A DNA stretch of 64,000 nucleotides, taken from contig JBBRTD010000003.1 of assembly GCA_038244685.1 (NCBI GenBank), positions 3,944-67,943 of the forward strand. Reading direction: 5' to 3'. The notes below the pieces were generated by a model. It was not told the DNA's origin. It worked only from the letters and a program-made list of their open reading frames with translations, and ran no database searches. The stretch is from Minisyncoccia bacterium (GTDB lineage: Bacteria; Patescibacteriota; Minisyncoccia; Phycocordibacterales; UBA9973). Positions 1 through 64,000 of the stretch are shown in pieces (the first letter of the stretch is position 1; each line of letters opens with the position of its first letter). Both the position numbers and the translations under genes were made by a program.

Positions 1-1
1 A

Positions 2-685
2 GATCCACTATTTTCAGATTTACTAAAAGACGACAAAGTTTTTGATGATATTTTTGATGAGTCAATAATTAAAATATTTAAACCAGGAATGGTGCTTGAG
101 GGTGGCTCAATTGATACAAATGGAAATGGAACTATTCTTACTACAGAACAGTGTCTTCTTAATCCAAATAGAAATAGAGAGCTTAACAAGGAGCAAATTG
201 AAATAAATTTAAAAAATTATTTGGGTTTAGATAATATAATTTGGCTTAAGGAAGGTATTGTGAACGATCACACAGATGGACATATAGATGAGATAGCTAG
301 ATTTGTTAGTTCTAGTGTAATTGTTTGCGCATATGAGGATGATAAAAAAGATCCAAATTATTCTATTCTCGATAATAATTTTAAAGTTTTAGAAAATGCA
401 TTAAATAAAGATGGCAGTAAATTTAATATTATTAAACTTCCTATGCCGCACATGGATTATGACAATGGAGAAAAGGCTCCCGTTTCATATACAAATTTTT
501 ATATAGGTAATTCTGTCGTTTTAATGTCTATATTTAATGATTCAAACGATAAAAAAGCTATGGATATAATTCAATCATTATTTCAAAATCATAAAGTAAT
601 TGGAATTGATTGTTCAAAAATAATTTATGGAGGAGGTGCTATTCATTGCATAACAATGCAAGAAATAGACGATGAATCAAATTAA
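2..685 (+). CDS. aguA: agmatine deiminase (porphyranase-type amidinotransferase fold), 5'-truncated by window edge
   Basis: Reading frame is open from the window edge. C-terminal GGGAIHCITMQ motif is typical of agmatine/peptidylarginine deiminase family. Confidence 0.65.
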   Translation, partial: DPLFSDLLKDDKVFDDIFDESIIKIFKPGMVLEGGSIDTNGNGTILTTEQCLLNPNRNRELNKEQIEINLKNYLGLDNIIWLKEGIVNDHTDGHIDEIARFVSSSVIVCAYEDDKKDPNYSILDNNFKVLENALNKDGSKFNIIKLPMPHMDYDNGEKAPVSYTNFYIGNSVVLMSIFNDSNDKKAMDIIQSLFQNHKVIGIDCSKIIYGGGAIHCITMQEIDDESN

Positions 686-741
686 ATAAAAGTAACTATA
701 TATTTTACAATTAATTATTTAGTGGTATTATTATTTTATAT

Positions 742-1797
742 ATGAAAAATATTTCAGAGGATAAGCCTATTTTTATTAAGAGTGATAAATTAGTGAAAGA
801 ATTCCTTAAAAAAAATCCACGTATTGTTTATGTGGATGCGTTTGATAGCCAGCTTGGAGAATTATTTTTTATTAAAAACCATAATTTCATCGGGGAGAAT
901 AAAATTAAAGTATACGAAGGAGAATCTTTTCTTAAGTTTGTTAAAAAATATGAAAAGAAGTATACGCATGTTTACTTTTCTTGGAACAATACCTTAGTTA
1001 AAACAATAACTAAAAATGATTATTTAGTTCTTAAAACAAACCGTAATCAGGATTTAATAACCAAAGAAGAACAGGAAAAATTATCCAACTTAAAAATTGG
1101 AGTTTTTGGTATGAGCGTTGGAAGTAATATTGCCATTGTTCTTACCCAGGCTGGAATATCAAACACAATTACAATCGCTGACTTTGATAATCTAGAGACA
1201 ACAAATTTAAATAGAATACTTGGTGGAGTTCATCAGATCGGGCTTAACAAAACCATTGTCGCTTCTCGTCGTATTTATGAGGACAATCCTTTTGCTAAGG
1301 TTAATTTAATGTCAAAGGGCGTTAATGCTAAAAATCTTGAGATATTGTTCAAAAATAAAAAATTAGACTATATAATAGAGGAAATTGATGACTTTTTAAT
1401 GAAAATAGAAATCCGTGTTCTAGCAAGGAAATATAAAATACCCGTGATAATGATTACAGATAATGGAGATGGTATTGTATTGCATATAGAACGTTATGAT
1501 TTAGGTTATAATAAAATTTTTGATAAAGATTTATCTTACTGGCAAGAGTTAAAAGATAAGAAGTTAAATCGTTCAGATATGGGTCAGATCATAATGAATG
1601 ATATCGTTGGAGGAATAGATAAGGTTGATCCTAAAATGTTTTCTTCTGTTAAAAGAGTAATCAATAAAGAACTTGTATCGTGGCCACAGTTAGGAAGTGC
1701 AGCAATTCTAGGTGGAGTTGTCGCTACGTATGCGGTTAAAGAAATTCTTAATAGTTCAAAATTATACATAAGTAAAAATTTTAACCTTTCTATATGA
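742..1797 (+). CDS. ThiF/MoeB/E1-like adenylyltransferase with ~110-aa N-terminal extra domain
   Basis: Rossmann motif GVFGMSVGSNIAIVLTQAGISNTITIADFDNLETTNLNRI matches the E1/ThiF nucleotide-binding fold. No CxxC. TGA stop coupled to the next ATG. Confidence 0.6.
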   Translation: MKNISEDKPIFIKSDKLVKEFLKKNPRIVYVDAFDSQLGELFFIKNHNFIGENKIKVYEGESFLKFVKKYEKKYTHVYFSWNNTLVKTITKNDYLVLKTNRNQDLITKEEQEKLSNLKIGVFGMSVGSNIAIVLTQAGISNTITIADFDNLETTNLNRILGGVHQIGLNKTIVASRRIYEDNPFAKVNLMSKGVNAKNLEILFKNKKLDYIIEEIDDFLMKIEIRVLARKYKIPVIMITDNGDGIVLHIERYDLGYNKIFDKDLSYWQELKDKKLNRSDMGQIIMNDIVGGIDKVDPKMFSSVKRVINKELVSWPQLGSAAILGGVVATYAVKEILNSSKLYISKNFNLSI

Positions 1798-2876
1798 AAA
1801 AACAAAAGATAAGTATTAAATTAGATAAAAAAATATTTAATTTAATGCCTGAATTCGACAATCATTTACTTGTCTTTCATCTTCAGGATGATGAATCTAA
1901 ACTAGATAGTTATGTTGCTATACATAGAATAAACGGCTCACTGCCTTCTTTTGGTGCTACAAGACTTCTAGATTATTCTTCAAACGAGGAAGCGATTAGA
2001 GATGCATTAAAATTATCTAAATTAATGTCATACAAAAGTGCCATGGCGGGTCTTCCTTATGGTGGTGCCAAGGCTGTAATTATTAGACCAAAGGGTGATT
2101 TTTCTAGAGAAAAATTACTCGAATCATATGCAAGAGGTTTAAATGAATTAAAAGGTAAGTTTATTACAGGTACAGATGTAGGTTTAACTGTTTCAGATTT
2201 GGTTCATATGAAGCAATATACAAAATATTTGGTTGGGTATTTAGCTAATCCAGAGAAGGCGACAGCCTTAGGAATTTCCAAATCATTAGATATAGCCCTA
2301 GACTATGTATATAAAGATACTGAATATTCTAGACATTCATTTTCAATACAAGGAGTAGGGAAAGTCGGATTTGAACTTCTTAAAATTCTTATTGATGGAG
2401 GAGCAAGAGATATTTATGTTGCAGATATTGATAAAAAGAAAATTAAAGAAATAGTTAAAGAATATCCTTTTATTAAGGTGGTAAATACTAATATAATTCA
2501 TAAGCAAGAAGTAGATGTCTATTGTCCTTGTGCTCTCTCTGGTGCATTAAATACTAAGACAATTAAAGAATTGAAATGCAAGATAGTGGTTGGGTCAGCT
2601 AATAATCAGCTAGAGTGCGCTTCTTCTTGTGAAGATTTGCACAAAAGAGGTATTGTCTATTGTCCAGACTATATAGCAAATTCTGGAGGATTAATTTCGA
2701 TTATTAATGAGTATAGATATGGTAAATTAAAAAATATTCAATTAACTAAAAATATTAAAAATATTGCAATTATTCTAAAAAAAGTTTTATTGGAAAGTAA
2801 AAAGAAAATGGTATCTCCGTTTGTAATATCTGAGAGCATGGGGTTGTCTATTATTAAGAAGAATTCTTCGAAATAA
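1794..2876 (+). CDS. Glu/Leu/Phe/Val dehydrogenase family protein (Leu/Phe dehydrogenase-like)
   Basis: PYGGAKAVI catalytic Lys motif and GVGKVGFELLKILIDGGARDIYVADID NAD-binding fold. Length 360 aa. Confidence 0.65.
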   Translation: MKKQKISIKLDKKIFNLMPEFDNHLLVFHLQDDESKLDSYVAIHRINGSLPSFGATRLLDYSSNEEAIRDALKLSKLMSYKSAMAGLPYGGAKAVIIRPKGDFSREKLLESYARGLNELKGKFITGTDVGLTVSDLVHMKQYTKYLVGYLANPEKATALGISKSLDIALDYVYKDTEYSRHSFSIQGVGKVGFELLKILIDGGARDIYVADIDKKKIKEIVKEYPFIKVVNTNIIHKQEVDVYCPCALSGALNTKTIKELKCKIVVGSANNQLECASSCEDLHKRGIVYCPDYIANSGGLISIINEYRYGKLKNIQLTKNIKNIAIILKKVLLESKKKMVSPFVISESMGLSIIKKNSSK

Positions 2877-2881
2877 AAATT

Positions 2882-4408
2882 ATGAATCCATACATACAAA
2901 AGGAACTTAAAGATAGAAACATTTTTTTAAATGAACTTTGTAGTAATGATTCATCTCATTGGGAAAAAAGAGGCGAAAATATGGCATTTAAATTGTTTAA
3001 GGAAATGTCAAAAAGGGTACCTGCTTATAAAAAATTTCTTAAAGAAAATAAAATAAATCCTGATAATATAAAAAGTTTTAAAGATACTTTGATTATTCCT
3101 TCAATTGATAAAGAAAATTATTTAAGAAAATATGAACTAAGAGAAATGTGCTGGGATGGTATTTTTGATAAAAATTCGTGGGTAATATCCTCAACATCTG
3201 GATCAACCGGCGAGCCTTTTTACTTTCCTAGGAATGATGAGCAGGATTTGCTTTATTCGCTTACCGCCGAACTATATCTTATTACAAATTTTAATATAAA
3301 TAAAAAATCAACACTATATATAGATGCTTTTCCAATGGGGCCATGGATAGGTGGACTTTTCACTTATCAGGCTGTTAAACACATAGCCCAAAGAGGAAAA
3401 TATAATATAAGTATCATTACAACAAGTATTGATAAAAACGAGATAATAAAAGCAGTTAAGAAATTTGGTAAAATGTTTGACCAAATAATAATTGGAAGCT
3501 ATGGCCCTTTTTTAAAGGATACACTTGAGGATGGTATAAACCAAAATGTTAATTGGAAGGATTATGATATTAAGTTTATTTTCTCAGCAGAAGGTTTTTC
3601 TGAAAAATTTAGGGATTATGTATTAGAAACAACTGGACATCCTGGCTGTTTTGAAAGAACTTTGAATCATTATGGGACGGTAGATTTAGGGACTATGGCC
3701 TACGAGACTCCACTCGCTATTAAAATTCGTCGTACTTTGTTGGAAAATGCTGATGCATACCAAGATATATTTGGTTTAAATAAAAAAATTCCAACATTAT
3801 GCCAGTACATACCAGAACATTTTTATTTTCATAAATCGAACAATGGTAGCGGCCTCTTATGCTCTTCTTTTAGTGGTTTACCTCTTTTTAAGTATGATCT
3901 CAAGGATAATGGTGGAATTATTCAGTATGATGAAGCAATAAAACTTTTAGATAAAAATAAATTAGACTCAAAAATGATATTAAAAGATGCTCATATTCCA
4001 AAAAAGTCTATTTGGAAATTACCCTTTGTTTATATATTTGAAAGAAATGATTTCTCTGTCAGTTTTTATGCTTTTCAGATATATCCAGATACCATAAGAA
4101 AAGCTATTCAAATAGATGAAATGGAACATAAAATAACCGGTAAGTTTACAATGCAAGTTGATTATGATAATAAGAATAATCAAAAATTATTAATACACAT
4201 TGAATTATCTGCCAATGAGCCATCATCAGATATATTAAAAAACATATTAATTAAATTAATAACGAAGTTACTTGTTTTAGAAAACTCAGAATATGCTAAG
4301 ACATACAAAGAAAAAGGTGATCTTATTCATCCTGAAATTATATTTCACAGATATGAAGACGCTCAGTATTTTAAGGCGGGTATAAAACAAAAATGGGTAA
4401 AAAAATAA
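2882..4408 (+). CDS. PaaK/CapK/F390-synthetase-like adenylate-forming ligase
   Basis: STSGSTGEPFYFP AMP-binding motif. Overall PaaK-like architecture, but longer than PaaK (508 aa). Confidence 0.55.
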   Translation: MNPYIQKELKDRNIFLNELCSNDSSHWEKRGENMAFKLFKEMSKRVPAYKKFLKENKINPDNIKSFKDTLIIPSIDKENYLRKYELREMCWDGIFDKNSWVISSTSGSTGEPFYFPRNDEQDLLYSLTAELYLITNFNINKKSTLYIDAFPMGPWIGGLFTYQAVKHIAQRGKYNISIITTSIDKNEIIKAVKKFGKMFDQIIIGSYGPFLKDTLEDGINQNVNWKDYDIKFIFSAEGFSEKFRDYVLETTGHPGCFERTLNHYGTVDLGTMAYETPLAIKIRRTLLENADAYQDIFGLNKKIPTLCQYIPEHFYFHKSNNGSGLLCSSFSGLPLFKYDLKDNGGIIQYDEAIKLLDKNKLDSKMILKDAHIPKKSIWKLPFVYIFERNDFSVSFYAFQIYPDTIRKAIQIDEMEHKITGKFTMQVDYDNKNNQKLLIHIELSANEPSSDILKNILIKLITKLLVLENSEYAKTYKEKGDLIHPEIIFHRYEDAQYFKAGIKQKWVKK

Positions 4409-4411
4409 ATT

Positions 4412-5485
4412 ATGAACATTGATTTAATAAAAAAAATAATAGAATATGGAGTGCAAGCTCCTTCTGGGGATAATTCTCAACCTTGGAAATTTGTAATTAC
4501 TGATAGAAATGAAATTATGCTTTACAATTTATCCGACAAAGATAATCCTATTTTAAATGTACACGAAGGAGGTTCTTTGATATCACATGGAGCTGTAATT
4601 CAAAATATTAAAATCGCTGCTGATAACTTTGGTTACAAAACTATTGTTTCTTACCTGCCAAATATTTTAGATAAAGACCTAATTGCTATTATTTCTTTTT
4701 TGGATAATAAAGAAAAAAATAAAGCATATGAATTGAGTTTATTTAACTCTATACATAGACGTTGTACAAATAGGAATCATTATGAAAAAGATTTAGATAT
4801 TAATGCCATAACCGAGTTACAAAAAACAGTCGAATCTTTTAATTTTAAGGTTATTATATTTGATAATCAAAAAGATAAAGATTTAGTCTCTTCTTGTATT
4901 TGCATGAGCGAAGAAATTATTCTTCAAACAAAAGAGTTGCATGAATTACTTTTTGCTGATGTTGCTTGGACCAAAAAAGAGGAATCAATAAAACGACATG
5001 GATTATTTGTTAAAACTTTAGAATTTAATCCTGTGCAACTCTTTGTTTTTTGGTTGTGCCGTAAGTGGAAGAATATATCTTTTTTAAATCAAAAAATAGG
5101 ATTTGCTCATATTGTAGGTAATCAAAACGCCGATATTTATAGATCAAGCGGCATACTCGGGCTGATAATTATTCCTAGTACTGAAAGGATAAATTATCTT
5201 AGGGCAGGGGAATTATTACAGCAAATATGGCTTAAATCAACTCAATTAAACTTAAGTTTTCAGCCTATTACAGGTCTATTTTTCCTAAATGAAAGAATTA
5301 AAGTATTTGGGGATAGTCCTATCTCTAAAGAAAATAGCAAAAAAATATCCGACGCATATAATACTTTAAAGAATTTAAGCGCGATAAATGATAGTGATAT
5401 CATTTTAACTTCATTTAGAATAGGAAAATCCAAAGAATCTAGTGGTAGGTCTTCTAGACTTAAGCCTAATATTATATTAAATTAA
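4412..5485 (+). CDS. Two-domain nitroreductase-family flavoprotein (SagB-like size)
   Basis: N-terminal APSGDNSQPWKF nitroreductase signature. 357 aa suggests a tandem/extended nitroreductase fold. Confidence 0.6.
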   Translation: MNIDLIKKIIEYGVQAPSGDNSQPWKFVITDRNEIMLYNLSDKDNPILNVHEGGSLISHGAVIQNIKIAADNFGYKTIVSYLPNILDKDLIAIISFLDNKEKNKAYELSLFNSIHRRCTNRNHYEKDLDINAITELQKTVESFNFKVIIFDNQKDKDLVSSCICMSEEIILQTKELHELLFADVAWTKKEESIKRHGLFVKTLEFNPVQLFVFWLCRKWKNISFLNQKIGFAHIVGNQNADIYRSSGILGLIIIPSTERINYLRAGELLQQIWLKSTQLNLSFQPITGLFFLNERIKVFGDSPISKENSKKISDAYNTLKNLSAINDSDIILTSFRIGKSKESSGRSSRLKPNIILN

Positions 5486-5489
5486 TTAA

Positions 5490-7133
5490 ATGATTAATTT
5501 CGATATCAAACTAATTGCTGTAGGTTTATCAATACTAGCAAGCATTATCATATCTTTTATTGTTTTATTAAATAATAAAAATTCCGATACAAATAAAACC
5601 TTTTTTGCATTTACATTAGCAACTATATTTTGGGGTATTATTAATTATTTAAATTCACAAATAAACTTTCCAAATGAGAAAATTGCATTGTTATTTCTGC
5701 GCTTAAATTTATTCTTCGGCCTATGGCAGTCCTTTTTCCTTTATAGATTTTTTGTTATTTTTCCAAAAATTAAAGTAGAGAAAAAATGGTGGAATTCATT
5801 TGTAGTTTTACCTCTTATGTTTTTTACTTCTATACTTATTTTTACTCCACTTGTATTTTCAAAAGTTATTAGTTTTTCTACTGATGGGCACATAATAAGT
5901 GTTTCGAATGGACCTAGTATTCTTATTTTTGGAATATTAGCAACTGGATTGGTAATTGCTGGGATAATTATTATTTTCAATAAATTTGTTAAATATACTG
6001 GAGATGAAAAAATTCAAACTAGGCTTATTTTGAATGGTTCATTTTTGATGTTTTTGCTTATAATAATATTTAATTTCATACTACCAACATTCTTTGATAA
6101 TTCTACTTATGTTTCGGTTGCTGCAGTGTTTGCAATACCGTTTCTTATCTTAACAGGCTATTCAATTTTAAAGTATCACTTATTCAGTGTTAAGATTATT
6201 GCGACTGAGCTAATTACATTCATATTATGGATCTTTATATTTATAAGAGCATTAATGGCTAATTCTTTACAAGAGAAAGTTGTTAATGGTATTTTATTTG
6301 TTATTGTTGTAATCGTTGGTTTATTGCTTATTAAAAGCGTTCGCAAGGAAGTTGAACAACGTGAAAGGTTAGAAGTCCTTAGGTTAAAACTAGAGGAAAC
6401 TAATACAAGTTTAGAAAATGCCAATGTGAAGTTGAAAAGTTTGGATAAGCTTAAGACAGAGTTCGTTTCTCTTGCGTCACATCAACTACGTAGCCCTTTA
6501 ACTGCTATTAAAGGCTATGCTTCGATGCTGTCTGAAGGAGATTACGGTGAGGTTAGTAAGGAAGCTAAGGATGCTGTTATGCGTATTTATCAATCATCAA
6601 TAAATCTAACTACAGTTGTTGAAGATTTGTTAAATGTAACCAAAATAGAATCTGGTGGCATGCAGTATACCATGGCTTCTTTCGACTTATCAAAAGTTGC
6701 AGAGGATGAGGCAAAAGATTTATCTATTACAGCAGAGAAAAGAGGATTAAAACTCAATTATAATTCTGATGGTGAGAATCTATGTATGGTAAACGGCGAT
6801 AAGGAAAAAATAAGACAAGTTATTATTAATTTTATAGATAATTCAATTAAATATACAAAAGAAGGAAGTATTGATGTCTCTGTTAAAAATAACAATAATA
6901 AAGTTATTTTTTGTGTTAAGGATACAGGTATGGGTATGACACAAGAAATAAAAGAAGGTCTATTCCATAAATTTGCTCGCGGTGACGGAGCTCGTATGAA
7001 TACTACAGGCTCAGGGCTTGGCTTATATTTAGCCAAAGAGATTGCACTGGCGCATAAAGGGCGTGTCTGGGTGGAATCTGAAGGAATAGGGAAAGGTTCA
7101 TCTTTCTATTTAGAATTAGATACCGTTAAATAA
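5490..7133 (+). CDS. Sensor histidine kinase with large polytopic N-terminal membrane domain
   Basis: About 8 predicted TM helices. HisKA H-box FVSLASHQLRSPLTAI. HATPase_c G-boxes DTGMGM and GSGLGL. Confidence 0.8.
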   Translation: MINFDIKLIAVGLSILASIIISFIVLLNNKNSDTNKTFFAFTLATIFWGIINYLNSQINFPNEKIALLFLRLNLFFGLWQSFFLYRFFVIFPKIKVEKKWWNSFVVLPLMFFTSILIFTPLVFSKVISFSTDGHIISVSNGPSILIFGILATGLVIAGIIIIFNKFVKYTGDEKIQTRLILNGSFLMFLLIIIFNFILPTFFDNSTYVSVAAVFAIPFLILTGYSILKYHLFSVKIIATELITFILWIFIFIRALMANSLQEKVVNGILFVIVVIVGLLLIKSVRKEVEQRERLEVLRLKLEETNTSLENANVKLKSLDKLKTEFVSLASHQLRSPLTAIKGYASMLSEGDYGEVSKEAKDAVMRIYQSSINLTTVVEDLLNVTKIESGGMQYTMASFDLSKVAEDEAKDLSITAEKRGLKLNYNSDGENLCMVNGDKEKIRQVIINFIDNSIKYTKEGSIDVSVKNNNNKVIFCVKDTGMGMTQEIKEGLFHKFARGDGARMNTTGSGLGLYLAKEIALAHKGRVWVESEGIGKGSSFYLELDTVK

Positions 7134-7145
7134 TAGTAATAAATT

Positions 7146-7174
7146 AAAAACACTATATTATATATAGTGTTTTT
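7146..7174. terminator. Bidirectional rho-independent terminator between histidine kinase (+) and cysS (-)
   Basis: Perfect 13-bp inverted repeat aaaaacactatat/atatagtgttttt with 3-nt loop, flanked by A and T runs. Confidence 0.65.
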
Positions 7175-7180
7175 AATTTA

Positions 7181-8563
7181 TTAAATTTTTGAAATTTCAC
7201 TAACGCCATCCATATCTTTTATTTCGAAACCTAAAGATTTAATTTGATGTCTTAATTCATCGCTTTTTGCCCAGTCTTTATTACTTCTCGCAATTGTCCT
7301 TTCTTGGACTAATTTTTTTATGTCTTCTGGTATTATGTTATCACTTTTTGCTCCTAAATTTAAACCAAGAACTTTGTCAAAATCAAGAATTGTTGCAAGT
7401 TTATCTTCGTTTGATATTCCATATTTAAAAACTTCTGCGACAGTAGATAGTGCTTTAGGCATATTTAAATCATCGTTGATATTTGAAATGAATCTTTCTT
7501 TAAGTTCAGCATTAACGGAGCCTATTTTTTCTCCTAATATTTTAATTTTATGAATTAAATTATTGTAACCATTAATTGCAGAAGTTAATACGTCATTATT
7601 CCATTCCATTTGCTTTCTGTAATGAACTCCGAAGGTTGCAAAACGATAAACCAAAGGATTAATATCTTTATCAATGAATTCACTTTTGATAGTTAAGAAA
7701 TTTCCAGTACTTTTCGCCATCTTTTCGCCATCTTTTAAGTTTAAAAATTCTCCATGTACCCAATAATTAACCCAAGGTTTTACTCCAGTAGCTGCTTCTG
7801 TTTGAGCAAGTTCATTTGTGTGATGTAAATCGATAAAATCAACACCTCCACAATGGATATCAAAATGAGTTCCAAGATATTTGACGCTCATGGCAGAACA
7901 CTCAATATGCCACCCAGGAAACCCTACACCCCAAGGGCTCTCCCATTCCATTTGTCTTTTTATGTTCTTTGGAGAAAATTTCCATAATGCGAAATCTGTA
8001 GCATTTTTTTTCTCGTCATTAATTTCAACTCTTGAACCTTCCTTAAGTGCTGATAAATTTTGATGTGAAAGTTTTGTATAGTCTGCTACTTTTGATGTAT
8101 CAAAATATATTCCATCGCTTGTGATATAAGTAAAACCTTTTTCTTCAAGTTGCATAATCATCTCTATCTGTTCATTAATGTTATCAGTTGCCTTGCAGAA
8201 TGTATTCGGAAAGATAATATTAAGATTCTTTAAATCCTCTTTAAATTTTATTGTATAGAATTCGGCAATTTCAAAAGCTGTCTTATTTTCTTTTTTTGAT
8301 TCTTTTTCAATTTTATCCTCGCCCATATCTCGATCTCCAGTTAAATGGCCTACATCTGTAATATTCATAATGTGATTAACAAGATAATTATTATAGCTTA
8401 AGACACGCTTTAGAATATCTTCAAATATATATGTGCGCATATTTCCTATATGGGCATAATTATAGACGGTTGGGCCACAGGTATATAAGCCTACATTGCT
8501 TTCTATGATAGGCTTGAATTCTTCTTTTTCCTTATTTAATGAATTATATATTTTTAGAGCCAT
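7181..8563 (-). CDS. cysS: Cysteinyl-tRNA synthetase
   Basis: HIGN (YNYAHIGNMRTY) and KMSKS (KMAKSTGN) class I motifs. CysS-specific domain order. Confidence 0.9.
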   Translation of the reverse strand: MALKIYNSLNKEKEEFKPIIESNVGLYTCGPTVYNYAHIGNMRTYIFEDILKRVLSYNNYLVNHIMNITDVGHLTGDRDMGEDKIEKESKKENKTAFEIAEFYTIKFKEDLKNLNIIFPNTFCKATDNINEQIEMIMQLEEKGFTYITSDGIYFDTSKVADYTKLSHQNLSALKEGSRVEINDEKKNATDFALWKFSPKNIKRQMEWESPWGVGFPGWHIECSAMSVKYLGTHFDIHCGGVDFIDLHHTNELAQTEAATGVKPWVNYWVHGEFLNLKDGEKMAKSTGNFLTIKSEFIDKDINPLVYRFATFGVHYRKQMEWNNDVLTSAINGYNNLIHKIKILGEKIGSVNAELKERFISNINDDLNMPKALSTVAEVFKYGISNEDKLATILDFDKVLGLNLGAKSDNIIPEDIKKLVQERTIARSNKDWAKSDELRHQIKSLGFEIKDMDGVSEISKI

Positions 8564-9465
8564 TTTTTTCTTTTAATATAAATAAACGCTAGTAAACTTG
8601 CCGCAAGCATTAAAACTAAGACTAGAGAGTAAGATTGAGTACTTTGCGACTGTAAAAACTTACTATTAATAACAAATATGTCTGAAATAATAGTTATAGG
8701 AGAAATAAGGAAGGTAATGATAGTTAATATCTTCATTGTTTCTTTTGTTTTATTTGCTAGGATTGAGTCGTTTGTGTCACGTAAATCATCTAGTATTTCT
8801 TTATGGCTATCAAGTGTCGATTGTGTTTTATTGTATTCACTGATAATTGCTGAAATATAATAACCAAATTTATCGCCAAAAAAATTCTTAGCGGCTAATT
8901 CAAATGAATTTAATACTTCCTTATGAAATCTAATTGCCTGACGAAAATCAAGTAGTGTTCTATTTATATTTGATAAGGAAGCAACCATTTTACCTTCCGA
9001 TCCTTCAAATATTTTATTCTCAACATCCTTCAAAAGAACGTTGACACCATTCAACTGATACCTAGTGTGAACGTATAAAGATTTTATTAGATGAAAAAAT
9101 AGAAAACCAGCATGATCGACATCCATTCTTTTTTCAAGAATTGCATCTACTTCAAAAGTTTTAGAAAATTCATGCAGAGAGTCAATCGGTTCATAGTGAG
9201 TTGTAATAATAAAATTATTACTAACTATAAAGTCTATTTCTTTTTCAATGCTTTTATTTCCATTGTGCGATATCTCTGGGAAATGGAGTATAAGATATAT
9301 AAAATTTGGATACAAATCAACTTTTGATTGGAAACTTACATTTTTCATTTCTTCTCCTACTATTGGTGGAATTGAATATCCTTCCATTATGTGGGTTAGT
9401 TCATCGGCGGTTGGGGATTCTAAATCTATCCAAGTTAACCCTTTGTATGTGTATTTTGAAATCAT
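8554..9465 (-). CDS. CorA-like divalent metal transporter (non-canonical VIN in place of GMN)
   Basis: Cytoplasmic N-domain plus two C-terminal TMs. Ends IKRKKWL like the CorA FKRKxWL tail. Loop motif reads FVIN instead of YGMN. Confidence 0.5.
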   Translation of the reverse strand: MISKYTYKGLTWIDLESPTADELTHIMEGYSIPPIVGEEMKNVSFQSKVDLYPNFIYLILHFPEISHNGNKSIEKEIDFIVSNNFIITTHYEPIDSLHEFSKTFEVDAILEKRMDVDHAGFLFFHLIKSLYVHTRYQLNGVNVLLKDVENKIFEGSEGKMVASLSNINRTLLDFRQAIRFHKEVLNSFELAAKNFFGDKFGYYISAIISEYNKTQSTLDSHKEILDDLRDTNDSILANKTKETMKILTIITFLISPITIISDIFVINSKFLQSQSTQSYSLVLVLMLAASLLAFIYIKRKKWL

Positions 9466-9570
9466 ATTCTTCTAGTATACAGTTCCGCTTGCTTTTTTCA
9501 AAACTTTTGTGTATTATAATACCTGTGGAAAACCTATGTATTTAGGTGTTCCTATATAATATATAAATAT

Positions 9571-9933
9571 ATGGCTATAGCAAAAAAAACAACAAAAGAT
9601 TTAAAGGAAGAGAACAAAGAATTCGCAGTAATTTTCACAGGTGGAAAGCAATACAAAGTCGCAGTTGGTGATGTTCTTAAGGTTGAAAAACTAGATGGAG
9701 ATTTCACAGCTGGAGATAAAATAATCTTTGATAAAGTTTTATTGGTAGACAACGGTGTAGATACTACAATTGGTACACCTTACATAGTAGGAGCTAAGGT
9801 AGAGTCATTATTCCAGAAATTAGGTAAACATAAAACAGTCACTGTAGTAAAATATAAACAAAAGAGCCGATATTTGAAGAAGAACGGACATAGACAGCCT
9901 TATGTCGAAGTTAAAATTTCAGCAATTAAATAA
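9571..9933 (+). CDS. rplU: 50S ribosomal protein L21 (short N-terminal extension)
   Basis: FAVIFTGGKQYKVAVGDVLKVEKL ... VTVVKYKQKSRYLKKNGHRQPYVEVKI is typical of L21. Confidence 0.85.
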   Translation: MAIAKKTTKDLKEENKEFAVIFTGGKQYKVAVGDVLKVEKLDGDFTAGDKIIFDKVLLVDNGVDTTIGTPYIVGAKVESLFQKLGKHKTVTVVKYKQKSRYLKKNGHRQPYVEVKISAIK

Positions 9934-9940
9934 ATCTTAA

Positions 9941-9976
9941 AAAATAAAACTCACGCAAGTGAGTTTTATTTTTTTA
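9941..9976. terminator. Rho-independent terminator shared by rplU (+) and recR (-)
   Basis: aaaactcac-gcaa-gtgagtttt hairpin followed by T9. Confidence 0.7.
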
Positions 9977-10588
9977 TGATCTATTTCTTAATGCATTTTT
10001 AATCGTTTCTGAATCAGAGTATTCAAGTTCTGTGCCAGTCGAGAGCCCTCGTCCGAGGGATACAATATTAAAATTATAGCTACTTTTAAGTGGAGATAAA
10101 ATTTCTCTTAAATACATATCTGTATGTTCACCTTGAGGATTAAGAGATAAAGCAATTATGACTTCTTTGAGACCGCTTTGTTTTGATTGATTTTCTATAT
10201 TACGGGTCAATTCTTTAATTCTTACATAGTTTGGAGTATCTTTGTTTACAATAGGGACTAATCCACCTAATATAAAATACATACCGTTGTAGTTCTTACT
10301 TCTTTTTATATTTTCATAATCAGCATCTTTTTCAACAATAAGAAGGGAAGTTCTATCTGTTTTTTGATTACTGCAAACATCACAAAGTTGATCTTGTTTT
10401 GATTGAAAGAAAAGGAAACAAGAAGGGCATTGGTGAATTGTATTTTTTAAATCTAAAATTTTATTTCCAAGTTCTAAAACAAAACTTGGGTTTTTATGCA
10501 ACAGAAAATAGACAAATCGCTTGGCTTGTCTTTCTCCTATTCCAGGGAATTCTTTAAAATGTTCTGTTAATTTATCTATGGGGTTCAT
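9974..10588 (-). CDS. recR: Recombination protein RecR
   Basis: HhH FPGIGERQAKR. C4 zinc finger CPSCFLF...CDVCS. Toprim domain. Confidence 0.85.
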   Translation of the reverse strand: MNPIDKLTEHFKEFPGIGERQAKRFVYFLLHKNPSFVLELGNKILDLKNTIHQCPSCFLFFQSKQDQLCDVCSNQKTDRTSLLIVEKDADYENIKRSKNYNGMYFILGGLVPIVNKDTPNYVRIKELTRNIENQSKQSGLKEVIIALSLNPQGEHTDMYLREILSPLKSSYNFNIVSLGRGLSTGTELEYSDSETIKNALRNRS

Positions 10589-10606
10589 ATTTGTAATATT
10601 TCAGAT

Positions 10607-12034
10607 TTAAAATTGATCCATTGCGCTATTACTTCCGCTCGATGGAGAGAACTGACTACTTCCTGATTTATCTATAGACATAAAGGTTGTTGTTTTCTCG
10701 TCAAAGTATAAGTCAACTTTTCCGACAGGACCATTACGGTGTTTTTCTATTAAAATTTCAGCAATGTTTGTTTTTTCAGACTCGTCCTTACCTTTATCTT
10801 CTCGGTGAATAAACATAACGATGTCGGCATCCTGCTCAATAGAACCAGAGTCACGCAGGTCAGAGAGTCTTGGTCTACCACCGCGTGATTCAACAGCACG
10901 AGAGAGCTGTGAGAGGGCAATAACGGGTACATCAAACTCTTTGGCCAATGCCTTTAAAGATCTTGATATTTCAGTTACCTGGTTGACCATGTTGTCATAA
11001 TTTTTTGAAGTAGACATTAACTGCAAGTAGTCGACAATAATAAGTCCGATTCCGTGTTCGGCTCTGATTCGACGACAAACAGAACGCATTCGAACTATTG
11101 AGTTACCAGCTAAGTCATCAACAAAGATTGGAGCTTTAGATAAGCTATCAAGGGAATCACGAATCTTAGCAAAGTCACCTTCGGTTGATAAATTACCAGT
11201 ACGAAGATTCCAAGCATTAACTCGAGATTGTGCAGCAAGCATTCTGTCTACTAACTGCTGGGTACTCATTTCAAGTGAAAAGATAACTACAGGTGTGCCG
11301 TGATTTAATGCTGCTTGACGAGCGATATCGAGTGCTAGAGTTGTCTTACCCATAGAAGGACGAGCAGCAAGAATAATCAAATCAGACTTTTGAAGTCCAG
11401 ATAGGTATTGATCAAGGTCATGGAAGCCAGTTGGAACCCCACGAAGCTCACCTTTACTTTCATGAAGTCTTTCTAATCTTTCCCATGCTTCAGGTAAACT
11501 ATCTTTTAAAGAAGTAAAAGCATGTGCTCCACCATTATTATTTATTCCCATCATTCTTTTTTCAGCTTGATCAAGAATTTCAAAGACATCTTCAACTTCT
11601 TCCTTAAATCCAAGTTCTGAAATATCAGCCCCAGCTTCTATAATTTTTCTTAAGAGATGTTTTTTATTAACTATATCTGCATAATATTTAATATTTGTTG
11701 AAGCTGGAACTGAATTACTTAATTCTGTTAAATAGCTATTACCACCAACAGAATCAATCATTCCTTTTTCTGTTAATTTATGAGAAACAGAAAGAAGGTC
11801 AATAGGATCTCCTTTGCTTGAGAGTTCTAGCATTATTTTGTATATATTTGCATGTTTTGCTACATAGAATGAGTCAACGTTTACAATATCATTAATTTCA
11901 TGGATTGCAGATGGCCTAAGCATTATTGAACCTAAGACTGCTTTTTCAGAATCTATATTCTGAGGTGGGATACGAAAGTTTGTTTTTTTGTCGGTCATAG
12001 GAGTCATTGTATCAAGTTGTTGCCTTTGAAACAA
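10607..12034 (-). CDS. dnaB: Replicative DNA helicase DnaB
   Basis: N-terminal DnaB domain (PPQNIDSEKAVLGSIM). Walker A GKTT. RecA-like C-domain LIIVDYLQLM. Confidence 0.9.
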   Translation of the reverse strand: MFQRQQLDTMTPMTDKKTNFRIPPQNIDSEKAVLGSIMLRPSAIHEINDIVNVDSFYVAKHANIYKIMLELSSKGDPIDLLSVSHKLTEKGMIDSVGGNSYLTELSNSVPASTNIKYYADIVNKKHLLRKIIEAGADISELGFKEEVEDVFEILDQAEKRMMGINNNGGAHAFTSLKDSLPEAWERLERLHESKGELRGVPTGFHDLDQYLSGLQKSDLIILAARPSMGKTTLALDIARQAALNHGTPVVIFSLEMSTQQLVDRMLAAQSRVNAWNLRTGNLSTEGDFAKIRDSLDSLSKAPIFVDDLAGNSIVRMRSVCRRIRAEHGIGLIIVDYLQLMSTSKNYDNMVNQVTEISRSLKALAKEFDVPVIALSQLSRAVESRGGRPRLSDLRDSGSIEQDADIVMFIHREDKGKDESEKTNIAEILIEKHRNGPVGKVDLYFDEKTTTFMSIDKSGSSQFSPSSGSNSAMDQF

Positions 12035-12104
12035 ATAAATATATCTGATAAACCGGGGGATAAAATGTGCAAAACTTTCATTATTTTGATATTATATAAA
12101 GTAT

Positions 12105-13076
12105 ATGAAAAAAAGATTATTATCAGGAATTCAACCTTCGGGAATCATACATATAGGTAACTATTTTGGAGCTATAAAACAGTTTGTTGACCTTCAGAAT
12201 GAATACGACTCTTTTGTCTTTATAGCTGACCTTCACGCTATTACAACCATCCAAAATAAGGATATATTATCTTTAAATACATTAAACGTCGCTATGGATT
12301 ATTTAGCTTGCGGCTTAGACCCTGAGAAAATATGCTTATTTAAGCAGTCCGATATTCCAGAAGTTGCTGAACTTGCTTGGTATTTTAATTGTATTACAAC
12401 AATGCCATATTTAGAGAGAGCAACAGCCTATAAAGATGCAAATATGAAAGCCAAAGAAGTAAATGTAGGACTTTTTGATTACCCAATTCTAATGGCCGCA
12501 GATATTTTGATACAAGATGCTGATGTTGTTCCAGTTGGCGCAGACCAAAAGCAACACGTAGAATACGCCAGAGATATAGCTCAAAAATTTAATAATACAT
12601 TTGGAGAGACATTTAAATTACCAGAACCAATTATTCTAAAAGAAGTTTCGATTGTGCCTGGTATTGACGGAAGAAAAATGAGCAAGAGTTATGGTAATAC
12701 CATTCCATTGTTTGGATCAGATGAACAAATTAAAAAAGCAGTCATGGGTATAGTCACTGATTCAAAAAGCCCAGAAGAATCTAAAGACCCTGAAAAATGT
12801 AATATTTTTGCCATACATAAATTATTCTTAAAAGGAGAAGACCTAGAAAATCTTAAAAATAGATATACGAAAGGAGGTTTAGGATATAAAGAATCAAAAG
12901 ATATGCTTTTGAGTGAAATTATATCTTTTATTAAACCAATGAGAGAAAAGAGGGATTTTTATGAAAAAAATATAGATATTGTTAAGGGGATTCTTAGGGA
13001 AGGATCTCTTAAGGCAAAAAATAACATACAAGAAAAAATGAAAATTATTAGAATTAATGTTGGCGTAAATTTATGA
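12105..13076 (+). CDS. trpS: Tryptophanyl-tRNA synthetase
   Basis: SGIQPSGIIHIGNY and KMSKSYGN motifs. 323 aa. Confidence 0.9.
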   Translation: MKKRLLSGIQPSGIIHIGNYFGAIKQFVDLQNEYDSFVFIADLHAITTIQNKDILSLNTLNVAMDYLACGLDPEKICLFKQSDIPEVAELAWYFNCITTMPYLERATAYKDANMKAKEVNVGLFDYPILMAADILIQDADVVPVGADQKQHVEYARDIAQKFNNTFGETFKLPEPIILKEVSIVPGIDGRKMSKSYGNTIPLFGSDEQIKKAVMGIVTDSKSPEESKDPEKCNIFAIHKLFLKGEDLENLKNRYTKGGLGYKESKDMLLSEIISFIKPMREKRDFYEKNIDIVKGILREGSLKAKNNIQEKMKIIRINVGVNL

Positions 13077-13294
13077 AATACATACATATATTATTTACAG
13101 TAGTTTTTGGAATTATTTATTGGCCTATTAATGTAATTCATACAAAAGTACAGGCTTGGTATTTTAAGTTAAAGAAAAAGGATGAAGTTATGTATTACTT
13201 ATTCACCCCTTTCTATTGGATATTAGTCGCTATTACTTTCGCCATCTCTGTTCCTTATGAATTTATAATTGCTCAAACGAGTAAACTGCATTAA
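13073..13294 (+). CDS. Small 2-TM membrane protein, hypothetical
   Basis: ATGA overlap with the trpS stop suggests translational coupling. Two hydrophobic helices. Confidence 0.3.
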   Translation: MKYIHILFTVVFGIIYWPINVIHTKVQAWYFKLKKKDEVMYYLFTPFYWILVAITFAISVPYEFIIAQTSKLH

Positions 13295-13322
13295 AAATTA
13301 TTAGTTATATTTATTAAATATT

Positions 13323-14669
13323 ATGCAACGTACATACATTAAAGATTTAAAAGATTTTATTGGTTCTACAGTTAGTATTTCTGGATGGGTAGACGTCCGT
13401 CGTGATCAAGGTAAAATGATCTTTTTGGATTTTCGTGATATGACAGGCAAGGTACAAGGGGTTATTCTACCTAATTACATAGATGCCTTGGAAATTGGTA
13501 AAACATTACGCAATGAATTTGTCGTTAAGGTGATTGGCCAAGTAAATAAAAGACCAGAAAGAAATATAAAAGAGGGAATTTTAAACGGAGGGCTTGAACT
13601 AGAAATAAAAGAAATTGAAATTTTAGCCGAAGCAGCTCCATTGCCTTTTGATATATCTCTTACTGGTTATAATTTAGAATTAACTACAGAGCTAGATAAT
13701 AGAGCTTTAGTGTTAAGACAACCTAAAATTCAATCTATTTTTAAAATTGAAGAGACTGTTATAGATTCTTTCAGAGAGTTTATGAAGCAAAATATGTTTT
13801 TTGAATTTCAGGCTCCATCTATGGTGCCAGCAACTGCAGAAGGTGGTGCTGAGGTTTTCCAAATTGATTACTTTGGAAAGAAAGCCTATTTATCTCAATC
13901 ACCACAGCTATACAAACAAATTGTGATGTCAGCTTTTGAGAGATGCTTCTCTGTAAATAAAGTTTTCCGTGCTGAGCCATCTTCAACAACAAGGCATCTA
14001 ACAGAAATAGTTTCACTTGATGCGGAAATGGCCTTTATTGATTCATGGACAGATGTTCGTGATATGGCAGAAAATACTGTTAAATATATTTTAAGGCAAG
14101 TTGAAATAAGAAATTCTGAACATATAAAGCTATTAAATGTAGAACTTCCAGTAATGATAGATAAAACGCCAACACTTTCACTAAGAGAGGTCCAGCAAAA
14201 AATTTTTGAGGCATACGGACGCGATGTTCGCGGAGAAAAAGATACAAATGCTCAAGACGAAAGAGAAATTTGCGAAATAATTAAAAAAGAAACTGGTTCT
14301 GATTTTGTATTTATTTACGGATATCCAACAAGAAAAAAGCCTTTCTATGTTTACCCCAACCCAGACGAGCCAGAATATAATGAAGGTATGGATCTTATTT
14401 GTCGTGGTGTAGAATGGCTTTCGGGTGGGCGCAGAGTAAATGATTATGCTCAATTAACAGAGCATGTAAAACTTTGGAATATGGATGAAACTAAAGTTAA
14501 AATGTTTTTAGAAGCATTTAAATATGGAGTACCACCAGAAGGAGGATTTGCTTTTGGAGCAGAGCGTATAACAATGCAATTGTTGGGATTAAAAAATGTA
14601 CGTGAAGCCTGCATGTTTCCAAGAGATATGAATAGAATAGACGAGAAACTTAGTGAAGATGGATATTAA
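13323..14669 (+). CDS. aspS: Aspartyl-tRNA synthetase, archaeal/type-2 (likely non-discriminating; AsnRS not excluded)
   Basis: OB anticodon-binding domain. FRAEPSSTTRHLTE motif 2. C-terminal GGFAFGAERITMQLLGLKNVREACMFPRDMNR resembles type-2 AspRS FPRD tail. Confidence 0.7.
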   Translation: MQRTYIKDLKDFIGSTVSISGWVDVRRDQGKMIFLDFRDMTGKVQGVILPNYIDALEIGKTLRNEFVVKVIGQVNKRPERNIKEGILNGGLELEIKEIEILAEAAPLPFDISLTGYNLELTTELDNRALVLRQPKIQSIFKIEETVIDSFREFMKQNMFFEFQAPSMVPATAEGGAEVFQIDYFGKKAYLSQSPQLYKQIVMSAFERCFSVNKVFRAEPSSTTRHLTEIVSLDAEMAFIDSWTDVRDMAENTVKYILRQVEIRNSEHIKLLNVELPVMIDKTPTLSLREVQQKIFEAYGRDVRGEKDTNAQDEREICEIIKKETGSDFVFIYGYPTRKKPFYVYPNPDEPEYNEGMDLICRGVEWLSGGRRVNDYAQLTEHVKLWNMDETKVKMFLEAFKYGVPPEGGFAFGAERITMQLLGLKNVREACMFPRDMNRIDEKLSEDGY

Positions 14670-14735
14670 TTAAAGTAATTTAATTAATGATTAGCTTTAA
14701 TAAGTATATTTATACTTATTCCTTTATAAAATCAT

Positions 14736-15521
14736 ATGTCAGATATTATTTCACAATACAAAGTAAAACAAGGGACTTTTGAAGGTCCACTAGATATACT
14801 TCTTTCTTTAATAGAATCAAGGAAGCTTTTTGTGAATGAAATATCACTCGCAGAAGTTACAAATGATTATATTAATTACATAAAGACATTATCTGAGACT
14901 GATAAGAACATTAATGATGTATCCTACTTTGTTTTGATTGCTGCTACTTTAATTTTAATTAAATCTAAATCACTATTACCGAATTTATCCTTAACTGAAG
15001 ACGAAACAGAAAAAATAGTCGACCTTGAAGCAAGGCTTAAGCTATATCAAATAATTAAAAATGCCAGTGTTGAAATAAAAAATAATTTTGGGGTAAATAT
15101 TATATTTTCACCGTGTGACCGTATTTGGAGTGAACCACTTTTTTCTCCAGATTCAATTATAACAATTCCAAATATTGCCAAATGTATTGAGTCAGTTATG
15201 GCACAAGTTCCTACTAAGGTAGCAAAATTACCAGAAATTGAAATAAAAAAAATAATAAACATAGATGAAATTATAAATAATTTAACTGCTAGAATTCAAA
15301 ATGCTGTAAACTTATCTTTTAGAGAATTTTCTAAAAGTCACGGAGCAGAAAATGGCGAAGAAGCCAAGGTTCATGTTATTGTTTCATTTTTAGCTATGTT
15401 AGAATTAGTTAGAGAGGGATTAATAGATGTGATGCAAAGCGCCTCATTTGGCGACATTGAGATTAATAAACAATTAACAGCAGAGCTACAACCATTAGAG
15501 ATTGAAGCTCCTCATAAATAA
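14736..15521 (+). CDS. scpA: Segregation and condensation protein A
   Basis: GPLDILLSLIESRKL N-terminal signature. Adjacent to scpB. Confidence 0.8.
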   Translation: MSDIISQYKVKQGTFEGPLDILLSLIESRKLFVNEISLAEVTNDYINYIKTLSETDKNINDVSYFVLIAATLILIKSKSLLPNLSLTEDETEKIVDLEARLKLYQIIKNASVEIKNNFGVNIIFSPCDRIWSEPLFSPDSIITIPNIAKCIESVMAQVPTKVAKLPEIEIKKIINIDEIINNLTARIQNAVNLSFREFSKSHGAENGEEAKVHVIVSFLAMLELVREGLIDVMQSASFGDIEINKQLTAELQPLEIEAPHK

Positions 15522-15525
15522 AATT

Positions 15526-16071
15526 ATGGCAATAGAATTAGAATCAAAAATAGAAGGTTTACTTTTTTACAAAGGAGAAGATGTGTCAATTAGTAAACTA
15601 GTTGAAATTTTTCATGTGACAGAAGAAAGCATCAGAGATGCATTAAATAAGCTTGATCGCTCTCTTTTAGGGCGTGGTCTTGTTCTTGTCAGGAAAGACG
15701 ACCAAGTAGTTCTTGGAATAACTGGTGAATTATCGTCTCTTATTGAATCAATAAGGAAAGAAGAAATAGCCAAAGAGCTATCAAAAGCTGCGCTGGAGAC
15801 TCTTTCTATTGTTTTGTATAAAAATGGAATTTCAAGAAGTGAGATTGATTATATTCGTGGTGTTAACTCAAGTTTTATTTTAAGAAATTTATTAGTTAGA
15901 GGTCTTGTTGAAAAAACAATAGATAGTTCTGACAGTAGAAGAATTTTATATCGCCCTACTTTTGATACATTATCGTTTATGGGAATAACTTCTATCAATG
16001 AATTACCAAATTACGATCAAGTTGTCGCTTCTTTGTCTGGAACTCTTAATCAAAAAGAAAATAATGACTAA
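15526..16071 (+). CDS. scpB: Segregation and condensation protein B
   Basis: Tandem winged-helix IEGLLFYKGEDVSISKL. First ATG after scpA stop is at 15526; track ORF begins at an internal TTG 15502. Confidence 0.8.
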   Translation: MAIELESKIEGLLFYKGEDVSISKLVEIFHVTEESIRDALNKLDRSLLGRGLVLVRKDDQVVLGITGELSSLIESIRKEEIAKELSKAALETLSIVLYKNGISRSEIDYIRGVNSSFILRNLLVRGLVEKTIDSSDSRRILYRPTFDTLSFMGITSINELPNYDQVVASLSGTLNQKENND

Positions 16072-17122
16072 TGCAATAAAAATTTTTTTACCATCAGTCA
16101 TAAGTTTCATTGTGGGTATACTTATTACTCCAATAGCTACTCATTATTTTTATAAATATAAAATGTGGCGAAGAGTTTCTCGTAATGATAATCTTCCAGA
16201 AAAAGAAGTAACAGCTTTTTCGAAAATTCATGATTGTGACGCTGAGGTTTCGACACCTCGTACTGGAGGTATGATTATTTGGGTTTCAGTAATTTTAACC
16301 TTAGCAATCGTGGGTCTAATTGATTATCTTTTTGTTAATAATGTTTCAGATAAAATGTATTTTATTAGTCGCAGTCAAACACTCCTTCCTTTTTTTACTT
16401 TAATTATGGCTTCACTCATAGGGCTTGGAGACGATTTCTTGCAAATATTTGGTAAGGGGAAGTGGGCAACCGATCCTATAGTTTTAAGATATATTAAAGT
16501 TGGCATTATATTACTCTTAGGTCTTATTATTAGTTTGTGGTTTTATTACAAATTAGGAGTTTCAGAATTATATATACCATGGTATGGCTTTATAAATTTG
16601 GGCTACTTTTTTATACCATTTTTTATTTTTATAATGCTTTCCATGTGGTCAACTAGTGTTATTGATGGGGTAGATGGTTTGTCTGGTGGAGTGCTAGCCT
16701 CTATTTTCACTGCCTATACTCTTATTGCTTTCTTTAATTCTCAAATTGATATTGCGACTTTCTGTGCTGTTATTACCGGTGGTATTCTAGCCTTTCTGTG
16801 GTTTAATATTCCTCCTGCTCGATTTTATATGGGAGAGACGGGAATGATTGGGCTTACTGTAACTCTTTCTGTAATCGCATTTTTAACAGATACGGTTTTA
16901 CTTTTGCCTATTATTGCTTTTCCACTTTTCATAACATCTCTTTCTGATGTAATACAAATTGGTTCACGAAAATTTAGAAATGGCAAGAAGGTTTTTCTCT
17001 TTGCCCCACTTCATCATCATTTTGAAGCTCTTGGTTGGCCAAAATACAAAGTGACTATGCGTTATTGGATTGTCAGTATCATAACTGCAATTTTAGGTGT
17101 TATTGTTTCATTAATTAGTTAA
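16064..17122 (+). CDS. mraY: Phospho-N-acetylmuramoyl-pentapeptide transferase
   Basis: Polytopic. Conserved LFAPLHHHFEALGW C-terminal motif. ATG at 16064 overlaps scpB stop; track ORF starts earlier at 15998. Confidence 0.85.
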   Translation: MTNAIKIFLPSVISFIVGILITPIATHYFYKYKMWRRVSRNDNLPEKEVTAFSKIHDCDAEVSTPRTGGMIIWVSVILTLAIVGLIDYLFVNNVSDKMYFISRSQTLLPFFTLIMASLIGLGDDFLQIFGKGKWATDPIVLRYIKVGIILLLGLIISLWFYYKLGVSELYIPWYGFINLGYFFIPFFIFIMLSMWSTSVIDGVDGLSGGVLASIFTAYTLIAFFNSQIDIATFCAVITGGILAFLWFNIPPARFYMGETGMIGLTVTLSVIAFLTDTVLLLPIIAFPLFITSLSDVIQIGSRKFRNGKKVFLFAPLHHHFEALGWPKYKVTMRYWIVSIITAILGVIVSLIS

Positions 17123-17127
17123 TATAA

Positions 17128-18228
17128 ATGAATAATAAAATAGATAGAATATTTTTTGGAATAGTGCTTTCTCTTGTCATTATAGGAATAATAATGTTTA
17201 TTTCTGCCTCACTAGGAATTTTAAATAAAAATGAATCAAAATTCTATGCAGTAATTTTCAATCAATTGATTTATGGCTTGTTTGGAGGACTAATAGCTCT
17301 TTATTTTGGATTGCGTATACCTTACAAGTTTTGGAGACAATATTCTATACCTATATTTATCGCTTCAATTATTTTAACTATGCTTGTTTTTGTTCCTGGT
17401 TTAGGGTTTGCTCATGGTGGATCAAGCAGATGGGTTAACATTTTTGGTATATCTTTTCAACCTGTTGAATTTTTAAAAATTGGATTTATTATTTACTTTG
17501 CGACATGGCTGTCTTGGGTAAAAGGTAGAGTAAAGGATATTCGATTCAGTTTACTTCCTCTTATCATTTTACTGGGCATAATTACCTTAATACTAATTAA
17601 TCAACCTGATACAAAAAGTTTAATATTAATTACCGCCACAGGACTAGTAATGTTATTTGTTTCTGGTACCCCCTGGAAGTATATTTTAGGGATGCTTGCT
17701 GTTAGTCTTATCGCTTTCATCATATTAGCTTTTACTACTCCATATTTAAAAAGTAGAATAAATACATTTTTAAATCCAGACAAAAACGGAAGTACCTCAT
17801 CATATCAAATACAACAATCCTTAATAGCTGTTGGCTCGGGTGGTATCATTGGTAGAGGTTTAGGTCAAAGCATACAAAAGTTTAATTATTTACCAGAGCC
17901 ACAAGGGGATTCAATCTTTGCTGTCGTAGGTGAAGAAATGGGATTCGTTGGTTCTGTATTACTTATATGTCTTTATGTTGCTTTTGCAATGAGAGGTTAT
18001 CGAATAGCTCATCTAGCACCTGATTCTTTCAGTAAACTTTTTGTCATTGGAGTTATAACGATAATAACAGCACAATCATTTATGAATATAGCCTCTATTA
18101 TCGGTGTCTTTCCTCTGACGGGAGTACCTCTTGTTTTTATGTCACATGGAGGAACTGCACTCCTCTTGGATATTGGTCTTATGGGTATAGTTTTAAATAT
18201 CTCAAAATTTCAAAAGAAAACTGCTTAA
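17128..18228 (+). CDS. ftsW: SEDS-family peptidoglycan glycosyltransferase FtsW/RodA
   Basis: 10-TM SEDS topology. Position between mraY and murG. Confidence 0.8.
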   Translation: MNNKIDRIFFGIVLSLVIIGIIMFISASLGILNKNESKFYAVIFNQLIYGLFGGLIALYFGLRIPYKFWRQYSIPIFIASIILTMLVFVPGLGFAHGGSSRWVNIFGISFQPVEFLKIGFIIYFATWLSWVKGRVKDIRFSLLPLIILLGIITLILINQPDTKSLILITATGLVMLFVSGTPWKYILGMLAVSLIAFIILAFTTPYLKSRINTFLNPDKNGSTSSYQIQQSLIAVGSGGIIGRGLGQSIQKFNYLPEPQGDSIFAVVGEEMGFVGSVLLICLYVAFAMRGYRIAHLAPDSFSKLFVIGVITIITAQSFMNIASIIGVFPLTGVPLVFMSHGGTALLLDIGLMGIVLNISKFQKKTA

Positions 18229-18382
18229 TCTAAATAAAATAAGCTTATATTTGTTATACTAATTAATATTAAATTAATATTTTTGTGATATAACACTTGT
18301 GAATATGTATACCTATTATTAACCTGCTTATCTTGTTTTTTTACAAAACAATACAAGATGCATAATATTGGAGGACCAAAAA

Positions 18383-18895
18383 ATGGAAGAAAAAGACATT
18401 TGTGTATGGAAGACTATCAAAATTGGAAATTATGATCATGTGAATCGTTTAATAGGTTCAATTTATGGAATTAAAAAAGTTAAGATTGAAAAGATTACAG
18501 AATTTGAAATTGAATCAGATCGTATACAAATCAATAAGACAGAAGAATATATTGATCTAGTATCGTTAAAAATTTCCGACTTAGGTTTTGATAATCTTAC
18601 GGATTACAAAAGTATTTGTAATAAAGCAAACGAATTGGGGTTAAACATCTGTCCTGCTGAGGTTGGATTTCAATTATTGTCTCAGTACAAAGACGATGAT
18701 TACTTTTTTTACAATAATCATCCATTAATTGCTATGGAGCCAAGAGGTAAATATGATTTAATTTTTCGTATAAAAACCGACGAAAAGAAGAAGGAGGTAC
18801 TTTTAACTACGAAATCGGCAAAACCATATTATTTATATCCCAATTGGTCCATGATATTTTGTCTTAGAAAAAATAATACAACAGCCTATACATAA
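18383..18895 (+). CDS. Hypothetical protein inserted in dcw cluster
   Basis: GGAGG SD 7 nt upstream of ATG 18383. No recognisable motif. 170 aa. Confidence 0.4.
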   Translation: MEEKDICVWKTIKIGNYDHVNRLIGSIYGIKKVKIEKITEFEIESDRIQINKTEEYIDLVSLKISDLGFDNLTDYKSICNKANELGLNICPAEVGFQLLSQYKDDDYFFYNNHPLIAMEPRGKYDLIFRIKTDEKKKEVLLTTKSAKPYYLYPNWSMIFCLRKNNTTAYT

Positions 18896-18951
18896 TTAGG
18901 CTGTTTATTATTACTAGAAAAATATAGTCAAATAATATATAATCTACATAT

Positions 18952-20079
18952 ATGAAAATATTACTTACAGGAGGAGGAACTGGTGGTCATTTTTATCCAT
19001 TGATAGCTATTGCTGAGAAGCTTGTTGAGATTTCAGATAAACAGAAAATCATAGATTTGAAATTATATTATATGTCTGATAGTCCATATGACAAGCGTAT
19101 GCTTTTTGAGAGTAGTATAACTTATGTTCAAATTCCTGCTGGTAAAATGCGTTTGTATTTCTCTTTCAGAAACTTTTTTGATTTATTTTCAACAGCGACT
19201 GGAATGTTTTTTGGTTTGATTAGTATGTTTTTTATATATCCAGATGTTATTATATCCAAAGGTGGCTATGCTGCTTTTCCTGCTGTATTTGCTGCTAGGA
19301 TATTACGCATACCTGTAATTGTACATGAATCAGATTCTTTTCCTGGCAAATTAAATGTTTGGACTGCAAAATTTGCAGAGAAGGTTGCCATTTCTTGGCC
19401 TGAAGCTATTGAACATTTACCCAAAGAAAAGACAGCACTTACAGGACAGCCAATAAGAAAAAATATACTACATGGAGATAGCATTGGGGCTCGTGAATAT
19501 TTTAAATTAAATTCAGATTTACCGGTTATTCTAGTTTTAGGTGGATCACAAGGAGCAGAAATAATTAATAATATTATCATTGATGTACTTCCAGATTTAT
19601 TATCAAAATATCAAATAGTACATCAAACAGGAGTAAACAATATCGATGATGTAGTAGGTAGGTCTAAGCTTGTCATGGAAAAAAATGATAATATCACAAG
19701 ATATGTTCCTCTTCCTTATTTAAATAATCTAACAACAAGAATGGCAGCGGGTGTTGCTACTATTGTAGTATCAAGAGCAGGTTCTGCTATTTTTGAAATC
19801 GCATCCTGGGGTATTCCATCGATTATAATACCTATAACAAATTCAAATGGTGATCACCAGAGAAAGAACGCTTACAACTATGCTCGTACAGGCGCTTGTG
19901 AGGTTATAGACGAAGCCAACCTAACTCCTCATCTTCTTATTTCAGAAATTGACAAATTAATGACGAATAAGGAAAAACTAGCAACAATGAAAGAAAGCGC
20001 TCTTGGGTTCGCAATGCCTCTCGCTGCAGAAAAAATAGCAGAAGAAGCAATTAAAATAGCCCTTTCTCATGAAAAATAA
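18952..20079 (+). CDS. murG: UDP-GlcNAc:lipid I N-acetylglucosaminyltransferase MurG
   Basis: N-terminal LLTGGGTGGHFYP glycosyltransferase 28 motif. Confidence 0.9.
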   Translation: MKILLTGGGTGGHFYPLIAIAEKLVEISDKQKIIDLKLYYMSDSPYDKRMLFESSITYVQIPAGKMRLYFSFRNFFDLFSTATGMFFGLISMFFIYPDVIISKGGYAAFPAVFAARILRIPVIVHESDSFPGKLNVWTAKFAEKVAISWPEAIEHLPKEKTALTGQPIRKNILHGDSIGAREYFKLNSDLPVILVLGGSQGAEIINNIIIDVLPDLLSKYQIVHQTGVNNIDDVVGRSKLVMEKNDNITRYVPLPYLNNLTTRMAAGVATIVVSRAGSAIFEIASWGIPSIIIPITNSNGDHQRKNAYNYARTGACEVIDEANLTPHLLISEIDKLMTNKEKLATMKESALGFAMPLAAEKIAEEAIKIALSHEK

Positions 20080-21523
20080 TATGGAAAATCAAACACAAAA
20101 AGTAGTTACACGTTTTGCTCCTTCACCAACTGGATTTTTGCATATTGGTGGTATTCGTACTGCCTTATACGCTTGGGCTTATGCTCGTAAAAATAATGGG
20201 ACATTTATATTAAGAATAGAAGATACAGACAAAGCTCGTGAAGTAGAAGGTTCTATTGAGCACATCATGAAATCTCTAAAGTGGATTGGCATCGATTGGA
20301 ATGAAGGTCCTGATATTGGTGGCCCAAATGCTCCATATAAACAATCAGAAAGATTAGAGTCATATATAAAATATGCTAAAATTTTAGTAGAAAAAGGCTT
20401 GGCTTATACTGATCCATATACAGAAGAAGAAGTCGAAAATTTTCGTAAAAAAGCCGACGAAGAAAAAAGACCATTTTTATATCGAGACCATAGACCAGAA
20501 AATCCTCCAGTCTGGAATGGCACACAACCTCTTCGATTTAAAGTTAAAGATATTAAAAGTTATGAATGGGATGATCTTGTCCGAGGGCACTTAAAAGCAG
20601 GAGCTGAAGCTTTGGATGACTTTATTCTAATTAAAGGAGATGGATATCCTACCTATAATTTTGCTCATATAATTGATGACTTAGAAATGGGGGTCACTCA
20701 TGTAATGAGAGGTGATGAATTTATCTCTTCGACTCCCAAATTTTTATCTGTATACGACGCTCTTGAAATTAAGAGACCTCAGTATGTAACATTACCTCCA
20801 ATAATGGGTCCAGATGGAAAGAAAAAACTAGGCAAAAGAGATGGAGCCAAAGACTTTCTTGAATATAAAAATGAAGGTTATTTGCCAGAAGCTATGCTTA
20901 ACTTTTTGGCTTTTATTGGATGGAGTCCAGAAGGCGAAGAGGAAATTTTAAATCCAGAAGAATTTATAGCCTTGTTTGATATCAAAAAAATTCATATAAG
21001 TGGTGGTAAATTTAACGAGGAAAAGCTTGATTGGATCAACAAAGAGCATATTAAAAAATTATCTATTGTAAGTTTACAAAAATATGTATTTGAATGGTTA
21101 CCTAATGAATTAAAAATTGAGAAAATTGTTCCTATAATTATGGAGCGTATTTCGAAGTTCGGAGATATTAAAGGAATGGTAGAAAGTGGAGAACTCGATT
21201 TTTTCTACAAAGAACCTATTTGTCAAAAAGAAAAAATAATATATAAAAATACAGATTCAAAAATTATTATTGAAAATTTAAATAAAGCATTAAATATTTT
21301 TGAAAATATTGATGAAAAAGATTTTTTAAAAGATAATATTAAAAATTTATTAATGGAAGTTGCTGATAAGCTAGATAGTAGAGGTGAAATTCTTCATCCC
21401 ATTAGATTTGCTCTTTCAGGTCTAGAAAAATCACCGGATCCTTTTATTCTCTCTGATATATTAGGAAAAAAAGAAACAATATTGCGTATAAATAAAGCAA
21501 TTTCAATATTAAGCTTATCGTAG
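20069..21523 (+). CDS. gltX: Glutamyl-tRNA synthetase
   Basis: RFAPSPTGFLHIGG HIGH motif and KLGKRDG KMSKS-variant. Alternative start ATG 20081 just after murG stop. Confidence 0.9.
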   Translation: MKNNMENQTQKVVTRFAPSPTGFLHIGGIRTALYAWAYARKNNGTFILRIEDTDKAREVEGSIEHIMKSLKWIGIDWNEGPDIGGPNAPYKQSERLESYIKYAKILVEKGLAYTDPYTEEEVENFRKKADEEKRPFLYRDHRPENPPVWNGTQPLRFKVKDIKSYEWDDLVRGHLKAGAEALDDFILIKGDGYPTYNFAHIIDDLEMGVTHVMRGDEFISSTPKFLSVYDALEIKRPQYVTLPPIMGPDGKKKLGKRDGAKDFLEYKNEGYLPEAMLNFLAFIGWSPEGEEEILNPEEFIALFDIKKIHISGGKFNEEKLDWINKEHIKKLSIVSLQKYVFEWLPNELKIEKIVPIIMERISKFGDIKGMVESGELDFFYKEPICQKEKIIYKNTDSKIIIENLNKALNIFENIDEKDFLKDNIKNLLMEVADKLDSRGEILHPIRFALSGLEKSPDPFILSDILGKKETILRINKAISILSLS

Positions 21524-21539
21524 TATAATAGGGTTAGAA

Positions 21540-22814
21540 ATGAAGAAAATTATTTTAAGTTCTATTTTTGTTATATTTGTTATTCTTGCTTTTTCAAAGT
21601 TTTCATCTGCACAGACTGTAGATGAACTAAAAGGGCAAATAAGTAACGCCAACAGTCAAATAGAACAAATAAATAAAGAAATTAAGGCTTTATCTAATCA
21701 AATAGCAGTAACTGGAGAACAAAAAAATACCTTAGCAAATGCTATTAAGGATTTAACCCTTAGAAGAAACAAGCTAACTAAAGAAAGAGAACAAACTGAA
21801 AAGAAAATTACCACAACTGGTTTAGTTATACAGACTTTGAATAGTGAAATAGATACAAGAAATAGTATTTTAAATAGATCAAAAAATTCACTTTCAGAAC
21901 TGTTAAAAGATCTCCATCAACAAGATCAGCAAACTTTTCTACAAAAATTGTTACTAAATAATAATTTAAGTGATTTGAGTCGTGATTACAATGATATTAT
22001 AGGTTTAAATACTGAAATTAAAAATAATATTAATAATGTATACACCCAGAAAGAAAACTTAACTGTTTCAAAAGTAAAAAAAGAAGATGAAAAAAATGCA
22101 TTAACAACTCTTAAAAAAGATTTAACAGCCAAAGAAATAGAGATAGAAGCAAATAAAAAAGAAAAAGATACACTTTTAGTTGAAACAAAAAATAAAGAAT
22201 CAAACTACAAAATGCTTCTACTGGAGCAGCAAAAAAGGAAAGATGCATTTGAAAAAACTATAGAGGATTACGAATCTCAAATTAAATTTATTTTGAATCC
22301 TAAAATTATACCGAAAGAAGGATCTTCTGTATTATCATGGCCACTTGATTCTATATTAATCACTTCGCCATATGGCTCAAGATGGGGTAAATTTCACTAC
22401 GGGCTTGATTTCAGAGCCTCTATTGGGACTTCAGTTAAGGCAATGGCAAGTGGTGTCGTAGAAGGAACAGGAGACACAGATGTAGCTTGTAAAGGTGCTT
22501 CTTTCGGGAAGTGGGTATTCATCAGATACAACAATGGACTATCAAGTACTTATGGTCATTTATCCTCTATTTCTGCTACCGTTGGACAAAAGGTAAGTGC
22601 AGGAGATATTGTAGCTCAATCTGGAAATACAGGTTCATCAACTGGTCCACATTTGCATTTAGCAGTATATGCATCAGATGGAGTGAAAGTTGATACTGTT
22701 CCAAGTAAGGCTTGTAATGGTAAGATTTTTACACAACCTATTTCAGCCCTAAGTGCATATTTAAATCCTGGATTATATTTACCTAAAATTCTTGCAACTA
22801 TGATAAAAAAATAA
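21540..22814 (+). CDS. Secreted coiled-coil M23 peptidoglycan endopeptidase (EnvC-like)
   Basis: Signal peptide. About 230-aa heptad-rich region. M23 HYGLDFRAS and GPHLHLAVY metal-binding motifs. Confidence 0.8.
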   Translation: MKKIILSSIFVIFVILAFSKFSSAQTVDELKGQISNANSQIEQINKEIKALSNQIAVTGEQKNTLANAIKDLTLRRNKLTKEREQTEKKITTTGLVIQTLNSEIDTRNSILNRSKNSLSELLKDLHQQDQQTFLQKLLLNNNLSDLSRDYNDIIGLNTEIKNNINNVYTQKENLTVSKVKKEDEKNALTTLKKDLTAKEIEIEANKKEKDTLLVETKNKESNYKMLLLEQQKRKDAFEKTIEDYESQIKFILNPKIIPKEGSSVLSWPLDSILITSPYGSRWGKFHYGLDFRASIGTSVKAMASGVVEGTGDTDVACKGASFGKWVFIRYNNGLSSTYGHLSSISATVGQKVSAGDIVAQSGNTGSSTGPHLHLAVYASDGVKVDTVPSKACNGKIFTQPISALSAYLNPGLYLPKILATMIKK

Positions 22815-22849
22815 TAATGGATGTTAAGACTCTTGATTCCACTCATATA

Positions 22850-22883
22850 AAAAAAATAAGCAATTTTCATTGCTTATTTTTTA
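22850..22883. terminator. Bidirectional terminator between M23 peptidase gene and tRNA-Leu
   Basis: aataagcaat-tttc-attgcttatt hairpin flanked by A8 and T7. Confidence 0.6.
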
Positions 22884-22887
22884 TTTG

Positions 22888-22969
22888 TGCCCGAGGTGGG
22901 AATCGAACCCACATCCCTTACGAGACACGATTTTAAGTCGTGCGCGTATACCAGTTCCGCCACTCGGGC
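22888..22969 (-). tRNA. tRNA-Leu (anticodon UAA), type II with long variable arm, CCA not encoded
   Basis: Minus-strand cloverleaf GCCCGAGUGGCGGAA... Anticodon loop CUUAAAA. T-arm GUGGGUUCGAUUCCCAC. Acceptor GCCCGAG/CUCGGGC. Confidence 0.8.
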
Positions 22970-23111
22970 AAATATCATTTCAACCTAAAACACATTCATA
23001 TAATTACATAATTTTCAAAATTTTACAACTTTTGTTATATCGATTAATGTGAAGCAAAGGTATTCGGACATTGGGCAAAAATGTAAATATTTGCTCGTGC
23101 TCCTCATTTAT

Positions 23112-23120
23112 TGCTATAAT
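23112..23120 (+). promoter_or_regulatory. Extended -10 element (TGcTATAAT) 6 nt upstream of gatB ATG; leaderless-type promoter
   Basis: TGnTATAAT at 23112-23120. ATG at 23127 coincides with the expected TSS. Confidence 0.4.
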
Positions 23121-23126
23121 AGCCTA

Positions 23127-24542
23127 ATGTCAAAACAATACTATACAACTATCGGGCTTGAAATCCATGCCGAATTAAAAACCAACTCTAAAATGTTCTG
23201 TGGTTGTATTAATAATCCAGACGAAGAAAGACCAAATGTAAACATATGTCCAATTTGTATGGCTCATCCTGGAACTCTACCTGTTATAAACAAAAAAGCA
23301 GTTGAAGATGTAATATTAGTAGGGTTAGCCTTGGGTTCAAAAATTGCAGATTTTACAGAATTTGATCGTAAGAATTACTTCTATCCAGATATCCCAAAAG
23401 CATATCAGATCTCTCAATATAAATTTCCTATAGTTTCTGGTGGAAAATTAAATGGAGTAGATATAACTCGTGTCCATCTAGAAGAGGACACAGCCACTTC
23501 TAAGCATGATAGAGGTAATTACTCCCTCGTAGATTTTAATCGTGCAGGAGTTCCTTTAATGGAGCTTGTGACAGAACCTGTAATACATTCAGCTCATGAT
23601 GCAGGTGAATTTGGTAAGGGATTGCAAATGTTACTTCGTTATCTTGGTGTCTCTGAGGCAAATATGGAAAAGGGCCAAATGCGAGTTGAATTAAATATAT
23701 CAATTTCAGAAGATAAAAATGTATTAGGCACAAAAGTTGAAGTCAAAAATATAAATTCATTTAAGGCAGTAGAGCGCGCGGCCTTATTCGAAGAAAAAAG
23801 AATGGCAAAATTACTAGACGAAGGAAAAGGGGATGAAATCGTACAAGAAACTCGTGGTTGGGATGAAAATAAGCAATCAACTTTTTCACAAAGATCAAAA
23901 GAGAATGCAAACGACTATCGTTACTTTCCTGATCCTGATTTACCAAAATTATTTTTAAATAAAATTTTTAACATTGAAAAATTAAGAAGTGAGTTACCTG
24001 AACTTCCAGAAGCAAAAAGATTAAGATATCAAAACGATTATGGCATTAAAGATGAGGATATTGAGAGTTATATTATTGACCAAGAATTGGGAAATTGGTT
24101 TGAAAAAGTATCGAAAGTATTAAAGGATAAAGATAAGGTAAAAACTGCTTCAAACTATATCACTTCAGATTATTTGGGCCTTAAGAAAATAAATGAAGGG
24201 GTTAAGCTTCCGGATTACAATAACTTTGCTGAATTAATTGAAATGACCATAGGTGGAAAAATTTCTTCTCGTGGGGCAAAAGATATTTTAGCTATTATTT
24301 CCATAAATAATGAGTCTCCAATGAAGATTGCAGAAGATAAAGGATTAATACAAAATCACGACGAAGGAGCATTGAAGGAAATCGTTCAAAAAATTATTGA
24401 TGCTAATCCTGCAGTAGTTTCAACATACAAGGGAGGTAAAGAGAACGCCATAATGTCTCTAGTTGGCCAAGTTATGAAAGAAAGTAAGGGAAGTGCAAAT
24501 CCAAGTCTTGTTCAAAAAATATTAAAAGAATTATTAGCTTAA
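23127..24542 (+). CDS. gatB: Asp/Glu-tRNA amidotransferase subunit B
   Basis: YYTTIGLEIHAELKT...MFCGC N-terminus. GatB/YqeY C-terminal domain. Start moved to ATG 23127 (track ORF starts 23049). Confidence 0.9.
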   Translation: MSKQYYTTIGLEIHAELKTNSKMFCGCINNPDEERPNVNICPICMAHPGTLPVINKKAVEDVILVGLALGSKIADFTEFDRKNYFYPDIPKAYQISQYKFPIVSGGKLNGVDITRVHLEEDTATSKHDRGNYSLVDFNRAGVPLMELVTEPVIHSAHDAGEFGKGLQMLLRYLGVSEANMEKGQMRVELNISISEDKNVLGTKVEVKNINSFKAVERAALFEEKRMAKLLDEGKGDEIVQETRGWDENKQSTFSQRSKENANDYRYFPDPDLPKLFLNKIFNIEKLRSELPELPEAKRLRYQNDYGIKDEDIESYIIDQELGNWFEKVSKVLKDKDKVKTASNYITSDYLGLKKINEGVKLPDYNNFAELIEMTIGGKISSRGAKDILAIISINNESPMKIAEDKGLIQNHDEGALKEIVQKIIDANPAVVSTYKGGKENAIMSLVGQVMKESKGSANPSLVQKILKELLA

Positions 24543-24551
24543 TGTTATAAT
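24543..24551 (+). promoter_or_regulatory. Extended -10 (TGtTATAAT) 8 nt upstream of gap ATG
   Basis: TGnTATAAT at 24543-24551. No SD sequence. Confidence 0.4.
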
Positions 24552-24559
24552 AAAAGTAT

Positions 24560-25594
24560 ATGGATAATACAAAAAAAATTCGTGTTGCTATTAATGGTTT
24601 TGGTAGAATAGGTCGTGCATTTTTAAAAATTGCTTGGCAGAGAGAAGATATTGAGATTGTAGCTATTAATGACCTTGGTTCAATTCAAAGTCTTTCGTAT
24701 TTGCTTCGTCACGATACAGTTTATAGAAATTGGGATCATAAAATTGAAGCGGAAGGTACAGATCTTAGTATAGATGGAAAAATAATTAAATATATTTCGG
24801 AGAAAGATACAACAAAACTTCCTTGGAAAGATTTGAGTATAGATGTAGTAGTAGAATCAACAGGACTCTTTACTTCATTTGATAAAGCAAAATTTCATAT
24901 TGATTGCGGAGCCAAGAAGGTTGTCATAAGTGCACCGTCAAAAGGTGCTGATAGTACAGTTGCCGGAGAGACAATTCTTCTCGGTATAAATGAAGAGAAA
25001 TTTGGAACATGTGATATTACTTCTAATGCTTCATGTACGACCAATGCAGCCAGCCCTCTTATTGCAATAATGCATGAATCAATTGGTATAGAGAAAGCAA
25101 TTCTTAATACTGTACATGGATATACAGCAACTCAAGCTCTTGTTGATGGCCCAAGTAAGAAAGACTTACGTGAAGGCCGTGCAGCTGCTCAGAACATCAT
25201 ACCTTCTTCTACTGGTGCTGCTATCGCTGTGACAGAAGCCTTTCCAGCGCTTAAGGGGCTATTTGATGGTATATCCATCCGTGTGCCAGTTCCAGCAGGC
25301 TCAATTGTTGATATTACTTTTATTGCAAAACGAGATACAACAAAAGAGGAAGTAAATGAAATAATGAAAAAGGCTGCTCTTGATCCAAGATGGCATAAAC
25401 TATTTTCAGTAACAGAAGATAATTTAGTTTCATCTGATATCCTTGGAGAAAGTCATCCTTGTATTGCTGACCTTGAAATGACTCGAGTTGTCGGAGGAAA
25501 TTTGGTTAAAGTTATGGGTTGGTATGATAATGAAATGGGGTATACTTACACACTCGTAGATCATGTAGTTAAAACAGGAAATACAATTAAATAA
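24560..25594 (+). CDS. gap: Glyceraldehyde-3-phosphate dehydrogenase
   Basis: INGFGRIGR NAD motif. Catalytic SNASCTTNA. Confidence 0.9.
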   Translation: MDNTKKIRVAINGFGRIGRAFLKIAWQREDIEIVAINDLGSIQSLSYLLRHDTVYRNWDHKIEAEGTDLSIDGKIIKYISEKDTTKLPWKDLSIDVVVESTGLFTSFDKAKFHIDCGAKKVVISAPSKGADSTVAGETILLGINEEKFGTCDITSNASCTTNAASPLIAIMHESIGIEKAILNTVHGYTATQALVDGPSKKDLREGRAAAQNIIPSSTGAAIAVTEAFPALKGLFDGISIRVPVPAGSIVDITFIAKRDTTKEEVNEIMKKAALDPRWHKLFSVTEDNLVSSDILGESHPCIADLEMTRVVGGNLVKVMGWYDNEMGYTYTLVDHVVKTGNTIK

Positions 25595-25601
25595 ATTAAA
25601 T

Positions 25602-25632
25602 AAAAAAACCTCACGAAATGTGAGGTTTTTTT
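25602..25632. terminator. Bidirectional terminator between gap (+) and dapF (-)
   Basis: acctcac-gaaat-gtgaggt hairpin flanked by A7 and T7. Confidence 0.7.
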
Positions 25633-25634
25633 AT

Positions 25635-26420
25635 TTAATTTATTTCTCCTTTAAAAGAAAAAGTCGCAGGACCTCGAAGAATAATTTGTCCTTCAGGGTT
25701 ATCTCTCAAGAATAGTTTTCCCCCAGGAAATTCTAGAGTAATTTCATTCTTGAAATTTTTATTCTTATTTAAGATAGAATAAACAGCACAAGCTCCTGTT
25801 CCGCAAGCCAAAGTTATTCCGCAACCTCGCTCCCAAACTTTCACTTTAAAATAATTGTCAGATATTTTTTCAACAAATTCAACATTAATTTTATTTGGAA
25901 ATAGTGTAGCCGTTTCAACTTTTGGTCCGATATTTTTTAAATCTATATCGTTTAAATTTTCAATTATAGCTACTGCATGAGGATTACCCATAGAAACACA
26001 ATTAAAATCAAATCCTTCTAAATTAATTGTCTTATTTGGAAAATCATCACTTATAAATATTGGCGCACCCATATTTACAGAGTAAGTATAATCATCATTA
26101 ACTTTAATATTTTTTATTCCTGCTCTAGTGTCTATTGATAATTCTTTAAGTTTAGAATTTGTTTGTTCTATGAAGAATTTAGCTGTGCACCTGGCACCAT
26201 TACCACACATTTGGGCTATGGTTCCATCAGAATTATAATAATTCATAAAGCAATCAGCTCTTACAGAAGATTCAAGAAGTATTACTCCGTCGGCACCAAT
26301 ACCAGAATGTCGATTACAAATAGATTCAATATAAGTAGGAATGAGTTTCATATCTCCTTTTAAATTATTTATCATTATGAAATCATTACCAGCACCTTCA
26401 TATTTATAGAAATTAATCAT
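25635..26420 (-). CDS. dapF: Diaminopimelate epimerase
   Basis: YEGAGNDFIMI N-terminus and two catalytic Cys motifs (MCGNGARC, ACGTGACA). Confidence 0.9.
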   Translation of the reverse strand: MINFYKYEGAGNDFIMINNLKGDMKLIPTYIESICNRHSGIGADGVILLESSVRADCFMNYYNSDGTIAQMCGNGARCTAKFFIEQTNSKLKELSIDTRAGIKNIKVNDDYTYSVNMGAPIFISDDFPNKTINLEGFDFNCVSMGNPHAVAIIENLNDIDLKNIGPKVETATLFPNKINVEFVEKISDNYFKVKVWERGCGITLACGTGACAVYSILNKNKNFKNEITLEFPGGKLFLRDNPEGQIILRGPATFSFKGEIN

Positions 26421-26495
26421 ATTTCATATTATAACTTAAATATCATTATTTATAAATTAGTAGACTTTAGACGCCTGTTATAAATTTTGTTTTAT

Positions 26496-26504
26496 TGTTA
26501 TAAT
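26496..26504 (+). promoter_or_regulatory. Extended -10 (TGtTATAAT) 6 nt upstream of rpiB ATG
   Basis: TGnTATAAT at 26496-26504. ATG 26511 lies at the predicted TSS. Confidence 0.4.
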
Positions 26505-26510
26505 ATGAAT

Positions 26511-26957
26511 ATGAAAATTTATATTGGTTCTGATCATGCAGGCTATGAATTAAAAGAAAAGCTTAAAATTTTTATTGAATCGTTAAATCTTGAAGTTATA
26601 GATAAGGGTGCTTTTTCTTTGGATGTAAACGATGATTATCCTGATTTTATCATTCCAGTGGCAGAAGAAGTTGCAAGAGATCATGAATCAAAGGGAATTG
26701 TTCTAGGTGGAAGTGGAGAAGGCGAACAAATAGCTGCAAATAAAATAGATGGCATAAGAGCTCTTGAATATTATGGTGGTAATTTAAATATTGTAAAACT
26801 AGCAAGACAACACAATGATGCAAACATACTCTCACTTGGCGCAAGATTTGTAGATGAGATTGAAGCTAAAGAAGCTGTAAAAATGTTTTTTGATACACCT
26901 TTTTCTGGTGACGAAAGACACATTAGAAGAATTAATAAAATAGAAGAAACGAATTAA
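26511..26957 (+). CDS. rpiB: Ribose-5-phosphate isomerase B
   Basis: MKIYIGSDHAGYELKE is the RpiB/LacAB signature. Start set at ATG 26511; track ORF begins at TTG 26487. Confidence 0.85.
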   Translation: MKIYIGSDHAGYELKEKLKIFIESLNLEVIDKGAFSLDVNDDYPDFIIPVAEEVARDHESKGIVLGGSGEGEQIAANKIDGIRALEYYGGNLNIVKLARQHNDANILSLGARFVDEIEAKEAVKMFFDTPFSGDERHIRRINKIEETN

Positions 26958-26960
26958 ATT

Positions 26961-27647
26961 ATGACTGAAGTTATACCAGCAGTACTCGCTAAAGATATAA
27001 ATGATTTACGACAAAAGATTGCAAATGTTGTAAATATTTCTCATATAGTTCAAATTGATATGTGTGACGGAAAATTTGTCCAGTCAGTTTCTTGGCCAAT
27101 GGGCAGGGGAGATATGGAGAGCACTGCTTCTATCTTAGGAGAAGAAGAGGGAATGCCGTATTGGGAGCATTTAGATTTCGAATTTGATTTAATGGTTAAA
27201 GATGCAATTAAACAATTCGACTTTTTCGTTAGGCTTGGAGCCAAGAGAATAATATTCCATCTAGAAGCTGAAGACCAAAAGGAACTTAAGGGATTTATTG
27301 ATTCTATTGATCCATACACGAGAGAAAATTTAGAGATTGGAATTGCTATAAATACAACAACTGAAATAGAGAAACTTTTTCCATTCATAAATTCTATAGA
27401 TTTTGTTCAATGTATGGGTATAGAACATTTAGGATTTCAGGGTGAACCTTTCGATGAAAAAGTTCTTGATCAAATTAGAGGTTTAAAAAAAGAATACAGC
27501 GATTTAATAATTAGTGTAGATGGCTGTGTAAATGAAGACACAGCTCCAATATTAGTTCAAGCTGGAGCAAATAGACTTGTAGTTGGTAGTGCTTTAATGA
27601 GAAGTTTTGATGTTTTAGAAACCATTAAAGAATTAGAAAATCTATAA
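26961..27647 (+). CDS. rpe: Ribulose-phosphate 3-epimerase family TIM barrel
   Basis: VQIDMCDGKFVQSVSWP metal-binding motif. 228 aa. Between rpiB and tkt. Confidence 0.7.
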   Translation: MTEVIPAVLAKDINDLRQKIANVVNISHIVQIDMCDGKFVQSVSWPMGRGDMESTASILGEEEGMPYWEHLDFEFDLMVKDAIKQFDFFVRLGAKRIIFHLEAEDQKELKGFIDSIDPYTRENLEIGIAINTTTEIEKLFPFINSIDFVQCMGIEHLGFQGEPFDEKVLDQIRGLKKEYSDLIISVDGCVNEDTAPILVQAGANRLVVGSALMRSFDVLETIKELENL

Positions 27648-27653
27648 TGTAAT

Positions 27654-28505
27654 ATGGAAACAATAAATGATATTAAAATTAAAGAACTGCAAATTAAAGC
27701 AAATGATATTCGTAAAAGTATTATAACAATGCTATTTGAAGCGGGGTCCGGGCACACAGCAGGAGCTCTTGGCATGACAGATATATTTACATATTTATAT
27801 TTTAACGCACTAAAACATAGACCAGATAATCCAACTTGGCCTGATCGAGATAGACTTGTTCTCTCAAATGGACACATCTGTCCTGTTTTGTATGCAACGA
27901 TGGCCCACGCAGGCTACTTTCACTTAGATGAACTCAAAACTTTGCGTAAATTTGGGTCACATCTTCAGGGACATCCACATCGTGAATTTCTTCCAATGGT
28001 TGAGACATCCTCAGGACCTCTCGGTGAAGGAATTTCTCAGTCTGTCGGTATGGCTATTGCTTCTAAAATGGACAATGGAATTGATAAAAAAATATACTGT
28101 ATTGTTGGTGATGGGGAATTAAATGAAGGCCAAAACTGGGAAGCTATTATGCTTGCTGCAAAAGAAAATCTTGATAATTTGATAGTAATTGTTGATCGTA
28201 ATTTTATACAAATAGATGGTAGTACTGAAACTGTTATGCCATTAAATAATCTCGCTTTGAAATGGGAATCTTTTAATTGGCACACTGAAGTAATAGATGG
28301 TCATAACTTTAGAGAAATAAATAATGCAATCTTTCATGCACACAACACTAAAGGAAAACCATCAGTTATAATTGCAAATACAATTCCAGGTAAGGGAGTA
28401 AAAAAGTTTGAAAATGATTATCATTGGCATGGCAAAACACCTAACCAAGAAGAAGCATTAATGGCAATTGATGAATTGAATGTATTAGGAGAAAAATTAA
28501 AATAA
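27654..28505 (+). CDS. Transketolase, N-terminal (TPP-binding) subunit
   Basis: GSGHTAGALGMTDIF and GDGELNEGQNWEA TPP motifs. Split-tkt arrangement. Confidence 0.85.
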   Translation: METINDIKIKELQIKANDIRKSIITMLFEAGSGHTAGALGMTDIFTYLYFNALKHRPDNPTWPDRDRLVLSNGHICPVLYATMAHAGYFHLDELKTLRKFGSHLQGHPHREFLPMVETSSGPLGEGISQSVGMAIASKMDNGIDKKIYCIVGDGELNEGQNWEAIMLAAKENLDNLIVIVDRNFIQIDGSTETVMPLNNLALKWESFNWHTEVIDGHNFREINNAIFHAHNTKGKPSVIIANTIPGKGVKKFENDYHWHGKTPNQEEALMAIDELNVLGEKLK

Positions 28506-28506
28506 T

Positions 28507-29496
28507 ATGTTAAATCAAAATTTAAAACTTAATACAAAAATTTTTAACTTAGATGTCGAAAAGAAATCTACGCGTCAAGGTTTTGGAGAAGGATTACTTC
28601 AAGCTGGAATCGAAAACGATAAAATTGTTGGACTTTGTGCTGACCTTGTAGAATCGACAAAAATGAATATTTTTGCAGAAAAATTTCCAAACAGATATAT
28701 AGAAATTGGTATTGCTGAACAAAACATGGCAAGTGTTGCTTCGGGCATGGCTTCAATGGGAAAGATTCCTTTTATAGCTTCGTATGCAGTTTTTAATCCA
28801 GGAAGAAACTGGGAACAAATCCGTACAACTATTTGCTATAACAATCAACCAGTAAAAATAGTCAGTTCACATTCGGGTCTTTCTATTGGTCCTGATGGTG
28901 GAAGTCATCAATCATTAGAAGATATAGCCATAACTCGTGTACTACCTAATATGGTTGTAATAAGTCCATGCGATATTTTTGAAGCCAGAAAAGCTACTAT
29001 AGCATGTGCAAAAACATTAGAACCAACCTATTTAAGATGCGCAAGAAATGATACACCTATAATTACAACAATCGAAACTCCTTTCGAAATTGGCAAAGCT
29101 CAGATTGTATTTGAACCAGAATCAGGAATTGCTCAAGTGGGAATAATAGCGACAGGTCCAATATTATATAATGCAATTATGGCTGCTAAGAAAATCGAAG
29201 CGGAGGGGATAAAAGTAAAAGTCATGAATCTTTCTACTATTAAACCCTTAGACAACAATGCTATTATAGCACTAGCAAAAGAAACTAAAAATATAATAAC
29301 GGTGGAAGATCATCAAGTAGCAGGTGGAATGGGAAGTGCCGTATCTGAATGTTTAAGCGAAAATTACCCAACCCATATAGAATTTATAGGTATAAAGAAT
29401 CAATTTGGTCAATCAGGGACTCCTAATGAGCTCGCTAAATATTACAAAATAGACATAGATAGTATTGTGGATGCAATCAGAAAAAATTTAATATAA
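28507..29496 (+). CDS. Transketolase, C-terminal (pyrimidine-binding) subunit
   Basis: EIGIAEQNMASVASGMA motif. Adjacent to N-subunit gene with 1-nt spacing. Confidence 0.85.
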   Translation: MLNQNLKLNTKIFNLDVEKKSTRQGFGEGLLQAGIENDKIVGLCADLVESTKMNIFAEKFPNRYIEIGIAEQNMASVASGMASMGKIPFIASYAVFNPGRNWEQIRTTICYNNQPVKIVSSHSGLSIGPDGGSHQSLEDIAITRVLPNMVVISPCDIFEARKATIACAKTLEPTYLRCARNDTPIITTIETPFEIGKAQIVFEPESGIAQVGIIATGPILYNAIMAAKKIEAEGIKVKVMNLSTIKPLDNNAIIALAKETKNIITVEDHQVAGGMGSAVSECLSENYPTHIEFIGIKNQFGQSGTPNELAKYYKIDIDSIVDAIRKNLI

Positions 29497-29502
29497 AAAA
29501 AA

Positions 29503-29532
29503 AATAAACTGGCTAATTAGCCAGTTTATTTT
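29503..29532. terminator. Bidirectional terminator after tkt
   Basis: aaactggcta-at-tagccagttt hairpin, then T-run. Confidence 0.65.
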
Positions 29533-30054
29533 TTAGTTTGAATTAATTAAATTTTTAATTTCATCTTCTCTTTTTTTAATACCTTCTTCTATTAATTTTT
29601 GAGTATCACTATCTAGTGGTCTATCAGAATCTTCAATATAACTCTTTTTCTGCTCTATTTCTTCTTTTAATCTTTTAATTGCGGAAATTGTGCTTTCGTC
29701 TTTATTTAAGTATGGATACATTTTTACAGCATCCTCTAGTTCGCGAACCTCTTGTAATTCATTCTCATTATCGAACTCTTTTACTCCTTCTTTAATTAAA
29801 GTATTTTTATTATTTTTTGCTTTCTCTAAATCATCTTGTAGCTTCATTGATTTACGGAAGGCAATCCTATCATTTACAGAATTAATATCCTGAGAATCCT
29901 GATCAAGTTTAACGTTGCTCTCGGCTTCTTCGATTACTCTATCTAATTCATTTATTTTAGCAATTTGACTATCAGGATAATTATCTGAATCAAAATAAGC
30001 CTGTACCTCTACTGGATTTGTATCATTTATTTTATTTTTTTTAAATGATTCCAT
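29533..30054 (-). CDS. Acidic coiled-coil protein, hypothetical
   Basis: 173 aa, D/E/K-rich heptads. No motif recognised. Confidence 0.4.
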   Translation of the reverse strand: MESFKKNKINDTNPVEVQAYFDSDNYPDSQIAKINELDRVIEEAESNVKLDQDSQDINSVNDRIAFRKSMKLQDDLEKAKNNKNTLIKEGVKEFDNENELQEVRELEDAVKMYPYLNKDESTISAIKRLKEEIEQKKSYIEDSDRPLDSDTQKLIEEGIKKREDEIKNLINSN

Positions 30055-30058
30055 TATA

Positions 30059-31051
30059 TTAATTTAATTTAATAACCTTGTAATCATCTTTTGCATTTAA
30101 TAAAAATTCCTCTATTTTTTCCCTAGAAAGAAGTCCTTTTTGGGCTCCAACTTGAGAGACAACTGACATGGAATTGATAGGACCCCAAGCCATAGCTTCT
30201 TTCAAATCTTTACCTAATATTAAAGCTCCTATCATAGCGCTAGCAAAAGCATCACCAGCACCAGTTGATTCATAAGATGAAGTAGAATATACAGGAATAA
30301 ACCAGACATTTTCTCTGTCATGCGCATAAGCTCCCTTAAGCCCGTCTGTCATAACTACATTTTTAGGTCCAAGAGAAAGGAGACCTTCCATTAATTTAAT
30401 TTTATCATCTTCATTTGTCTCTAAAATTCGCTTGGCTTCACTCAAATTACAAAAAAGTATTTCAGTATTTTCATATATACTTCTTAGAGCCTCAAATCCT
30501 AGTTTAATTTGAAAAGTTCCAGGCTGAAAAGCAAGTTTTATGTTTGGAAATTTTTTTAAATATTGTGCTATTTCATTATGATAATTTGTTGAATTTGAGG
30601 CTAGAGAAGAAAGATAAACCCATTTTGCTTCAGGGACATCGTCACCAAAAGAATAAGGGAATTCTATGTGTTTTACTAGTATAGTTCTCTCTGCTTCATA
30701 CCAAAGAACAAAATGATAATTTGATTCCATACCAGGAACAATTTTCATATGATCTACCATAACATTATCCTTCATTAGAGATTCTATGTTTTGTCTGCCT
30801 ATTGTATCATCTCCAATATAAGAGATAAGTGATGAGCAAATTCCAAGCTTACTTATACCAACGGCAACATTTGGGCTATTACCGACAGCATGACAAACTT
30901 CAGCAGATTCATAAGGAACTTTTTCGCCAAAACGAAAGCATATTTTGCAGTGTTCTCCTTGTAAATCACAATTAGCCTCAGCATCAGTAATTTTAATAAA
31001 TGGTTCAGTGGCTATATCACCTATAGCTAGAAAATCAATTTGTTTTTCCAT
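30059..31051 (-). CDS. PfkB/ribokinase-family carbohydrate kinase (Cys-rich insertion near N-terminus)
   Basis: FLAIGDIATE start. C-terminal TGAGDAFASAMIGAL anion-hole motif. 16-aa CDLQGEHCKIC insertion. Confidence 0.75.
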   Translation of the reverse strand: MEKQIDFLAIGDIATEPFIKITDAEANCDLQGEHCKICFRFGEKVPYESAEVCHAVGNSPNVAVGISKLGICSSLISYIGDDTIGRQNIESLMKDNVMVDHMKIVPGMESNYHFVLWYEAERTILVKHIEFPYSFGDDVPEAKWVYLSSLASNSTNYHNEIAQYLKKFPNIKLAFQPGTFQIKLGFEALRSIYENTEILFCNLSEAKRILETNEDDKIKLMEGLLSLGPKNVVMTDGLKGAYAHDRENVWFIPVYSTSSYESTGAGDAFASAMIGALILGKDLKEAMAWGPINSMSVVSQVGAQKGLLSREKIEEFLLNAKDDYKVIKLN

Positions 31052-31088
31052 ATTCCAAAATTATATCATAATATGATATAATTTCCAT

Positions 31089-31961
31089 ATGAAAACCTTA
31101 AGAGAATATATAAAAGAAGCAGGAGAAAATAAAGTAGCTGTAGGACATTTCAATATTTCAAATATTGAAGCCCTGCATGGTATATATAATGCAGCCAAGA
31201 AATTAAATCTTCCAGTTATTATTGGAGTATCAGAAGGGGAAGAAGAATTTATAGGTAGAAGTGAAGTCGCTGTCTTGGTTAAAACCATTCGAGAAAAAGA
31301 CAATTATCCAATATTTCTAAATGCTGATCACCACTATACATTCCAATCAGTTAAAAGTGCTCTAGATGCAGGTTACGATGCGGCCATTATTGATGCTGTT
31401 AAATTACCCCTAGAAGAAAATATTGCTCTAACAAAAAAATGCGTTGAATATGCAAAAGAATTAGGCGAAAAAGAAGGAAGAGATATTTTAATAGAAGCAG
31501 AGCTTGGCTTTATCGGTCAATCTTCAAAGCTCCTTGATGCAATACCAGAAGGTATAAGTGAAGCTACAATGACAAAAGCAGTTGATGCCAAATACTTCGT
31601 AGAACAAACTGGTATAAATTTACTTGCTCCATCTGTTGGAAATATTCACGGTATGGTTAAGGGCGGCAATCCAAGATTGGATATTGAAAGAATAAAAGAA
31701 ATAAGTGAAATTTGCAAAATACCATTAGTTTTACATGGAGGATCTGGTATTGCTGATGAAGATTTTACAAATGCAATTAAAGCTGGTATATCTGTAGTTC
31801 ATATAAATACCGAAATTCGTGTTGCATATAAAGAAGCCTTAGAAAAATATTTAAAAGAATACCCAAATGAAGTTGCCCCATATAAAATATTAAAAGGAGC
31901 TGTCGATGCAGTAGAAAGTGTTGTAGAAGGTAGACTAAAACTATTTAATGGGATTAAATAA
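31089..31961 (+). CDS. fba: Class II fructose/tagatose-bisphosphate aldolase
   Basis: VGHFNISN, LNADHH, LVLHGGSG zinc-aldolase motifs. Confidence 0.85.
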   Translation: MKTLREYIKEAGENKVAVGHFNISNIEALHGIYNAAKKLNLPVIIGVSEGEEEFIGRSEVAVLVKTIREKDNYPIFLNADHHYTFQSVKSALDAGYDAAIIDAVKLPLEENIALTKKCVEYAKELGEKEGRDILIEAELGFIGQSSKLLDAIPEGISEATMTKAVDAKYFVEQTGINLLAPSVGNIHGMVKGGNPRLDIERIKEISEICKIPLVLHGGSGIADEDFTNAIKAGISVVHINTEIRVAYKEALEKYLKEYPNEVAPYKILKGAVDAVESVVEGRLKLFNGIK

Positions 31962-31970
31962 AAAAAAATA

Positions 31971-32010
31971 AAGGACCTAAACTTTTTTAGAGTTTAGGTC
32001 CTTTGTTTTA
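31971..32010. terminator. Terminator after fba (also 3' of minus-strand small ORF)
   Basis: 12-bp stem aaggacctaaac/gtttaggtcctt with U-rich loop. Confidence 0.65.
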
Positions 32011-32226
32011 TTATACAATTGTTTTTCGTCCAACTTTTAAAAAAATGGAATCGAAAAAACAATAAACAGACAAAGATAATATTCCGCCAATGAATAAGAA
32101 GCTCGGAATAGTTAGGAATAGAGAAGTAGTTCCTTCTACAAATACTATTTTAAGTAAAAATAAGTATTTTGTAATAAAAACAGTCTCGAAACCAAAAAAA
32201 ATAATCCAATAAATCTTGTCTTTCAT
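32011..32226 (-). CDS. Small 2-TM membrane protein, hypothetical
   Basis: Two hydrophobic helices. Stop abuts the fba hairpin. Confidence 0.25.
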   Translation of the reverse strand: MKDKIYWIIFFGFETVFITKYLFLLKIVFVEGTTSLFLTIPSFLFIGGILSLSVYCFFDSIFLKVGRKTIV

Positions 32227-32675
32227 TTTTTAAGATTTTTTAGTTAATTTTTAATCAAATCGTAAATAATCGTTTTTCGAATCTCAAAGGTTATTTTTCG
32301 AGATTTAGCCTTAAACTTATTATCAGAGATGCATCGTCTAAGCAAAATGTCCATTTTTGCATTTCGGTCATTTTTTTCAAAACATGTAATTACAAATAAC
32401 AACGAATTAAGAAAGTTTTTTTTCATAGTCTTAGTTTTAAAAAGTTATAAAAAAAATATTATTGAGTTGTCTTTATTTCTCTGTTTAATATTAAACAGGG
32501 GAACGAGGATAACCCAATAAATGATTAAAAATTAATTTTATTAAAGAACATAACTAACTTAATCTTTTTATAGTATATCATAAATATTGCAAAATGTCAA
32601 TACGTACTAATACTTTATTCCATTCAAATATAACAGAATTAATGATATATTACTACTAAAATTTGCAATTATGAC

Positions 32676-32705
32676 TTGCAAATTAAAGATTTTGATGTTA
32701 TTATC
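32676..32705 (+). promoter_or_regulatory. Promoter of rplY: -35 TTGCAA, 18-nt spacer, extended -10 TGtTATTAT; overlapped by 9-bp inverted repeat
   Basis: TTGCAA at 32676-32681 and TGTTATTAT at 32697-32705. ATG 32712 is 7 nt after the -10 (leaderless). Inverted repeat aatttgcaa/ttgcaaatt at 32660-32684. Confidence 0.45.
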
Positions 32706-32711
32706 ACTCTC

Positions 32712-33371
32712 ATGAATATATTAACCGCAACAAAGCGAAGTAAGACAGATAAGCTAGCTATCATACGAAATAACGGTATGGTTCCAGCTGTCGTTTATGG
32801 CGCTCAAGTGGAAAACACTCTTGTTTCCGTTTTGAGCTCAACTTTCGCTAAAACATTAAAAATTGCCGGCGAGACTAGTACAATCGTACTTGAAATAGCA
32901 GGCGCAACTGAAAAAGAAAAGCCAACAAGAGTTGACGTTTTGATTCATGAAGTGCAGGTACATCCAGTTAAAGGATATCCTTTACATATAGATTTCTTGG
33001 CTGTCGATATGAATAAGCCAGTTGAAGTTACCATTCCTCTTGAATTCGTTGGCCTTGCAAAGGCTGAGAAGGATGGACTAGGTACACTTGTTAAGGTCTT
33101 ACATGAAATTGACATAGAAGCTCTACCAAAAGATCTACCACACAATATCGAAGTTGATGTTACTGGTATCGCAACTCTTGAAGATTTAATTCACGTTAAA
33201 GATATTAAACTTCCAAAAGGAGTTACTCTTATAACTGACGAAAACGATGTTGTTGCCCTCGTAGCTGCAGCAAAAGAAGAAAAAGAAGAAGTCGTTGTTG
33301 ATTTAACTTCTATCGAAGTTGAAAAGAAAGGAAAGAAAGAAGAAACTGAAGAGGTTGCTGAAACTAAATAA
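32712..33371 (+). CDS. rplY: 50S ribosomal protein L25 / general stress protein Ctc form
   Basis: MNILTATKRSKTDKLAIIRNNGMVPAVVYG N-terminus. Acidic KEEKEE tail. Start set to ATG 32712. Confidence 0.85.
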   Translation: MNILTATKRSKTDKLAIIRNNGMVPAVVYGAQVENTLVSVLSSTFAKTLKIAGETSTIVLEIAGATEKEKPTRVDVLIHEVQVHPVKGYPLHIDFLAVDMNKPVEVTIPLEFVGLAKAEKDGLGTLVKVLHEIDIEALPKDLPHNIEVDVTGIATLEDLIHVKDIKLPKGVTLITDENDVVALVAAAKEEKEEVVVDLTSIEVEKKGKKEETEEVAETK

Positions 33372-33387
33372 ATATTGTTTTATACAT

Positions 33388-33420
33388 AAAATCCCTCAGA
33401 TATATTATCTGAGGGATTTT
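33388..33420 (+). terminator. Terminator after rplY
   Basis: Perfect 15-bp stem aaaatccctcagata/tatctgagggatttt with 3-nt loop. 3' arm ends UUUU. Confidence 0.6.
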
Positions 33421-33438
33421 ATGTGCTATAATAGATAC

Positions 33439-34815
33439 ATGAATCGATACATTCTATACCTTTTTTCTTTTATATTTATATTTACTTCAATTTTTGGCAA
33501 TTTTATTTATGAAATACCAATTGTTTCTGCTAGTCAAGAATTAGAAAATGCTCAAGCAGACAGAGCGAGGCTTGAAAGTGAACTTGCTGCCTTAGAAAAT
33601 GAAATAGCCCAAAAACAAAAAGACCTTTCTTCTCAAAAAGGGCAGTCTGTGTCTATTTCTCGTGATATTTCAATATTAACTACCCAAATCAAGAAATCTA
33701 AGCTTGAAATTCAATCAAAAATTTTAATGATTAAAAAGCTTGGTGGAGAAATAATAGAAAAAAATAAAAAAATAGTAGTTTTAGATACAAGAATGGGCAA
33801 CATAAGAGAATCATTAGCTCAGTTAATACGCAAAAATAGAGAAATAGATAGTAAGTCTCTGCTGGCGATCATTCTTTCACAAAATTCAATTTCTGATGCA
33901 TACGGAGATATTGACGCATTCGCTTCAATAAAAAGAAGTATCAAAGTTTCAGTCGATCAAATCAATGGAGTAAAAACAGATACAGAATTAGAAAGATCCC
34001 TCTTGGAGCAGCAAAAAAATAAAGAGCTAGATACTCAAATCCAACTTGAAACAGCAAAAAAACAAGTTGAGATAAGTGAAAAAGACAAACAGCAACTTCT
34101 TTCAATAAGCAAAGACAAAGAAAAAGAATATCAAAAGCTTTTAGACGAGAAAGCAAAACGTAGAGCAGAAATTCTTTCAATGTTATTTAATCTTCGTGAT
34201 GTATCAGCTATTCCATTTGCTAAGGCTCTTGAGTATGCCAAAATAGCTGAGGAGAAGTTGGGAATTAGACCAGCATTTCTATTGGCAATATTAACGCAGG
34301 AAAGTAATTTAGGAACCGACCAAGGATCTTGTTATGTTACTAATATGGATACAGGATCAGGAATTAGTTCAAAGAGTGGAAAAGCATTTGCGAATGTTAT
34401 GAAGCCAACTCGCGATGTTAAACCATTCTTTGAGATTACATCAGCGGTTGGACGTGATCCGTATAAAACATTAGTTTCTTGCCCAATTGGTGGCTCAGGT
34501 TATGGAGGAGCAATGGGTCCCGCCCAGTTTATTCCTTCTACATGGCAATTGTTAAAAAATCGTATTGCAAGCTTACTTGGAATTAAAACCGCTGACCCTT
34601 GGTATGCAAAAGATGCATTTATGGCCTCTGCTATATACTTAACAGATTTAGGAGCAAGAGAGGATAGTCCAACTAGTGAAAGAAATGCTGCTTGTCGATA
34701 CTATTCAGGAAGAAAATGTGACACAAAAAAGCCAAATAATAGCTTTTATGGGGATAGTGTTATGTCAAAAGCTAAAAATATACAAACTAAATATATTGAC
34801 CCATTGCAAAACTAA
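33439..34815 (+). CDS. Secreted coiled-coil lytic murein transglycosylase (MltB/GH103-like C-domain)
   Basis: Signal peptide MNRYILYLFSFIFIF. About 250-aa coiled coil. C-terminal ESNLG...GAMGPAQFIPSTW motif. Preceded by TGcTATAAT at 33424-33432 (leaderless). Confidence 0.65.
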   Translation: MNRYILYLFSFIFIFTSIFGNFIYEIPIVSASQELENAQADRARLESELAALENEIAQKQKDLSSQKGQSVSISRDISILTTQIKKSKLEIQSKILMIKKLGGEIIEKNKKIVVLDTRMGNIRESLAQLIRKNREIDSKSLLAIILSQNSISDAYGDIDAFASIKRSIKVSVDQINGVKTDTELERSLLEQQKNKELDTQIQLETAKKQVEISEKDKQQLLSISKDKEKEYQKLLDEKAKRRAEILSMLFNLRDVSAIPFAKALEYAKIAEEKLGIRPAFLLAILTQESNLGTDQGSCYVTNMDTGSGISSKSGKAFANVMKPTRDVKPFFEITSAVGRDPYKTLVSCPIGGSGYGGAMGPAQFIPSTWQLLKNRIASLLGIKTADPWYAKDAFMASAIYLTDLGAREDSPTSERNAACRYYSGRKCDTKKPNNSFYGDSVMSKAKNIQTKYIDPLQN

Positions 34816-34841
34816 CAATCTCATGATAATATAGCTTAGTC

Positions 34842-35060
34842 ATGAAAAAGAATATACACCCAAAATATAACAGTGCTTCAGTTGTAACTTGTGCTTGTGG
34901 AGCGACATTTCCAGTCGGTTCATCAATGGACAAGATTAATGTTGAAATATGTAGTCAGTGCCATCCTTTCTATACTGGAAATGAAAAAGTTCTAGATACA
35001 GCAGGACGAGTTGACCGTTTCAAAAAGCGTGCAGCCGCATCTGGAAAAACAAAAAAGTAA
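34842..35060 (+). CDS. rpmE: 50S ribosomal protein L31 (zinc-ribbon type A)
   Basis: MKKNIHPKY...CxC...[10 protein letters not shown]. Confidence 0.9.
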
Positions 35061-35071
35061 ATTACAAAAAA

Positions 35072-35107
35072 GATAAAAGGCTCTAATTAGAGCTTTTTAT
35101 CTTTTTT
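35072..35107 (+). terminator. Terminator after rpmE
   Basis: gataaaaggctct-aatt-agagctttttatc hairpin (one G-U), then T6. Confidence 0.6.
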
Positions 35108-35123
35108 GGTATATAATAATGAA

Positions 35124-36095
35124 ATGAATTTAGACTTAGAACAACTTAAAAAGGATCATAAAACAAGTTACTTTGCTTTCGAATACGAACGCCTCTTGAA
35201 CGAAGAAGAGAAAGTAAATGAAATGGTAACAGGGGACGAAAGTCTTCGTGATTTAGCAGAAGAAGAAATTCAAAATATTAAATTTCAAAAAGATGCTATT
35301 GAGCGTCAAATTGAAGAGATGGTTAAATCAGAAAAAGAAGATGAAGAATTTCCAAATGAAATTGTTCTTGAGGTTAGAGCTGGAGCTGGAGGAGATGAAG
35401 CTTCACTTTTCGCTTGGGAATTAGCTCACATGTATGAAAGATTTGCTGAGATAAATAGATGGCACTGGAAAGTACTAAATGAATCTACCAGTAGTGCCGA
35501 TGGATACAAAGAAGCTTCTTTCGAAATAAAAGGTAAGGATGTCTACAAACTTCTTCGTTATGAGACAGGTGTTCATCGTGTCCAACGCGTTCCTTCGACA
35601 GAAAAAAATGGCAGAATTCATACTTCGACAGCTTCAGTTGCTATTTTGCCGATTCGTACAAAAGTAAAAATTGAAATAAACCCAAGCGATTTAGAAATAG
35701 AATATTCACGTAGTGGGGGTGCGGGAGGGCAAAATGTTAACAAAGTTGAAACAGCAGTTAGACTAATACATAAGCCAACAGGTATAGATGTCCGATGTAC
35801 AACAGAGAGAAATCAGCTTGGAAATAGAGAGAAGGCTTTTATGATTCTATCATCGAAATTACAAATGATGGAAGATGAAAGAGAAGCAAGTAAATACTCT
35901 GAAAATCGCAAAAATCAGATAGGCACGGCGGACCGAAGTGAAAAAATACGTACATATAATTTTCCTCAAGATAGAGTAACAGACCACCGCATTAAACAAT
36001 CTTGGTCAAATATTCCAGGCATTATGGAGGGTAATATAACTAAAATAATAGAAGCAGTTTCTTTGGGGGAAATGGGAAATGATGAAGAAGAATAA
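35124..36095 (+). CDS. prfA: Peptide chain release factor 1
   Basis: GGQ motif [14 protein letters not shown] tripeptide (RVPSTE) indicates RF1 rather than RF2. TATAAT 7 nt upstream of ATG 35124; track ORF starts at TTG 35106. Confidence 0.85.
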
Positions 36096-36106
36096 TATTT
36101 TTGTAA

Positions 36107-36134
36107 AAATTTAATTTAGTAGTATAATGTTGGT
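36107..36134 (+). promoter_or_regulatory. Sigma70-like promoter of giant surface-protein gene
   Basis: TTGTAA-N16-TATAAT about 75 nt upstream of ATG 36210. Confidence 0.4.
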
Positions 36135-36158
36135 ACTTATATATTTTTTCTTGCAAAC

Positions 36159-36425
36159 TTGTCCTTTGTCATAAAAAATAAATATATTAATATTAAATAT
36201 AAATTCATAATGCAAATGAAAATAGTTCCCGTATGTATTTCTTCCGTAACAGATAAGATCTTCAGTAAAAATGTCTTATCAAAAATAACAACTATTTTTG
36301 TTTTAAGTTTAATATTAATCACATCTCTCTTTGCTATTTTCCCAAACCAAGCTCAAGCTGTTTGGACAGAAAGAACGACAGCTGGCTCTAGAAATTGGCT
36401 GTCTATCGCATCATCAGCAGATTGA
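36159..36425 (+). CDS. Signal-peptide-bearing N-terminal fragment of giant Asp-box/FN3 surface protein, terminated by in-frame TGA (likely start ATG 36210)
   Basis: Signal peptide ...ITTIFVLSLILITSLFAIFPNQAQA, then first repeat WTERTTAGSRNWLSIASSAD. TGA 36423-36425 sits where GGA(Gly) occurs in all other repeats. Same frame as 36537..45047. Confidence 0.55.
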   Translation: MSFVIKNKYINIKYKFIMQMKIVPVCISSVTDKIFSKNVLSKITTIFVLSLILITSLFAIFPNQAQAVWTERTTAGSRNWLSIASSAD

Positions 36426-36536
36426 ACTAAACTTGCGGCAGTTGCAAAACCTGGATATATATATACATCTACTAATAGTGGAGTATCTTGGACAGAAAGG
36501 ACAACAGCTGGCTCAAAAAATTGGCAATCAATTGCT

Positions 36537-39500
36537 ATGTCCTCTGACGGAACTAAATTAGTTGCTGCGGTTTTTGGTGGCGATATTTATACCTCGACAG
36601 ATAGTGGAGCGACCTGGACAGATAGAACTGGTGCCGGTTTAAGAAATTGGTATTCCGTTTCTTCTTCATCAGATGGAACTATATTAATGGCAGCTAATGA
36701 TGATGGATGGTGGGCTTCATATATTTACACATCAGAAGATAGTGGTGCCACTTGGACACAGCAAACTGGGACGGGTGCTAATCATTTTTGGAGAGCTACA
36801 GCAATATCAGCAGATGGATCCAAAATGGTAGCTGTTGCAAATAATGATAATATTTACATATCAAATAATACAGGGTCAACTTGGATAAAAACTGACTCAA
36901 GTCTTATAACTTGGACATCAGTTACTATGTCTTCTGATGGAACTAAACTAGCTGCAGTTGCTGGTGCTCCGTATCAATATGGTAATCCTAGTTACTATGT
37001 CTATACATCTATTGATGGTGGAACAACTTGGCTAGAACAGACTGGATCTACAAAAACATCATCTAGATTTTCTATTGCTTCTTCTGCTGATGGAACTAAA
37101 TTAGCTACTGCTGATTATGGTATTTATTCGTCGGGTGATTATATAAACAAATCTAACGATAGTGGAACTACTTGGTCAACACAAACAACTGCAGGACAAA
37201 GATTATGGAAATCTATTGCTACATCTGCCGATGGATCAAAATTAGCTGCTGTTGCTTATGGTGGATATATTTATACTTACACACCTACCTTAACTTCAAC
37301 AATAACAACAGACGTTAATTCATCTCTAACTCAAACATCTACTATACTAAATGGAACTATTACAAATATTGGAGAAGAAAATCCAAGTATTAGAGGTTTC
37401 GAGTATGGATTAACTACAGGATACGGAACAACCACAGTAGATAATGGTTCCTTTGGTGTTGGTTCTTTCAGTAAAGATATTACATCGCTATCTTGTGGAA
37501 CTTTGTATCATTTCCGTGCTTATGCGACTAATAGTGGAGGTAAGGCAATAGGAGGTGATCAAACTTTTACAACAAATCCATGTACTTACCCATTACTAAG
37601 TACTAATTCTGCTTCTTCTATATCTTTAACAGGAGCTACTTTAAATGGAAATATTTCAAATATTGGACAAGATAATTCTACAGTTAGAGGATTTCAATAT
37701 GGATTAACAATAAGTTACGGAACAACGACAACAGAGAATGGATCTTTTGCTACAGGAGCTTTTACTTCTGATATTGTTGGTCTAAATTGTGGAAATACTT
37801 ACCACTTCCGTTCATATGCCACTAACTCAATAGGTACTGGTTATGGAGATGATTTAACTTTCGCAGCAAGTAATTGTTCATCTGCCGGTTGGGTTCAGAG
37901 AACAAGTGCTGGGATAAATCCTTGGATGTCAGTTACTACATCAGCAGACGGAACCAAATTAGCTGCGACTTCAAATAATAATGGTAATGGATATATTTAT
38001 ACTTCAACAGATAGTGGTGTCACTTGGACACAAAGAACAGGTGCAGGTTTTAAATTTTGGACATCAATTGCTTCATCTGCAGATGGAACTAAACTAGCTG
38101 CTGCTGTTTACAATGATTATATTTATACATCAACAGATAGTGGGGCCACTTGGACACAGCAAACTGCTCCAGGAATTAAAAATTGGATGAAAATTATTTC
38201 ATCAGCAGATGGAATGATTCTAGGTGCGTGGAATACAAGTGACGGAAGATTTAGTACATCAATAAATGGTGGAGTTGCATGGACAATACAATACGGGGCA
38301 AGTTCAGTTGGAATAGGAGCAAACGTAACAATGACTCCTACTGGAGATAAAATGGCAGGATCTTATGATGGTAATATTTCTTATATTTCTACTTCAAGTA
38401 ATTCTGGTGTTACCTGGACAAAACAATTAAATTCCGACGAACGTAGTTGGAGTGGAATAACAATTTCTTCTAATGGAACTAAAATTGCAGTAACTTCAGG
38501 TGGAATGTCCAATCTTGGTTATATTTTTACATCGACAGACAGTGGAGTAACCTGGACACAGAGAACAAGCGCGGGGAATTTAAAATGGATGGATATTGCT
38601 TCATCCTCTGATGGAAATACATTGATTGCAACAACATTTAATGGTTACATGTATTTATCTAGAGATTCTGGAAATACTTGGATAGAACAAACATCTACAG
38701 GCATAAAATACTGGAAGGATATTTATTCTTCATCAGATGGAAGTAAATTTATAACAATTGGATGTGATACAAATTGCTATATTTACACTTACGAACAAGC
38801 CCACCTTTCAACATTAGATACAAACCCTGCAACCTCCATTCTTTCAAACGCAGCTACTTTAAATGGTTATATTTCTAATACAGGAGGAGAAGTTTCAAGT
38901 GTGAGAGGATTTGAATATGGTATAGATACAAGTTATGGAAAAAATACAATTGAAAATGGATCATTTGGAATTGGTGCGTTTACAAAAAATGTTTCAGCTT
39001 TAATTTGTGAGACCACATACCATTACCGTTCATATACCACAAATGGTGGCGGAAATTCATATGGGGCAGATCAAACATTTACTACTGGTACATGTTCTGG
39101 TATTCCCGTTATGTTAACAAGCGCCGCTTCAAATATATCTCCAACCTCAGTTACCTTAAATGGTGATATTACTGATATCGGATTAAGTAGTCCTACAATA
39201 AGAGGGTTTGAATATGGACTAACAACAAACTATAGTGCATCAAACATAGGTAATGGTACATTTGGAGTTGGTGCATTTTCAAAAAATGTCTCAGCTTTAA
39301 TTTGTGGTTCTACTTATCACTATCGTTCATTTGCTACAAATACCACAGGAACAGGTTATGGACAAGACTTAACATTCAATACAAGTCCTTGTATTTATCC
39401 TTCACTATCTACCAATACTGCAACATTAGTGACTTCTATTTCTGCTACTTTAAATGGATCTATTTCAAATACAGGAGGAGTAAATCCTACAGTTAGAGGT

Positions 39501-42500
39501 TTCGAATATGGAACAACAATAAGTTATGGAACAACTGTAAACGAAAGTGGTACATTTGGAATTGGATCATATACTAAAAATACTACAGGACTTACTTGTG
39601 CAACTCTATACCACTATCGTGCTTATGCAACGAATAGTAACGGAACAGGGTCGGGGAATGATCAAACATTTACCACAGGAACATGTTCTGGAATTTCAAC
39701 ATTAACAACAGAATCAGCAAATTTAATTTCATTAAACTCTGCAACTCTAAATGGAACCATTACAAATACAAGCGGTGAGAATCCAACAGTTCGCGGTTTT
39801 GAATATGGAACAACCATAAGTTACGGAACATCAACAATTGAAAGTGGTTCATTTGGAATTGGAGCTTATATAAAAAACGTTAATACTTTAACTTGTGGAA
39901 CTCTATACCACTATCGTTCATATGCCACAAATAGTGGAGGAAGCGGTTATGGTAACGATCAGACATTTACCACAGGAACTTGCTCTGGTATTTCAACGTT
40001 AACAACAGAAGCAGTATCTACTCTTACTTCAACTTCTGCTACATTAAATGGAACTGTCACTAATACAAATGGTGCTAATCCTACAATTCGAGGTTTCGAA
40101 TATGGAACAACAATAAGTTATGGAACAACTGTAAATGAAAGTGGAACATTTGGAATTAGTAGTTACTCAAAAGATATTTCTTCTCTAACTTGTGCAACCC
40201 TATACCACTTCCGTTCATATGCCACAAATAGCGTTGGAACAGGTTATGGTAATGATCAAACATTTACCACAAACAGTTGTACATACCCTGACTTAACAAC
40301 TACATATGCAACATCAATTGTTAAAACTGCAGCCACACTAAATGGATCTATTTCAAATACAGGAGGAGTAAATCCTACAATTAGAGGATTCGAATATGGG
40401 TTAGATACTAGTTATGGAACTCAAGTAAACGAAAGTGGTTCATTTGGAATTGGATCATACTCTAAAAATATTTCTTCTTTAACCTGTGGAACTCTATACC
40501 ACTATCGTTCATATGCCACAAATGCCAATGGTACAGGAAATGGTAATGATCAAACATTTACTACTGGTACTTGTTCTGGAACAATAGGATGGACGGCTCA
40601 ATATAATATAGGAGCAAAAACGTGGTGGGCAATTGCCTCTTCCACTGATGGAACAAAATTAGCAGCAACAGCCATAAGTGATTATATTTATACTTCTACA
40701 GATGGTGGTTTAAACTGGACGGCACAAATAAATTCAGGAATAAATGGTTGGTATTCAATAGCATCATCTTCTGATGGTAATAAATTAGTTGCAATTGGCT
40801 CTGACTTCAGTGGTTGGGGATATATTTATACATCAACAGACAGCGGAGTGACCTGGACAAAAAGAGTGAGCGCTGGTAATCGTACATGGGGTACTGTGGT
40901 CTCATCTTCAGATGGAACTAAACTAGCAGCAGCTGTTAATAATAGCGATGTATATACTTCTACAGATAGCGGAGCCACATGGACAGAAAGAACAGGAACA
41001 GGTTCACACTACTGGGGAACTGTTGCCATGACTTCATCTGCCGATGGAATGAAATTAGCAATAGTTTATTACAACGGTTTAATTCAAACATCAGTAGACG
41101 GTGGAGCAACTTGGACAGCCCAAGCAAATTCTGGAATGCTTGGATGGTCAACTATAGTTTCATCTGCTGATGGAAATAAATTAGCTGCAGCAACTTCCAA
41201 TAGCTATATTTATACATCTATTGACAGTGGAGTAAATTGGACCGCTCAAACTAATTCAGGAGCAACTCACTACTTTAGAAATATGTTTTCATCTCCAGAT
41301 GGTTCAATATTATTTGCCTTAGATAATAGTTCTACAAATAGCTATATTTATAAATCCATAGACAGCGGAGTGACTTGGACAACTGATGCTATTGCTGGGT
41401 CTAAAAGATGGCAAACATTATCCTCATCCTCAGATGGATCTAAATTAGCAGTTGCAAATTCGAGTGATTATTATATTTATACATATGGAGATATAAATAT
41501 GCCTAAGCCGACAGTAGATACAGCTGTTATTACAGGAGTAAGTACGGTAACACTTAATGGATTTGTTGATACAGATAACACAACTCGAGGATTCCAATAT
41601 GGACTAACAACAAGTTATGGAAATACAACAACAGAAAATGGAACATTTAATTATGGACCAATGACTGCAAATATTTCAGGAATTACGCCTGATGTTACTT
41701 ACCATTTCCGTTCGTATGCGACAAATTTATCTGGAACTGCGTATAGTGAAGACAATATATTTGTTCTTAAATACCAAAACTGGACACCAAATACTATTGT
41801 TGGCTCTCGTTATTGGAGTGCAGTAGCTTCATCATCTGATGGAAATAAATTAGTTGCAGTGGTTCAAGGTGGATATATTTATACATCAACTGATGGCGGA
41901 ACAACTTGGACAGAAAGAAATGGCGCAGGTTCCAGACAGTGGAAAGCAGTTGCCTCATCAGCTGATGGAACAAAACTTGTAGTGGCCAATGGAAGCAATG
42001 GCTTTATATATACATCGACAGATAGCGGAGTTAATTGGACACTAAGAACTTCTTCAGGATTATACTGGTGGATGTCACTTACATCATCATCTGATGGAAC
42101 AAAATTAGCCGCGACGACAGGGAATGGTACGGGATATATTTTCACATCAGCAGATAGTGGAGCAACTTGGGTACAACGTTCAGTTTCCGGTTCCCATAGT
42201 TTTAATTCAATTATTTCTTCAGCAGATGGAACTAAATTAGCAGCAACTGCTTACAGTGATTATATTTATACATCAACTGACAGTGGAGCAACCTGGGTGC
42301 AGAGAACAAATTCAGGTTCTCATAGTTTTTATTCAATTGCATCATCTGCCGATGGAACGAAATTAGCAGCAGCTAGTCATGATTTAAGTGGTTATATTTA
42401 TACATCAACCGACAGTGGAGCAACATGGGTAAAAAGAACAAGTGCAGGTATACGCACTTGGACATTAATTACTTCATCTTCCGATGGAACAAAATTAGCT

Positions 42501-45047
42501 GCAATTGATATAAAAACTTCGACAAGTACTGGCTATATTTATATATCAAATGATAGTGGAGCAAATTGGATAGCTGAAGCAAGTGCAAGTACTCGTGCTT
42601 GGACTTCGTTAACCTCATCAGCTGATGGAAGTAAATTAATTGCAGGAGTAAGTAGTAATTATTTATATTCTTATTCTCTACCAACTTCTCCAATTGTTAA
42701 AACAAACTCAGTAACACTTTCAACTGGAACATCTGTAACTCTAAATGGTCAAATAATAGATAATAAAGGTGACAATTCTACTGTCAGAGGATTCCAATAT
42801 GGATTAACAACAAGTTATGGAACTACAACATTGGAAAATGGATCATTCGGAGTCGGAACTTTTTCAACAAATCTAACAGGTCTTACCGCAAATACTACTT
42901 ATCACTATCGTTCTTATGCAACAAATTCACTTGGGACAAGCTACAGTGATGATGCAACTTTTGAAATAAAACCATTCGTCGAACAAATCACTTCTGGTAA
43001 GCATTATTGGTATGCAATTACTTCATCTTCCGATGGAACAAAATTAGCTGCAGTTGATTACGGTGGAAGTAGTACAGGAAGTATATACACATCAACAGAC
43101 AGTGGCGCCAACTGGACACAAAGAACAACTTCTAATTCACATAAATGGCTATCTATTACTTCATCTGCAGATGGAACTAAATTAGCAGCAGCTGCTTATC
43201 CTGGGTATATTTATACGTCACTCGATAGTGGAGTAACATGGGTAGAGCAGACAAATTCTGCATCATGTAATTGGAATGGGATTACTTCATCTACCGATGG
43301 AATAATTCTTGCTGCAATTGGAACTAATTGTATTTATACATCAGAAGATAGTGGTGATACTTGGACATCAAGGAATAATTCAGGACTTAACGGGGGAAAT
43401 TCAATTACTTCATCTTCAAACGGAATAAAAATGGCAGCAACTAATGGATTAGGTTATATATACATATCAGGAGATAGTGGTACAACTTGGACCGCTCAAA
43501 CAAGCTCAGGTTCACATACATGGCGTTCAATAACTTCATCTGCCGATGGAACAAAATTAGCTGCAATAGATTATCTTGGAACTGGAAGTGGTGGTTATAT
43601 TTATACATCAACAGATAGTGGTGTTACTTGGACGCAACAAACAAATTCTGGAGCTCGATATTGGATGTCAATTACATCATCGACTGATGGAACGAAATTA
43701 GCAGCAGTAGTTAATAATAATTATATTTATACCTCAGTAGATAGTGGAGTTACTTGGACACAACAATCAAGTGGAGGCTTACGTACTTGGTATTCCATTA
43801 CTAGTTCATACGACGGAATTAAAATAATTGCCGCAGCTTCAAATAGTAATATTTTTACCAATACTATTCCAGAAGTTCCATTAGTAAATACGCAAGATGC
43901 ATCTTCAGTTACGGTTAGTTCCGCGGTTTTAAATGCAACCATTGAAAACTTGAGCGGAGAATATCCAATCAGTAAAGGATTTGAATATGGATTAGACACA
44001 AGCTACGGAAGCACTGTTATTATAAATGGAGTATCAAGCCAGAGATCATATGCGATGGACGTAACAGCACTAGCAGAAGATACAACTTATCACTATAAAA
44101 GTTATGCTACAAATACTGTCGGAACAGGTTTCGGAGATGATCAAACCTTCACCACAGCTTCTGTAGAAGAAATAACATCTTTCGATTCAATACCAAATAT
44201 TACTGGAGGATTAGCAGGAAGCCCTACTTATGTAGATGCAGCAGCTATAATCGCAATATTACCATCATCCGTAAAGGCAAATAGTAATGCCGCGACAGTT
44301 CCTGTAACTTCATGGACAAACACTGATTTATATAATACAAATATGCCAGGAAGTTATACATTTACAGCAACACTAGGATCAATCCCTGTAGGATTTGCAA
44401 ACTCTGGGAACTTCACAGCAACGATAGAAGTAATAATTGGAGGAGTTCCTGTTACTGGTGGCAAAATCGAGATAAGAGGCGGTGGAGGTGGTGGATCTTC
44501 AACAAGTACAGTTTATATTGATCAGAAAAAGGATCCAATTCTTCCATCACTACCGAAGTCTGACCTAGAATTAAATTCTATAACAGCACAAGGATGTATA
44601 CCTGGAGGTTTATTCAGTGTAACAACAGGTAAACCATGTACAGGAATAACTCCAATTACACAAGAAGAAAAGACTACAACTGTTAAAACTATTATAGATA
44701 ATAGCCAAATAATAACTAAAACAATTACAGGATGCACAACAGGATCTTTATTCAACATAATATCAGGAGAGCCATGCAGTACAATAAATACAATTCAACC
44801 TTTAGACTCTGTATCTAAAAGCACCAGCTCTCTTGTCTTCACTAAATTGATTAAAATCGGAAGTAGAAGTGCTGATGTCAAAAAAATACAAACATATTTA
44901 AATGCAAGAGGTTTTGATTGTGGAATTGTAGATGGTTACTTTGGCTTCAAGACCAAAAGTAGTCTGATAAATTTCCAAAAAATGAATAAATTAACTCCAG
45001 ATGGAACAGTAGGGAAGATAACAATTCGGGCAATGAATAGTATTTAA
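36537..45047 (+). CDS. Giant (2836 aa) cell-surface protein: 5 blocks of BNR/Asp-box beta-propeller repeats alternating with 11 FN3-like domains, C-terminal Cys-motif and PG_binding_1 anchor
   Basis: About 35 S-x-D-x-G-x-T-W motifs on a ~42-aa period (YIYTSTDSGxTWT...SSxDGTKLAA). Eleven ~98-aa units ending ...YHYRSYATNSxGTGYGxDQTFTTGTCS. C-terminal GSRSADVKKIQTYLN...VDGYFGFKT...FQKMNKLTPDGTVG peptidoglycan-binding domain. Confidence 0.85.
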   Translation: MSSDGTKLVAAVFGGDIYTSTDSGATWTDRTGAGLRNWYSVSSSSDGTILMAANDDGWWASYIYTSEDSGATWTQQTGTGANHFWRATAISADGSKMVAVANNDNIYISNNTGSTWIKTDSSLITWTSVTMSSDGTKLAAVAGAPYQYGNPSYYVYTSIDGGTTWLEQTGSTKTSSRFSIASSADGTKLATADYGIYSSGDYINKSNDSGTTWSTQTTAGQRLWKSIATSADGSKLAAVAYGGYIYTYTPTLTSTITTDVNSSLTQTSTILNGTITNIGEENPSIRGFEYGLTTGYGTTTVDNGSFGVGSFSKDITSLSCGTLYHFRAYATNSGGKAIGGDQTFTTNPCTYPLLSTNSASSISLTGATLNGNISNIGQDNSTVRGFQYGLTISYGTTTTENGSFATGAFTSDIVGLNCGNTYHFRSYATNSIGTGYGDDLTFAASNCSSAGWVQRTSAGINPWMSVTTSADGTKLAATSNNNGNGYIYTSTDSGVTWTQRTGAGFKFWTSIASSADGTKLAAAVYNDYIYTSTDSGATWTQQTAPGIKNWMKIISSADGMILGAWNTSDGRFSTSINGGVAWTIQYGASSVGIGANVTMTPTGDKMAGSYDGNISYISTSSNSGVTWTKQLNSDERSWSGITISSNGTKIAVTSGGMSNLGYIFTSTDSGVTWTQRTSAGNLKWMDIASSSDGNTLIATTFNGYMYLSRDSGNTWIEQTSTGIKYWKDIYSSSDGSKFITIGCDTNCYIYTYEQAHLSTLDTNPATSILSNAATLNGYISNTGGEVSSVRGFEYGIDTSYGKNTIENGSFGIGAFTKNVSALICETTYHYRSYTTNGGGNSYGADQTFTTGTCSGIPVMLTSAASNISPTSVTLNGDITDIGLSSPTIRGFEYGLTTNYSASNIGNGTFGVGAFSKNVSALICGSTYHYRSFATNTTGTGYGQDLTFNTSPCIYPSLSTNTATLVTSISATLNGSISNTGGVNPTVRGFEYGTTISYGTTVNESGTFGIGSYTKNTTGLTCATLYHYRAYATNSNGTGSGNDQTFTTGTCSGISTLTTESANLISLNSATLNGTITNTSGENPTVRGFEYGTTISYGTSTIESGSFGIGAYIKNVNTLTCGTLYHYRSYATNSGGSGYGNDQTFTTGTCSGISTLTTEAVSTLTSTSATLNGTVTNTNGANPTIRGFEYGTTISYGTTVNESGTFGISSYSKDISSLTCATLYHFRSYATNSVGTGYGNDQTFTTNSCTYPDLTTTYATSIVKTAATLNGSISNTGGVNPTIRGFEYGLDTSYGTQVNESGSFGIGSYSKNISSLTCGTLYHYRSYATNANGTGNGNDQTFTTGTCSGTIGWTAQYNIGAKTWWAIASSTDGTKLAATAISDYIYTSTDGGLNWTAQINSGINGWYSIASSSDGNKLVAIGSDFSGWGYIYTSTDSGVTWTKRVSAGNRTWGTVVSSSDGTKLAAAVNNSDVYTSTDSGATWTERTGTGSHYWGTVAMTSSADGMKLAIVYYNGLIQTSVDGGATWTAQANSGMLGWSTIVSSADGNKLAAATSNSYIYTSIDSGVNWTAQTNSGATHYFRNMFSSPDGSILFALDNSSTNSYIYKSIDSGVTWTTDAIAGSKRWQTLSSSSDGSKLAVANSSDYYIYTYGDINMPKPTVDTAVITGVSTVTLNGFVDTDNTTRGFQYGLTTSYGNTTTENGTFNYGPMTANISGITPDVTYHFRSYATNLSGTAYSEDNIFVLKYQNWTPNTIVGSRYWSAVASSSDGNKLVAVVQGGYIYTSTDGGTTWTERNGAGSRQWKAVASSADGTKLVVANGSNGFIYTSTDSGVNWTLRTSSGLYWWMSLTSSSDGTKLAATTGNGTGYIFTSADSGATWVQRSVSGSHSFNSIISSADGTKLAATAYSDYIYTSTDSGATWVQRTNSGSHSFYSIASSADGTKLAAASHDLSGYIYTSTDSGATWVKRTSAGIRTWTLITSSSDGTKLAAIDIKTSTSTGYIYISNDSGANWIAEASASTRAWTSLTSSADGSKLIAGVSSNYLYSYSLPTSPIVKTNSVTLSTGTSVTLNGQIIDNKGDNSTVRGFQYGLTTSYGTTTLENGSFGVGTFSTNLTGLTANTTYHYRSYATNSLGTSYSDDATFEIKPFVEQITSGKHYWYAITSSSDGTKLAAVDYGGSSTGSIYTSTDSGANWTQRTTSNSHKWLSITSSADGTKLAAAAYPGYIYTSLDSGVTWVEQTNSASCNWNGITSSTDGIILAAIGTNCIYTSEDSGDTWTSRNNSGLNGGNSITSSSNGIKMAATNGLGYIYISGDSGTTWTAQTSSGSHTWRSITSSADGTKLAAIDYLGTGSGGYIYTSTDSGVTWTQQTNSGARYWMSITSSTDGTKLAAVVNNNYIYTSVDSGVTWTQQSSGGLRTWYSITSSYDGIKIIAAASNSNIFTNTIPEVPLVNTQDASSVTVSSAVLNATIENLSGEYPISKGFEYGLDTSYGSTVIINGVSSQRSYAMDVTALAEDTTYHYKSYATNTVGTGFGDDQTFTTASVEEITSFDSIPNITGGLAGSPTYVDAAAIIAILPSSVKANSNAATVPVTSWTNTDLYNTNMPGSYTFTATLGSIPVGFANSGNFTATIEVIIGGVPVTGGKIEIRGGGGGGSSTSTVYIDQKKDPILPSLPKSDLELNSITAQGCIPGGLFSVTTGKPCTGITPITQEEKTTTVKTIIDNSQIITKTITGCTTGSLFNIISGEPCSTINTIQPLDSVSKSTSSLVFTKLIKIGSRSADVKKIQTYLNARGFDCGIVDGYFGFKTKSSLINFQKMNKLTPDGTVGKITIRAMNSI
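38805..40572 (+). repeat. Tandem array of six ~294-bp FN3-like domain repeats with long near-identical DNA stretches
   Basis: Recurrent ggaactctataccactatcgttcatatgccacaaatag and caaacatttaccacaggaacatgttctgg segments at ~294-bp spacing. Confidence 0.7.
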
Positions 45048-45086
45048 TTCCCTAAAAAATTAACATATTAAATAAAACAAATTATT

Positions 45087-48000
45087 TTGAAAAAATTCAA
45101 AAACCTAAAATTAATTTTCTCAGTTTTTATTAGTCTTCTTATTATTATAAGTAATTTAAATTCGCCAATTTTAGTAAATGGTGAAGATAATTTTAATTAT
45201 AATATTAAAAAAGAAGTAGGAATAAAAAATTATGCCGATGGAGAAATAATTGTAAAATTTAAAGATGACAAAGTAAAATTAGATACAACTTCTGGTAAAT
45301 TAAAAATGGCAACTCTTGCCCAAGATAACTCACTTGAAAAAAAAGAAGACCTAAAAGAGAATAATATTTCTGTTTTTAAAATCAAAGATAATAAAACAGT
45401 AGAAGAAAAAATAGCAGAATTAGAAAGTGATCCAAATGTTTTGTATGCTGAGCCCAACTACAAACGTTATCCAAGTTCTATTAGTACTAATGATACTAGC
45501 AAAAATTTACTATGGGGTCTTGATAATACAAGCCAAACAGTGAACAGCGTTTCGGGCACTCTCGACGCTGATATAGACGGACCAGAAGCTTGGGCAATTA
45601 ATGAAGGGACTAATTCTTCTGTAATCGTGGCAGTAATAGATACCGGTGTTGGATTTAATCATCCAGATATACTTGCAAATATGTGGGATGGAACAAATTG
45701 TAAAGATCAGCTGGGTAATTTTTTAGGAGGATGTAATCATGGTTATGACTACGAAAGCAATGATAAGATTCCATTACCACTAAGTAACTCTCACGGTACT
45801 CATGTCTCTGGTACAATCGCTGCTTTAAAAAATAATAGCAAGGGTATCATCGGAGTTGCACCAAATGCGAAAATAATGGCAATTAAATTTGGCTTTACTG
45901 TTAATGATGAAATAAAAGCAATAAATTTTGCTATTAAAAATGGAGCAAAGATAATTAATGCTAGTTTTGGAGGTAGCTCATTTTCACAATCTGAGTATGA
46001 TGCAATGAATCTATTCAAACAATCAGGCGGAATTTTTGTAGCAGCGGCAGGTAACGATGGTCTCGATAACAATACAATTCCTGTTTATCCTTCAAGTTAC
46101 GATTTAGACAATATCATATCAGTTGCAGCAACTGATCAAAATGATAGCCTTGCGACATTTTCAGACTACGGAACAACTTCAGTTGATGTTGGAGCTCCTG
46201 GTACAAATATTTTAAGTCTTATTACAGATACTGATGGTTCTGATGAAAAATATGGATATGGTAATGGAACTTCTATGGCAGCTCCTCATGTTGCAGGTCT
46301 TGCCGCATTAATCTGGGGAATGAGACCATCTCTTACTTACATCCAGGTCAAAAATATTATATTAAGTACTGGCGATTCGCTTCCGTCCTTAAATACTAAA
46401 ACTGTTTCAGGAAAAAGAATTAATGCATTTAATGCCTTAAATTATGTTTTAACTAATTATATTACTTATCCAACTGCTACTATTACTTACTCAGATACTG
46501 ACTTGATTGTAAAAGCTGGAGATTCATTAACTATTACAGCAAATTTAAATGAACCTGTACTAGACTCTCCATCATTAAAAATATCTATTAGTGGATCAAA
46601 TATATTAGCCCCAACCTTAATGACGAAGGTTAGTAATACGCAATATACATATATATATACAGTTAAAGAAGGGGATGGAATAGCTAATATTAATCTATCT
46701 AATGCAACAAATGCCGAAGGAAATTCTATTGTCAGCATTCCAAGCTCTGGCTCTTCTTTTACTGTTGATAATACAGCGCCAACAATATCAATTAGTTCTC
46801 CATCTGCATTATTTACCAAATCTGGACCTATTACATACATCGCAACATATACAGACGCTACTTCAATAACATTAGCTGATATAGATGTAACCCTAAATAC
46901 TACAGGAGGAGCCACTGGAACAATCAATGTTTCTCCAAACGATGAGACAACAAGAAAAATTTCAATTTCAAATATAAGTGGTGATGGAACACTAGGAATT
47001 AGTATAAATACAAACACTGCCTCTGACATAACTGGTAATATATCCCTATCAACAAGCCCAAGTGAAATTTTTACAGTTGATAATACTGCTCCTTTAAATC
47101 AAGATATAGTATTCAGCTCGTCTTTAAACAAAAAAGGTAGCAGTTTAATAAATATTGTTTCTTCAGAAAACATAAATAATAATGTATGGATTGCACCAGA
47201 AGGAACTAATTTATTTACAGAAAGTTCTACTATAACAAAAGCCATCAACGGCACAGCTCTGAGTATCTTAGCCCCAGAAAGCGAAGGTGTTTATAAAATA
47301 TTTATAATTGATGAAGCTGGTAATATTTCTGCTCCATCTCTATCAACTCTAACCATAGATAATACTGCCCCTTTGATGCCTACAATAACATCAATAGCGA
47401 ATGATAATAAAATTAGTTATGAAGAAAAAAATTCTATTCACATAACAGGAATAGCTGAAGCTAACTCACTTGTAACAATATCTTTAACCGATAATATAAA
47501 TACAAAAGTTGGAACACAACAATTAATAAATAATAATACAAATTATGATATTGAAATTATAGGGTCAGAAGCTATTCCTTCGGCACTTATTGATGGCACA
47601 ATATACATTACAGCTACATCTACAGATGAAGTTGGAAATATTTCCCCAATAAATAATTTAAATGTTGTTCAATCTCCACAAATTATAGTTACAAATAGTG
47701 GAGGCGGTGGGGGTGGTGGTAGCTCGAGTTATACTACACCAACAATTAATCCAATTATAACAACCGCAATACCAACACCGTTGATTAGTCAAACTGCAAT
47801 ACCAGGATGTGACACTATGTCATTATTTAGTACAATCACAGGTAAGTCATGCGGAAATACAAACATAGCACCAATATTTAATACGGATACAAATAAAGAG
47901 ACTCCCGTTTTATATAATATTACTAAAACATTAAAACAAGGTAATAATAATAATGAAGTTAAGGTATTACAAAAATATTTAAATTCAAAAAGTTACTATA

Positions 48001-48146
48001 TATCGCTATCAGGTCCAGGTTCTATTGGCAAAGAGACAACATTATTCGGTCCTGCAACAAAAAAAGCGCTTATTAAATTCCAGAAAGCTAATAAATTAAA
48101 GGCTGACGGAGTAGCAGGAGCTATAACCAGAAGTCTAATTAAATAA
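45087..48146 (+). CDS. Secreted subtilisin-like (S8) serine protease with I9 propeptide, Ig-like (TVDNTAP) repeats and the same C-terminal Cys-motif + PG_binding_1 anchor
   Basis: Catalytic triad motifs VIDTGV (Asp), HGTHVSGTIAA (His), GTSMAAPHVAGLAAL (Ser). TTG start with signal peptide. C-terminal GGGGGGGSSS...GCDTMSLFSTITGKSCG...EVKVLQKYLN...FQKANKLKADGVAG. Confidence 0.85.
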   Translation: MKKFKNLKLIFSVFISLLIIISNLNSPILVNGEDNFNYNIKKEVGIKNYADGEIIVKFKDDKVKLDTTSGKLKMATLAQDNSLEKKEDLKENNISVFKIKDNKTVEEKIAELESDPNVLYAEPNYKRYPSSISTNDTSKNLLWGLDNTSQTVNSVSGTLDADIDGPEAWAINEGTNSSVIVAVIDTGVGFNHPDILANMWDGTNCKDQLGNFLGGCNHGYDYESNDKIPLPLSNSHGTHVSGTIAALKNNSKGIIGVAPNAKIMAIKFGFTVNDEIKAINFAIKNGAKIINASFGGSSFSQSEYDAMNLFKQSGGIFVAAAGNDGLDNNTIPVYPSSYDLDNIISVAATDQNDSLATFSDYGTTSVDVGAPGTNILSLITDTDGSDEKYGYGNGTSMAAPHVAGLAALIWGMRPSLTYIQVKNIILSTGDSLPSLNTKTVSGKRINAFNALNYVLTNYITYPTATITYSDTDLIVKAGDSLTITANLNEPVLDSPSLKISISGSNILAPTLMTKVSNTQYTYIYTVKEGDGIANINLSNATNAEGNSIVSIPSSGSSFTVDNTAPTISISSPSALFTKSGPITYIATYTDATSITLADIDVTLNTTGGATGTINVSPNDETTRKISISNISGDGTLGISINTNTASDITGNISLSTSPSEIFTVDNTAPLNQDIVFSSSLNKKGSSLINIVSSENINNNVWIAPEGTNLFTESSTITKAINGTALSILAPESEGVYKIFIIDEAGNISAPSLSTLTIDNTAPLMPTITSIANDNKISYEEKNSIHITGIAEANSLVTISLTDNINTKVGTQQLINNNTNYDIEIIGSEAIPSALIDGTIYITATSTDEVGNISPINNLNVVQSPQIIVTNSGGGGGGGSSSYTTPTINPIITTAIPTPLISQTAIPGCDTMSLFSTITGKSCGNTNIAPIFNTDTNKETPVLYNITKTLKQGNNNNEVKVLQKYLNSKSYYISLSGPGSIGKETTLFGPATKKALIKFQKANKLKADGVAGAITRSLIK

Positions 48147-48343
48147 TATATTCCTTGCATTGTTTTTATATGTCTGTTATAATAAGGAAAGTAGTTAGCT
48201 TATGTTTTGGTATTAGTTTCACATTCTTCGTGTTTTAAACATTGAGGTCTGTAAATGAAATCAGCTATGCGATTACATTTATAAATTAGTTTTCTTCAAT
48301 TAGACGATATGAAAGTATCCCTATGAGAAGCATATTGTCATAT

Positions 48344-48634
48344 ATGGCAAAAAAGTTGTATGTAGGTGGTCTTCCTTATAAGACTACCAATGATGAGCTT
48401 AAGTCTCATTTCAGTGCTGCCGGAGCTGTCGCTTCAGCAACAATTATCATGGATAAAATGACTGGCCGTTCAAAAGGTTTCGGTTTCGTAGAAATGGAAA
48501 ACGATTCTGATGCTGCTACAGCTATCTCAATGTTTGATGGTAAGGATTACGATGGACGTAATCTTACAGTTAACGAAGCTCGTCCTATGGAAGAGCGTCC
48601 ACAAAATGGTGGAGGTTTCCGTGGAAACAGATAA
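48344..48634 (+). CDS. RRM-type RNA-binding protein with Gly-rich tail
   Basis: RNP-2 LYVGGL and RNP-1 KGFGFVEM. C-terminal GGGFRGNR. Start ATG 48344. Confidence 0.8.
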   Translation: MAKKLYVGGLPYKTTNDELKSHFSAAGAVASATIIMDKMTGRSKGFGFVEMENDSDAATAISMFDGKDYDGRNLTVNEARPMEERPQNGGGFRGNR

Positions 48635-48654
48635 TTAACTTTATCTAAAACAAA

Positions 48655-48688
48655 AAATCCCCAACTCGCAAGAGTAGGGGATTTTTTG
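48655..48688 (+). terminator. Terminator after RRM protein gene
   Basis: aatccccaactc-gcaa-gagtaggggatt hairpin, then T6. Confidence 0.65.
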
Positions 48689-48763
48689 TATCTTTGACAT
48701 ATCTTAATATAAATTGTAATGTAAATATGAAATATTGAATATTAACATTGTAAAAAAGTTAGA

Positions 48764-49162
48764 ATGAGAATTAAAATTAATCTGGAAGACTTAACTCTTT
48801 ATCTTCAGAAGAAAAAGAGTATTGGAAAAGATCAGAAAGTATATTCTGTATCAATTTCTAATCCCAAAAAATCTCTGATTGTAGTTGTCACAAGTGAAAA
48901 TGCTATCTCTCTCAAAAAAGAAGAGGAGCCATTACGACAGCTAAACGACGAGGAAATGCTTGAAATGTTAAGCAGGCCCATATTTGACCTGGACGTTTCA
49001 GTTCGAACAATGGGAATACTAAGAATAACAGGGCTCAAAACACTAAGAGATGTTATATCTAGAGATGAGAAATTTTTCAGGAAATACCGAGGTTTTGGAA
49101 ATCTATCGGTAGATGAACTAAAAAAAACACTAAGACAGAAGGGGTTAAAACTAACTGTTTAA
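48764..49162 (+). CDS. Stand-alone protein with RNA polymerase alpha-subunit C-terminal-domain-like HhH fold
   Basis: LSRPIFDLDVSVRTMGILRITGLKTLRDVISRDEKFFRKYRGFGNLSVDELKKTLRQKGL aligns with RpoA CTD (LLRPVDDLELTVRSANCLK...GKKSLTEIKDVL). Only 132 aa. Confidence 0.5.
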   Translation: MRIKINLEDLTLYLQKKKSIGKDQKVYSVSISNPKKSLIVVVTSENAISLKKEEEPLRQLNDEEMLEMLSRPIFDLDVSVRTMGILRITGLKTLRDVISRDEKFFRKYRGFGNLSVDELKKTLRQKGLKLTV

Positions 49163-49184
49163 ATTAATTTAAATTTGTATCATC

Positions 49185-49331
49185 ATGGCTACGACTTTGA
49201 AGCAAAAGAAGAGAAGAAGATTGAGAAACAAAGCGAAAAAAGCAAAAGAAAACAACGTTTGGTATGATTATCATTATGATAAAGCCCAAAATGAAATATT
49301 CTTTACTTATCCTAAAAAGAAAGCCAGATAA
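49185..49331 (+). CDS. Unannotated 48-aa highly basic small protein
   Basis: ATG..TAA ORF MATTLKQKKRRRLRNKAKKAKENNVWYDYHYDKAQNEIFFTYPKKKAR. Followed by two stem-loop/T-run terminators (49323-49348, 49358-49382). Below the ORF-track size cut-off. Confidence 0.3.
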   Translation: MATTLKQKKRRRLRNKAKKAKENNVWYDYHYDKAQNEIFFTYPKKKAR

Positions 49332-49380
49332 CCTCTGGTTTTTTTATTTTATATAACCATAGCCTTCTGTGGTTTTTTGT

Positions 49381-49409
49381 TTGCAAAATAGGGGATTTTT
49401 TGATATAGT
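49381..49409 (+). promoter_or_regulatory. Sigma70-like promoter upstream of tRNA-Ile/atp operon
   Basis: TTGCAA-N17-TATAGT. Confidence 0.35.
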
Positions 49410-49483
49410 TCTTATGTTCTTTTAATGTTTTAAAGAGAACCTTACTTCTTGTATAGTTGTCAGCAATAAACGTGAAATTTCAT

Positions 49484-49555
49484 GCGTGTGTAGTTCAGTG
49501 GTAGAACGCTGTCCTGATAAGACAGAGGTCCTTGGTCCGATTCCAAGCACACGCA
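49484..49555 (+). tRNA. tRNA-Ile (anticodon GAU), T-loop UCCGAUU (C55 instead of U)
   Basis: Acceptor GCGUGUG/CACACGC. D-arm GUUC-AGUGGUA-GAAC. Anticodon stem CUGUC/GACAG with loop CUGAUAA. T-stem CUUGG/CCAAG. Confidence 0.75.
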
Positions 49556-49579
49556 CAAGGCTTTAAGCCTTTTCTTTTT

Positions 49580-49861
49580 ATGGATAATGATAAAGAAAAA
49601 TTAAACAAAGAAGCCCCTTGGTGGCAAGAAGGAGTCATTACTTTTGCAAAAGTTAGTGCTTCCATCGCAGTTCCGATAGTTATTGCTTTATATTTAGGTA
49701 AATATCTGGATAATAAATACAATACTGAACCCTGGATTTTTCTTTCATTAACTTTTATAGCATTTATCATATCCTTAGTTTCTATCTGGATTAATATGAT
49801 GAAGTATATTAAAGATCTAGAAAGCAAAGAAAAGTCTTCCAAAGACAAGATAATAAAATAA
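49580..49861 (+). CDS. ATP synthase protein I-like (AtpZ/AtpI) 2-TM protein
   Basis: 93 aa, two hydrophobic helices, immediately 5' of atpB. Start ATG 49580 follows a hairpin/T-run after the tRNA. Confidence 0.5.
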   Translation: MDNDKEKLNKEAPWWQEGVITFAKVSASIAVPIVIALYLGKYLDNKYNTEPWIFLSLTFIAFIISLVSIWINMMKYIKDLESKEKSSKDKIIK

Positions 49862-49864
49862 TTT

Positions 49865-50809
49865 ATGACAACAATAGTTAGTACAGAAGAATTAAATACA
49901 GCAGAAGTTAAACAGCCTCAAGAAATAAATACAACTGGGGTTGCCTTAAAACCTGAGACAGAAGAAGTAACAAGCGAATCTACATTATTTGCTGAACCTA
50001 TTGCTCATTTTGGTTCTTTTACTGTTACAAATTCTCTTTTCACAAGCTGGGTAGTAGTTTTCATTCTTATTGTTATATCTATTGTAGTTAGAACAAGAAT
50101 AAAAAAAATACCCAAAGGAATTCAAAATTTATTTGAAATATTAATAGAAGAAGCACACTCTTTATGCGACCAAGTCACAAGTAGTCGTATTATTACGAAT
50201 AAAGCTTTTCCTATTGTCTTTGCAATTTTTATGTTTGTCCTTCTTAATAACTGGGTAGGAATTCTTCCATTGGGAGGTTTCGGACTTATAGAGATCGGGG
50301 AACACGGCAAAACATTTATTCCACTTTTCAGAAGTGGTACTGCGGATATAAACGGAACACTGCCTCTCGCTATCATGTCTGTTATTGGTGCAAATATATT
50401 TGGAATAATTTCTATTGGTTTATGGAAAACTATAAATAAATACGTTAACCTTACAGCACTTGGAGGTATCTTCACAAAAGTTAAAAAAGACCCATCAATC
50501 CTCATGACAGCTCCTATTGTCTTTGCTGTTGGATTGCTTGAGCTTGTCGGAGAGTTTGCAAAAGTCGCATCACTTTCCTTTCGTCTCTTTGGTAATGTAT
50601 TTGCCGGAGAAGTATTACTTGCCTCAATGGGTGCAATTATAGCCTATGTCCTTCCTACACCATTTTTACTACTAGAAGTATTAGTGGGTGTGATACAAGC
50701 ATTTATTTTCGCCATTTTAACCCTTGTTTATTATACAATCTCAAGCATGGACCATGAGGAACATGAAGAAGAGCATAGTAAAGAGGGAAAATTAAGTGGG
50801 GCACATTAA
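49865..50809 (+). CDS. atpB: F0 ATP synthase subunit a (His/Glu-rich C-terminal tail)
   Basis: Conserved SFRLFGNVFAGEVL with essential Arg. C-terminal MDHEEHEEEHSKEG. Confidence 0.85.
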   Translation: MTTIVSTEELNTAEVKQPQEINTTGVALKPETEEVTSESTLFAEPIAHFGSFTVTNSLFTSWVVVFILIVISIVVRTRIKKIPKGIQNLFEILIEEAHSLCDQVTSSRIITNKAFPIVFAIFMFVLLNNWVGILPLGGFGLIEIGEHGKTFIPLFRSGTADINGTLPLAIMSVIGANIFGIISIGLWKTINKYVNLTALGGIFTKVKKDPSILMTAPIVFAVGLLELVGEFAKVASLSFRLFGNVFAGEVLLASMGAIIAYVLPTPFLLLEVLVGVIQAFIFAILTLVYYTISSMDHEEHEEEHSKEGKLSGAH

Positions 50810-50831
50810 TTTAAAGGTCAATCATTATTAA

Positions 50832-51062
<231 letters not shown>

Positions 51063-51155
51063 TTTTTACTATTTACATCTGGCCATTTGTTTCTATCGCA
51101 AATGACTAGGAGTAAGAAGCCAAAACTTCTGTAGATTAAAAATTAACATTTTTTT

Positions 51156-51647
51156 ATGGATTCATTTATAAATACATTTCACATAGATTGGAAAATAATA
51201 GTAGCGCAAAGTATAAACTTCGTAATAGTTCTTTTTGTTTTAAATTTTTTAATTGTAAAACCACTCAAGAAAATGATGAAAGAAAGATCATTAACAATTG
51301 CTGGTGGATTAGATGATGCAACAAAAAACAAAGAATTACTAAAGAATACAAAGAAAGAGTATGATGAAGTTATCCTAAAGGCACGTGAAGAAGCTCATGC
51401 TATTTTCCAAGAAGGCAAGCGTGAAGCAGAAGACAAAAAAAAGAAGATGATAGAAGCTGCACACAGTGAAATCGAAGAGATGATTTCAAATGGCAAAAAA
51501 ACTCTAGAATCAGAAAAAATTAAAATGGTAGAAGAGGCCAAAAAAGAAATTGTTTCTTTGGTGGTAAAAGCTACAGAGAAATTACTTGAATCTCATAAGG
51601 ACGAATCTTTTAACAATAAGGCAATAGAGCAAATCAAAAAGCTTTAA
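51156..51647 (+). CDS. atpF: F0 ATP synthase subunit b
   Basis: Single N-terminal TM plus long charged helix. Operon position. Confidence 0.8.
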   Translation: MDSFINTFHIDWKIIVAQSINFVIVLFVLNFLIVKPLKKMMKERSLTIAGGLDDATKNKELLKNTKKEYDEVILKAREEAHAIFQEGKREAEDKKKKMIEAAHSEIEEMISNGKKTLESEKIKMVEEAKKEIVSLVVKATEKLLESHKDESFNNKAIEQIKKL

Positions 51648-51653
51648 AAGTAT

Positions 51654-52061
51654 ATGGCAAGTATTTCAATTAAAAATTTAGCAAGTGCTATATATGAATC
51701 ATCTTCAGACAAAGATGGGGTTCTATTAGATTCCATCATCAAGAAAAGCGCCACATTCATAAGGGATAAGAATTTGCTGGGTAAAAAAGATGAAATATTA
51801 AAAGCCCTTGAGGAGATAGTCAATAAAGAAAATGGTGTAGTTAAAGTTAAAATTACAACAAGCGAAAAATTACAAGAAGACATCAAGACTGAAATTGAAG
51901 AATTCGTTAAAAAAAAGTACAAAGCAAATGAAGTAGAAATAGAGTCCAAAGAAGACAAAAAATTACTTGGTGGAATAAAAATAGAGATAGGAGACGATAT
52001 AATAGACACCACATTATTAAACAAGATACATCAATTACAAAATTATTTAATCACAAACTAA
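51654..52061 (+). CDS. atpH: F1 ATP synthase subunit delta (short form)
   Basis: OSCP C-terminal [25 protein letters not shown]. 135 aa. Confidence 0.75.
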
Positions 52062-52062
52062 T

Positions 52063-53565
52063 ATGACCAAAAATCACATCGTAGAAAATTTAAGAAAACA
52101 AATAGAAAAATTCCAAGGAGACTTGAAAGTTGAAAAAGTTGGACATGTAGTTGAGATATTTGATGGTATCGCTAAAGTATCTGGACTTGCTGATTTGAAG
52201 GCCTCTGAAATGGTATCTTTCGCAAGTGGAGCAAAGGGAGTAGCCTTAAACTTAGAAGAAGATACTGTCGGTATTATTATCCTTGGTGACTTTTCAAAAA
52301 TTCATGAAGGGGAGGAAGTGAAGGCGACAGGCCAAATTCTTTCTGTTCCTGTAAGTGACCTACAAATAGGTAGAGTTCTAAATGCATTAGGAGATCCTAT
52401 TGACGGTAAGGGTGCAATAAAAACTGACAAAAGAAATCCTATTGAAAAAGTTGCTCCAGGGGTTATTACTCGTCTCTCTGTTGATCAGCCAGTTCAAACT
52501 GGTATTAAGGCCATCGATGCTCTTATTCCAATCGGCCGTGGACAACGTGAGCTTATCATTGGTGACCGTCAGACAGGAAAGACAGCCATTGCTATAGATG
52601 CAATCTTAAACCAAAAAGGCCAAAATATGATTTGTGTTTACGTTTCTATTGGTCAGAAAGATTCAAAGTTACGAAAATTAGAGACTCGATTAGAAGAAGG
52701 TGGAGCTATGGCTTATACTATTATAGTTTCAGCCGGTGCTTCAGAACCTGCCGCACTTGCATACATTGCTCCATATACAGGAGTTTCTATTGCTGAGTTT
52801 TTCATGGATCAAGGAAAAGATGTCTTAATTATTTATGATGATTTATCAAAGCATGCTGTAGCATATCGTGAAATATCATTATTACTACGTCGACCTCCAG
52901 GACGTGAAGCTTACCCAGGAGATGTTTTTTACTTACACTCAAGACTACTTGAGCGTGCTTGCCGAAGAAATAAAGAATACGGGGGAGGTTCTATTACAGC
53001 ACTACCTATTATTGAAACTCAAGCTGGAGATGTCTCTGCTTATATTCCTACAAACGTTATCTCCATTACTGATGGACAGATATTCCTAGAAACAGATTTA
53101 TTCTACAAAGGTATTCGCCCTGCTGTAAACGTTGGACTTTCTGTTTCTCGTGTTGGTTCATCTGCTCAGATTAAGGCTATGAAGAAAGTGGCGGGTAAGA
53201 TTAAACTAGACTTGGCTCAGTTCCGCGAACTTGAGGCCTTCTCACAATTCGGTTCTGACTTAGACGAAGGAACAAAGAAGCAGCTAGAACGAGGTAAAAG
53301 AGCCGTAGAAGTATTAAAACAACCTCAATATTCACCAGTTGGAACTGTTGACCAAGTTGTAATTCTTTATGCTCTTATCAACGGATTCATAGATGAAGTT
53401 AAAATCGATAAAGTAAAAGAATTTGAAATAGGATTATCTGATTACGCATCCAGAAATGCAAAAACATTTTATAAAGAAGTCACAGAAACAAGAATGTGGA
53501 CAGAGGTAGGAGAAGCTGAGTTAAAGAAAGCAATTGAAGAATTCGTCACAAGTTTTAATAAATAA
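52063..53565 (+). CDS. atpA: F1 ATP synthase subunit alpha
   Basis: Walker [12 protein letters not shown]. Alpha-specific C-domain. Confidence 0.95.
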
Positions 53566-53570
53566 AAAAA

Positions 53571-54491
53571 ATGGCTGGAACAAAAGAAATAAAACAAAGA
53601 ATAAAAAGTGTAAAGAACACAAAGAAAATCACCAAAGCTATGGAGCTGGTGGCGGCTTCGAAGATGAAGAGAGCTATTTCAAAAGCCCTATCATCAAGAC
53701 TTTATGCAAATTACTCATGGGAATTACTAACATCACTATCTGAAAGATTAGAGGATATCGATCAGCCGTTTTTTAATGGACATAAAGAGGATTCAAAAAA
53801 TAAAAGTAAAACTCTTTTTGTTCTTATAACATCAAATGGTGGATTATGTGGAGCTTACAATTCGCAAATAATAAAGAAAGCAATTTTATCTCTTAAAGAA
53901 TTAGAAATAAACGATGTAGATATTATAACTATTGGTAAAAAGGGTGACCATGCAATGCGCCGTACTGGAACAAACGTTATTGCTTCATTCTTAGAACTAC
54001 CAGATAATAGTAGCCTTTCAGATGTACTGCCTCTTTCAAAAATCATAATTGATGAATTTAAAGGAGCTAAATATAAAAAAGTTTATATAGCTTACACTGA
54101 CTTTATTTCTGCTCTAAATCAAAAAGCAAATGTAAAACAAATTCTCCCAATAGTTAAAGAAGACATAAAAGATTTAATAGAAAAGATTGGAGAAGGACGA
54201 GCTGAAGAAAAAATAGAGGCAAAAAAGCAACAAGTTCCATATATTTTTGAAGGGGACATGGATGCAATCATTGAATCATTAGCAGAGAAATTAGTCCGAA
54301 TGCAAATATATCATATGATATTAGAGTCAAATGCATCCGAACAATCATCCCGTATGATAGCCATGAAGAATGCATCAGAAGCTGCTGGAGAAATGATAGA
54401 TGACCTAACCCTGGCATTTAACAAAGCACGCCAAGCAAGTATTACACAAGAGATATCAGAGATAAGCGCCGGAATGGCAAGTATCAATTAA
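53571..54491 (+). CDS. atpG: F1 ATP synthase subunit gamma
   Basis: N-terminal IKQRIKSVKNTKKITKAMELVAASKM. C-terminal helix. Confidence 0.9.
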   Translation: MAGTKEIKQRIKSVKNTKKITKAMELVAASKMKRAISKALSSRLYANYSWELLTSLSERLEDIDQPFFNGHKEDSKNKSKTLFVLITSNGGLCGAYNSQIIKKAILSLKELEINDVDIITIGKKGDHAMRRTGTNVIASFLELPDNSSLSDVLPLSKIIIDEFKGAKYKKVYIAYTDFISALNQKANVKQILPIVKEDIKDLIEKIGEGRAEEKIEAKKQQVPYIFEGDMDAIIESLAEKLVRMQIYHMILESNASEQSSRMIAMKNASEAAGEMIDDLTLAFNKARQASITQEISEISAGMASIN

Positions 54492-54502
54492 ATTATTATT
54501 AA

Positions 54503-55894
<1,392 letters not shown>

Positions 55895-55968
55895 ACGCGA
55901 CTCGTGTCGAATATTTTTAATAAACTTGTTTATTAAAAATATTCGACCAAGGCGCTTCTAAAAAAAAT

Positions 55969-56415
55969 ATGTCAAAACTATTACAACTTAAAATTGTTAC
56001 ACCAGAAAAACTAATCTTGGAAGAATTAGTTGAACATGTTACTTTGCCAACCAAAGAAGGTGAGATAACTATTTTGGCGAATCATATTCCACTTATTGCT
56101 CCGCTTTCATCAGGGGATATAGTGGCCTTCGTATCAGGAGAACATTTACCAATTGCAGTTATGGGCGGATTCGTCGAAGTAAAAAACAACGAATTTGGGC
56201 AAACAGAAGTTGCAGTACTTGCTGACTTCGCAATACATGTTGGTGATTTATCAGATGAAGTCATTGAGAAAGCGAAAATCAAAGCCGAAGAATTAAAGAA
56301 ACAGGCTCTTAATAATGAGATAGTAGACTTTGAACACTTTGAGTCTGAACTTGAACGATCACTTAATAGAATCAAAATTGCTGATAAATGGAAGAATCGA
56401 AAATATAGAAAATAA
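55969..56415 (+). CDS. atpC: F1 ATP synthase subunit epsilon
   Basis: LKIVTPEKLILEELVEHVTLPTKEGEITILANHIPL beta-sandwich N-domain. Confidence 0.85.
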   Translation: MSKLLQLKIVTPEKLILEELVEHVTLPTKEGEITILANHIPLIAPLSSGDIVAFVSGEHLPIAVMGGFVEVKNNEFGQTEVAVLADFAIHVGDLSDEVIEKAKIKAEELKKQALNNEIVDFEHFESELERSLNRIKIADKWKNRKYRK

Positions 56416-56416
56416 T

Positions 56417-56449
56417 AAAATCCCCCGATCATTTCGGGGGATTTTATTA
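56417..56449 (+). terminator. Terminator of atp operon
   Basis: aatcccccg-atcattt-cgggggatt hairpin, then T-run. A second hairpin at 56466-56500 serves the convergent minus-strand gene. Confidence 0.7.
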
Positions 56450-56520
56450 TAGTAACAATACAAATAAAAAAAACCACTGAAATATAATCCAGCGGTTTTT
56501 TAATATTGTACAGTAATCTC

Positions 56521-56931
56521 TTACTGAAATTCCAATAATTCAGGTTCTGATACCACATACTTTGATTCATACGGGAATTTTTTGCATAAAATAAAAATTA
56601 TTTCACCTTCCATTTTACTTAATTTATCAAATAATTTAGATGAATCAATTCTTATCGTATACTTTTTCCCCTCATTACTTAAATATAGATAATATTCAGT
56701 AGTGGGGATAATGAAATCATTGTATTCAGAACTAATGAAAGGATTCTTCATTCCAAATGAATACTTCTTGGTGCTTACTGATCCCTCGAGAAATACCTCT
56801 TTTGAGATAAAGAAATAGCCGTACAAGTCAATAATTTTTTCCAGAACTTTATCTGAAAAAATAGGTGACATGATAAAAATTACAAATCCGAAAAAGACAA
56901 TAAACAAAAGAATAAATCTGATGATTTCCAT
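56521..56931 (-). CDS. N-terminally membrane-anchored hypothetical protein
   Basis: Single N-terminal TM. No motif. Confidence 0.35.
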   Translation of the reverse strand: MEIIRFILLFIVFFGFVIFIMSPIFSDKVLEKIIDLYGYFFISKEVFLEGSVSTKKYSFGMKNPFISSEYNDFIIPTTEYYLYLSNEGKKYTIRIDSSKLFDKLSKMEGEIIFILCKKFPYESKYVVSEPELLEFQ

Positions 56932-56950
56932 GATTTCTCTTTTTTAGTTT

Positions 56951-57286
56951 TTAAGTAATATCAGTAATTTGAACTGTTCTATCCCATAAATATTTCTTGC
57001 ATGAGACAGTCCTTAGATCTTCTGAAGTTCTTGTGAGATCTTGCAATCTCACAAACAACAGTTGATTAATAGCAAGAGTAATTTCCTCTTCATTGTCGTT
57101 GGCCTTAAACATTACGAAATACTTTTTATCTACTGTTTCAAGCGAAGAGTCTACCCATAATTTAAGTACTTTTACCTTGAGGAAATATTCCTTAATAAAA
57201 AAAGAAACATATATATTCCAAAAACATTTCCGTAAGGCAAATATTATCAATAGAATTGCAATACAAATAACAACGGTTTTTCCCAT
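56951..57286 (-). CDS. N-terminally membrane-anchored hypothetical protein
   Basis: Single N-terminal TM. No motif. Confidence 0.3.
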   Translation of the reverse strand: MGKTVVICIAILLIIFALRKCFWNIYVSFFIKEYFLKVKVLKLWVDSSLETVDKKYFVMFKANDNEEEITLAINQLLFVRLQDLTRTSEDLRTVSCKKYLWDRTVQITDIT

Positions 57287-57366
57287 ATAGTCATTTTTAA
57301 AGGTTTAATTTAGCTTATTTATAATACTTCACATGTATTTAGTCAATATGAGGAGTCAGAAGAGAG

Positions 57367-57375
57367 TGATATAAT
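57367..57375 (+). promoter_or_regulatory. Extended -10 (TGaTATAAT) 9 nt upstream of rarA ATG
   Basis: TGnTATAAT at 57367-57375. No SD sequence. Confidence 0.4.
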
Positions 57376-57384
57376 TTACCTATT

Positions 57385-58536
57385 ATGGAACCTTTAGCGT
57401 CAAAGATTAGACCTAAAAACTTAAAAGAATTCGTTGGCCAAGATCACTTAGTGGGAGTTGGCAAACCTCTTTCTATTGCTATAGAAGAGAAGCACCTATT
57501 TTCTTTTATTCTTTGGGGCCCACCAGGTGTGGGGAAGACTACTCTTGCTCGTATATATGCGAAAGCTCTCAATGCCGAATATCACGAACTCTCTGCTGTC
57601 TCCGCAGGTAAGGATGATATACGCCAGATTATTGATGGAAAAGTTAGTGGTGCATTATTAGGGCCACGAATTCTATTCTTAGATGAAATTCATCGTTTTA
57701 ATAAAGCTCAACAAGACTTTCTACTTCCATACGTAGAAAGCGGTAAGCTTGTACTTATAGGAGCAACAACAGAGAATCCAAGCTTTGAAGTTATTCCTGC
57801 TCTTTTATCTAGATGTCGAGTTTTTGTTCTATCGGAATTAACCGATGATGACATGAGAAAGATTATTAAAAGCACCGGACATAAAATGAAAAAGGATGCG
57901 ACAGAGTGGTTGATAGCAATGGCGCAAGGGGATGCTCGCCAGGCAATCGCCATGATTGAAAATACAATTTCTCTATACAAAGAAATTACTATTGAAAATT
58001 TTAAAAATACTCTCCAGTCCAAATTCTTCCGCTACGATAAGAAGGGTGATGAACATTACAATACTATCAGTGCTTTTATAAAAAGTATGCGCGCTTCGCA
58101 GCCTGATGCAGCGCTATATTACTTAAACAGAATGCTTGTATCTGGTGAGGATCCAAAGTTTATTGCAAGGCGCATGGTCATATTCGCAAGTGAAGATATA
58201 GGACTGGCTCTGCCAACCGCTTTAGTAGTTGCTAATGCTGTTTTCCAAGCAGTTACGACTATAGGTATGCCTGAATGCGGCATAAACCTTGCCCATGGCG
58301 TTGTTTATCTATCACAGGCACCAAAAGACAGAAGAGCAAATGATGCTTACCAGATGGCATCACAAGACGTTATACAATATGGCAATTTACCCATTCCTTT
58401 TGACCTAAGGAACCCAACAACTAAGCTTAATAAAGAAATTGGCTATGGTAAAAACTACGAGAAGTATACAACCAAAGACCTCATGCCCGAGAAGCTAAAG
58501 GGCAAAAAATACCTTGATAATAAAAGGAAATCATAG
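57385..58536 (+). CDS. rarA: Replication-associated recombination protein A (MgsA/RarA AAA+ ATPase)
   Basis: IRPKNLKEFVGQDHL. Walker A WGPPGVGKTTLA. Walker B LFLDEIHRFNK. MgsA C-terminal domain. Confidence 0.85.
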   Translation: MEPLASKIRPKNLKEFVGQDHLVGVGKPLSIAIEEKHLFSFILWGPPGVGKTTLARIYAKALNAEYHELSAVSAGKDDIRQIIDGKVSGALLGPRILFLDEIHRFNKAQQDFLLPYVESGKLVLIGATTENPSFEVIPALLSRCRVFVLSELTDDDMRKIIKSTGHKMKKDATEWLIAMAQGDARQAIAMIENTISLYKEITIENFKNTLQSKFFRYDKKGDEHYNTISAFIKSMRASQPDAALYYLNRMLVSGEDPKFIARRMVIFASEDIGLALPTALVVANAVFQAVTTIGMPECGINLAHGVVYLSQAPKDRRANDAYQMASQDVIQYGNLPIPFDLRNPTTKLNKEIGYGKNYEKYTTKDLMPEKLKGKKYLDNKRKS

Positions 58537-58539
58537 GTA

Positions 58540-58569
58540 TTGACATATATGGTATTTATATGGTATAAT
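58540..58569 (+). promoter_or_regulatory. Sigma70-like promoter: TTGACA-N18-TGgTATAAT
   Basis: TTGACA at 58540-58545. Extended -10 TGgTATAAT at 58561-58569. Confidence 0.4.
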
Positions 58570-58615
58570 AGTACTAAATAAATGAGCCATTAAATTAATT
58601 AATACAAACTTGATT

Positions 58616-58825
58616 ATGAAGATGAGTTTAAGGTCCGTAAAGCCATTTGGTTGGCTTCAGATTGCCGTGTTATTTTTTATTTTTGTTGGAAATATCGCAC
58701 CCGATATCAAATGCGATGATCATACAAATTTGTTCTGGATCTTTGGATCCGGAGCTGGAATATTGATGATAATTTATTTTTCCACCAAACAACATCCGCT
58801 GGTAAACAATGGTTCACACAAATAG
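58616..58825 (+). CDS. Small 2-TM membrane protein, hypothetical
   Basis: Hydrophobic helices. Followed by terminator ccacagat-caa-atctgtgg at 58846-58877. Confidence 0.3.
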   Translation: MKMSLRSVKPFGWLQIAVLFFIFVGNIAPDIKCDDHTNLFWIFGSGAGILMIIYFSTKQHPLVNNGSHK

Positions 58826-58904
58826 AACCACCAAATTAACTAAACCCACAGATCAAATCTGTGGCGTTTTGTTTTTTATGACTCTCTTGTGATAAAATAC
58901 AAAT

Positions 58905-59618
58905 ATGTATAATAAAATATTAAAAGAAATACTTTCACTTGAAGATAAAGAAAAAGCAAAATTTCTTTCAGGATTTTTTAAAACTGGCCCTGGAGAATAC
59001 GGTGAGGGTGATATATTCATAGGAATCACAGTACCAGCGTCGAGACAAATTGCTCAAAAGTATGGAGAGCTTACTATGGTTGATGTGTCCAAGCTGTTAA
59101 AAAATAAATACCATGAGGTGCGCCTTATTGCTCTCTTAATTCTAGTCCACAAATACAAAATTGCCACAAAAACAAACGACTCTAAAATAAAAAAAGAAAT
59201 AGTAGATTTTTATTTAGAACATACGAAATATATTAACAATTGGGACTTAGTTGACTTGTCGGCTCATTACATATTGGGTGATTATTTAATAAATAAAGAC
59301 AGAAAAATTTTATTAAAATTAGCGAAGTCAAAAGATATTTGGGAAAGACGAATAGCTATAATATCAACTTTTGCATTTATATATAAAAGCGAAGGGGAAT
59401 GGACATTTAAGATTGTAGAAGTCCTCATGAAAGACAAAGAAGATCTTATTCACAAAGCTTGCGGCTGGATGCTTCGTGAAGTTGGCAAAAGATTTAAAGA
59501 AAAAGACTTATTATTATTTTTGGATGAACATTGGAAAGAAATGCCTCGTACCATGCTCCGCTATGCCATAGAGAGATTACCAGAGGTAAAAAGAAAGTAT
59601 TATTTGAATAAAAAATAG
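58905..59618 (+). CDS. DNA alkylation repair enzyme (AlkD/AlkC-like HEAT-repeat glycosylase family)
   Basis: N-terminal KAKFLSGFFKTGPGEYGEGD. WDLVDLSA and WERRIAI motifs typical of the DNA_alkylation family. Confidence 0.7.
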   Translation: MYNKILKEILSLEDKEKAKFLSGFFKTGPGEYGEGDIFIGITVPASRQIAQKYGELTMVDVSKLLKNKYHEVRLIALLILVHKYKIATKTNDSKIKKEIVDFYLEHTKYINNWDLVDLSAHYILGDYLINKDRKILLKLAKSKDIWERRIAIISTFAFIYKSEGEWTFKIVEVLMKDKEDLIHKACGWMLREVGKRFKEKDLLLFLDEHWKEMPRTMLRYAIERLPEVKRKYYLNKK

Positions 59619-59652
59619 AATAAAAAAGTTATCCACAGTATTTATCTTGACG

Positions 59653-59668
59653 GTGAACGTTCGTTCAC
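59653..59668. promoter_or_regulatory. Cheo-type SOS box (GAAC-N4-GTTC) upstream of small-ORF-lexA operon
   Basis: gtGAACgttcGTTCac palindrome 45 nt upstream of the 70-aa ORF that precedes lexA. Confidence 0.5.
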
Positions 59669-59713
59669 ATATACTATATATATAACTAATTAATAGTAAT
59701 TATTATATATTAT

Positions 59714-59926
59714 ATGAGCAAACAACAATATTTAAAAATTTTAGAAAACGAGATTCATCTTACAAATAAGAAGATTGATGTAAAGATTATGCGAGGTGAC
59801 GATTACAAGAAAGAAGCACTTGAGCACAAGCAACTTCTTCACAAAATTCGCCAGCATAGACGTAGAGGTTTTTTAGGTAACTTTCTTAACCTACTAAACA
59901 GGCTTCCACAATTTTCTAATCTCTAA
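59714..59926 (+). CDS. Small basic protein, hypothetical, likely SOS-regulated
   Basis: Sits between SOS box and lexA. 70 aa, no TM. Confidence 0.35.
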   Translation: MSKQQYLKILENEIHLTNKKIDVKIMRGDDYKKEALEHKQLLHKIRQHRRRGFLGNFLNLLNRLPQFSNL

Positions 59927-59943
59927 TATACTATTAAAGTTCT

Positions 59944-60510
59944 ATGTACAATAATTACAAAAACAAACTGATTGATTTCTACAATAGAGATAAGCGCATG
60001 CCAACTTATTCTGAAATGATGAATCTATTTGGCTTCAAGTCAAAGAATGCTGTCGCTCGACTTGTGAATAAATTCATTGAGGAGGGAATAGTCACAAAAG
60101 ACTATCTCGGCCATCTTATTGCCGATATATCACTCAATTCTATTCCAATGTTAGGCAGTGTTAAAGCAGGCTTTCCATCTGATGTAGCAGAAGAATTAAC
60201 TGACACTATTAATATCGATGACTATCTAATAAATAAAAAGGAGAATTCTTACATGCTGACAGTCGATGGCGACTCCATGATAGATGCTCACATTGCCGAT
60301 GGTGATATGGTCCTAGTAGAGAAAACAAATCAAGCCAAAGACGGACAGATCGTCATCGCAAATGTTGACGGAGAGTTCACTATGAAATATTTTAAAAAAA
60401 GCGGGGACAAGGTCTGGCTAGAACCTGCCAATAAGAATTTCAAGCCTATACACCCTAAAATGTATCTTAATATTACTGCCGTCGTAAAAGCTGTCATTCG
60501 AAAATACTAA
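59944..60510 (+). CDS. lexA: LexA repressor (S24 peptidase)
   Basis: N-terminal winged helix (PTYSEMMNLFGFKSKNAVARLVNKFIEEGIV). VKAGFPS Ala-Gly cleavage site. GDSM catalytic Ser and downstream Lys. Confidence 0.8.
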   Translation: MYNNYKNKLIDFYNRDKRMPTYSEMMNLFGFKSKNAVARLVNKFIEEGIVTKDYLGHLIADISLNSIPMLGSVKAGFPSDVAEELTDTINIDDYLINKKENSYMLTVDGDSMIDAHIADGDMVLVEKTNQAKDGQIVIANVDGEFTMKYFKKSGDKVWLEPANKNFKPIHPKMYLNITAVVKAVIRKY

Positions 60511-60528
60511 TAATATTAAATATTTAAA

Positions 60529-60562
60529 GAAAAAAAACAGCCACACTTTTTGAGTGCGGCTG
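60529..60562 (-). terminator. Terminator of secretin gene (minus strand)
   Basis: On the minus transcript, cagccgcac/guguggcug stem (one G-U) followed by U8. Confidence 0.55.
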
Positions 60563-60583
60563 TATTCATTAATTTAACAAAAA

Positions 60584-61888
60584 CTATCCGATGATTCTTG
60601 TGGTTATGAAAACTACAAGTTCAGTTTCATTTTTGTATTTGTTATCAGCTCCGAAAGCATATTTGATAATTGGAATCTTTCTAAAGAAAGGAATCCCAGT
60701 TTTATCGTCTTTGCTTACTTTGTTGATGAGTCCACCAATAGCAACTGTTTCGCCATTTTGAACTTTTAAGATTGTGCTGGTCGAACGACGTGCAACGATA
60801 GGCAGCTTTTGAATACTGGTACCATTTTTAAATTCACGTTCTCCAACAATATCAGATACTTCAGGGTTAACATTTAAACGAAGACTGCCATCACGATTTA
60901 CGAACGGCTGAACATTCATTTTTATTCCCACTTGAACTTCTTTGGTAGTGAAGTAGCTATAAGCTGTACCACCACCTGAGAGTATAAGGAACATATGTTC
61001 TTCTGAAATATTTATCATACCTGCTTCACCTTCTTCTACTATTATTCTTGGCTCTGCTACCATATTTATTTTGGTATCATAACCGCTAGTCGAAAGAAGG
61101 GTACTTAAACCAGATGTCAGGCTTGCTGTAAAAGTGGAAGCTCCACCTTTTATAAGCTCACCGAGACCAATACCAGAAAGATTTATGTCACTCCATTGAG
61201 CACCGATATTCTTTCCTTTTTTCCATTCAACCATTACGAAACGAGCGGTGACTTCAATCTGCCTTTTAGGTTTATCGATAATAGAAATATCTTTTTCTAT
61301 ACGATATAACACATCAGGAGTCGCAGTAATTGTTAACACCTGACCATCAGACTTTATAAAAGGATGATAGTAAGGTGAGATTTGCGACATGATTTTATCA
61401 GCTCCACGATTTGTTTTAACCGTCTTTGTTACAGTTAATGCATCAAAGCTGGTATTTTCCGGTAAAGCACTTCCTACAAGGTAATAACTACCATTGGCTA
61501 TATATGTATATTTATATCCGTTAGGGTACAAAACCATAGCTAAGGCCGTTTCAAGAGGAACTTTTTCTAAAGAAAGTGAGATCGCACCACTGACAGTATT
61601 ATCAGGAATTATATTGATTCCAGCTAACGTAGAAAGATCCATTAAGACTGACCTTATGTCAGTTTCGACGTAAATATTACTTACAAGCACCTGCTTTGTG
61701 CCACTTAATGACACAATCGATTTGACATCGTAATTTTGCTTTGCGAGTGAATCCTCACCATTTTCAAGAGCATTTATCTCTTGGTTGGAAAGCATAGGTT
61801 TAGGAGTTGTTTGTATAGGCGTCCTAACTGTGGCACAACTTGCTACAAGTATGCCAATCAAAATGTACAAAAAACAAGATTTTTTCAT
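60584..61888 (-). CDS. Lipoprotein secretin (PilQ/GspD/RcpA-type outer-membrane channel family)
   Basis: Lipobox ILVASC. Secretin_N-like region. Secretin core RQIEVTARFVMVEW...GGLINKV...GIPFFRKIPIIKYAFG...ELVVFITTRII. Confidence 0.8.
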   Translation of the reverse strand: MKKSCFLYILIGILVASCATVRTPIQTTPKPMLSNQEINALENGEDSLAKQNYDVKSIVSLSGTKQVLVSNIYVETDIRSVLMDLSTLAGINIIPDNTVSGAISLSLEKVPLETALAMVLYPNGYKYTYIANGSYYLVGSALPENTSFDALTVTKTVKTNRGADKIMSQISPYYHPFIKSDGQVLTITATPDVLYRIEKDISIIDKPKRQIEVTARFVMVEWKKGKNIGAQWSDINLSGIGLGELIKGGASTFTASLTSGLSTLLSTSGYDTKINMVAEPRIIVEEGEAGMINISEEHMFLILSGGGTAYSYFTTKEVQVGIKMNVQPFVNRDGSLRLNVNPEVSDIVGEREFKNGTSIQKLPIVARRSTSTILKVQNGETVAIGGLINKVSKDDKTGIPFFRKIPIIKYAFGADNKYKNETELVVFITTRIIG

Positions 61889-61929
61889 TTCGGAAATTTT
61901 AAATTTTAAAAAATAGGATGATGATGAGT

Positions 61930-63081
61930 TTACTTTATTTTTGAAACAATTTTTAAATTAAGATCTTTTCCTCTGTCAGTTATGAAAGGGATAGACCCTT
62001 CTTTGATTTTTGAACCTTCGTAATTAGGGATTATTGTCACCCTTAGATTACGAGATTCGCCAGGCTTAAGTATTAAATCATTTGGAAGTACAGTAATCCA
62101 ATCATTTGATGTGACCTTTATTGCTAAGGGTCGATAATCAAGATTAGAAACAGTTACAACTTCTGACCTTCTACTGTTCGGAGGAATAACTAAAGTTAAT
62201 TCCTTGGTTTTAATTCCTAAAAATTCAGTCGTTTCTTCGTCGATAGGTATCAGCCGGTTTATAGAGAATTTCTCTGTTTTACGAGCTTTTTTAAAATCAT
62301 ACCCATAGTTGAAGGATGTCTCGACAAGATAGTCACCAGTCGGTAACTGCTTATTTAAAACTCCTTCAAAATCAAGTTTTGAACTATCAGGAAATACAAA
62401 ATAATTTCCAATTTCAGTTATTGAACTTCCTAACCCCTTAAGTTCACATTTACCAAAAACATTCCGACCGTCTGCACTTTTAATTACAGCTTCAGCGGTT
62501 ACATTTAGGTGAATGTTGCCAGTATTTTGAAAAGTCGAACTTATCTTTAAACGTTCGTCTGTTTCTAAAACTTTAACTTCAGGAATTTGTCCAGACTTTA
62601 CATAAGTCCGACCGGGAACATCAATTAACACTAAAACGCCAACAACTACACGCACATTCATTTCTCTGTTTTTGCCATAGTCGATGACTTCATCTTCTTT
62701 TGGCTCAACAAAAATTATTGAATAATACTCTCCAGGGACTGCATCCCTCGGAACAGAAATCGTGAATTTGACGGATTCTTTTTTACCATCAAAAACCGAA
62801 AGTTCTGTTCTACCAAAAGTAATCCACTCTACAGCTGAGTGAGCACTACCAATTTTCCTCTCAAATAAAAGCGCACCTTTTCTGTCCATCGATAGGTCAG
62901 ACGGTGAAATAACCAAATTTTGTTTAAAAGGACCCTTGCTCCCAATAATATTGAGATTGAAGGTTTCTTTTGATCCCTTTGCGAGAGTCAGATTGAATTT
63001 TACGGGAGATACTTTCGCCCCGTATACAAAAAAATGACTTACTACAAAGAAAGTCACCAAAATAAAAACAATTCTTTTCAT
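61930..63081 (-). CDS. Secreted/N-anchored all-beta protein, hypothetical (possible secretin-associated assembly protein)
   Basis: N-terminal hydrophobic segment. 383 aa. No motif. Directly 5' of the secretin in the same orientation. Confidence 0.4.
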   Translation of the reverse strand: MKRIVFILVTFFVVSHFFVYGAKVSPVKFNLTLAKGSKETFNLNIIGSKGPFKQNLVISPSDLSMDRKGALLFERKIGSAHSAVEWITFGRTELSVFDGKKESVKFTISVPRDAVPGEYYSIIFVEPKEDEVIDYGKNREMNVRVVVGVLVLIDVPGRTYVKSGQIPEVKVLETDERLKISSTFQNTGNIHLNVTAEAVIKSADGRNVFGKCELKGLGSSITEIGNYFVFPDSSKLDFEGVLNKQLPTGDYLVETSFNYGYDFKKARKTEKFSINRLIPIDEETTEFLGIKTKELTLVIPPNSRRSEVVTVSNLDYRPLAIKVTSNDWITVLPNDLILKPGESRNLRVTIIPNYEGSKIKEGSIPFITDRGKDLNLKIVSKIK

Positions 63082-63085
63082 GTCG

Positions 63086-63574
63086 TTAATTTAGGTTAAA
63101 CAATTTCACTTTTAATTTTGATGCATAAACTCCAGCATCATCAGAAAGGGAACCAATAGTTTTTGTCATAGCTTGAACCTTTAAATCGAGATAAAGAAAG
63201 TACGGCACTCCCTGCATTTTAGGAAATACGATTATTTCAAGAGACACCAGTTCTTCTGGCGTCTTATTCTCAAATATATATGGTTCAACAATTCCGGAAG
63301 AATAAATTTTTCCAGAATACAGTGTAGAGAGTTTGTCGTAAGAAATTAATCCGCGACCACTCTTTTGTTTCTCGTTTCTTTGAAATACCATTTCATCTGG
63401 TATGCCAAAGAATTTTACTTTTTTCGGTCCAAATAAATTTTGACCGATCAAAGCTCTAATTACACCTTCACTTTTTCCTCCAGGAGCGTTGACGTTAGTC
63501 AACTTAAGCTCTTGTTGGGAAAAGCACATAATAGGTATTAATAGAAATAAAAATAAAAAACTTTTTTTGCCCAT
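63086..63574 (-). CDS. Secreted small protein, hypothetical (PilP-sized)
   Basis: Signal peptide MGKKSFLFLFLLIPIMCFSQQ. 162 aa. Confidence 0.4.
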   Translation of the reverse strand: MGKKSFLFLFLLIPIMCFSQQELKLTNVNAPGGKSEGVIRALIGQNLFGPKKVKFFGIPDEMVFQRNEKQKSGRGLISYDKLSTLYSGKIYSSGIVEPYIFENKTPEELVSLEIIVFPKMQGVPYFLYLDLKVQAMTKTIGSLSDDAGVYASKLKVKLFNLN

Positions 63575-63660
63575 TTTTTAAGTTTTAATTTAATTTTCAA
63601 ATAATTTTACTTTGTCGTATTATACAATATTATATATAAAATGTCAATAGATACAACGAA

Positions 63661-63693
63661 AAAAGACACCTCGATAAATTGAGATGTCTTTTA
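63661..63693 (-). terminator. Terminator of partial minus-strand gene
   Basis: aagacaucuc/gaggugucuu stem (G-U wobble) followed by U6 on the minus transcript. Confidence 0.5.
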
Positions 63694-63709
63694 AGATTAC
63701 TTCAGAGCT

Positions 63710-64000
63710 TTATAGCTGAGAAGTTAAAACAATTTTCATCATGGCCTTATACTTTCCGGCATCAGCTGAGTTAATAGCTGTGTAAGCTGAGTTAATAGCG
63801 GTTTGACGAACTGGTACAACTGTACCACCACCTGCAGCAGCTGGTTCATTTTCTGTGTTTACCAGTGCTTTAACCTTAAGAAAGATTTGACCATTGTGAG
63901 GGGCTTCACTGTAAGTTTCGCTTAAAGGAAATTGTCCAGCGTAAACTTTTGTTGCTCCAACACTTGATACACCAAAGTAATCTGATACAGAATTGGCAAC
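63710..64000 (-). CDS. C-terminal 96 aa of a hypothetical protein (possible pilin/secreted subunit), 5' end beyond window
   Basis: Open frame to window edge. Gly/Ala-rich ...EPAAAGGGTVVPVRQTAINSAYTAINSADAG.... No Cys. Confidence 0.35.
   Translation of the reverse strand, partial: VANSVSDYFGVSSVGATKVYAGQFPLSETYSEAPHNGQIFLKVKALVNTENEPAAAGGGTVVPVRQTAINSAYTAINSADAGKYKAMMKIVLTSQL

What the first reader, a model, noticed from the sequence alone, without database searches (positions are those of the whole stretch)
742..5485. Four-gene cassette: E1/ThiF-like + Leu/Phe-dehydrogenase-like + PaaK-like adenylating enzyme + tandem nitroreductase
These are tightly coupled genes (ATGA overlap, 5- and 3-bp gaps) in a genome that otherwise lacks biosynthetic capacity. 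An E1-like activator with an extra N-domain, an NAD(P)-dependent amino-acid dehydrogenase, an adenylate-forming ligase of the PaaK/CapK/F390-synthetase group, and a 357-aa SagB-sized FMN nitroreductase are each enzymes used to activate and oxidatively tailor amino-acid or peptide substrates. E1-like plus nitroreductase pairs occur in azoline-forming RiPP systems; PaaK-like ligases occur in capsule/cofactor tailoring. No YcaO or precursor peptide is evident, so this is not a textbook TOMM. It may be a novel small-molecule or modified-cofactor pathway. The agmatine deiminase upstream and orphan histidine kinase downstream may or may not belong.
Basis: inference. Interest (0 to 1): 0.65.

Follow-up and report, generated by a model that had tools for sequence, protein, structure and literature searches.

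The report
Patescibacterial oxazolone-type operon with sensor kinase
Four tightly packed enzyme genes plus the sensor kinase behind them form one operon, conserved across the ultrasmall Patescibacteria, that most likely makes an oxazolone-type small molecule by a previously undescribed, probably CoA-independent route and is tied to a membrane sensor.

Summary
The four genes exist exactly as described. The functional unit is larger: a five-gene operon (742-7133) that includes the downstream 7TM histidine kinase. The agmatine deiminase does not belong.

The ThiF-like protein and the "nitroreductase" are the two halves of an Rv1355c/TrzS-type oxazolone synthetase. [quoted passage not shown] Here the halves are split, with the dehydrogenase and the ligase between them.

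In 80 related genomic loci, all Patescibacteria-like, ThiF neighbours the ligase in 79 and FDO in about 63. The kinase is the next gene downstream in 71 of 76 loci. The Phe/Leu-type dehydrogenase (37 loci) and a class-I aminotransferase (33 loci) are mutually exclusive at the same position. Natural fusions (DH-LIG, DH-LIG-ThiF, LIG-ThiF, ThiF-FDO) tie all four enzymes into one pathway.

The N-acyl amino acid synthase that marks every described oxazolone cluster is absent. A PaaK-fold adenylating enzyme, a fold that includes CoA-independent amide ligases, takes its place.

This is not a TOMM/RiPP system, a defence system, or unrelated housekeeping genes. I class it as a new variant of a known kind. 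The chemistry and the kinase's role are inferred, not shown.

The parts
704..731 (+). Promoter-like site (TTTACA, 16-nt spacer, TATTAT, with TG before the -10) in the 56-bp gap upstream of the first gene
   Evidence: 10 of 12 matches. This is weak evidence. The region has as many consensus matches as shuffled sequence, so only the site's position is suggestive.
742..1797 (+). ThiF-like ATP-dependent cyclase: the N-terminal half of an Rv1355c/TrzS-type oxazolone synthetase, free-standing here
   Evidence: NF005901 6e-66, 223 bits, residues 15-338 on model positions 23-323 of 722. It is 30% identical over its full length, N-terminal extension included, to a Rhodococcus 'Rv1355c family protein'. 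The Gly-rich loop, ADFDxLxxxNLNR and E213/E214/D216 are invariant. ThiF, MoeB and TcdA equivalog cutoffs are not reached.
1794..2876 (+). Leu/Phe/Trp-type NAD(P) amino-acid dehydrogenase with a PheDH-like pocket
   Evidence: Pfam ELFV_dehydrog_N and ELFV_dehydrog match. PDB LeuDH scores 2e-59 and TrpDH 2e-54. Catalytic K81 and K93 are invariant. G126 (LeuDH A113 position) is present in 37 of 37 family members and L300 (V291 position) in 30 of 37. Relatives are fused as DH-LIG and DH-LIG-ThiF.
2882..4408 (+). PaaK-fold adenylate-forming ligase of a Patescibacteria-specific family, proposed to be a CoA-independent amide (N-acyl amino acid) ligase
   Evidence: No Pfam hit. AF2 pLDDT 90. Foldseek gives PaaK1 2y27 at E=1e-21 and TM 0.63/0.74, and the amide/ester ligase ClxA at E=9e-15. 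Invariant residues are S106, G107, S108, G110 (TSGSTG loop), E237, D342 and K502. The family has 477 clusters at 50% identity with E<=1e-30. ThiF is its neighbour in 79 of 80 loci.
4412..5485 (+). Acg/TrzS-type flavin-dependent oxidase (monomeric double nitroreductase fold): the C-terminal half of the oxazolone synthetase, proposed C-alpha/C-beta desaturase
   Evidence: NF005901 1.7e-46 on model positions 375-714 of 722, PRK14851 7e-52, Acg family 1.6e-34, and no SagB model. The APSGDNSQPW motif and R117 are invariant with the Rv1355c-family reference. Fused ThiF~FDO proteins occur in at least 8 related loci.
5490..7133 (+). Membrane sensor histidine kinase (HisKA_7TM, HisKA, HATPase_c), the last gene of the operon
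   Evidence: Pfam. It starts 4 bp after the FDO gene. A kinase is the next downstream gene on the same strand in 71 of 76 loci where downstream sequence exists, with a gap of <=100 bp in 69. The 7TM region is conserved as a family, with mean 29% identity. No receiver domain is found in the 64-kb window.

Best explanation
The region 742-7133 is one operon. It is the Patescibacterial version of the oxazolone (azlactone) / N-acyl-dehydroamino-acid pathway, built with a different first half and transcribed together with a 7TM sensor kinase. Proposed mechanism, step by step. (1) The Phe/Leu-type dehydrogenase interconverts a bulky, probably aromatic, amino acid and its 2-oxo acid to supply a building block. 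In other lineages a class-I aminotransferase does this job. This step is inferred. (2) The PaaK-fold ligase adenylates a carboxylic acid, plausibly that 2-oxo or aryl acid, and couples it directly to the amino group of an amino acid. The product is an N-acyl amino acid made with ATP and without acyl-CoA. [quoted passage not shown] This step is inferred. (3) The ThiF-like protein adenylates the alpha-carboxylate of the N-acyl amino acid, and the amide oxygen closes the 5(4H)-oxazolone ring. This is inferred by homology to TrzS, TyzB and OxzB. (4) The flavin-dependent oxidase desaturates C-alpha/C-beta to give the conjugated oxazolone. This is inferred by homology to the TrzS FDO domain and TyzC. 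(5) The co-transcribed 7TM histidine kinase links the pathway to signalling. In about half of relatives a single-domain receiver protein sits next to the cluster as well. Most attractively, the kinase senses the hydrophobic, hydrolytically labile product. This step is speculative. What is shown: the gene order, the co-conservation, the fusions, the family assignments and the conserved catalytic motifs. What is not shown: any substrate, any product, or any kinase ligand.
For: The split-gene relationship is clear: ThiF maps to NF005901 positions 23-323 and FDO to positions 375-714 of 722. A fused Patescibacterial orthologue, L036 (743 aa), scores 534 bits against the curated cutoff of 476 for the Rv1355c (TrzS) family. 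TrzS, TyzB/TyzC and OxzB are biochemically shown to cyclise (ATP) and desaturate (O2) N-acyl aromatic amino acids to oxazolones (PMC12856293; PMC10404671; bioRxiv 10.1101/2020.06.11.147165). The adenylation Asp (TrzS D217A is inactive) is conserved as D216, and the FDO flavin-site motif and R117 are conserved. Co-conservation across 80 loci: LIG 80, ThiF 79, HK 72-73, FDO 57-66, DH 37-38. DH (37) and aminotransferase (33) are never found together, and one or the other is present in 70 of 80 loci. This holds within both gene-order classes, and L005, whose ThiF is 58% identical to the window's, has the aminotransferase where the window has the DH. Fusions: DH-LIG (P0267), DH-LIG-ThiF (P0343), LIG-ThiF (P0241, P0095/L014), ThiF-LIG (P0347) and ThiF-FDO in 8 loci. 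The ligase has the PaaK fold, and PaaK-fold ClxA/NatL2 carry out ATP-dependent, CoA-independent amide or ester coupling (PMC12519233). The DH pocket carries the PheDH-type Gly/Leu pair. The kinase is operonic in 71 of 76 loci, and a receiver protein directly flanks 35 of 80 clusters.
Against: There are no biochemical data for any member of this cluster. The window's split halves sum to only ~382 bits against the 476-bit cutoff, and most fused Patescibacterial forms also fall below it at 381-452 bits. The N-acyl amino acid synthase, the hallmark of all characterised clusters, is absent (PMC12479983), so the ThiF substrate is inferred. The ligase could be a true CoA ligase, because fold alone does not discriminate. 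About 17 of 80 loci lack an FDO, so desaturation is not universal. Described FDOs use O2, while many Patescibacteria live in anoxic habitats. Much of the aminotransferase class comes from one lineage (Saccharimonadia) and is divergently transcribed, so part of the DH/AT exclusivity may reflect phylogeny. The window has no receiver domain. The direction of the DH reaction is unknown.
Confidence: 0.55

Rival explanations
1. Same oxazolone chemistry, but the PaaK-like enzyme is an ordinary acyl/aryl-CoA ligase. It activates the DH- or AT-derived acid as a CoA thioester, and an unlinked N-acyltransferase elsewhere in the genome makes the N-acyl amino acid.
For: The best structural matches are true CoA ligases, PaaK1 and BT_0428. 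JGI annotates the family as phenylacetate-CoA ligase.
Against: No acyltransferase is conserved in any of the 80 neighbourhoods. Direct LIG-ThiF and DH-LIG-ThiF fusions argue that the ligase product passes straight to ThiF. The PaaK equivalog score is 17 bits against a cutoff of 646. From general knowledge, not tested here, Patescibacteria typically lack fatty-acid and often CoA biosynthesis.
Confidence: 0.15
2. The enzymes make the small molecule as proposed, but the kinase does not sense it. The kinase and receiver protein respond to an external cue (host contact, stress) and control enzyme activity or another output. Alternatively the product is an antimicrobial or a reactive acyl donor and not a signal.
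For: Oxazolone loci in Actinobacteria also sit next to signalling genes (c-di-GMP enzymes) without evidence that those sense the product (PMC12856293; a GGDEF gene lies next to the Rhodococcus homologue). N-acyl dehydrotyrosines have antimicrobial activity. In 18 of 80 loci an alpha/beta-hydrolase is present, sometimes fused to FDO or ThiF, which suggests ring-opening or acyl transfer.
Against: Being the last gene of the biosynthetic operon in 71 of 76 loci across deep lineages is the arrangement seen in synthase-receptor pairs. The receiver proteins have no DNA-binding output domain, so simple transcriptional control of the operon is unlikely.
Confidence: 0.3
3. The ThiF-like enzyme acts on a macromolecule: an E1-like protein or peptide C-terminus (ThiS/MoaD/ubiquitin-like, MccB/PaaA-type RiPP) or tRNA (TcdA-type ct6A). 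The ligase and oxidase would then tailor that substrate.
For: The best solved-structure sequence hits are TcdA (6e-08) and MccB (1e-06). The N-terminal extension could in principle be a peptide-binding domain.
Against: Those hits are weak (35 bits) beside the 223 bits to the Rv1355c family, and the N-terminal extension is shared with that small-molecule enzyme family. There is no YcaO, no SagB-type model hit, no small ORF in the gaps and no conserved small ORF. No Cys is invariant in ThiF. PADLOC finds only the generic E1 core at <=42 bits and no partner proteins.
Confidence: 0.05
4. The genes are unrelated housekeeping genes that are merely adjacent: MoeB/ThiF for cofactor sulfur transfer, LeuDH for amino-acid catabolism, PaaK for phenylacetate use, and a nitroreductase.
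For: Public annotations call the ThiF protein 'molybdopterin/thiamine biosynthesis adenylyltransferase' and the ligase 'phenylacetate-CoA ligase'.
Against: All housekeeping equivalog cutoffs are missed by wide margins. The genes are co-conserved and fused to each other. The operon has gene junctions of 5 bp or less.
Confidence: 0.02

Closest known systems
TrzS (Rv1355c) / OxzB oxazolone synthetases and the split TyzB + TyzC pair (M. tuberculosis, Pseudoalteromonas rubra)
   Same: A ThiF-like domain carrying the same N-terminal extension, plus an Acg-type flavin-dependent oxidase. The domain order is the same when fused. The adenylation Asp and the flavin-site motif are conserved. A fused Patescibacterial orthologue passes the curated family cutoff. 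A split form has precedent in TyzB/TyzC.
   Different: There is no N-acyl amino acid synthase partner. In its place are an amino-acid dehydrogenase (or aminotransferase) and a PaaK-fold ligase, here inserted between the two halves. A 7TM histidine kinase sits in the operon. Identity to actinobacterial members is ~30%. The host phylum (Patescibacteria) is not among those described.
N-acyl dehydrotyrosine clusters (stieleriacines, thalassotalic and kyonggic acids): NasY + ThiF + nitroreductase
   Same: A ThiF plus nitroreductase pair in a compact operon. The products may be the ring-opened N-acyl dehydroamino acids and not the oxazolones (PMC12479983). The alpha/beta-hydrolase found in 18 of 80 Patescibacterial loci could play that ring-opening role.
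   Different: The hallmark NAS enzyme is absent here. The window itself has no methyltransferase or hydrolase.
PaaK-fold ATP-dependent amide/ester ligases ClxA and NatL2 (benzoxazole pathways), and PaaK phenylacetate-CoA ligase
   Same: The same fold and adenylation motifs. ClxA and NatL2 show that this fold can couple an acyl-adenylate directly to an amine or phenol without CoA.
   Different: Identity is only 12-15%. The protein is ~80 aa longer than PaaK. It belongs to a separate, Patescibacteria-restricted family with no Pfam model. Its substrates are unknown.
Aminotransferase or dehydrogenase plus adenylating-enzyme logic of arylpyruvate-derived metabolites (ScyB in scytonemin; TdiD/TdiA, AtrD/AtrA, RalD/RalA). 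From my own knowledge.
   Same: A deaminating enzyme that makes an arylpyruvate is paired with an enzyme that adenylates a carboxylate. The DH's best NCBIfam hit is ScyB Trp dehydrogenase (249 bits).
   Different: Those systems use NRPS-like A-T-TE enzymes or a ThDP enzyme and dimerise two keto acids. Here the downstream enzymes are oxazolone-synthetase halves.
Autoinducer synthase and membrane sensor kinase gene pairs (CqsA/CqsS, LuxM/LuxN). From my own knowledge.
   Same: A small-molecule biosynthetic gene or genes lie adjacent to a polytopic membrane histidine kinase.
   Different: There is no homology in either component, and no evidence here that the kinase binds the product. This is an analogy of arrangement only.

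Membership tests
Rv1355c/TrzS-OxzB oxazolone synthetase (NCBIfam NF005901) | ThiF-like cyclase domain with the family's N-terminal extension | tested here: met
   Window 742-1797 matches model positions 23-323 of 722 at 6e-66. It is 30% identical over its full length to a Rhodococcus family member.
Rv1355c/TrzS-OxzB oxazolone synthetase (NCBIfam NF005901) | Acg-type flavin-dependent oxidase domain as the C-terminal half | tested here: met
   Window 4412-5485 matches model positions 375-714 of 722 at 1.7e-46. The motifs are conserved.
Rv1355c/TrzS-OxzB oxazolone synthetase (NCBIfam NF005901) | Whole-protein score at or above the curated cutoff (476 bits), as one fused polypeptide | tested here: not met
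   The window proteins are separate genes scoring 223 and 159 bits. The fused orthologue L036 passes at 534 bits. L046, L017 and L006 do not, at 452, 396 and 381 bits.
Rv1355c/TrzS-OxzB oxazolone synthetase (NCBIfam NF005901) | Conserved adenylation-motif Asp (TrzS D217; D217A is inactive) | tested here: met
   D216 in EEIDD is invariant across the window, Patescibacterial and Rhodococcus sequences. The residue's role comes from PMC12856293.
Rv1355c/TrzS-OxzB oxazolone synthetase (NCBIfam NF005901) | FDO residues Arg540 and Gln651 of TrzS(Msmeg) | tested here: inconclusive
   R117 and the APSxxNxQPW motif are invariant.
Rv1355c/TrzS-OxzB oxazolone synthetase (NCBIfam NF005901) | Adjacent N-acyl amino acid synthase (OxzA/TyzA/TrzA/NasY) | tested here: not met
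   No such gene is present in the window operon or conserved in the 80 loci. A putative TrzA-like neighbour from Rhodococcus gives no tblastn hit, though that query is itself unvalidated.
Rv1355c/TrzS-OxzB oxazolone synthetase (NCBIfam NF005901) | ATP-dependent cyclisation and O2-dependent desaturation of an N-acyl amino acid | not testable with these tools
   Requires enzymology.
PaaK phenylacetate-CoA ligase (TIGR02155) | Score at or above the curated cutoff (646 bits), and a paa catabolic gene context | tested here: not met
   17 bits. The neighbours are ThiF, DH, FDO and HK, not paa genes.
PaaK phenylacetate-CoA ligase (TIGR02155) | PaaK-type ANL fold with adenylation motifs | tested here: met
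   Foldseek E=1e-21 and TM 0.63/0.74 to 2y27. The TSGSTG loop, E237, D342 and K502 are invariant.
PaaK phenylacetate-CoA ligase (TIGR02155) | CoA thioester as product | not testable with these tools
   The fold is shared with the CoA-independent ligases ClxA and NatL2.
TOMM / azoline-forming RiPP (E1-like + YcaO + SagB dehydrogenase + precursor) | YcaO cyclodehydratase | tested here: not met
   None is present in the operon or among the conserved neighbours.
TOMM / azoline-forming RiPP (E1-like + YcaO + SagB dehydrogenase + precursor) | Precursor peptide ORF | tested here: not met
   All ORFs of 20 aa or more in 1-7200 overlap the large genes. The only real gap (686-741) has no ORF.
TOMM / azoline-forming RiPP (E1-like + YcaO + SagB dehydrogenase + precursor) | SagB-type dehydrogenase | tested here: not met
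   NCBIfam hits are the Rv1355c, PRK14851/2 and Acg families only.
MoeB/ThiF sulfur-carrier adenylyltransferases | Equivalog score, a ThiS/MoaD partner, and a conserved Cys | tested here: not met
   Scores are 33-70 bits against cutoffs of 152-647. There is no small carrier ORF and no invariant Cys.
Leu/Phe/Trp amino-acid dehydrogenases (ELFV) | Both ELFV domains and the two catalytic lysines | tested here: met
   (K81, K93). Substrate-specific equivalog ScyB is not reached: 249 bits against a cutoff of 600.
Anti-phage E1/E2 systems (CBASS Cap2, Bil, 6A-MBL) | An E1-E2 fusion or partner proteins of the defence system | tested here: not met
   PADLOC matches only the adenylation core, at <=42 bits. 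The other four proteins have no hits.

The most novel reading that the evidence does not exclude
Patescibacteria carry a phylum-wide, self-contained chemical signalling module. An operon makes a labile oxazolone-type (AHL-like) molecule from scavenged amino acids by two successive ATP-dependent carboxylate activations, without CoA. The operon also encodes the molecule's cognate 7TM histidine-kinase receptor, and in many lineages a CheY-like single-domain response regulator lies next to it. This would be the first autoinducer-like system of the candidate phyla radiation, and the first physiological role and receptor assigned to bacterial oxazolones.
Probability: 0.25. Interest if true: 0.85.

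Novelty: new variant of a known kind. Interest (0 to 1): 0.66.

Why it matters
Patescibacteria make up a large share of bacterial diversity. They have very small genomes and almost no recognised biosynthetic or signalling chemistry. A multi-enzyme small-molecule operon retained across Saccharimonadia, Paceibacteria, Microgenomatia, Doudnabacteria and Magasanikbacteria, and always joined to a membrane sensor kinase, is therefore likely to matter for their episymbiotic lifestyle.

The physiological role of bacterial oxazolones is an acknowledged open question in M. tuberculosis and in proteobacteria. This cluster offers a directly testable candidate receptor.

In enzymology, it would add a second, ATP-only entry route to N-acyl amino acids and oxazolones. 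It would also define a new family of PaaK-fold ligases (477 or more clusters at 50% identity, with no Pfam model).

In practice, the ThiF and ligase genes are currently mis-annotated as MoeB/ThiF and phenylacetate-CoA ligase in public genomes.

Tried and rejected
- A single-sequence AlphaFold model of the ligase was unusable (pLDDT 47). I redid it with a 75-sequence alignment.
- Direct sequence search of the ligase against the PDB gave only a marginal PaaK hit (E=0.05).
- The afdb50 fold library was unavailable.
- I looked for a response regulator, aminotransferase or alpha/beta-hydrolase anywhere in the 64-kb window, by tblastn and by an HMM built from 50 cluster-associated receivers. None was found.
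- I looked for precursor-peptide ORFs. None was found.
- Rfam found only two tRNAs, far from the locus.
- I tested the agmatine deiminase as a member. It was rejected at 0 of 80 loci.
- I considered a second FDO copy in loci with a ~300-aa gene after FDO. That gene turned out to be an alpha/beta-hydrolase.
- I tried to map TrzS R540 and Q651. This was not possible without the M. smegmatis sequence.
- The ThiF homologue search returned only Patescibacterial ThiF proteins with generic names.
- Literature searches for any prior description of this cluster in Patescibacteria, or of HisKA_7TM ligands, found nothing relevant.
- The defence-system reading was rejected.
- The Streptomyces/Kitasatospora ThiF hits turned out to be a different ThiF + KAS III context.

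Full report
**Observation**

All are on the + strand.

| Gene | Coordinates | Length |
|---|---|---|
| ThiF-like | 742-1797 | 351 aa |
| Dehydrogenase (DH) | 1794-2876 | 360 aa |
| PaaK-like ligase (LIG) | 2882-4408 | 508 aa |
| Nitroreductase (FDO) | 4412-5485 | 357 aa |

The junctions are a 4-bp ATGA overlap, a 5-bp gap and a 3-bp gap. The next gene, a 547-aa histidine kinase (HK, 5490-7133), follows after only 4 bp. After it comes a convergent cysteinyl-tRNA synthetase-like gene on the other strand.

The upstream agmatine deiminase ORF is open to the first base of the window, so the window edge cuts it. It is separated from the cassette by a 56-bp AT-rich gap. That gap holds a promoter-like site at 704-731 (weak evidence) and no ORF.

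GC content is about 28-30%. The closest genome-level relative is a Candidatus Nomurabacteria MAG with the same gene order and the same downstream neighbours (L002). The window therefore comes from a Patescibacterium (CPR).

**Domain assignments**

- Pfam finds ThiF at residues 102-238, preceded by a ~100-aa extension. It also finds both ELFV dehydrogenase domains, a nitroreductase N-terminal motif, and HisKA_7TM + HisKA + HATPase_c for the kinase. It finds nothing for the 508-aa protein.
- The informative result came from NCBIfam. The ThiF-like protein matches positions 23-323 of the 722-position 'Rv1355c family protein' model (6e-66, 223 bits). The nitroreductase matches positions 375-714 of the same model (1.7e-46, 159 bits), and also matches the Acg family.
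- ThiF, MoeB, TcdA and PaaK equivalogs are missed by wide margins. No SagB model hits the nitroreductase.
- The two outer enzymes are therefore the two halves of one known bifunctional enzyme. Here they are split, with two other genes between them.

**What that enzyme does**

- Rv1355c is TrzS. [quoted passage not shown] It converts N-acyl-tryptophan into an N-acyl tryptazolone by ATP-dependent cyclisation followed by O2-dependent desaturation (PMC12856293).
- The split pair TyzB/TyzC does the same chemistry for tyrazolones (PMC10404671). OxzB was the founding oxazolone synthetase (bioRxiv 10.1101/2020.06.11.147165).
- A 2025 review calls this the only ThiF-like enzyme known to act on a small molecule (PMC12596934).
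[quoted passage not shown] This holds for the planctomycetal and proteobacterial N-acyl-dehydrotyrosine clusters too.

**Tests of the homology**

- I obtained a true 'Rv1355c family protein' from a Rhodococcus plasmid.
- The window ThiF aligns with its N-terminal half over the full length at 30% identity. The alignment covers the N-terminal extension, the Gly-rich loop, ADFDxLxxxNLNR, and the invariant E213/E214/D216. D216 corresponds to the Asp whose D217A substitution abolishes TrzS cyclase activity.
- No cysteine is invariant in ThiF.
- The FDO shares APSGDNSQPW and an invariant Arg (R117) with the reference. I could not map the published R540 and Q651 numbering.
- Fused Patescibacterial ThiF~FDO proteins exist. 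One of them, L036 (743 aa), exceeds the curated family cutoff at 534 bits against 476. Three others fall short at 381-452 bits.

**The 508-aa protein**

- It has more than 1,700 word-indexed homologues. All that carry names come from Patescibacterial lineages.
- It has 477, 1054 and 1586 clusters at 50% identity at E<=1e-30, 1e-10 and 1e-3 respectively.
- A 75-sequence alignment gave an AlphaFold model with pLDDT 90 and pTM 0.89.
- Foldseek places it in the PaaK branch of adenylate-forming enzymes: PaaK1 at E=1e-21, TM 0.63/0.74, ~13% identity. ClxA and 2-hydroxyisobutyryl-CoA ligase follow.
- The nucleotide loop TSGSTG, E237, D342 and the C-terminal K502 are invariant.
- ClxA and NatL2 are PaaK-fold enzymes that couple an acyl-adenylate directly to an amine or phenol without CoA (PMC12519233). 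The fold therefore allows either a CoA ligase or an amide ligase.

**Co-conservation**

An alignment-guided scan of one genome per GTDB species returned 128 confirmed loci, of which 80 were fetched with flanks. The table combines tblastn with the window proteins and unbiased ORF clustering.

| Component | Loci (of 80) | Note |
|---|---|---|
| Ligase | 80 | the query |
| ThiF | 79 | the one exception is a 4.5-kb contig |
| FDO | 57-66 | range depends on the method |
| Histidine kinase | 72-73 | |
| Dehydrogenase | 37-38 | |
| Agmatine deiminase | 0 | |

- The kinase is the next gene downstream on the same strand in 71 of 76 cases where sequence exists. The gap is <=100 bp in 69 of them. Its 7TM region is conserved at a mean of 29% identity, against 39% for the kinase core.
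- Where the dehydrogenase is absent, a class I/II PLP aminotransferase occupies the neighbouring position. The counts are DH 37, aminotransferase 33, both 0, either 70 of 80.
- The exclusivity holds in both gene-order classes. It also holds within the window's own ThiF subfamily: L005, whose ThiF is 58% identical to the window's, has the aminotransferase directly upstream on the same strand.
- Many aminotransferase-type loci are Saccharimonadia and are divergently transcribed, so phylogeny contributes to the pattern.
- Two unrelated enzymes that both interconvert amino acids and 2-oxo acids, alternating at one position, identify that reaction as a pathway step.

Accessory components in relatives, all absent from the window:

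- A single-domain CheY-like receiver protein directly flanks 35 of 80 clusters.
- An alpha/beta-hydrolase is present in 18 of 80 loci, six times fused to FDO or ThiF.
- A FAD-dependent aromatic-hydroxylase-like monooxygenase is present in three loci.

The remaining neighbours (MurD, FolD, MurI, PGK, aminoacyl-tRNA synthetases) are lineage-specific housekeeping synteny.

**Fusions**

| Fusion | Example |
|---|---|
| LIG-ThiF | P0095/L014 (889 aa), P0241 (863 aa) |
| ThiF-LIG | P0347 (880 aa) |
| DH-LIG | P0267 (847 aa) |
| DH-LIG-ThiF | P0343 (1242 aa; its ThiF part scores 293 bits to the Rv1355c family) |
| ThiF-FDO | eight loci |

Every one of the four window enzymes is thus fused to another one somewhere in the family. 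The domain orders fit a DH, LIG, ThiF, FDO assembly line. Some metagenomic fusions could be frameshift artefacts, but several independent architectures recur.

**The dehydrogenase**

- It is closest to the leucine, tryptophan and phenylalanine dehydrogenases (2e-59, 2e-54 and 1e-33).
- Both catalytic lysines are invariant.
- At the two pocket positions that, from my memory of the PheDH/LeuDH mutagenesis literature, discriminate aliphatic from aromatic substrates (LeuDH A113/V291 against PheDH Gly/Leu), the family has Gly in 37 of 37 and Leu in 30 of 37.
- This points to a bulky, probably aromatic, substrate. All known natural oxazolones derive from Tyr, Phe or Trp.

**Mechanism proposed**

1. 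DH (or the aminotransferase in other lineages) supplies a 2-oxo acid or amino acid.
2. The PaaK-fold ligase adenylates a carboxylic acid and forms an amide with an amino acid. This replaces the acyl-CoA-dependent synthase.
3. ThiF adenylates the alpha-carboxylate, and the ring closes to a 5(4H)-oxazolone.
4. FDO desaturates the ring. Where present, the hydrolase may open or transfer the ring.

The co-transcribed 7TM kinase, with a receiver that has no DNA-binding domain, connects the pathway to signalling. Published work already speculates that oxazolones are labile, AHL-like signals. It also notes that Mtb trzAS sits beside c-di-GMP genes, and the Rhodococcus homologue sits beside a GGDEF gene. 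The arrangement here resembles synthase-receptor pairs such as CqsA/CqsS, which is an analogy from my own knowledge.

The homology, the co-conservation and the fusions are shown. Substrates, CoA independence, the product and the kinase ligand are inferred.

**Rivals**

- A true CoA ligase with an unlinked acyltransferase is possible, but the LIG-ThiF fusions and the absence of any conserved acyltransferase make it unlikely.
- A RiPP/TOMM, E1-conjugation or tRNA-modification reading is contradicted by three things: the missing YcaO, precursor and SagB; the much stronger match to the small-molecule enzyme family; and the lack of an invariant Cys.
- PADLOC finds only the generic E1 core.
- Unrelated housekeeping genes are excluded by the cutoffs, the co-conservation and the fusions.
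- Whether the kinase senses the product or merely regulates remains open.

**Caveats**

- 17 of 80 loci lack an FDO, so the invariant core is LIG-ThiF-HK.
- Most family scores are below the TrzS cutoff.
- Described FDOs need O2.
- Thirteen loci carry 'Gammaproteobacteria' or 'Polyangiaceae' labels. They share housekeeping synteny with named Patescibacteria loci, and one is a 938-kb chromosome. I read these labels as mis-assignments.

**Novelty**

Full-text searches found no paper linking oxazolones, this ligase family or this operon to Patescibacteria. Public annotations are generic or wrong. I class the finding as a new variant of a known kind. It uses known ThiF/FDO oxazolone chemistry, with a new ATP-dependent front end and a new, phylum-wide operonic link to a two-component sensor.

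Noticed in passing
window 1-685: The agmatine deiminase gene (PAD_porph, profile positions 128-319 of 321) is open to the first base of the window, so the window edge truncates it. It is never found next to the cluster in relatives (0 of 80).
   Followed up: yes
window 36537-45047 and 45087-48146: Two very large adjacent ORFs (2836 aa and 1019 aa) on the + strand. I did not examine them. Giant surface proteins are common in Patescibacteria.
   Followed up: no
L082 6146-9030; L083 6167-9081: Kitasatospora and Streptomyces linear plasmids carry a ~620-aa 'ThiF family adenylyltransferase'. Its C-terminal part is 36-39% identical to the Patescibacterial ThiF. It is translationally coupled to a KAS III (ketoacyl-ACP synthase III) and has no FDO. 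This is a different and apparently undescribed ThiF context.
   Followed up: partly
L007, L009, L011, L015, L018, L021-L023, L025, L026, L036, L051, L066: GTDB-representative MAGs titled 'uncultured Gammaproteobacteria' or 'Polyangiaceae' carry this cluster. They share housekeeping synteny with named Patescibacteria loci, and one is a 938-kb chromosome. Their taxonomic labels look wrong.
   Followed up: partly
L039 2498-3727; also L054 and L078: A FAD_binding_3 aromatic-ring-hydroxylase-like monooxygenase is inserted between the aminotransferase and the ligase in three Saccharimonadales loci. It may be a tailoring enzyme, and it hints at an aromatic substrate.
   Followed up: partly
L006 10719-11633; L034 9533-11422; L042 8515-10479: An alpha/beta-hydrolase (Abhydrolase_1) is either free-standing after FDO or fused to FDO or to ThiF, in 18 of 80 loci. 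It may open the oxazolone ring or act as an acyl transferase. It is absent from the window.
   Followed up: partly
L036 and L042 (two HK genes in tandem after the cluster); L062, L043 and L068 (an extra HK upstream): Some loci have duplicated sensor kinases around the cluster. Long kinases (706-775 aa) carry an extra GAF-like domain between the 7TM region and HisKA. The window's kinase is the short form.
   Followed up: partly
L058 2716-4011 (cluster c14, ~431 aa): A conserved Saccharimonadales protein with no Pfam match and a CxxC-rich C-terminus lies between MurD and FolD in six loci. It is probably lineage synteny and not part of the cluster.
   Followed up: no
L081 2858-3940: The Rhodococcus plasmid Rv1355c-family gene sits beside a GGDEF diguanylate cyclase. 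This echoes the c-di-GMP genes that flank trzAS in M. tuberculosis, and it is another oxazolone locus next to signalling genes.
   Followed up: partly
window 22888-22969 (-) and 49484-49555 (+): Two tRNA genes. These are the only Rfam matches in the window.
   Followed up: no

Follow-up and report, generated by a model that had tools for sequence, protein, structure and literature searches.

A single in-frame TGA codon in the gene of a predicted giant Asp-box propeller surface protein

The giant gene and its predicted product

The analysed window, a stretch of 64,000 nucleotides from an uncultured Nomurabacteria-type (CPR) bacterium, carries as its largest ORF, a rank also given to it in the first-pass annotation, a giant gene of about 2,940 codons (2,942 counted); this gene with its parts, the promoter-like site before it and the adjoining subtilase gene lie on the forward strand. 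A single frame is open from position 36123 to the TAA at 45045–45047, and both the sequence and the ORF translation bear out the earlier claim that it is broken only by the TGA at 36423–36425. The frame had previously been taken to begin at the ATG at 36210. Judged from the sequence, the likely start is the ATG at 36216, which aligns with the ATG of the ortholog found in a related Paceibacteria genome (L017:7440), the codon at 36210 being kept as an alternative. The TTG at 36159 is merely the first possible start in frame. Upstream of the gene lies a promoter-like site (TTGTAA-16-TATAAT, 36101–36128) that is a consensus match only, with 10 of 12 positions agreeing in the scan, and alignment finds both hexamers conserved upstream of the ortholog.

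The 69 codons preceding the stop (36216–36422) encode, according to translation and hydropathy, about 47 aa of signal peptide, with AQA/V at its end, and 22 residues of the mature protein. The signal peptide appears to be of the Sec type, with a K-rich start, a hydrophobic core (Kyte-Doolittle maximum 2.72 over residues 28–42) and AQA/VW thereafter, and is followed by WTERTTAGSRNWLSIASSAD. These first 22 mature residues comprise the closure strand VWTER and the first strand of blade 1 of the first propeller. The TGA itself occupies the motif glycine of this blade (SSAD-G-TKLAA), and the coding frame downstream of it resumes blade 1, continuing for 2,873 codons plus the TAA (36426–45047) as supported by translation and by Pfam and NCBIfam matches. 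A motif scan located 34 such blades, in which the glycine codon is GGA in 31, GGT in two and TGA in one; the statement that every other repeat has GGA thus holds for 31 of the other 33 blades, the remaining two having GGT.

From its sequence, the product is predicted to be a secreted, cell-wall-bound protein of about 2,940 aa, which starts with the signal peptide, ends in a peptidoglycan-binding tail and has five seven-bladed Asp-box propellers, 11 FN3-like modules and an Ig-like domain in between. The propeller and FN3-like counts agree with those given earlier, the former by motif scan, complemented by one degenerate blade from the translation to give five blocks of seven, and the latter by a repeated core (...RGFEYG...YH[FY]R[SA]YATN...). 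With approximate boundaries, propeller 1 (36357–37286, placed by motif positions and an AlphaFold2 model) spans the TGA and is followed by FN3-like modules 1–2 (37293–37895), by propeller 2 (37896–38801), of which six blades come from the motif scan and the degenerate seventh from the translation, and by FN3-like modules 3–8 (38808–40601). The scan further delimits, again approximately, propeller 3 (40602–41501), propeller 4 (41796–42695) and propeller 5 (42990–43874), with FN3-like modules 9 (41508–41795), 10 (42702–42989) and 11 (43881–44180) following them in turn. The Pfam matches in the body are Sortilin-Vps10 (116 bits against a cutoff of 33, with its best stretch in propeller 4), BNR_6, PSII_BNR, Big_4 and PG_binding_1, and the NCBIfam model for the F510_1955 family glycosylhydrolase (NF045728) is matched at 198.8 bits against 175 in 10 stretches. 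The Ig-like Big_4 match (PF07532, E = 2.1e-5, 24.4 bits, cutoff 22.1) covers 44256–44375, and the C-terminal PG_binding_1 (PF01471, E = 8.8e-14, 51.9 bits, cutoff 23), with Cys-loop motifs before it, covers 44868–45035.

Structure prediction of the repeat blocks, envisaged in the first-pass annotation and run here for propeller 1, returned a well-modelled seven-bladed propeller (pLDDT 93.2, pTM 0.92), in which mature residues 1–22 are predicted to contribute strands E2–6 and E12–19, with means of 96–98 in the 10-residue pLDDT blocks covering them. The top Foldseek matches to this model in the PDB are GH74 xyloglucanases, Ycf48 and designed seven-bladed propellers. The protein shares the SxDxGxTW blade signature and the Pfam and NCBIfam matches with the known Asp-box (BNR) propellers, represented by GH74 xyloglucanases, Ycf48/HCF136, Sortilin-Vps10 and F510_1955, and its model superimposes on GH74 and Ycf48 structures with TM values of 0.7–0.78 normalised to the query, although identity to solved structures is only 12–19 % (13–16 % for those of GH74). 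In GH74 enzymes, two propellers in tandem enclose a cleft that holds two catalytic Asp residues. In contrast to this tandem pair, which packs into a catalytic cleft, the five propellers of the giant protein are parted by FN3-like modules, and we infer a binding role for it. A Sec signal combined with a C-terminal PG_binding_1 is likewise found in peptidoglycan-anchored exoproteins, from which the giant protein differs in its very large size and its modular propeller/FN3 array.

The same type of tail is present in the adjoining gene (45087–48146), which encodes a putatively secreted S8 subtilase with a signal-like N-terminus and Pfam matches to Peptidase_S8, the Fervidolysin prodomain and PG_binding_1. 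The C-terminal wall-binding modules of the two proteins are homologous (35 % identity, E = 3e-17), and both genes belong to one accessory block. This block, spanning 36.1–48.1 kb, is absent as a whole from one relative (L001) and missing from most others, and the giant gene sits in a variable hotspot.

Ortholog comparison and decoding of UGA

The genomes closest to the window by L25 and synteny are those of Candidatus Nomurabacteria, Paceibacteria or Paceibacterota. A related Paceibacteria genome, L017, carries an ortholog of the giant gene at the corresponding locus, immediately behind prfA, with an ORF that is open over at least 2,324 codons. The comparison of GGA and TGA alleles suggested in the first-pass annotation could therefore be made, and the ortholog has GGA at the codon aligned with the TGA, one base away, while glycine occupies this column in 45 of 45 aligned homologs. 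We also looked for an ortholog that starts independently at 36537 and found none, L017 having TCA (Ser) at this codon. As the ortholog is open, has GGA at the critical codon and Ser at 36537, we regard the two ORFs as one gene with a one-base lesion, in line with the earlier view that a single TGA divides what is one gene. Relative to the ancestral codon, the change is one G-to-T transversion (GGA to TGA, codon 70, context GCAGAT-T-GAACT). No second lesion is found in the 2,942 codons, and dN/dS between the window gene and the ortholog, calculated from 2,321 codons, is 0.23; for the part upstream of the TGA it is 0.25. The low ratio and the lack of further lesions indicate that the change is recent.

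With respect to decoding, the standard code applies, and programmed or lineage-wide reading of UGA is without support. All 53 other ORFs of at least 100 aa in the window are uninterrupted, and TGA is a genuine stop at 1795–1797 and 13074–13076, as stated previously: both are ATGA start/stop overlaps, and trpS ends in TGA at position 327 of the 328 of the TIGR00233 profile. TGA is nevertheless a rare stop codon, used by two of 53 ORFs in the window and by 34 of 1,018 long ORFs in related loci (about 3–4 %), and no RF2 homolog was detected in the window or in the related loci, which together cover a small and syntenic fraction of the genomes. As TGA is rarely used and RF2 was not seen, UGA termination could be weak, with a leak above the usual level. 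No other clean in-frame TGA occurs in about 1.26 Mb of related loci. The tRNAs encoded in the window are tRNA-Leu(UAA) and tRNA-Ile(GAU) only, and a scan of 60 related loci, which make up a small, syntenic sample, likewise gave no tRNA with a UCA anticodon. Around the stop codon there is neither a stimulatory structure or hairpin (the fold of 36405–36500 has z = -0.04 against shuffles) nor an Rfam match at E ≤ 1.

Two recoding systems were considered, and neither is supported. According to the literature (PMC13293708), the reading of UGA as Gly is confined to the Gracilibacteria/JAEDAM01/SR1 lineage. The present case resembles this genetic code 25 of Gracilibacteria, Absconditabacteria (SR1) and JAEDAM01 in that a UGA stands where all homologs have Gly, in a low-GC CPR bacterium, but it differs from it in being a single in-frame TGA, in the termination by UGA elsewhere, at trpS and the ATGA overlaps, in the GGA of the ortholog, in the lack of a tRNA(UCA) in the scanned loci and in a host that belongs to the Nomurabacteria/Paceibacteria, outside that lineage. 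Selenocysteine recoding finds no support, as there is no SECIS-like fold and no Rfam match, and the homologs have Gly, not Cys, at this position.

Origin of the stop codon

We consider a real and recent nonsense mutation in a single giant surface-protein gene to be the best explanation of the TGA, with a probability of roughly 55 %. That the stop falls on a conserved glycine codon was rightly pointed out in the first-pass annotation; this location carries little weight, however, because GGA to TGA is the commonest nonsense path in such a Gly-rich, GGA-biased gene, accounting for 200 of 1,412 one-step nonsense paths (14 %) and for 36 % of those creating TGA. The situation resembles a premature-stop null allele or recent unitary pseudogene in its one-base change from sense to stop, its position early in the ORF, the undecayed remainder, and the accessory nature of a gene absent from most relatives. 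It departs from this type in that the base is known from one assembly and that the host lineage rarely uses TGA as a stop. The giant gene, lying in an accessory block that is missing from most relatives, is moreover of a type prone to loss.

The alternatives differ widely in their merits. A base-call, consensus or assembly error, with GGA as the true codon and an intact gene, is a possible explanation to be taken seriously, albeit less probable than the mutation. The GGA of the ortholog speaks for it, as does the absence of decay over about 8.8 kb, which together with the dN/dS of 0.23 fits an intact gene. The TGA allele is known from one assembly only, where a separate protein of 71 aa (P0121) is called from the ATG at 36210 on one NCBI contig of 71,180 bp, and since exact-pattern scans for the TGA-allele sequence in two contig collections gave no other copy, an error of base call or consensus has to be reckoned with. 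Neighbouring sequence is present with 100 % identity in SRR19962012 and SRR19962014. Against an error stands the clean remainder of the window, in which none of the 53 other ORFs of at least 100 aa is interrupted or looks split by a frameshift. Six other GATGGAACTAAA sites within the giant gene are read correctly, arguing against a systematic context error, and a collapse of repeats cannot have created the T as no repeat has T at this position. Useful readthrough, by insertion of Gly through a tRNA-Gly(UCA)-like suppressor or of Trp, Cys or Arg through near-cognate tRNAs, would yield an exported full-length protein, possibly in reduced and regulated amounts. The invariance of the glycine, the occurrence of UGA=Gly in the same superphylum (PMC13293708), the rarity of TGA stops here and in relatives, the failure to find RF2 in the sequence covered and the perfectly preserved downstream ORF all speak in its favour. 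Yet we consider it unlikely, given one in-frame TGA in 64 kb and none in the related loci, the natural end of trpS and the ATGA overlaps, the ortholog's GGA, a taxon outside the code-25 lineage, the UCA-anticodon tRNA absent from the small syntenic sample, the lack of a stimulatory structure, and a glycine position that mutational opportunity explains. A wider version, in which Nomurabacteria-type Paceibacteria terminate poorly at UGA and decode in-gene UGA, perhaps with a Gly-inserting suppressor, as an incipient UGA-to-Gly reassignment outside Gracilibacteria/Absconditabacteria, is very improbable.

Phase variation typically acts on surface proteins that are large and variable, and the giant gene encodes a protein of this type in a variable hotspot, which would suit a heritable on/off switch of a surface adhesin. 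This possibility is fainter still: at or around the TGA codon there is neither a homopolymer nor a short tandem repeat, inverted repeat or invertible element, the substitution is a simple transversion, and reversion would call for the precise back-mutation or for gene conversion with one of the other blades as donor. Most doubtful of all are two genes encoding a secreted peptide of 69–71 aa and an independent protein of 2,836 aa. A standard gene call indeed gives two separate ORFs, but the ortholog is a single ORF, and the first in-frame ATG after the TGA (36537–36539, from the ORF listing) lies inside blade 2 at a position where L017 has Ser instead of Met, so that this start is not conserved. 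The 2,836-aa product would begin mid-blade and, as the earlier description of the body had it, would have no export signal of its own, no hydrophobic segment being found after this ATG (hydropathy maximum 0.76). As the residues upstream of the stop are modelled as strands of propeller 1, the two ORFs should not be able to form separate folding units. Among the options raised in the first-pass annotation, a fresh nonsense mutation and a sequencing error thus survive, while the site offers no mechanism for an on/off switch and programmed or lineage-wide reading of UGA is without support.

Predicted consequences of a nonsense allele

Returning to the nonsense mutation, we infer that the DNA does carry the T, with the following consequences for expression. 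Translation would end after 69 codons, yielding the signal peptide with 22 further residues. The body of 2,873 codons would remain untranslated or be reinitiated at the ATG at 36537, giving a product that lacks both an export signal and the first strands of the propeller; alternatively, ordinary near-cognate leak at UGA may supply no more than traces of it. Because translation would stop early, the allele would be null or almost null for an accessory surface protein that varies between strains.

For annotation, positions 36216–45047 are better described as one gene or pseudogene than as two proteins. The evolution of the genetic code is not touched by this case unless the low-probability recoding reading is confirmed, and the rarity of TGA stops in the lineage is the sole feature that merits a genome-wide look. 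By its sequence, the giant protein appears to be an accessory adhesin-like molecule that few related species share. Should the T be real, the largest surface protein of this strain has been lost, or all but lost, very recently, which would provide a small but concrete case of CPR bacteria turning over the proteins by which they contact a host or substrate.

One reading frame with a single interruption

Translation places the giant surface protein gene (36216-45047, +) in a frame that is open from 36123 to the TAA at 45045-45047, with the TGA at 36423-36425 as its sole interruption and the 2,836-aa ORF lying in the same frame. The part 5' of this codon encodes MKIVPVCISSVTDKIFSKNVLSKITTIFVLSLILITSLFAIFPNQAQA/VWTERTTAGSRNWLSIASSAD, featuring a K-rich start, a hydrophobic core with a Kyte-Doolittle maximum of 2.72 and an AQA/V cleavage-type motif, and TKLAAVAKPGYIYTSTNSGVSWTERT... 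encoded on the 3' side completes an Asp-box blade. Scanning for the motif detected 34 blades, in which the glycine codon of SSAD-G-TKL reads GGA in 31, GGT in two and TGA in one. The first-pass annotation was therefore correct in describing a gene split by one in-frame TGA at a blade glycine; its statement that all other repeats carry GGA holds for 31 blades, but not for the two with GGT. GGA is also found more often at these motif glycines (31/33) than across all Gly codons of the gene (60%), an excess that could reflect codon-context bias or repeat homogenisation. The first in-frame start after the TGA is ATG 36537 within blade 2; hydropathy analysis found no hydrophobic segment 3' of it, in line with the earlier claim that only the upstream piece has a signal peptide.

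A direct comparison is provided by an ortholog at the equivalent position, 187 bp 3' of prfA, in the Paceibacteria genome La3_metabat2.146 (JBBRVK010000009.1, here L017). From its start at ATG L017:7440 it stays open over 2,324 codons, at which point the locus ends, and its product shares 73% protein identity and the same order of propeller and FN3-like modules with the giant protein. In the nucleotide alignment, GGA stands opposite the TGA, and TCA (Ser) opposite ATG 36537, so that orthologs with a start of their own at the latter position were not found. The same alignment makes ATG 36216 a more likely start than the originally proposed 36210 or TTG 36159, and a promoter-like TTGTAA-16-TATAAT (36101-36128) is conserved in it. 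Beyond L017, all 45 aligned, more distant homologs feature Gly in the TGA column. When the mature N-terminal propeller was modelled by AlphaFold2 with Gly put at the TGA, pLDDT reached 93.2 and pTM 0.92, and the 22 residues encoded 5' of the TGA are modelled as two propeller strands, E2-6 and E12-19, with block pLDDT means of 96-98. Judged by the repeat pattern, VWTER would close the last blade, while NWLSIASS would supply the first strand of blade 1. As L017 is open with GGA and Ser at the two codons, the homologs carry Gly and the upstream residues are predicted to form propeller strands, alignment and model indicate that the two ORFs are pieces of one gene.

Decoding, age and reality of the TGA

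Under the standard code, 53 of 53 other ORFs of at least 100 aa in the window are uninterrupted. That TGA is a genuine stop elsewhere, as had been stated, is borne out by trpS (12105-13076), which terminates in TGA at TIGR00233 position 327/328, and by the ATGA overlaps with the next start seen for both TGA-ended genes of the window. An unfiltered scan for in-frame TGA codons in approximately 1.26 Mb of related loci was dominated by antisense shadow ORFs. When only TGA codons spanned by clean protein alignments were kept, the window's own site was the sole return, with Gly in 12/12 alignments; the other candidates run on the strand opposite to the main gene orientation of their loci and lack consistency in their aligned residues, the pattern that antisense shadows would give. 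UGA=Gly recoding is confined to the Gracilibacteria/JAEDAM01/SR1 lineage (2026 review, PMC13293708), whereas the organism studied here belongs to another lineage, and a literature search on loss of RF2 or unusual UGA use among Parcubacteria or Patescibacteria beyond the code-25 lineage found nothing relevant. A selenocysteine site or structured recoding signal was rejected as well, since the RNA 3' of the TGA does not fold beyond shuffles (z = -0.04) and its surroundings gave no Rfam match. The on/off switch suggested in the first-pass annotation did not stand either, as the site holds no simple repeat able to act as one. With a single such TGA in approximately 1.26 Mb of loci, a trpS gene terminated by TGA and no RNA fold beyond shuffles, these tests argue against UGA readthrough as a changed code or programmed event, and the lesion is most probably not a code change, selenocysteine site or phase switch.

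The release-factor gene directly upstream (35124-36095) was considered as a possible link, but it is prfA, encoding RF1 (NF001859, 375.9 bits, vs 230.6 bits for the prfB model TIGR00020). RF1 does not read UGA, and the position of this gene beside a UGA lesion is a coincidence. TGA stops are rare in the lineage: the 53 ORFs of the window end in 47 TAA, 4 TAG and 2 TGA, and the long ORFs of the window and the Nomurabacteria-type loci in 814 TAA, 170 TAG and 34 TGA (34/1,018), counts that are not independent because the sampled loci are orthologous to one another. An RF2 gene was found neither in the window nor in the related loci, which represent partial genome sequence. Much of this rarity can be put down to low GC (33% in the window) and to the sampling of housekeeping genes; even so, there is a low probability that these bacteria terminate weakly at UGA, with a greater than usual leak through the codon. 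Little can be concluded from the exact placement of the stop at a conserved glycine, because GGA accounts for 200 of the 334 Gly codons of the giant gene and, among its 1,412 one-step nonsense paths, the change from GGA to TGA is the most frequent (14%; 36% of those creating TGA).

Relative to L017, the giant gene shows a dS of approximately 0.82 and a dN/dS of 0.23 over 2,321 codons; 5' of the TGA, dN/dS is 0.25 over 68 aligned codons and 0.06 over the 22 codons of that part which belong to the blade. The 2,942 codons carry neither a second stop nor a frameshift. Purifying selection thus acted on the gene until very recently, and the T at the lesion, if real, is a very young mutation. The upstream ORF from ATG 36210 corresponds to a 71-aa protein on one NCBI contig of 71,180 bp, and a protein search with this N-terminus matched only the window's own ORF on that one contig. 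Exact-product look-ups (the 2,836-aa ORF, the 88-, 71- and 69-aa upstream ORFs, prfA and the subtilase) gave no record, and neither genome_contigs nor metagenome_contigs had a match to the exact sequence pattern around the codon, its variable base set to N. Contigs 100% identical to adjoining sequence of the window (runs SRR19962012 and SRR19962014) stop before the lesion, the Logan contigs L002 and L003 at 35407 and 35964. Among metagenomes, the search for orthologs yielded nothing closer than paralog-level relatives (up to 56% identity), and a 409-aa protein search gave matches of up to approximately 55%. The lesion is a one-base GGA to TGA change that represents a recent null mutation, if not a base error. 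Since the window is otherwise clean, with no further sign of poor base quality, and the six other GATGGAACTAAA sites of the gene read normally, we consider a real mutation about twice as probable as an error.

An accessory block in a variable spot

When species-representative genomes were scanned with the ribosomal protein L25 gene, syntenic loci came from Candidatus Nomurabacteria, Paceibacteria or Paceibacterota, at L25 identities of up to 86%. The neighbours are ordinary, intact-looking housekeeping genes: fructose-bisphosphate aldolase, L25, an SLT-domain protein, L31 and RF1 on the 5' side, an RRM protein and the F-type ATP synthase on the 3' side. In most relatives prfA and the RRM gene are spaced by 150-250 bp, and some carry 0.6-2.6 kb of other sequence. 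This junction (36096-48322) is a variable hotspot that reaches 12 kb here, holding the giant gene and an S8 subtilase gene (45087..48146, +). The giant gene likewise follows prfA in L017, and in a related species (L008) the RRM gene is preceded by a subtilase gene of 75% identity. The entire 36.1-48.1 kb block is absent from a 207-kb contig of a relative with approximately 78% nucleotide identity (L001). Given this absence and the varying prfA-RRM gap, both genes form an accessory block in a variable spot. A foreign origin by composition is unsupported, the GC content being 36.5% for the giant gene and 32.3% for the subtilase vs 32.6% for the remaining window.

Several observations were made alongside. 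In locus L049 of a relative (7782-8761), the prfA match falls into two parts that overlap (residues 1-253 and 222-323), which resembles a frameshift or a duplication at their junction. The 700 bp that separate the aldolase gene from that of L25 (31962-32675) lack an ORF of at least 100 aa; the equivalent spot of L001 holds two small minus-strand genes (136 and 121 aa) without assigned function. Four tightly packed genes at 742-5485 (+), the first two coupled via an ATGA overlap, encode ThiF/E1-like Rv1355c-family, ELFV-dehydrogenase-like, F390-synthetase/acyl-CoA-ligase-like (weak match) and nitroreductase-like proteins, and may constitute a small modification or biosynthetic cluster. A secretin gene (60584-61888, -; Pfam Secretin and STN, best NCBIfam match PilQ-type below cutoff) adjoins a gene for an Ig-like-domain protein (61930-63081); CPR bacteria are thought to be devoid of an outer membrane, which makes a secretin gene notable.

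Architecture and role of the giant protein

The giant protein comprises a signal peptide, five times seven Asp-box blades together with 11 FN3-like modules, Big_4 and a C-terminal PG_binding_1. The five seven-bladed propellers and 11 FN3-like modules described at first pass were confirmed, 34 of the blades by motif scan and a further, degenerate one from the translation, and the N-terminal propeller also by modelling. The propeller blocks match Pfam Sortilin-Vps10 and BNR_6 and the NCBIfam F510_1955 family, the FN3-like modules of approximately 100 aa each are distributed 2 + 6 + 1 + 1 + 1, and a Gly-rich linker and two Cys-loop motifs lie between Big_4 and PG_binding_1. The nearest solved folds are GH74 xyloglucanases, Ycf48 and designed 7-bladed propellers, which share 12-19% identity.

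A homologous C-terminal module is found in the giant protein (44520-45044) and the subtilase (47700-48143), with 35% identity and E = 3e-17. It consists of the Cys-loop I-x-G-C-x-x-x-S-L-F-x-x-I-[ST]-G-x-x-C followed by PG_binding_1, which suggests a common wall-anchoring device. Both proteins probably undergo export and remain attached to the wall of the cell itself, and the subtilase perhaps processes the giant protein. The feature first described is thus real, its description was correct, and the explanation is an ordinary one, a one-base lesion in a single gene for a giant accessory surface protein. The product of this gene would serve in binding of a glycan or partner-cell surface rather than in catalysis.

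Follow-up and report, generated by a model that had tools for sequence, protein, structure and literature searches.

Bacterial fibrillar adhesins with FN3 or Ig stalks are typically built as one stalk that carries a single tip domain. In the length-variable repeat adhesins, such as the streptococcal Rib/alpha-like proteins and staphylococcal SasG/Aap, the repeats are near-identical at the DNA level, their number changes from strain to strain, and they undergo concerted evolution. Here, we analysed a gene within a 64,000-nucleotide stretch of DNA (the window, from whose first letter all coordinates are counted). A preliminary description of this stretch had pointed to six tandem FN3-like repeats with near-identical DNA and had taken them for a likely hotspot of recombination and length variation. 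We consider it likely, instead, that the six repeats are ancient, individually conserved FN3-like domains, which make up a fixed-length stalk in a giant surface protein of the Paceibacteria (Candidate Phyla Radiation, CPR).

Layout of the predicted surface protein

A scan of genome contigs gave a Candidatus Paceibacteria metagenome-assembled genome (MAG) as the nearest genome match. The gene appears in the window as an open reading frame (ORF) of 2,836 amino acids at positions 36537 to 45047 (translation table 11; database protein P0001), on the forward strand like all features described below, and encodes five propellers and 11 FN3-like units. Counted from the true start, the protein would have about 2,945 amino acids. 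It is organized as five modules, each consisting of a seven-bladed Asp-box beta-propeller followed by 2, 6, 1, 1 or 1 FN3 units, so that U1 and U2 form a pair, U3 to U8 a tandem run, and U9, U10 and U11 each stand alone. The six-unit run is thus placed between two distal and three wall-proximal propellers.

Aligning the propeller-FN3 supermodules located propeller 1 at 36360 to 37307, where it is interrupted by a TGA at 36423, and propeller 4 at 41793 to 42701; propellers 2 (37893 to 38805) and 3 (40590 to 41501) were found both in this way and by domain search, and propeller 5 spans 42993 to 43889. Propeller 4 was modelled jointly with U10 as a supermodule of 400 amino acids, and the model shows a seven-bladed propeller and a beta-sandwich (pLDDT 89.7). 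Its best PDB matches by Foldseek were GH74 enzymes, an archaeal S-layer protein with a YVTN propeller and a PKD domain (1L0Q), Ycf48 and sortilin. At the sequence level, the NCBIfam model F510_1955 scored 195.6 against a cut-off of 175, and the Pfam family Sortilin-Vps10 reached 105 bits. The dN/dS values are 0.09-0.38 in propellers 1 to 4 and 0.07-0.12 in propeller 5, the most conserved one. The value of the six-unit array (0.12-0.19) is lower than that of several propellers, which could mean specific binding roles and not passive spacing. Overall, the distal propellers evolve fastest, with conservation in the stalk and near the wall, suggesting that any host-specific interaction would lie distally.

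Downstream of the last FN3 unit, a Big_4-like Ig domain at 44256 to 44375 (Pfam, 24.3 bits; cut-off 22.1) precedes a poly-Gly run, 3' of which lie two short Cys-loop motifs of the form C-x4-LF[SN]-x2-[TS]G-x2-C (44595 to 44777). The C terminus carries a PG_binding_1 domain at 44868 to 45035 (residues 2778 to 2833; 51.9 bits, cut-off 23), a putative peptidoglycan tether and the wall-anchoring domain of the protein. The adjacent gene (45087 to 48146) encodes a subtilisin-like S8 protease, a conserved neighbour identified by domain search and by synteny in the orthologues. This protease also contains the Cys-loop motif, and its C terminus repeats the cassette of poly-Gly, Cys-loop and PG_binding_1 found in the giant protein. 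Judged by these predicted domains, the product is a giant surface protein tethered to the cell wall, with a fibrillar-adhesin-like architecture, in line with the preliminary description, which had linked such arrays to adhesins. A literature search yielded no specific description of this type of protein in CPR bacteria.

Alignment with the orthologues P0002, P0003 and P0004 places the true 5' end of the gene at 36210 to 36425, a segment encoding a Sec-type signal peptide (MQMKIV...PNQAQA, with VWTERT after the cut) and the first propeller blade. The signal-like N terminus, with a K-rich n-region, a hydrophobic core of 19 amino acids and AQA followed by V, is predicted in all three orthologues and, in the window, from 36210. 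In the window copy, an in-frame TGA at 36423-36425 takes the place of a Gly codon (GGA or GGG in the orthologues) and separates the predicted signal peptide from the body of the gene. Export would proceed by the N-terminal Sec signal and retention at the wall by the C-terminal PG_binding_1 domain; given the premature TGA, the protein of the window genome may not be exported. P0002 is about 100 amino acids longer than the window ORF. An extra unit in P0002 was considered and rejected, since the difference corresponds to the N-terminal region that the window ORF lost through the TGA. We also considered UGA=Gly recoding (genetic code 25). It is unlikely, because this TGA is the only one splitting a long ORF in the whole window, glycine is specified by ordinary codons at 330 sites of the gene, and TGA terminates 3 of 46 ORFs. 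The adjacent release factor gene encodes RF1 and is uninformative on an RF2 elsewhere.

The FN3-like units and their cysteine pair

As described earlier, the array comprises six in-frame, head-to-tail units of 294 to 297 bp each, at about 38806-40589. They start at 38806, 39103, 39397, 39694, 39991 and 40285, with spacings of 297, 294, 297, 297 and 294 nt. All six were identified as a repeat family and by alignment: U3, the first unit (38806 to 39102), U4 (39103 to 39396), U5 (39397 to 39693), U6 (39694 to 39990), U7 (39991 to 40284) and U8, the last (40285 to 40589). U4 is the most divergent (46-54% amino acid identity to the others). The pair U1-U2 (37308 to 37892) was found by unit search and alignment, and the single units U9 (41502 to 41792), U10 (42702 to 42992, alignment and model) and U11 (43890 to 44180) complete the set.

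The near-identity claimed for the units at the DNA level was not seen, as pairwise identities among U3 to U8 are 62-77% for nucleotides and 46-74% for protein, and Tandem Repeats Finder detected only 3.8 copies (39441 to 40579, 74% matches). The long identical runs quoted in the preliminary description recur mostly in inexact form: the 26-mer is exact at 39666 only, its other copies having 2-3 mismatches, whereas the 30-mer is exact twice, at 39903 and 40494, with one further copy at 2 mismatches. Such recurrence is nevertheless far above chance (0 matches in 100 shuffles), and the longest exact runs common to two units reach about 39-47 nt, including runs of 46, 41 and 39 nt. The observation that U5 to U8 are closer to each other than to U1, U2 and U9-U11 was confirmed, with 65-74% amino acid identity among themselves, against 35-64% to U1/U2 and 37-54% to U9-U11.

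The FN3-like nature of the units is supported by structure prediction. An AlphaFold2 model of U5-U6 (pLDDT 77.9) has seven strands per unit, and the top 50 Foldseek matches in the PDB were all tandems of FNIII domains (probability 1.00, E about 1e-7), including LAR, neogenin, Ihog, titin and fibronectin. Likewise, a unit profile searched against PDB sequences matched a titin FnIII domain at 4e-8. The Pfam fn3 model (PF00041) did not reach its gathering score of 25 bits in any unit, and single units gave no match at E<=10; sub-threshold fn3 matches occurred in 14 of 24 two-unit segments (best E 0.0066), with a best score of 16.9 bits for U1-U2. We also looked for the FN3 signature of the E-F loop and strand F, LxPxTxYxxR(V/A)xA, which contains the Tyr corner. 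U1 to U8 have it as L-x-C-x-T-(L/T)-Y-H-(Y/F)-R-(S/A)-Y-A-T-N, and the corresponding sequence of U9 is ITPDVTYHFRSYATN. The Y, H, R and N of the Tyr corner are invariant in the unit alignment, and the invariant residues as a whole correspond to the structural core (GFxYG, the Tyr corner YH.R.YA.N and the Cys pair).

Each unit had been said to carry two cysteines in an LxCG...TCS pattern. This holds for U1 to U8, in which both residues are invariant, with a looser motif: the first Cys lies in LxC[G/A/E], and the second in TCSG or PC(I/T)YP. U9, U10 and U11 have no Cys, and U9 keeps the canonical Pro in ITPDVTY. In U1 to U8, the first Cys occupies the E-F loop in place of the canonical Pro of LxPxTxY, and the second follows directly after strand G. 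Among 973 units of non-orthologous family members, 127 contain the Cys pair, 12 a single Cys and 834 neither, Pro being the commonest residue at the first-Cys column in members without Cys. This tight co-occurrence suggests a disulfide, which in the U1-U8 lineage would probably staple the linker between domains.

Copy number and divergence of the array

Three syntenic orthologues from different species (P0002, P0003 and P0004) share 80, 71 and 70% amino acid identity with the window protein over its full length, in a gene neighbourhood that is itself syntenic. Each has 11 units in the same 2+6+1+1+1 layout and with the same unit lengths as the window gene, at spacings of 98, ~403, 99, 98, 99, 99, 98, ~400, ~400 and 396 residues. 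The comparison is one between species, so that rare variants in unit number may exist within populations, and covers four orthologous genes, including that of the window, from six assemblies, as P0002 and P0004 were each found unchanged in two different metagenome samples. Further orthologues were sought in genome contigs, in metagenome contigs and by a protein search with the array only; these searches returned only distant relatives (<=60% identity).

The units can be followed by position across the four species. Identity between the window units and their positional orthologues is 66-96%, against 47-74% to the best paralogue, and in neighbor-joining trees positional clades received bootstrap values of 47-100%, within-genome clades 0%. 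The proportion of synonymous differences (pS) between paralogous units (0.41-0.68) is as high as that between species, so that, together with the grouping by position, the recent duplication proposed for these units finds no support; as pS is near saturation, ages are bounded only from below. Uniform copy number and a synonymous divergence comparable to that of the flanks had been named beforehand as the two observations that would speak against a hotspot, and both were found in the genes compared. Six array units, with matching unit lengths, are present in four of four orthologous genes (six assemblies), and orthologue pS in the array, 0.41-0.53, matches that outside it, 0.35-0.70 for the remainder of the gene and 0.40-0.72 for the neighbouring genes (RF1, L25, SLT_2 and S8). 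The array is, as its dN/dS indicates, under strong purifying selection.

These data bear directly on the reading of the array as a contingency locus, in which recent, near-identical units are gained and lost by slipped-strand or unequal recombination and so tune adhesin length or antigenicity. Head-to-tail, in-frame units of similar size would suit such a locus, as would the few exact runs of 39-47 nt, which are longer than RecA-dependent exchange usually requires. Moreover, three local departures from positional orthology indicate that the units do recombine occasionally: the 3' third of U3 in locus L003 matches U8 at 85% and its orthologues at only 69%, the 3' third of U6/U8 in locus L002 shows 93% against 80-85%, and the middle third of U5 in the window is 81% identical to U7 against 75%. 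However, these short in-register gene-conversion tracts, among U3, U5, U6 and U8, leave the copy number unaltered, and the range of 1 to 42 units per array is that of distant family members. Unit identity lies well below the 90% or more expected, copy number and unit lengths agree among four orthologues despite near-saturated synonymous sites, independent samples yielded identical proteins, the units cluster by position and never by genome, and selection is purifying. A contingency locus is therefore largely refuted by the observations named for it in advance, and we regard it as highly improbable; the idea of recombination survives as a weak remnant, in the conversion tracts and the variable arrays of the distant family. 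Could the number and order of units instead reflect a short-read assembly of a repetitive gene? The window probably stems from a metagenome-assembled genome, as do its nearest relatives, and the unexpected in-frame TGA could be a consensus error. Yet the units differ at 23-38% of their nucleotides and share no exact run beyond about 46 nt, which leaves assemblers unique paths through the array, and six independent assemblies, from four species, arrived at this architecture. We give an assembly artefact almost no credence.

Another explanation for the separate conservation of the units is that each of the six is a distinct ligand-binding module for a glycan or a host-surface protein. The position-specific conservation (66-96% to the orthologue) and the array's dN/dS, lower than in propellers 1 to 4, would fit, and by analogy so might the FN3-like domains of bacterial glycoside hydrolases, which can touch substrate. 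Against it, no binding motif or family is recognisable in the units and Pfam gives nothing above threshold, the arrays of relatives have up to 42 copies, which is typical of stalks, and the invariant residues are those of the structural core. We consider six separate binding modules unlikely. As a fixed-length stalk, the reading we prefer, the six-unit run would act as a spacer of roughly 20 nm (6 x about 3.5 nm). The array would have been duplicated before the four sampled species diverged, and since then would have kept its copy number under purifying selection, with occasional short in-register conversion between its most similar units. A more specific version, which we offer as a conjecture with rather long odds, is that the 2+6+1+1+1 pattern is a molecular ruler that spaces five propellers at set distances from an ultra-small episymbiont's wall, the stapled six-unit rod setting a reach of ~20 nm matched to its own envelope or that of the host. 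If true, this would account for a frozen copy number beside fast-evolving distal propellers.

Comparison with known systems

Taken together, the array appears to be an ordinary repeat protein of a known kind and not a length-variation hotspot; the tandem repeats catch the eye, but would form a structural element that is old and stable, with neither phase nor length varying at this locus. Its significance beyond annotation is small. The analysis maps the domains of a giant surface protein from the Paceibacteria, with five propeller-FN3 modules, a Sec signal, a PG_binding_1 tether and a co-located S8 protease bearing the same anchor cassette, and proteins of this kind are candidate mediators of the contact that CPR bacteria make with their hosts.

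Like the Rib/alpha-like and SasG/Aap adhesins, the protein has small beta-sandwich repeats, in frame and head to tail, in a wall-associated surface protein. Unlike them, its repeats share only 62-77% of their DNA, are fixed in number in four species and evolve by position. The flanking propellers, rather than the array, resemble GH74 xyloglucanases, Ycf48/HCF136, sortilin Vps10 and F510_1955 in their SxDxGxTW Asp-box blades; GH74 enzymes have a catalytic cleft formed by two propellers with two Asp residues, and the propellers described here resemble them in fold and blades. The archaeal protein 1L0Q, which ranked 7 among the Foldseek PDB matches to the propeller-FN3 supermodule (E 9e-12, 16% sequence identity), is likewise a surface protein in which a seven-bladed propeller is directly followed by an Ig-like beta-sandwich. 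It differs in having YVTN blades and a PKD domain, where the Paceibacteria protein has Asp-box/BNR blades and an FN3-like sandwich. With the fibrillar adhesins, the Paceibacteria protein shares serial beta-sandwiches of ~100 amino acids, a cell-wall anchor (here PG_binding_1) and globular domains that may serve in binding, in this case Asp-box propellers; a signal peptide, a further trait of those adhesins, is predicted for it but split off by the TGA in the window copy. Its units, in contrast, fall below the Pfam fn3 threshold and carry a coupled Cys pair, and the single stalk and tip are replaced by runs of 2, 6, 1, 1 and 1 units distributed among five propellers.

Anatomy and fold of the FN3-like array

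The single very long open reading frame (ORF) of the plus strand in the window (36537-45047, 2,836 aa) harbors a repeat family of approximately 297 nt, with six tandem copies starting at 38806, 39103, 39397, 39694, 39991, and 40285 (start-to-start distances of 297, 294, 297, 297, and 294 nt) and two extra copies at 37294 and 37588. Using the anchor motif [RK]GF[EQ]YG, 11 FN3-like units (U1 to U11) were identified in this giant protein: U1 and U2 adjoin each other, as do U3 to U8, and U9, U10, and U11 are solitary. The array repeats far exceed chance (0 matches in 100 shuffles), and the six head-to-tail units confirmed the coordinates and period that a preliminary description had assigned to it. 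That description had also considered the DNA of the units near identical; however, U3 to U8 share only 62 to 77% pairwise nucleotide identity (46 to 74% in protein), and Tandem Repeats Finder picked up U5 to U8 alone (3.8 copies, 74% matches). The longest exact runs common to two units were 46 nt (U5/U7), 41 nt (U5/U8), and 39 nt (U6/U8). One quoted repeat string, a 30-mer, indeed occurs twice exactly (39903 and 40494), but the other, a 26-mer, occurs exactly only once (39666), its remaining copies carrying 2 to 3 mismatches. As had been noticed, U5 to U8 are mutually closer (65 to 74% in amino acids) than they are to U1, U2, or U9 to U11.

With single units, Pfam yielded nothing over threshold, the best fn3 score being 16.9 bits versus a cutoff of 25. 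An AlphaFold2 model of U5-U6, built on an alignment of 24 two-unit segments from the window and its orthologues, contained two sandwiches of seven strands each (mean pLDDT of 77.9). When this model was compared with the PDB by Foldseek, all of the top 50 matches were tandem FNIII domains (E of ~1e-7), among them those of LAR, neogenin, Ihog, PTP-delta, titin, and fibronectin, and the profile of the same alignment matched titin FnIII at 4e-8 among PDB sequences. The label "FN3-like" is thus correct at the fold level, even though the units have diverged too far for the Pfam fn3 model. The first cysteine of a unit occupies the Pro position of the canonical LxPxTxY motif, and the second lies 4 to 5 residues past strand G. 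Two cysteines had been ascribed to each unit, which is true of U1 to U8 but not of U9 to U11, which have none. Since the two cysteines co-occur in the wider family (among 973 units of 72 nonorthologous proteins, both are present in 127, one in 12, and none in 834), a disulfide within each Cys-bearing domain is likely.

Gene start, architecture, and neighbors of the giant protein

The orthologues start ~109 aa farther upstream, with a signal-peptide-like N terminus. The equivalent sequence begins in the window at the ATG at 36210 and is interrupted by an in-frame TGA (36423-36425), at a site occupied by a Gly codon (GGA or GGG) in the three orthologues. The ATG at 36210 is the real start of the gene and provides a signal-peptide-like N terminus. 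Because the TGA cuts off this region, the database annotation (2,836 aa) begins at an internal ATG and hence lacks an export signal. The TGA probably arose by nonsense mutation in recent times or reflects a base error in the consensus; a variant genetic code is unlikely, since no other TGA in the window splits a long ORF.

Once aligned, the stretches between the FN3 units resolved into five homologous supermodules of ~400 aa, each with seven Asp-box blades (W..I.SS.DG.KL....YIYTS.DSG.TW) followed by FN3. The model of one supermodule (pLDDT of 89.7) comprised a 7-bladed propeller and a beta-sandwich, and its best PDB matches were GH74 xyloglucanases, the archaeal S-layer YVTN propeller+PKD module 1L0Q, Ycf48, and sortilin. 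The matches of the giant protein to Pfam Sortilin-Vps10 (105 bits) and NCBIfam F510_1955 (195.6 bits versus a cutoff of 175) agree with the modeled propeller fold. The C terminus comprises a Big_4 domain, a poly-Gly run, two short Cys-loop motifs, and PG_binding_1 (51.9 bits). Based on the supermodule alignment and model and the domain matches, the layout is P1-[U1 U2]-P2-[U3..U8]-P3-U9-P4-U10-P5-U11-Big_4-linker-PG_binding_1, P1 to P5 being the propellers.

Directly downstream lies a subtilisin-like S8 protease (45087-48146) with a Fervidolysin-type prodomain, Peptidase_S8, Ig-like repeats, and PG_binding_1. As its position is conserved in the orthologous loci L001 and L003, it may be a functional partner of the giant protein, e.g., for processing. 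The Cys-loop motif C-x4-[LM]F[SN]-x2-[TS]G-x2-C, which matched no Pfam family, occurs twice in the giant protein (44595-44639 and 44733-44777) and once in the protease (47808-47852), always after poly-Gly and before PG_binding_1; the combination looks like a wall-anchoring cassette common to both proteins. In L001, the protease is followed by a third gene (15687-18660), which encodes a 1,051-aa propeller protein with PG_binding_1 and is absent from the window, where 48147-49860 instead holds a small RRM-type RNA-binding protein (48323-48634), a 132-aa ORF, and a tRNA (49484-49555), followed by the ATP synthase operon (49865-55894). Directly upstream of the giant gene is RF1 (prfA, 35106-36095; 376 bits versus 231 with the RF2 model), listed with a TTG start and 329 aa (323 to 325 aa in orthologues). 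TAA ends 39 of the 46 large ORFs in the window.

Unit number and positional orthology across species

A search among 5.8 billion proteins returned three full-length relatives from other species, P0002 (80%), P0003 (71%), and P0004 (70%). Their genes share one neighborhood, in the order PfkB, FBP aldolase, L25, SLT_2, L31, RF1, giant gene, and S8 protease, and P0002 and P0004 each emerged unaltered from the assemblies of two samples. A Candidatus Paceibacteria MAG was the closest genome. The G+C content amounts to ~33%. All four orthologous genes (four species, six assemblies) encode 11 units with the same spacing (98, ~403, 99, 98, 99, 99, 98, ~400, ~400, and 396 aa); the 100-aa excess of P0002 lies in the N-terminal region and is not an extra unit. 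The window units are 66 to 96% identical to units at the same position in other genomes and only 47 to 74% to their best paralogue. In a neighbor-joining tree of 32 U1-U8 sequences, the positional clades had bootstrap values of 89, 99, 71, 100, 50, 93, 91, and 47%, versus 0% for clades joining the array units of one genome. The pS between paralogous units (0.41 to 0.68; U5 to U8, 0.41 to 0.52) is as large as that between species, where it reached 0.41 to 0.53 in the array, 0.35 to 0.70 in the rest of the gene, and 0.40 to 0.72 in the neighbors RF1, L25, SLT_2, and S8. Therefore, neither the recent unit duplication nor the length-variation hotspot proposed in the preliminary description was borne out: across these four species and six assemblies only, copy number is uniform and synonymous divergence is flank-like, the two outcomes that the description itself had named as refuting its idea.

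When units were cut into thirds, three local exceptions to positional orthology emerged. In L003, the locus encoding P0004 (U3 and U8 at 4007-4597 and 5192-5779), the 3' third of U3 is 85% identical to U8 versus 69% to its orthologues. Here, the 3' part of U3, from approximately nt 147 to nt 265, was overwritten by sequence resembling U8 (85 to 90% identity, versus about 69% to the orthologous U3), making this the clearest gene conversion tract in the family. In L002, U6 and U8 are 93% identical in their 3' thirds (80 to 85% to orthologues), and the middle third of U5 in the window is 81% identical to U7 versus 75% to orthologues, coinciding with the 46-nt exact run. All three represent short gene conversions, in register, between units that are most alike, and the number of units stayed the same in each case. 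Over much longer evolutionary distances, unit number does vary: of 120 homologues, 76 were matched by a unit HMM and contained between 1 and 42 units each, and the spacers of propeller+FN3 layouts in the wider family consist of 1, 2, 3, 4, 5, 6, or more units.

A putative fixed-length stalk

Most likely, the array serves as a stalk segment of fixed length. An FN3 domain spans ~3.5 nm, so that six in series give ~20 nm, the length we infer for the array. The giant protein is predicted to leave the cell by Sec and to be anchored on peptidoglycan through its C terminus; the six-unit stalk would space two distal propellers from three wall-proximal ones, and each unit is probably stapled by a disulfide that links its E-F loop with the beginning of the linker. 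The dN/dS was up to 0.38 in the distal propellers, 0.12 to 0.19 in the array, and 0.02 to 0.13 in propeller 5, U10, and U11, a gradient of constraint rising toward the wall-proximal part that fits a conserved scaffold with a variable tip facing the ligand. The giant protein as a whole evolves much faster than its neighbors: its identity to the orthologues in L001 and L003 is only 81% and 71%, versus 97 to 98% for the adjoining RF1.

In the main rival reading, the units would act as binding modules in their own right, which would likewise account for their position-specific conservation. That the array is a contingency locus or an assembly artifact is poorly supported.

As a stalk, the array would work in the same way as tandem Ig-like/FN3 stalks in the fibrillar adhesins of bacteria, and the propeller+sandwich build of the supermodule is similar to that of the YVTN+PKD module from archaeal S-layers. 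Of mild interest are the coupling of the two cysteines and the 2+6+1+1+1 layout, which is frozen. In contrast, length-variable repeat adhesins have nearly identical repeat DNA, polymorphic copy numbers, and units that evolve in concert, none of which is seen in this array.

Follow-up and report, generated by a model that had tools for sequence, protein, structure and literature searches.

Two adjacent genes in a 64,000-nucleotide stretch of a Minisyncoccia genome (the window, of which positions are given throughout) encode a giant surface protein and an S8 subtilase that end in the same succession of elements: a poly-Gly run, a short Cys-bracketed motif and a PG_binding_1 domain. This raises the question of what such a tail does and whether it could hold both proteins on a cell wall. 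A considerable part of bacterial diversity belongs to the Patescibacteria (CPR), which live attached to other cells. The order of elements described in the initial annotation was recovered in both proteins, with every element in frame at the positions compiled in Table 1, and the close spacing of the two genes, with a scan of the gap between them yielding no terminator, likewise held up.

Table 1. Positions of the gene pair, of the protease domains and of the tail elements within the window.
Feature	Position	Strand	Remarks
Giant surface-protein gene	36210..45047	+	about 2945 codons; ORF as listed 36537-45047; start near 36210
Putative poly-Gly hinge, giant protein	44478..44495	+	GGGGGG, then SSTST; kept in the L001 and L064 counterparts
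Cys-loop motif 1, giant protein	44595..44639	+	CIPGGLFSVTTGKPC; kept in L001 and L064
Cys-loop motif 2, giant protein	44733..44777	+	CTTGSLFNIISGEPC; aligns with the protease motif
PG_binding_1, giant protein	44868..45035	+	PF01471, 55.6 bits, E 6.2e-15
Intergenic gap	45048..45086	+	39 bp, AT-rich; no terminator-like site in scan
S8 subtilase gene	45087..48146	+	1019 aa; TTG start
Protease signal peptide	about 45087-45182	+	signal-peptide-like N-terminal segment
Protease Fervidolysin-type prodomain	45210-45458	+	Pfam/family search
Peptidase_S8 domain	45615-46379	+	PF00082, E 3.4e-54
Putative poly-Gly hinge, protease	47700..47720	+	GGGGGGG, then SSS
Cys-loop motif, protease	47808..47852	+	CDTMSLFSTITGKSC
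PG_binding_1, protease	47949..48134	+	PF01471, 49.8 bits, E 4e-13

The giant protein is built from a signal peptide, β-propeller repeats (BNR/Sortilin-Vps10-type) that alternate with Cys-pair blocks of about 100 aa, a Big_4 domain and the tail, with Pfam matches to Sortilin-Vps10, BNR, PSII_BNR and Big_4. For the "FN3 blocks" of the initial annotation, a Pfam search found no fn3 match. The giant ORF as listed is devoid of the signal peptide, and a single in-frame TGA at 36423-36425 cuts the gene downstream of it; the L001 counterpart carries the same signal peptide without interruption, and the L064 counterpart comprises 2936 aa. Genetic code 25 (UGA = Gly) was rejected: Under table 11 the long ORFs run through without interruption, TGA terminates the ORFs at 715-1797 and 12090-13076, and only one in-frame TGA was seen. 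The protease, which is identical to database protein P0001, can be assigned to the Peptidase S8 family (subtilases) by its PF00082 match and by the sequence contexts of Asp, His and Ser (DTG at residue 185, HGTH at residue 236 and GTSM at residue 394). It resembles fervidolysin-type S8 proteases in its succession of a Fervidolysin-type prodomain, an S8 domain with these D/H/S contexts and Ig-like repeats, which here lie between the Peptidase_S8 domain and the tail. Its putative anchor consists of poly-Gly, Cys loop and PG_binding_1 instead of LPXTG, an SLH module or a C-terminal domain of the Por type. Both proteins start with a signal-peptide-like segment and would be exported.

The tails of the two proteins align with each other over 110 residues at 35% identity (E 6e-17), which supports their homology. 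A chance or low-complexity artefact was rejected, since translating the window in all six frames yields the pattern C-x5-[FY]-[SN]-x2-[TS]-G-x2-C three times, each time in these tails, as compared with 0.005 occurrences expected from residue shuffles. Two further origins were also discarded: Recent duplication within the genome is contradicted by the identity values of the protease tail, which are 45-59% to the corresponding tails of P0002, P0003 and P0005-P0007, its closest relatives, versus 36% to the adjacent giant tail, and slippage-prone poly-G DNA by the mixed Gly codons in both poly-Gly runs. Neither protein has LPXTG within its final 300 residues, and both terminate in PG_binding_1, so that the tails do not present themselves as substrates of sortase-dependent covalent anchoring. 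A C-terminal membrane anchor was found in neither protein. Because both LPXTG and such a membrane anchor are missing, non-covalent attachment would apply.

The most familiar part of the tail is its end. In both proteins the terminal domain scores above the PF01471 gathering score of 23 bits, which places both tails in the PG_binding_1 family by sequence; the terminal 55-60 residues above the Pfam threshold are what they have in common with the Streptomyces albus Zn DD-peptidase (1lbu), phiKZ gp144, SleB and CtpB. An AF2 model of the protease tail (pLDDT 85-97 over residues 41-120, and above 90 for the PG_binding_1 domain) predicts a compact helical bundle, whose fold can be superposed on solved PG_binding_1 structures with an rmsd of 1.7-3.5 Å over about 75 aligned columns; Foldseek assigned a probability of 1.00 to 4c2e, 3bkh, 6tci and 1lbu, and its matches comprise CtpB, phiKZ gp144, the AP3 endolysin, the SleB N-domain, SleC and 1lbu. 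These matches, however, cover only 73-76 columns of PG_binding_1 and never the Cys motif. Peptidoglycan binding by both tails would be in keeping with this family membership, whereby the domain name is no proof of wall binding: Some PG_binding_1 domains act in protein-protein contacts or regulation, as in MMP prodomains and CtpB.

The Cys motif itself comprises 15 residues with the consensus C-x2-G-x-L-F-[SN]-x2-[TS]-G-x2-C, which can also be written C-x-[PAS]-G-x-L-[FY]-[SN]-x2-T-G-x2-C and is stable over 459 unique instances; among the 34 instances from S8 homologs there is no exception at either Cys, at the Phe or at the second Gly. While the giant protein carries two copies, the protease carries one, which supplies two of its four Cys in total (205/216 and 908/922). 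The surroundings are low-complexity linkers rich in Thr, Pro and Ile, with a repeat period of 23-24 aa. That the motif could not be assigned to a named family was confirmed: Apart from PG_binding_1, the tails match no Pfam or NCBIfam family at E<=1, no known family lies over the motif in 60 motif-rich proteins scanned with Pfam, and a motif profile retrieved no PDB entry at E<=10. A low-confidence AF2 model of the tandem motif had no Foldseek match, which says little at this model confidence. No description of the motif was found in the literature searched; that search was incomplete, so the motif may yet prove to be published. It was also conceivable that the motif is simply an N-terminal extension of PG_binding_1, which we rejected: The spacer between the two is 30 and 32 residues here and elsewhere ranges from 6 to 717 (median 18), one to eight copies occur per protein, the motif may precede or follow the domain, and some proteins have no such domain at all. 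In the AlphaFold modelling proposed in the initial annotation, two independent AF2 runs returned the same single β-bridge, which links the Phe at position 7 of the motif to position 14, but the pLDDT over the motif reached only 59-78 (moderate). Most likely, the motif folds as a small disulfide-closed loop, in favour of which we count the pairing of Cys in motif proteins; many Patescibacteria inhabit anoxic habitats, which makes extracellular disulfides less certain.

The initial annotation had called for a profile census and had suspected a lineage-specific module. An exhaustive search with a motif-only profile against 1.84e9 representatives yielded 324 protein clusters at E<=1e-3, so that the motif occurs in hundreds of other proteins, and a DNA pattern for the tandem motif, run over 185,579 species genomes, hit 59 loci, virtually all of them in Patescibacteria (estimated chance expectation ~4e-5). 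By these data, the Cys loop is a Patescibacteria-specific repeat that is uncatalogued in Pfam, NCBIfam and PDB. Word-indexed protein searches were far less productive: The 198-aa giant tail as query gave no matches, and the tandem-motif alignment returned one protein. A PG_binding_1-like domain accompanies the motif in 111 of the 145 new proteins (~77%) among the 150 best motif matches, where the element order CCP was found 49 times and PCC 23 times; PG_binding_1 is likewise present in 46/60 motif proteins scanned with Pfam, in 52/66 ORFs of an independent genome-derived set, and in all 22 of the 120 S8 homologs that have the motif. About a quarter of the motif-bearing proteins lack PG_binding_1, including the full-length proteins P0160 and P0253, in which the Cys-loop repeat is the sole candidate anchoring element. 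An N-terminal hydrophobic segment is present in 126 of 142 motif proteins, and the motif itself is often N-terminal, directly after the signal peptide. Further passengers in the Pfam-scanned proteins are PKD, Kre9_KNH, Ice_binding, CARDB and Cadherin-like domains.

The poly-Gly run has a distribution of its own. It occurs in 58 of 120 homologous S8 proteins, at 72-96% of the protein length, where it marks the boundary between passenger and anchor and is mostly preceded by "SS"; in all 35 S8 homologs with both elements it lies upstream of PG_binding_1. In this clade, the slot that follows poly-Gly is also taken by other C-terminal modules, among them SLH (P0111) and, in several homologs, a dockerin-like module. 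Judged by these sequences, poly-Gly would be a general hinge of the S8 clade that is separable from both the Cys motif and PG_binding_1. The counterparts of the giant protein upstream of the protease in L003 and L063 keep PG_binding_1 without poly-Gly and without the Cys motif, and because of these two cases we regard poly-Gly and Cys motif as dispensable. The idea of one surface-display cassette on large exoproteins therefore stands insofar as the same tail is found in both proteins, but not as a fixed unit: The three elements are separable, and the proteins carrying the motif span 83-1858 aa.

We consider it probable, on the strength of the sequence comparisons, that, in exported proteins of Patescibacteria (Paceibacteria-type), the tail elaborates on non-covalent peptidoglycan anchoring in a lineage-specific way. 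The poly-Gly hinge would set the functional "passenger" apart from the anchor, the Cys motif would form a small disulfide-closed loop in one or two copies, and the three-helix PG_binding_1 domain would hold the protein on the peptidoglycan, presumably that of its own cell, in a non-covalent manner. The Cys loop may serve here as an accessory anchor unit, either by adding wall contact (avidity) or as a rigid spacer. Such a tail would extend a known anchoring principle rather than represent a new mechanism: As with the LysM, SLH, choline-binding CW_binding_1 and SH3b anchors of monoderm bacteria, short tandem modules sit at one terminus, and the exported proteins vary in their passengers. The tail differs from these anchors in that there is no sequence match, in that the Cys-loop unit is far smaller (15 residues with one presumed disulfide), and in that the loop mostly accompanies PG_binding_1 and seldom stands alone; relative to known PG_binding_1 proteins, poly-Gly hinge and Cys-loop repeat count as Patescibacteria-specific additions.

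How much the Cys loop itself contributes is where the readings diverge. It is possible, albeit rather doubtful, that the loop is an autonomous ligand-binding mini-domain, that is, a disulfide-stapled hairpin recognising a wall component of Patescibacteria or of the host. Hevein/CBM18 and the C-terminal EGF sub-domain share with it a mini-loop that is bracketed by Cys and in which Gly, aromatic residues and Ser/Thr are conserved, a resemblance that is a lead; in contrast to hevein/CBM18 and EGF-like hairpins, the Cys loop has two Cys only, and it gave no sequence match in Pfam or PDB and none in Foldseek. If this reading were true, the loop would mark the surface-exposed, host-facing proteome and provide a handle for cataloguing host-contact proteins, and it would, in our impression and to our knowledge, rank as a candidate among the smallest modules for wall targeting. 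Only tentative weight can similarly be given to the opposite reading, in which the loop has no ligand and is a purely structural spacer, a stiff bead in a Thr/Pro-rich stalk that lifts the passenger off PG_binding_1. Its regular period within the linkers, its absence from the L003 and L063 counterparts, and AF2 models that put it in no structured element with PG_binding_1 are what such a bead would lead one to expect. Yet a spacer needs neither the near-invariant exposed [FY], [SN], T and G over all 459 instances nor the median distance of 18 residues to PG_binding_1, and in P0160 and P0253 the repeat has no other candidate anchor beside it.

A different target rather than a different function would be implied if the tail directed protease and giant protein to the peptidoglycan of a host or prey, as in phage endolysins, instead of to their own wall. 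We hold this to be unlikely, even though Patescibacteria for the most part live as episymbionts or parasites, the targeting domains of phiKZ gp144, the AP3 endolysin, SleB and SleC are among the closest solved structures, and the passengers are interaction or degradation modules (S8 protease, β-propellers, PKD, cadherin-like); moreover, one viral contig encodes a protein that terminates in the tandem motif. Against a foreign wall speaks the presence of the cell's own wall machinery, with an SLT_2 lytic transglycosylase encoded in the same window (33319-34815) and Mur ligases and PBPs flanking the pair in L003 and L063, and some Paceibacteria-type relatives are described as growing on archaea that have no peptidoglycan.

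The initial annotation had also taken the large protein and the protease to belong together, and this pairing indeed recurs: An S8 protease lies beside a large PG_binding_1 protein in 6/7 loci examined and in at least two genomic contexts. This recurrence, the location of poly-Gly exactly at the passenger/anchor boundary, and the proposal that S8 domains cut giant proteins in Omnitrophota (bioRxiv 10.1101/2023.11.21.568195) would all fit a sorting or processing signal, in which poly-Gly is cut or transpeptidated by a glycyl-glycine endopeptidase or sortase-like enzyme and the S8 protease acts on the giant protein to mature or shed it, but we deem this improbable, given that there is no LPXTG-type signal, that a relative of the protease (L002, 60% identical) occurs by itself within an operon of ribosomal proteins, and that the protease bears the same tail, with which co-localisation fits equally well.

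Returning to non-covalent anchoring as the preferred reading, the locus offers two experimental entry points: One is the Cys loop, a candidate unit of wall binding that is small and accessible to testing; the other is the conserved pair of S8 protease and very large repeat protein, which can be tested for proteolytic maturation. The signature of a Cys loop with an adjoining PG_binding_1 domain, often after poly-Gly, would moreover allow any Patescibacteria genome to be screened for candidate proteins of the cell surface and of host interaction; protein databases annotate such proteins only as "peptidoglycan-binding protein".

The giant beta-propeller protein and the S8 subtilase encoded next to it end in the same module, which comprises a poly-Gly run, a 15-residue motif bracketed by two Cys residues, and a PG_binding_1 domain (PF01471). 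Translation of both ORFs confirmed all strings quoted in the initial annotation, and Pfam places a true member of PG_binding_1 at the C-terminus of the giant protein (55.6 bits) and of the protease (49.8 bits; gathering score 23). The two tails align over 110 residues at 35% identity (E 6e-17), and in a six-frame regular-expression scan the elements tabulated below were the only runs of at least five Gly and the only Cys-bracketed motifs in the window, the motif pattern being observed three times versus 0.005 times expected from residue shuffles. Both Gly runs are encoded by mixed codons, and the shared tail is real and non-random. An LPXTG-type C-terminus is absent from both proteins. The protease tail lies nearer to the tails of its closest relatives, the database proteins P0002, P0003, and P0005-P0007 (45-59%), than to that of the neighbouring giant protein (36%); the common tail is therefore old, and recent copying between the neighbours is excluded.

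Coordinates of the tail elements and of associated features in the window
Feature	Position	Strand	Basis or remark
RF1 gene (PST motif)	35106-36095		directly upstream of giant gene
Upstream extension of giant frame	from ~36210	+	signal peptide and first propeller blade
In-frame TGA, giant	36423-36425	+	GGA to TGA
ORF holding giant tail at 3' end	36537-45047 (as listed)	+	very long ORF
~100-aa Cys-pair blocks, giant	37300-42000, 43900-44200	+	residues ~260-1350 and others
Poly-Gly run, giant	44478-44495	+	six-frame regular-expression scan
Cys motif 1, giant	44595-44639	+	six-frame regular-expression scan
Cys motif 2, giant	44733-44777	+	six-frame regular-expression scan
Protease ORF	45087-48146	+	complete ORF, next after giant
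Poly-Gly run, protease	47700-47720	+	six-frame regular-expression scan
Cys motif, protease	47808-47852	+	six-frame regular-expression scan

The best-supported reading is that, in this tail, non-covalent anchoring to peptidoglycan has probably been elaborated in a lineage-specific way: a poly-Gly hinge would be followed by the Cys-loop repeat(s) and PG_binding_1 as the anchor, with the Cys repeat as an accessory unit that contacts the wall or serves as a spacer. Such a tail would work like the LysM, SLH, and choline-binding repeat anchors, and the concept extends a known anchoring principle.

The protease itself has a signal-peptide-like N-terminus, a Fervidolysin-type prodomain, and a Peptidase_S8 domain (Pfam, E 3.4e-54) with the catalytic contexts DTG, HGTH, and GTSM. 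It contains only four Cys residues (205/216 and 908/922), the latter two being the motif pair. The database protein P0001 is identical to it, and the source names of its relatives, where given, are mostly Paceibacterota, Patescibacteria group, Nomurabacteria, and similar. Among its 120 best S8 homologs, 58 carry a run of at least five Gly, 37 carry PG_binding_1, and 22 carry the Cys motif, all 22 together with PG_binding_1. The Gly run invariably falls within 72-96% of the protein length and in most cases comes after 'SS'. It lies upstream of PG_binding_1 in all 35 homologs that have both; in homologs other than the 22 with the Cys motif, the segment after it consists of dockerin-like repeats, 'GRILLQVE..GEAWY' repeats, SLH, or PG_binding_1 alone. 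This variety argues that poly-Gly is a clade-wide hinge leading from the passenger to a swappable C-terminal module. An apparent alternative module of this kind occupies the C-terminal 200-300 aa of many S8 homologs (P0010, P0015-P0019, P0026, P0054, P0062, P0090, P0116), where poly-Gly precedes repeats of the form 'L.GRILLQVE..G.AWY..P....RYYL......A...MR..GLGI...D'; several homologs have a four-Cys segment ahead of these repeats.

Within the S8 set, the spacing is fixed at 15 residues in 34 motif instances, and C1, F7, G12, and C15 are invariant. Searching 1.84e9 representative proteins exhaustively with a 31-column motif-only profile yielded 324 proteins at E<=1e-3, of which 31 reached E<=1e-10; most are multi-copy proteins, since one copy by itself lacks the length needed for significance. 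The motif is thus present in many other proteins and is more widespread than initially guessed. Carriers range from 83 to 1858 aa and hold one to eight copies, mostly at a period of 23-24 residues, directly after the signal peptide, mid-protein, or C-terminally. The consensus of 459 unique instances is C-x-[PAS]-G-x-L-[FY]-[SN]-x-x-T-G-x-x-C. Of the best profile matches, 145 were new proteins, and in 111 of these a local HMM detected a PG_binding_1-like domain, most commonly in the orders CCP (49) and PCC (23; C, motif; P, PG_binding_1). The spacer between motif and domain has a median of 18 residues. Pfam found PG_binding_1 in 46 of 60 scanned motif proteins next to varied passengers (PKD, Kre9_KNH, Ice_binding, CARDB, Cadherin-like), and an N-terminal hydrophobic segment is present in 126 of the 142 motif proteins starting with Met. 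Where named, these proteins are called just 'peptidoglycan-binding protein [Candidatus Paceibacterota bacterium]'. No Pfam family covers the motif in the 60 proteins and NCBIfam adds nothing over it, in line with the earlier remark that it could not be assigned to a named family; by these comparisons the repeat belongs to no catalogued family among those tested. A minority of full-length carriers lack PG_binding_1, e.g., P0160 and P0253. In P0121 (350 aa), five tandem copies of a variant with two extra residues (CKALSGDIFDITTGKRC) precede a predicted membrane helix and a Pro-rich tail, again without PG_binding_1; in this protein, a membrane anchor appears to present the loops.

AlphaFold modeling, proposed at the outset for the Cys motif, was done with AF2 and reached only moderate confidence over the motif. 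For the protease tail (21-row alignment), pLDDT exceeded 90 in PG_binding_1 and reached only 59-73 in the motif region; for the tandem motif (57 rows), it was ~70-78 over the motifs. In both models, a single beta-bridge per motif connects position 7 (Phe) with position 14, which fits a small closed loop, and we infer a disulfide because the Cys residues are invariant and paired in exported proteins. Foldseek matched the protease tail model to CtpB, phiKZ gp144, the SleB N-domain, and 1lbu over ~75 columns that correspond to PG_binding_1 only; it returned no match for the tandem-motif model, and the motif has no sequence match in the PDB. That the loop is purely a structural spacer is possible, if rather unlikely; that the tail is directed at a host wall instead of the cell's own seems less likely still.

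The proposed lineage specificity of this putative anchor held up. We searched one genome from each of 185,579 species with a degenerate DNA pattern describing two motifs that repeat every 23 residues. It hit 59 loci versus an estimated ~4e-5 chance matches; every locus except one has an ORF that encodes two or more motifs, and in this independent set PG_binding_1 occurs in 52 of the 66 motif ORFs. The labels are Paceibacterota/Paceibacteria, Nomurabacteria, Taylorbacteria, Parcubacteria, Minisyncoccia, 'Patescibacteria group', unclassified 'bacterium', and auto-labelled 'Saccharibacteria', with two exceptions: L009 (a 5-kb CAYIEM-series contig, Gammaproteobacteria) and L061 (11 kb, Syntrophales). 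Since both are short, have 38-40% GC, and carry ORFs closely resembling those of Paceibacteria, they are probably binning errors. The pattern also matched one viral contig (IMG/VR IMGVR_UViG_3300038314_001180; L065, 1135-1701, minus strand), on which a 188-aa ORF without PG_binding_1 has a Gln/Ala-rich, coiled-coil-like segment and ends in a tandem motif (CPPGAKFSAATGEPC ... CHPGAVFNAATGERC).

The genes for the giant protein and the protease are separated by 39 bp, in which a scan found no terminator-like site, as the initial annotation had stated, and their adjacency is not peculiar to the window. In locus L001, which is syntenic with it (PfkB, aldolase, L25, SLT_2, L31, RF1 ... ATP synthase), the protease follows a 1207-aa protein whose poly-Gly/two-motif/PG_binding_1 tail is 56% identical to that of the giant protein. 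On the short contig L064, a 2936-aa protein with the full tail lies upstream and a second beta-propeller/PG_binding_1 protein downstream. In L003 and L063, where the context is instead the dcw/PBP cluster, the upstream large protein ends in PG_binding_1 and has neither poly-Gly nor the Cys motif. At the P0008 locus, a 1031-aa protein for which no Pfam hit is recorded lies upstream, and a PG_binding_1 protein is nearby. Only in L002 does the protease stand alone, inside the S10 ribosomal-protein operon. The pairing is thus kept in six of seven loci and at least two contexts, which supports a functional linkage; action of the protease on its neighbour is not implied by it. In Omnitrophota, S8 proteases have been proposed to cut giant proteins (bioRxiv 10.1101/2023.11.21.568195). 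It is improbable that the tail acts as a signal for sorting or processing in which the neighbouring protease takes part. The L002 relative (9548-13072, 60% identical) lies between the L2 and S19 genes, preceded by a small DAGK-family gene, a location that is unusual for a secreted protease.

In the giant protein, Pfam detects Sortilin-Vps10, BNR, and PSII_BNR beta-propeller repeats and a Big_4 domain immediately ahead of the poly-Gly run. The ~100-aa blocks between the propeller repeats, previously described as FN3, have no Pfam fn3 match and no significant match of other kind; each contains a Cys pair 29 residues apart, with the consensus 'TLNG.I.N.GG.NP..RGFEYG....YG......G.F..G.......L.C.T.YHYRSYATN..G...G.DQTFTT..C'. 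The listed ORF lacks a signal peptide, which is encoded in the same frame upstream and cut off by a single TGA at the Gly of the repeat consensus SSADGTKLAA. As the same signal peptide is intact in a syntenic relative and the counterpart in another relative measures 2936 aa, the gene is one unit of ~2945 codons with one in-frame stop, which may reflect a nonsense mutation, an error of assembly, or readthrough. Genetic code 25 is excluded because TGA terminates other ORFs in the window. Stop codons of window ORFs of at least 150 aa are strongly skewed (TAA 42, TAG 4, TGA 4), and of the four frames ending in TGA, two are probably spurious ORFs in antisense orientation.
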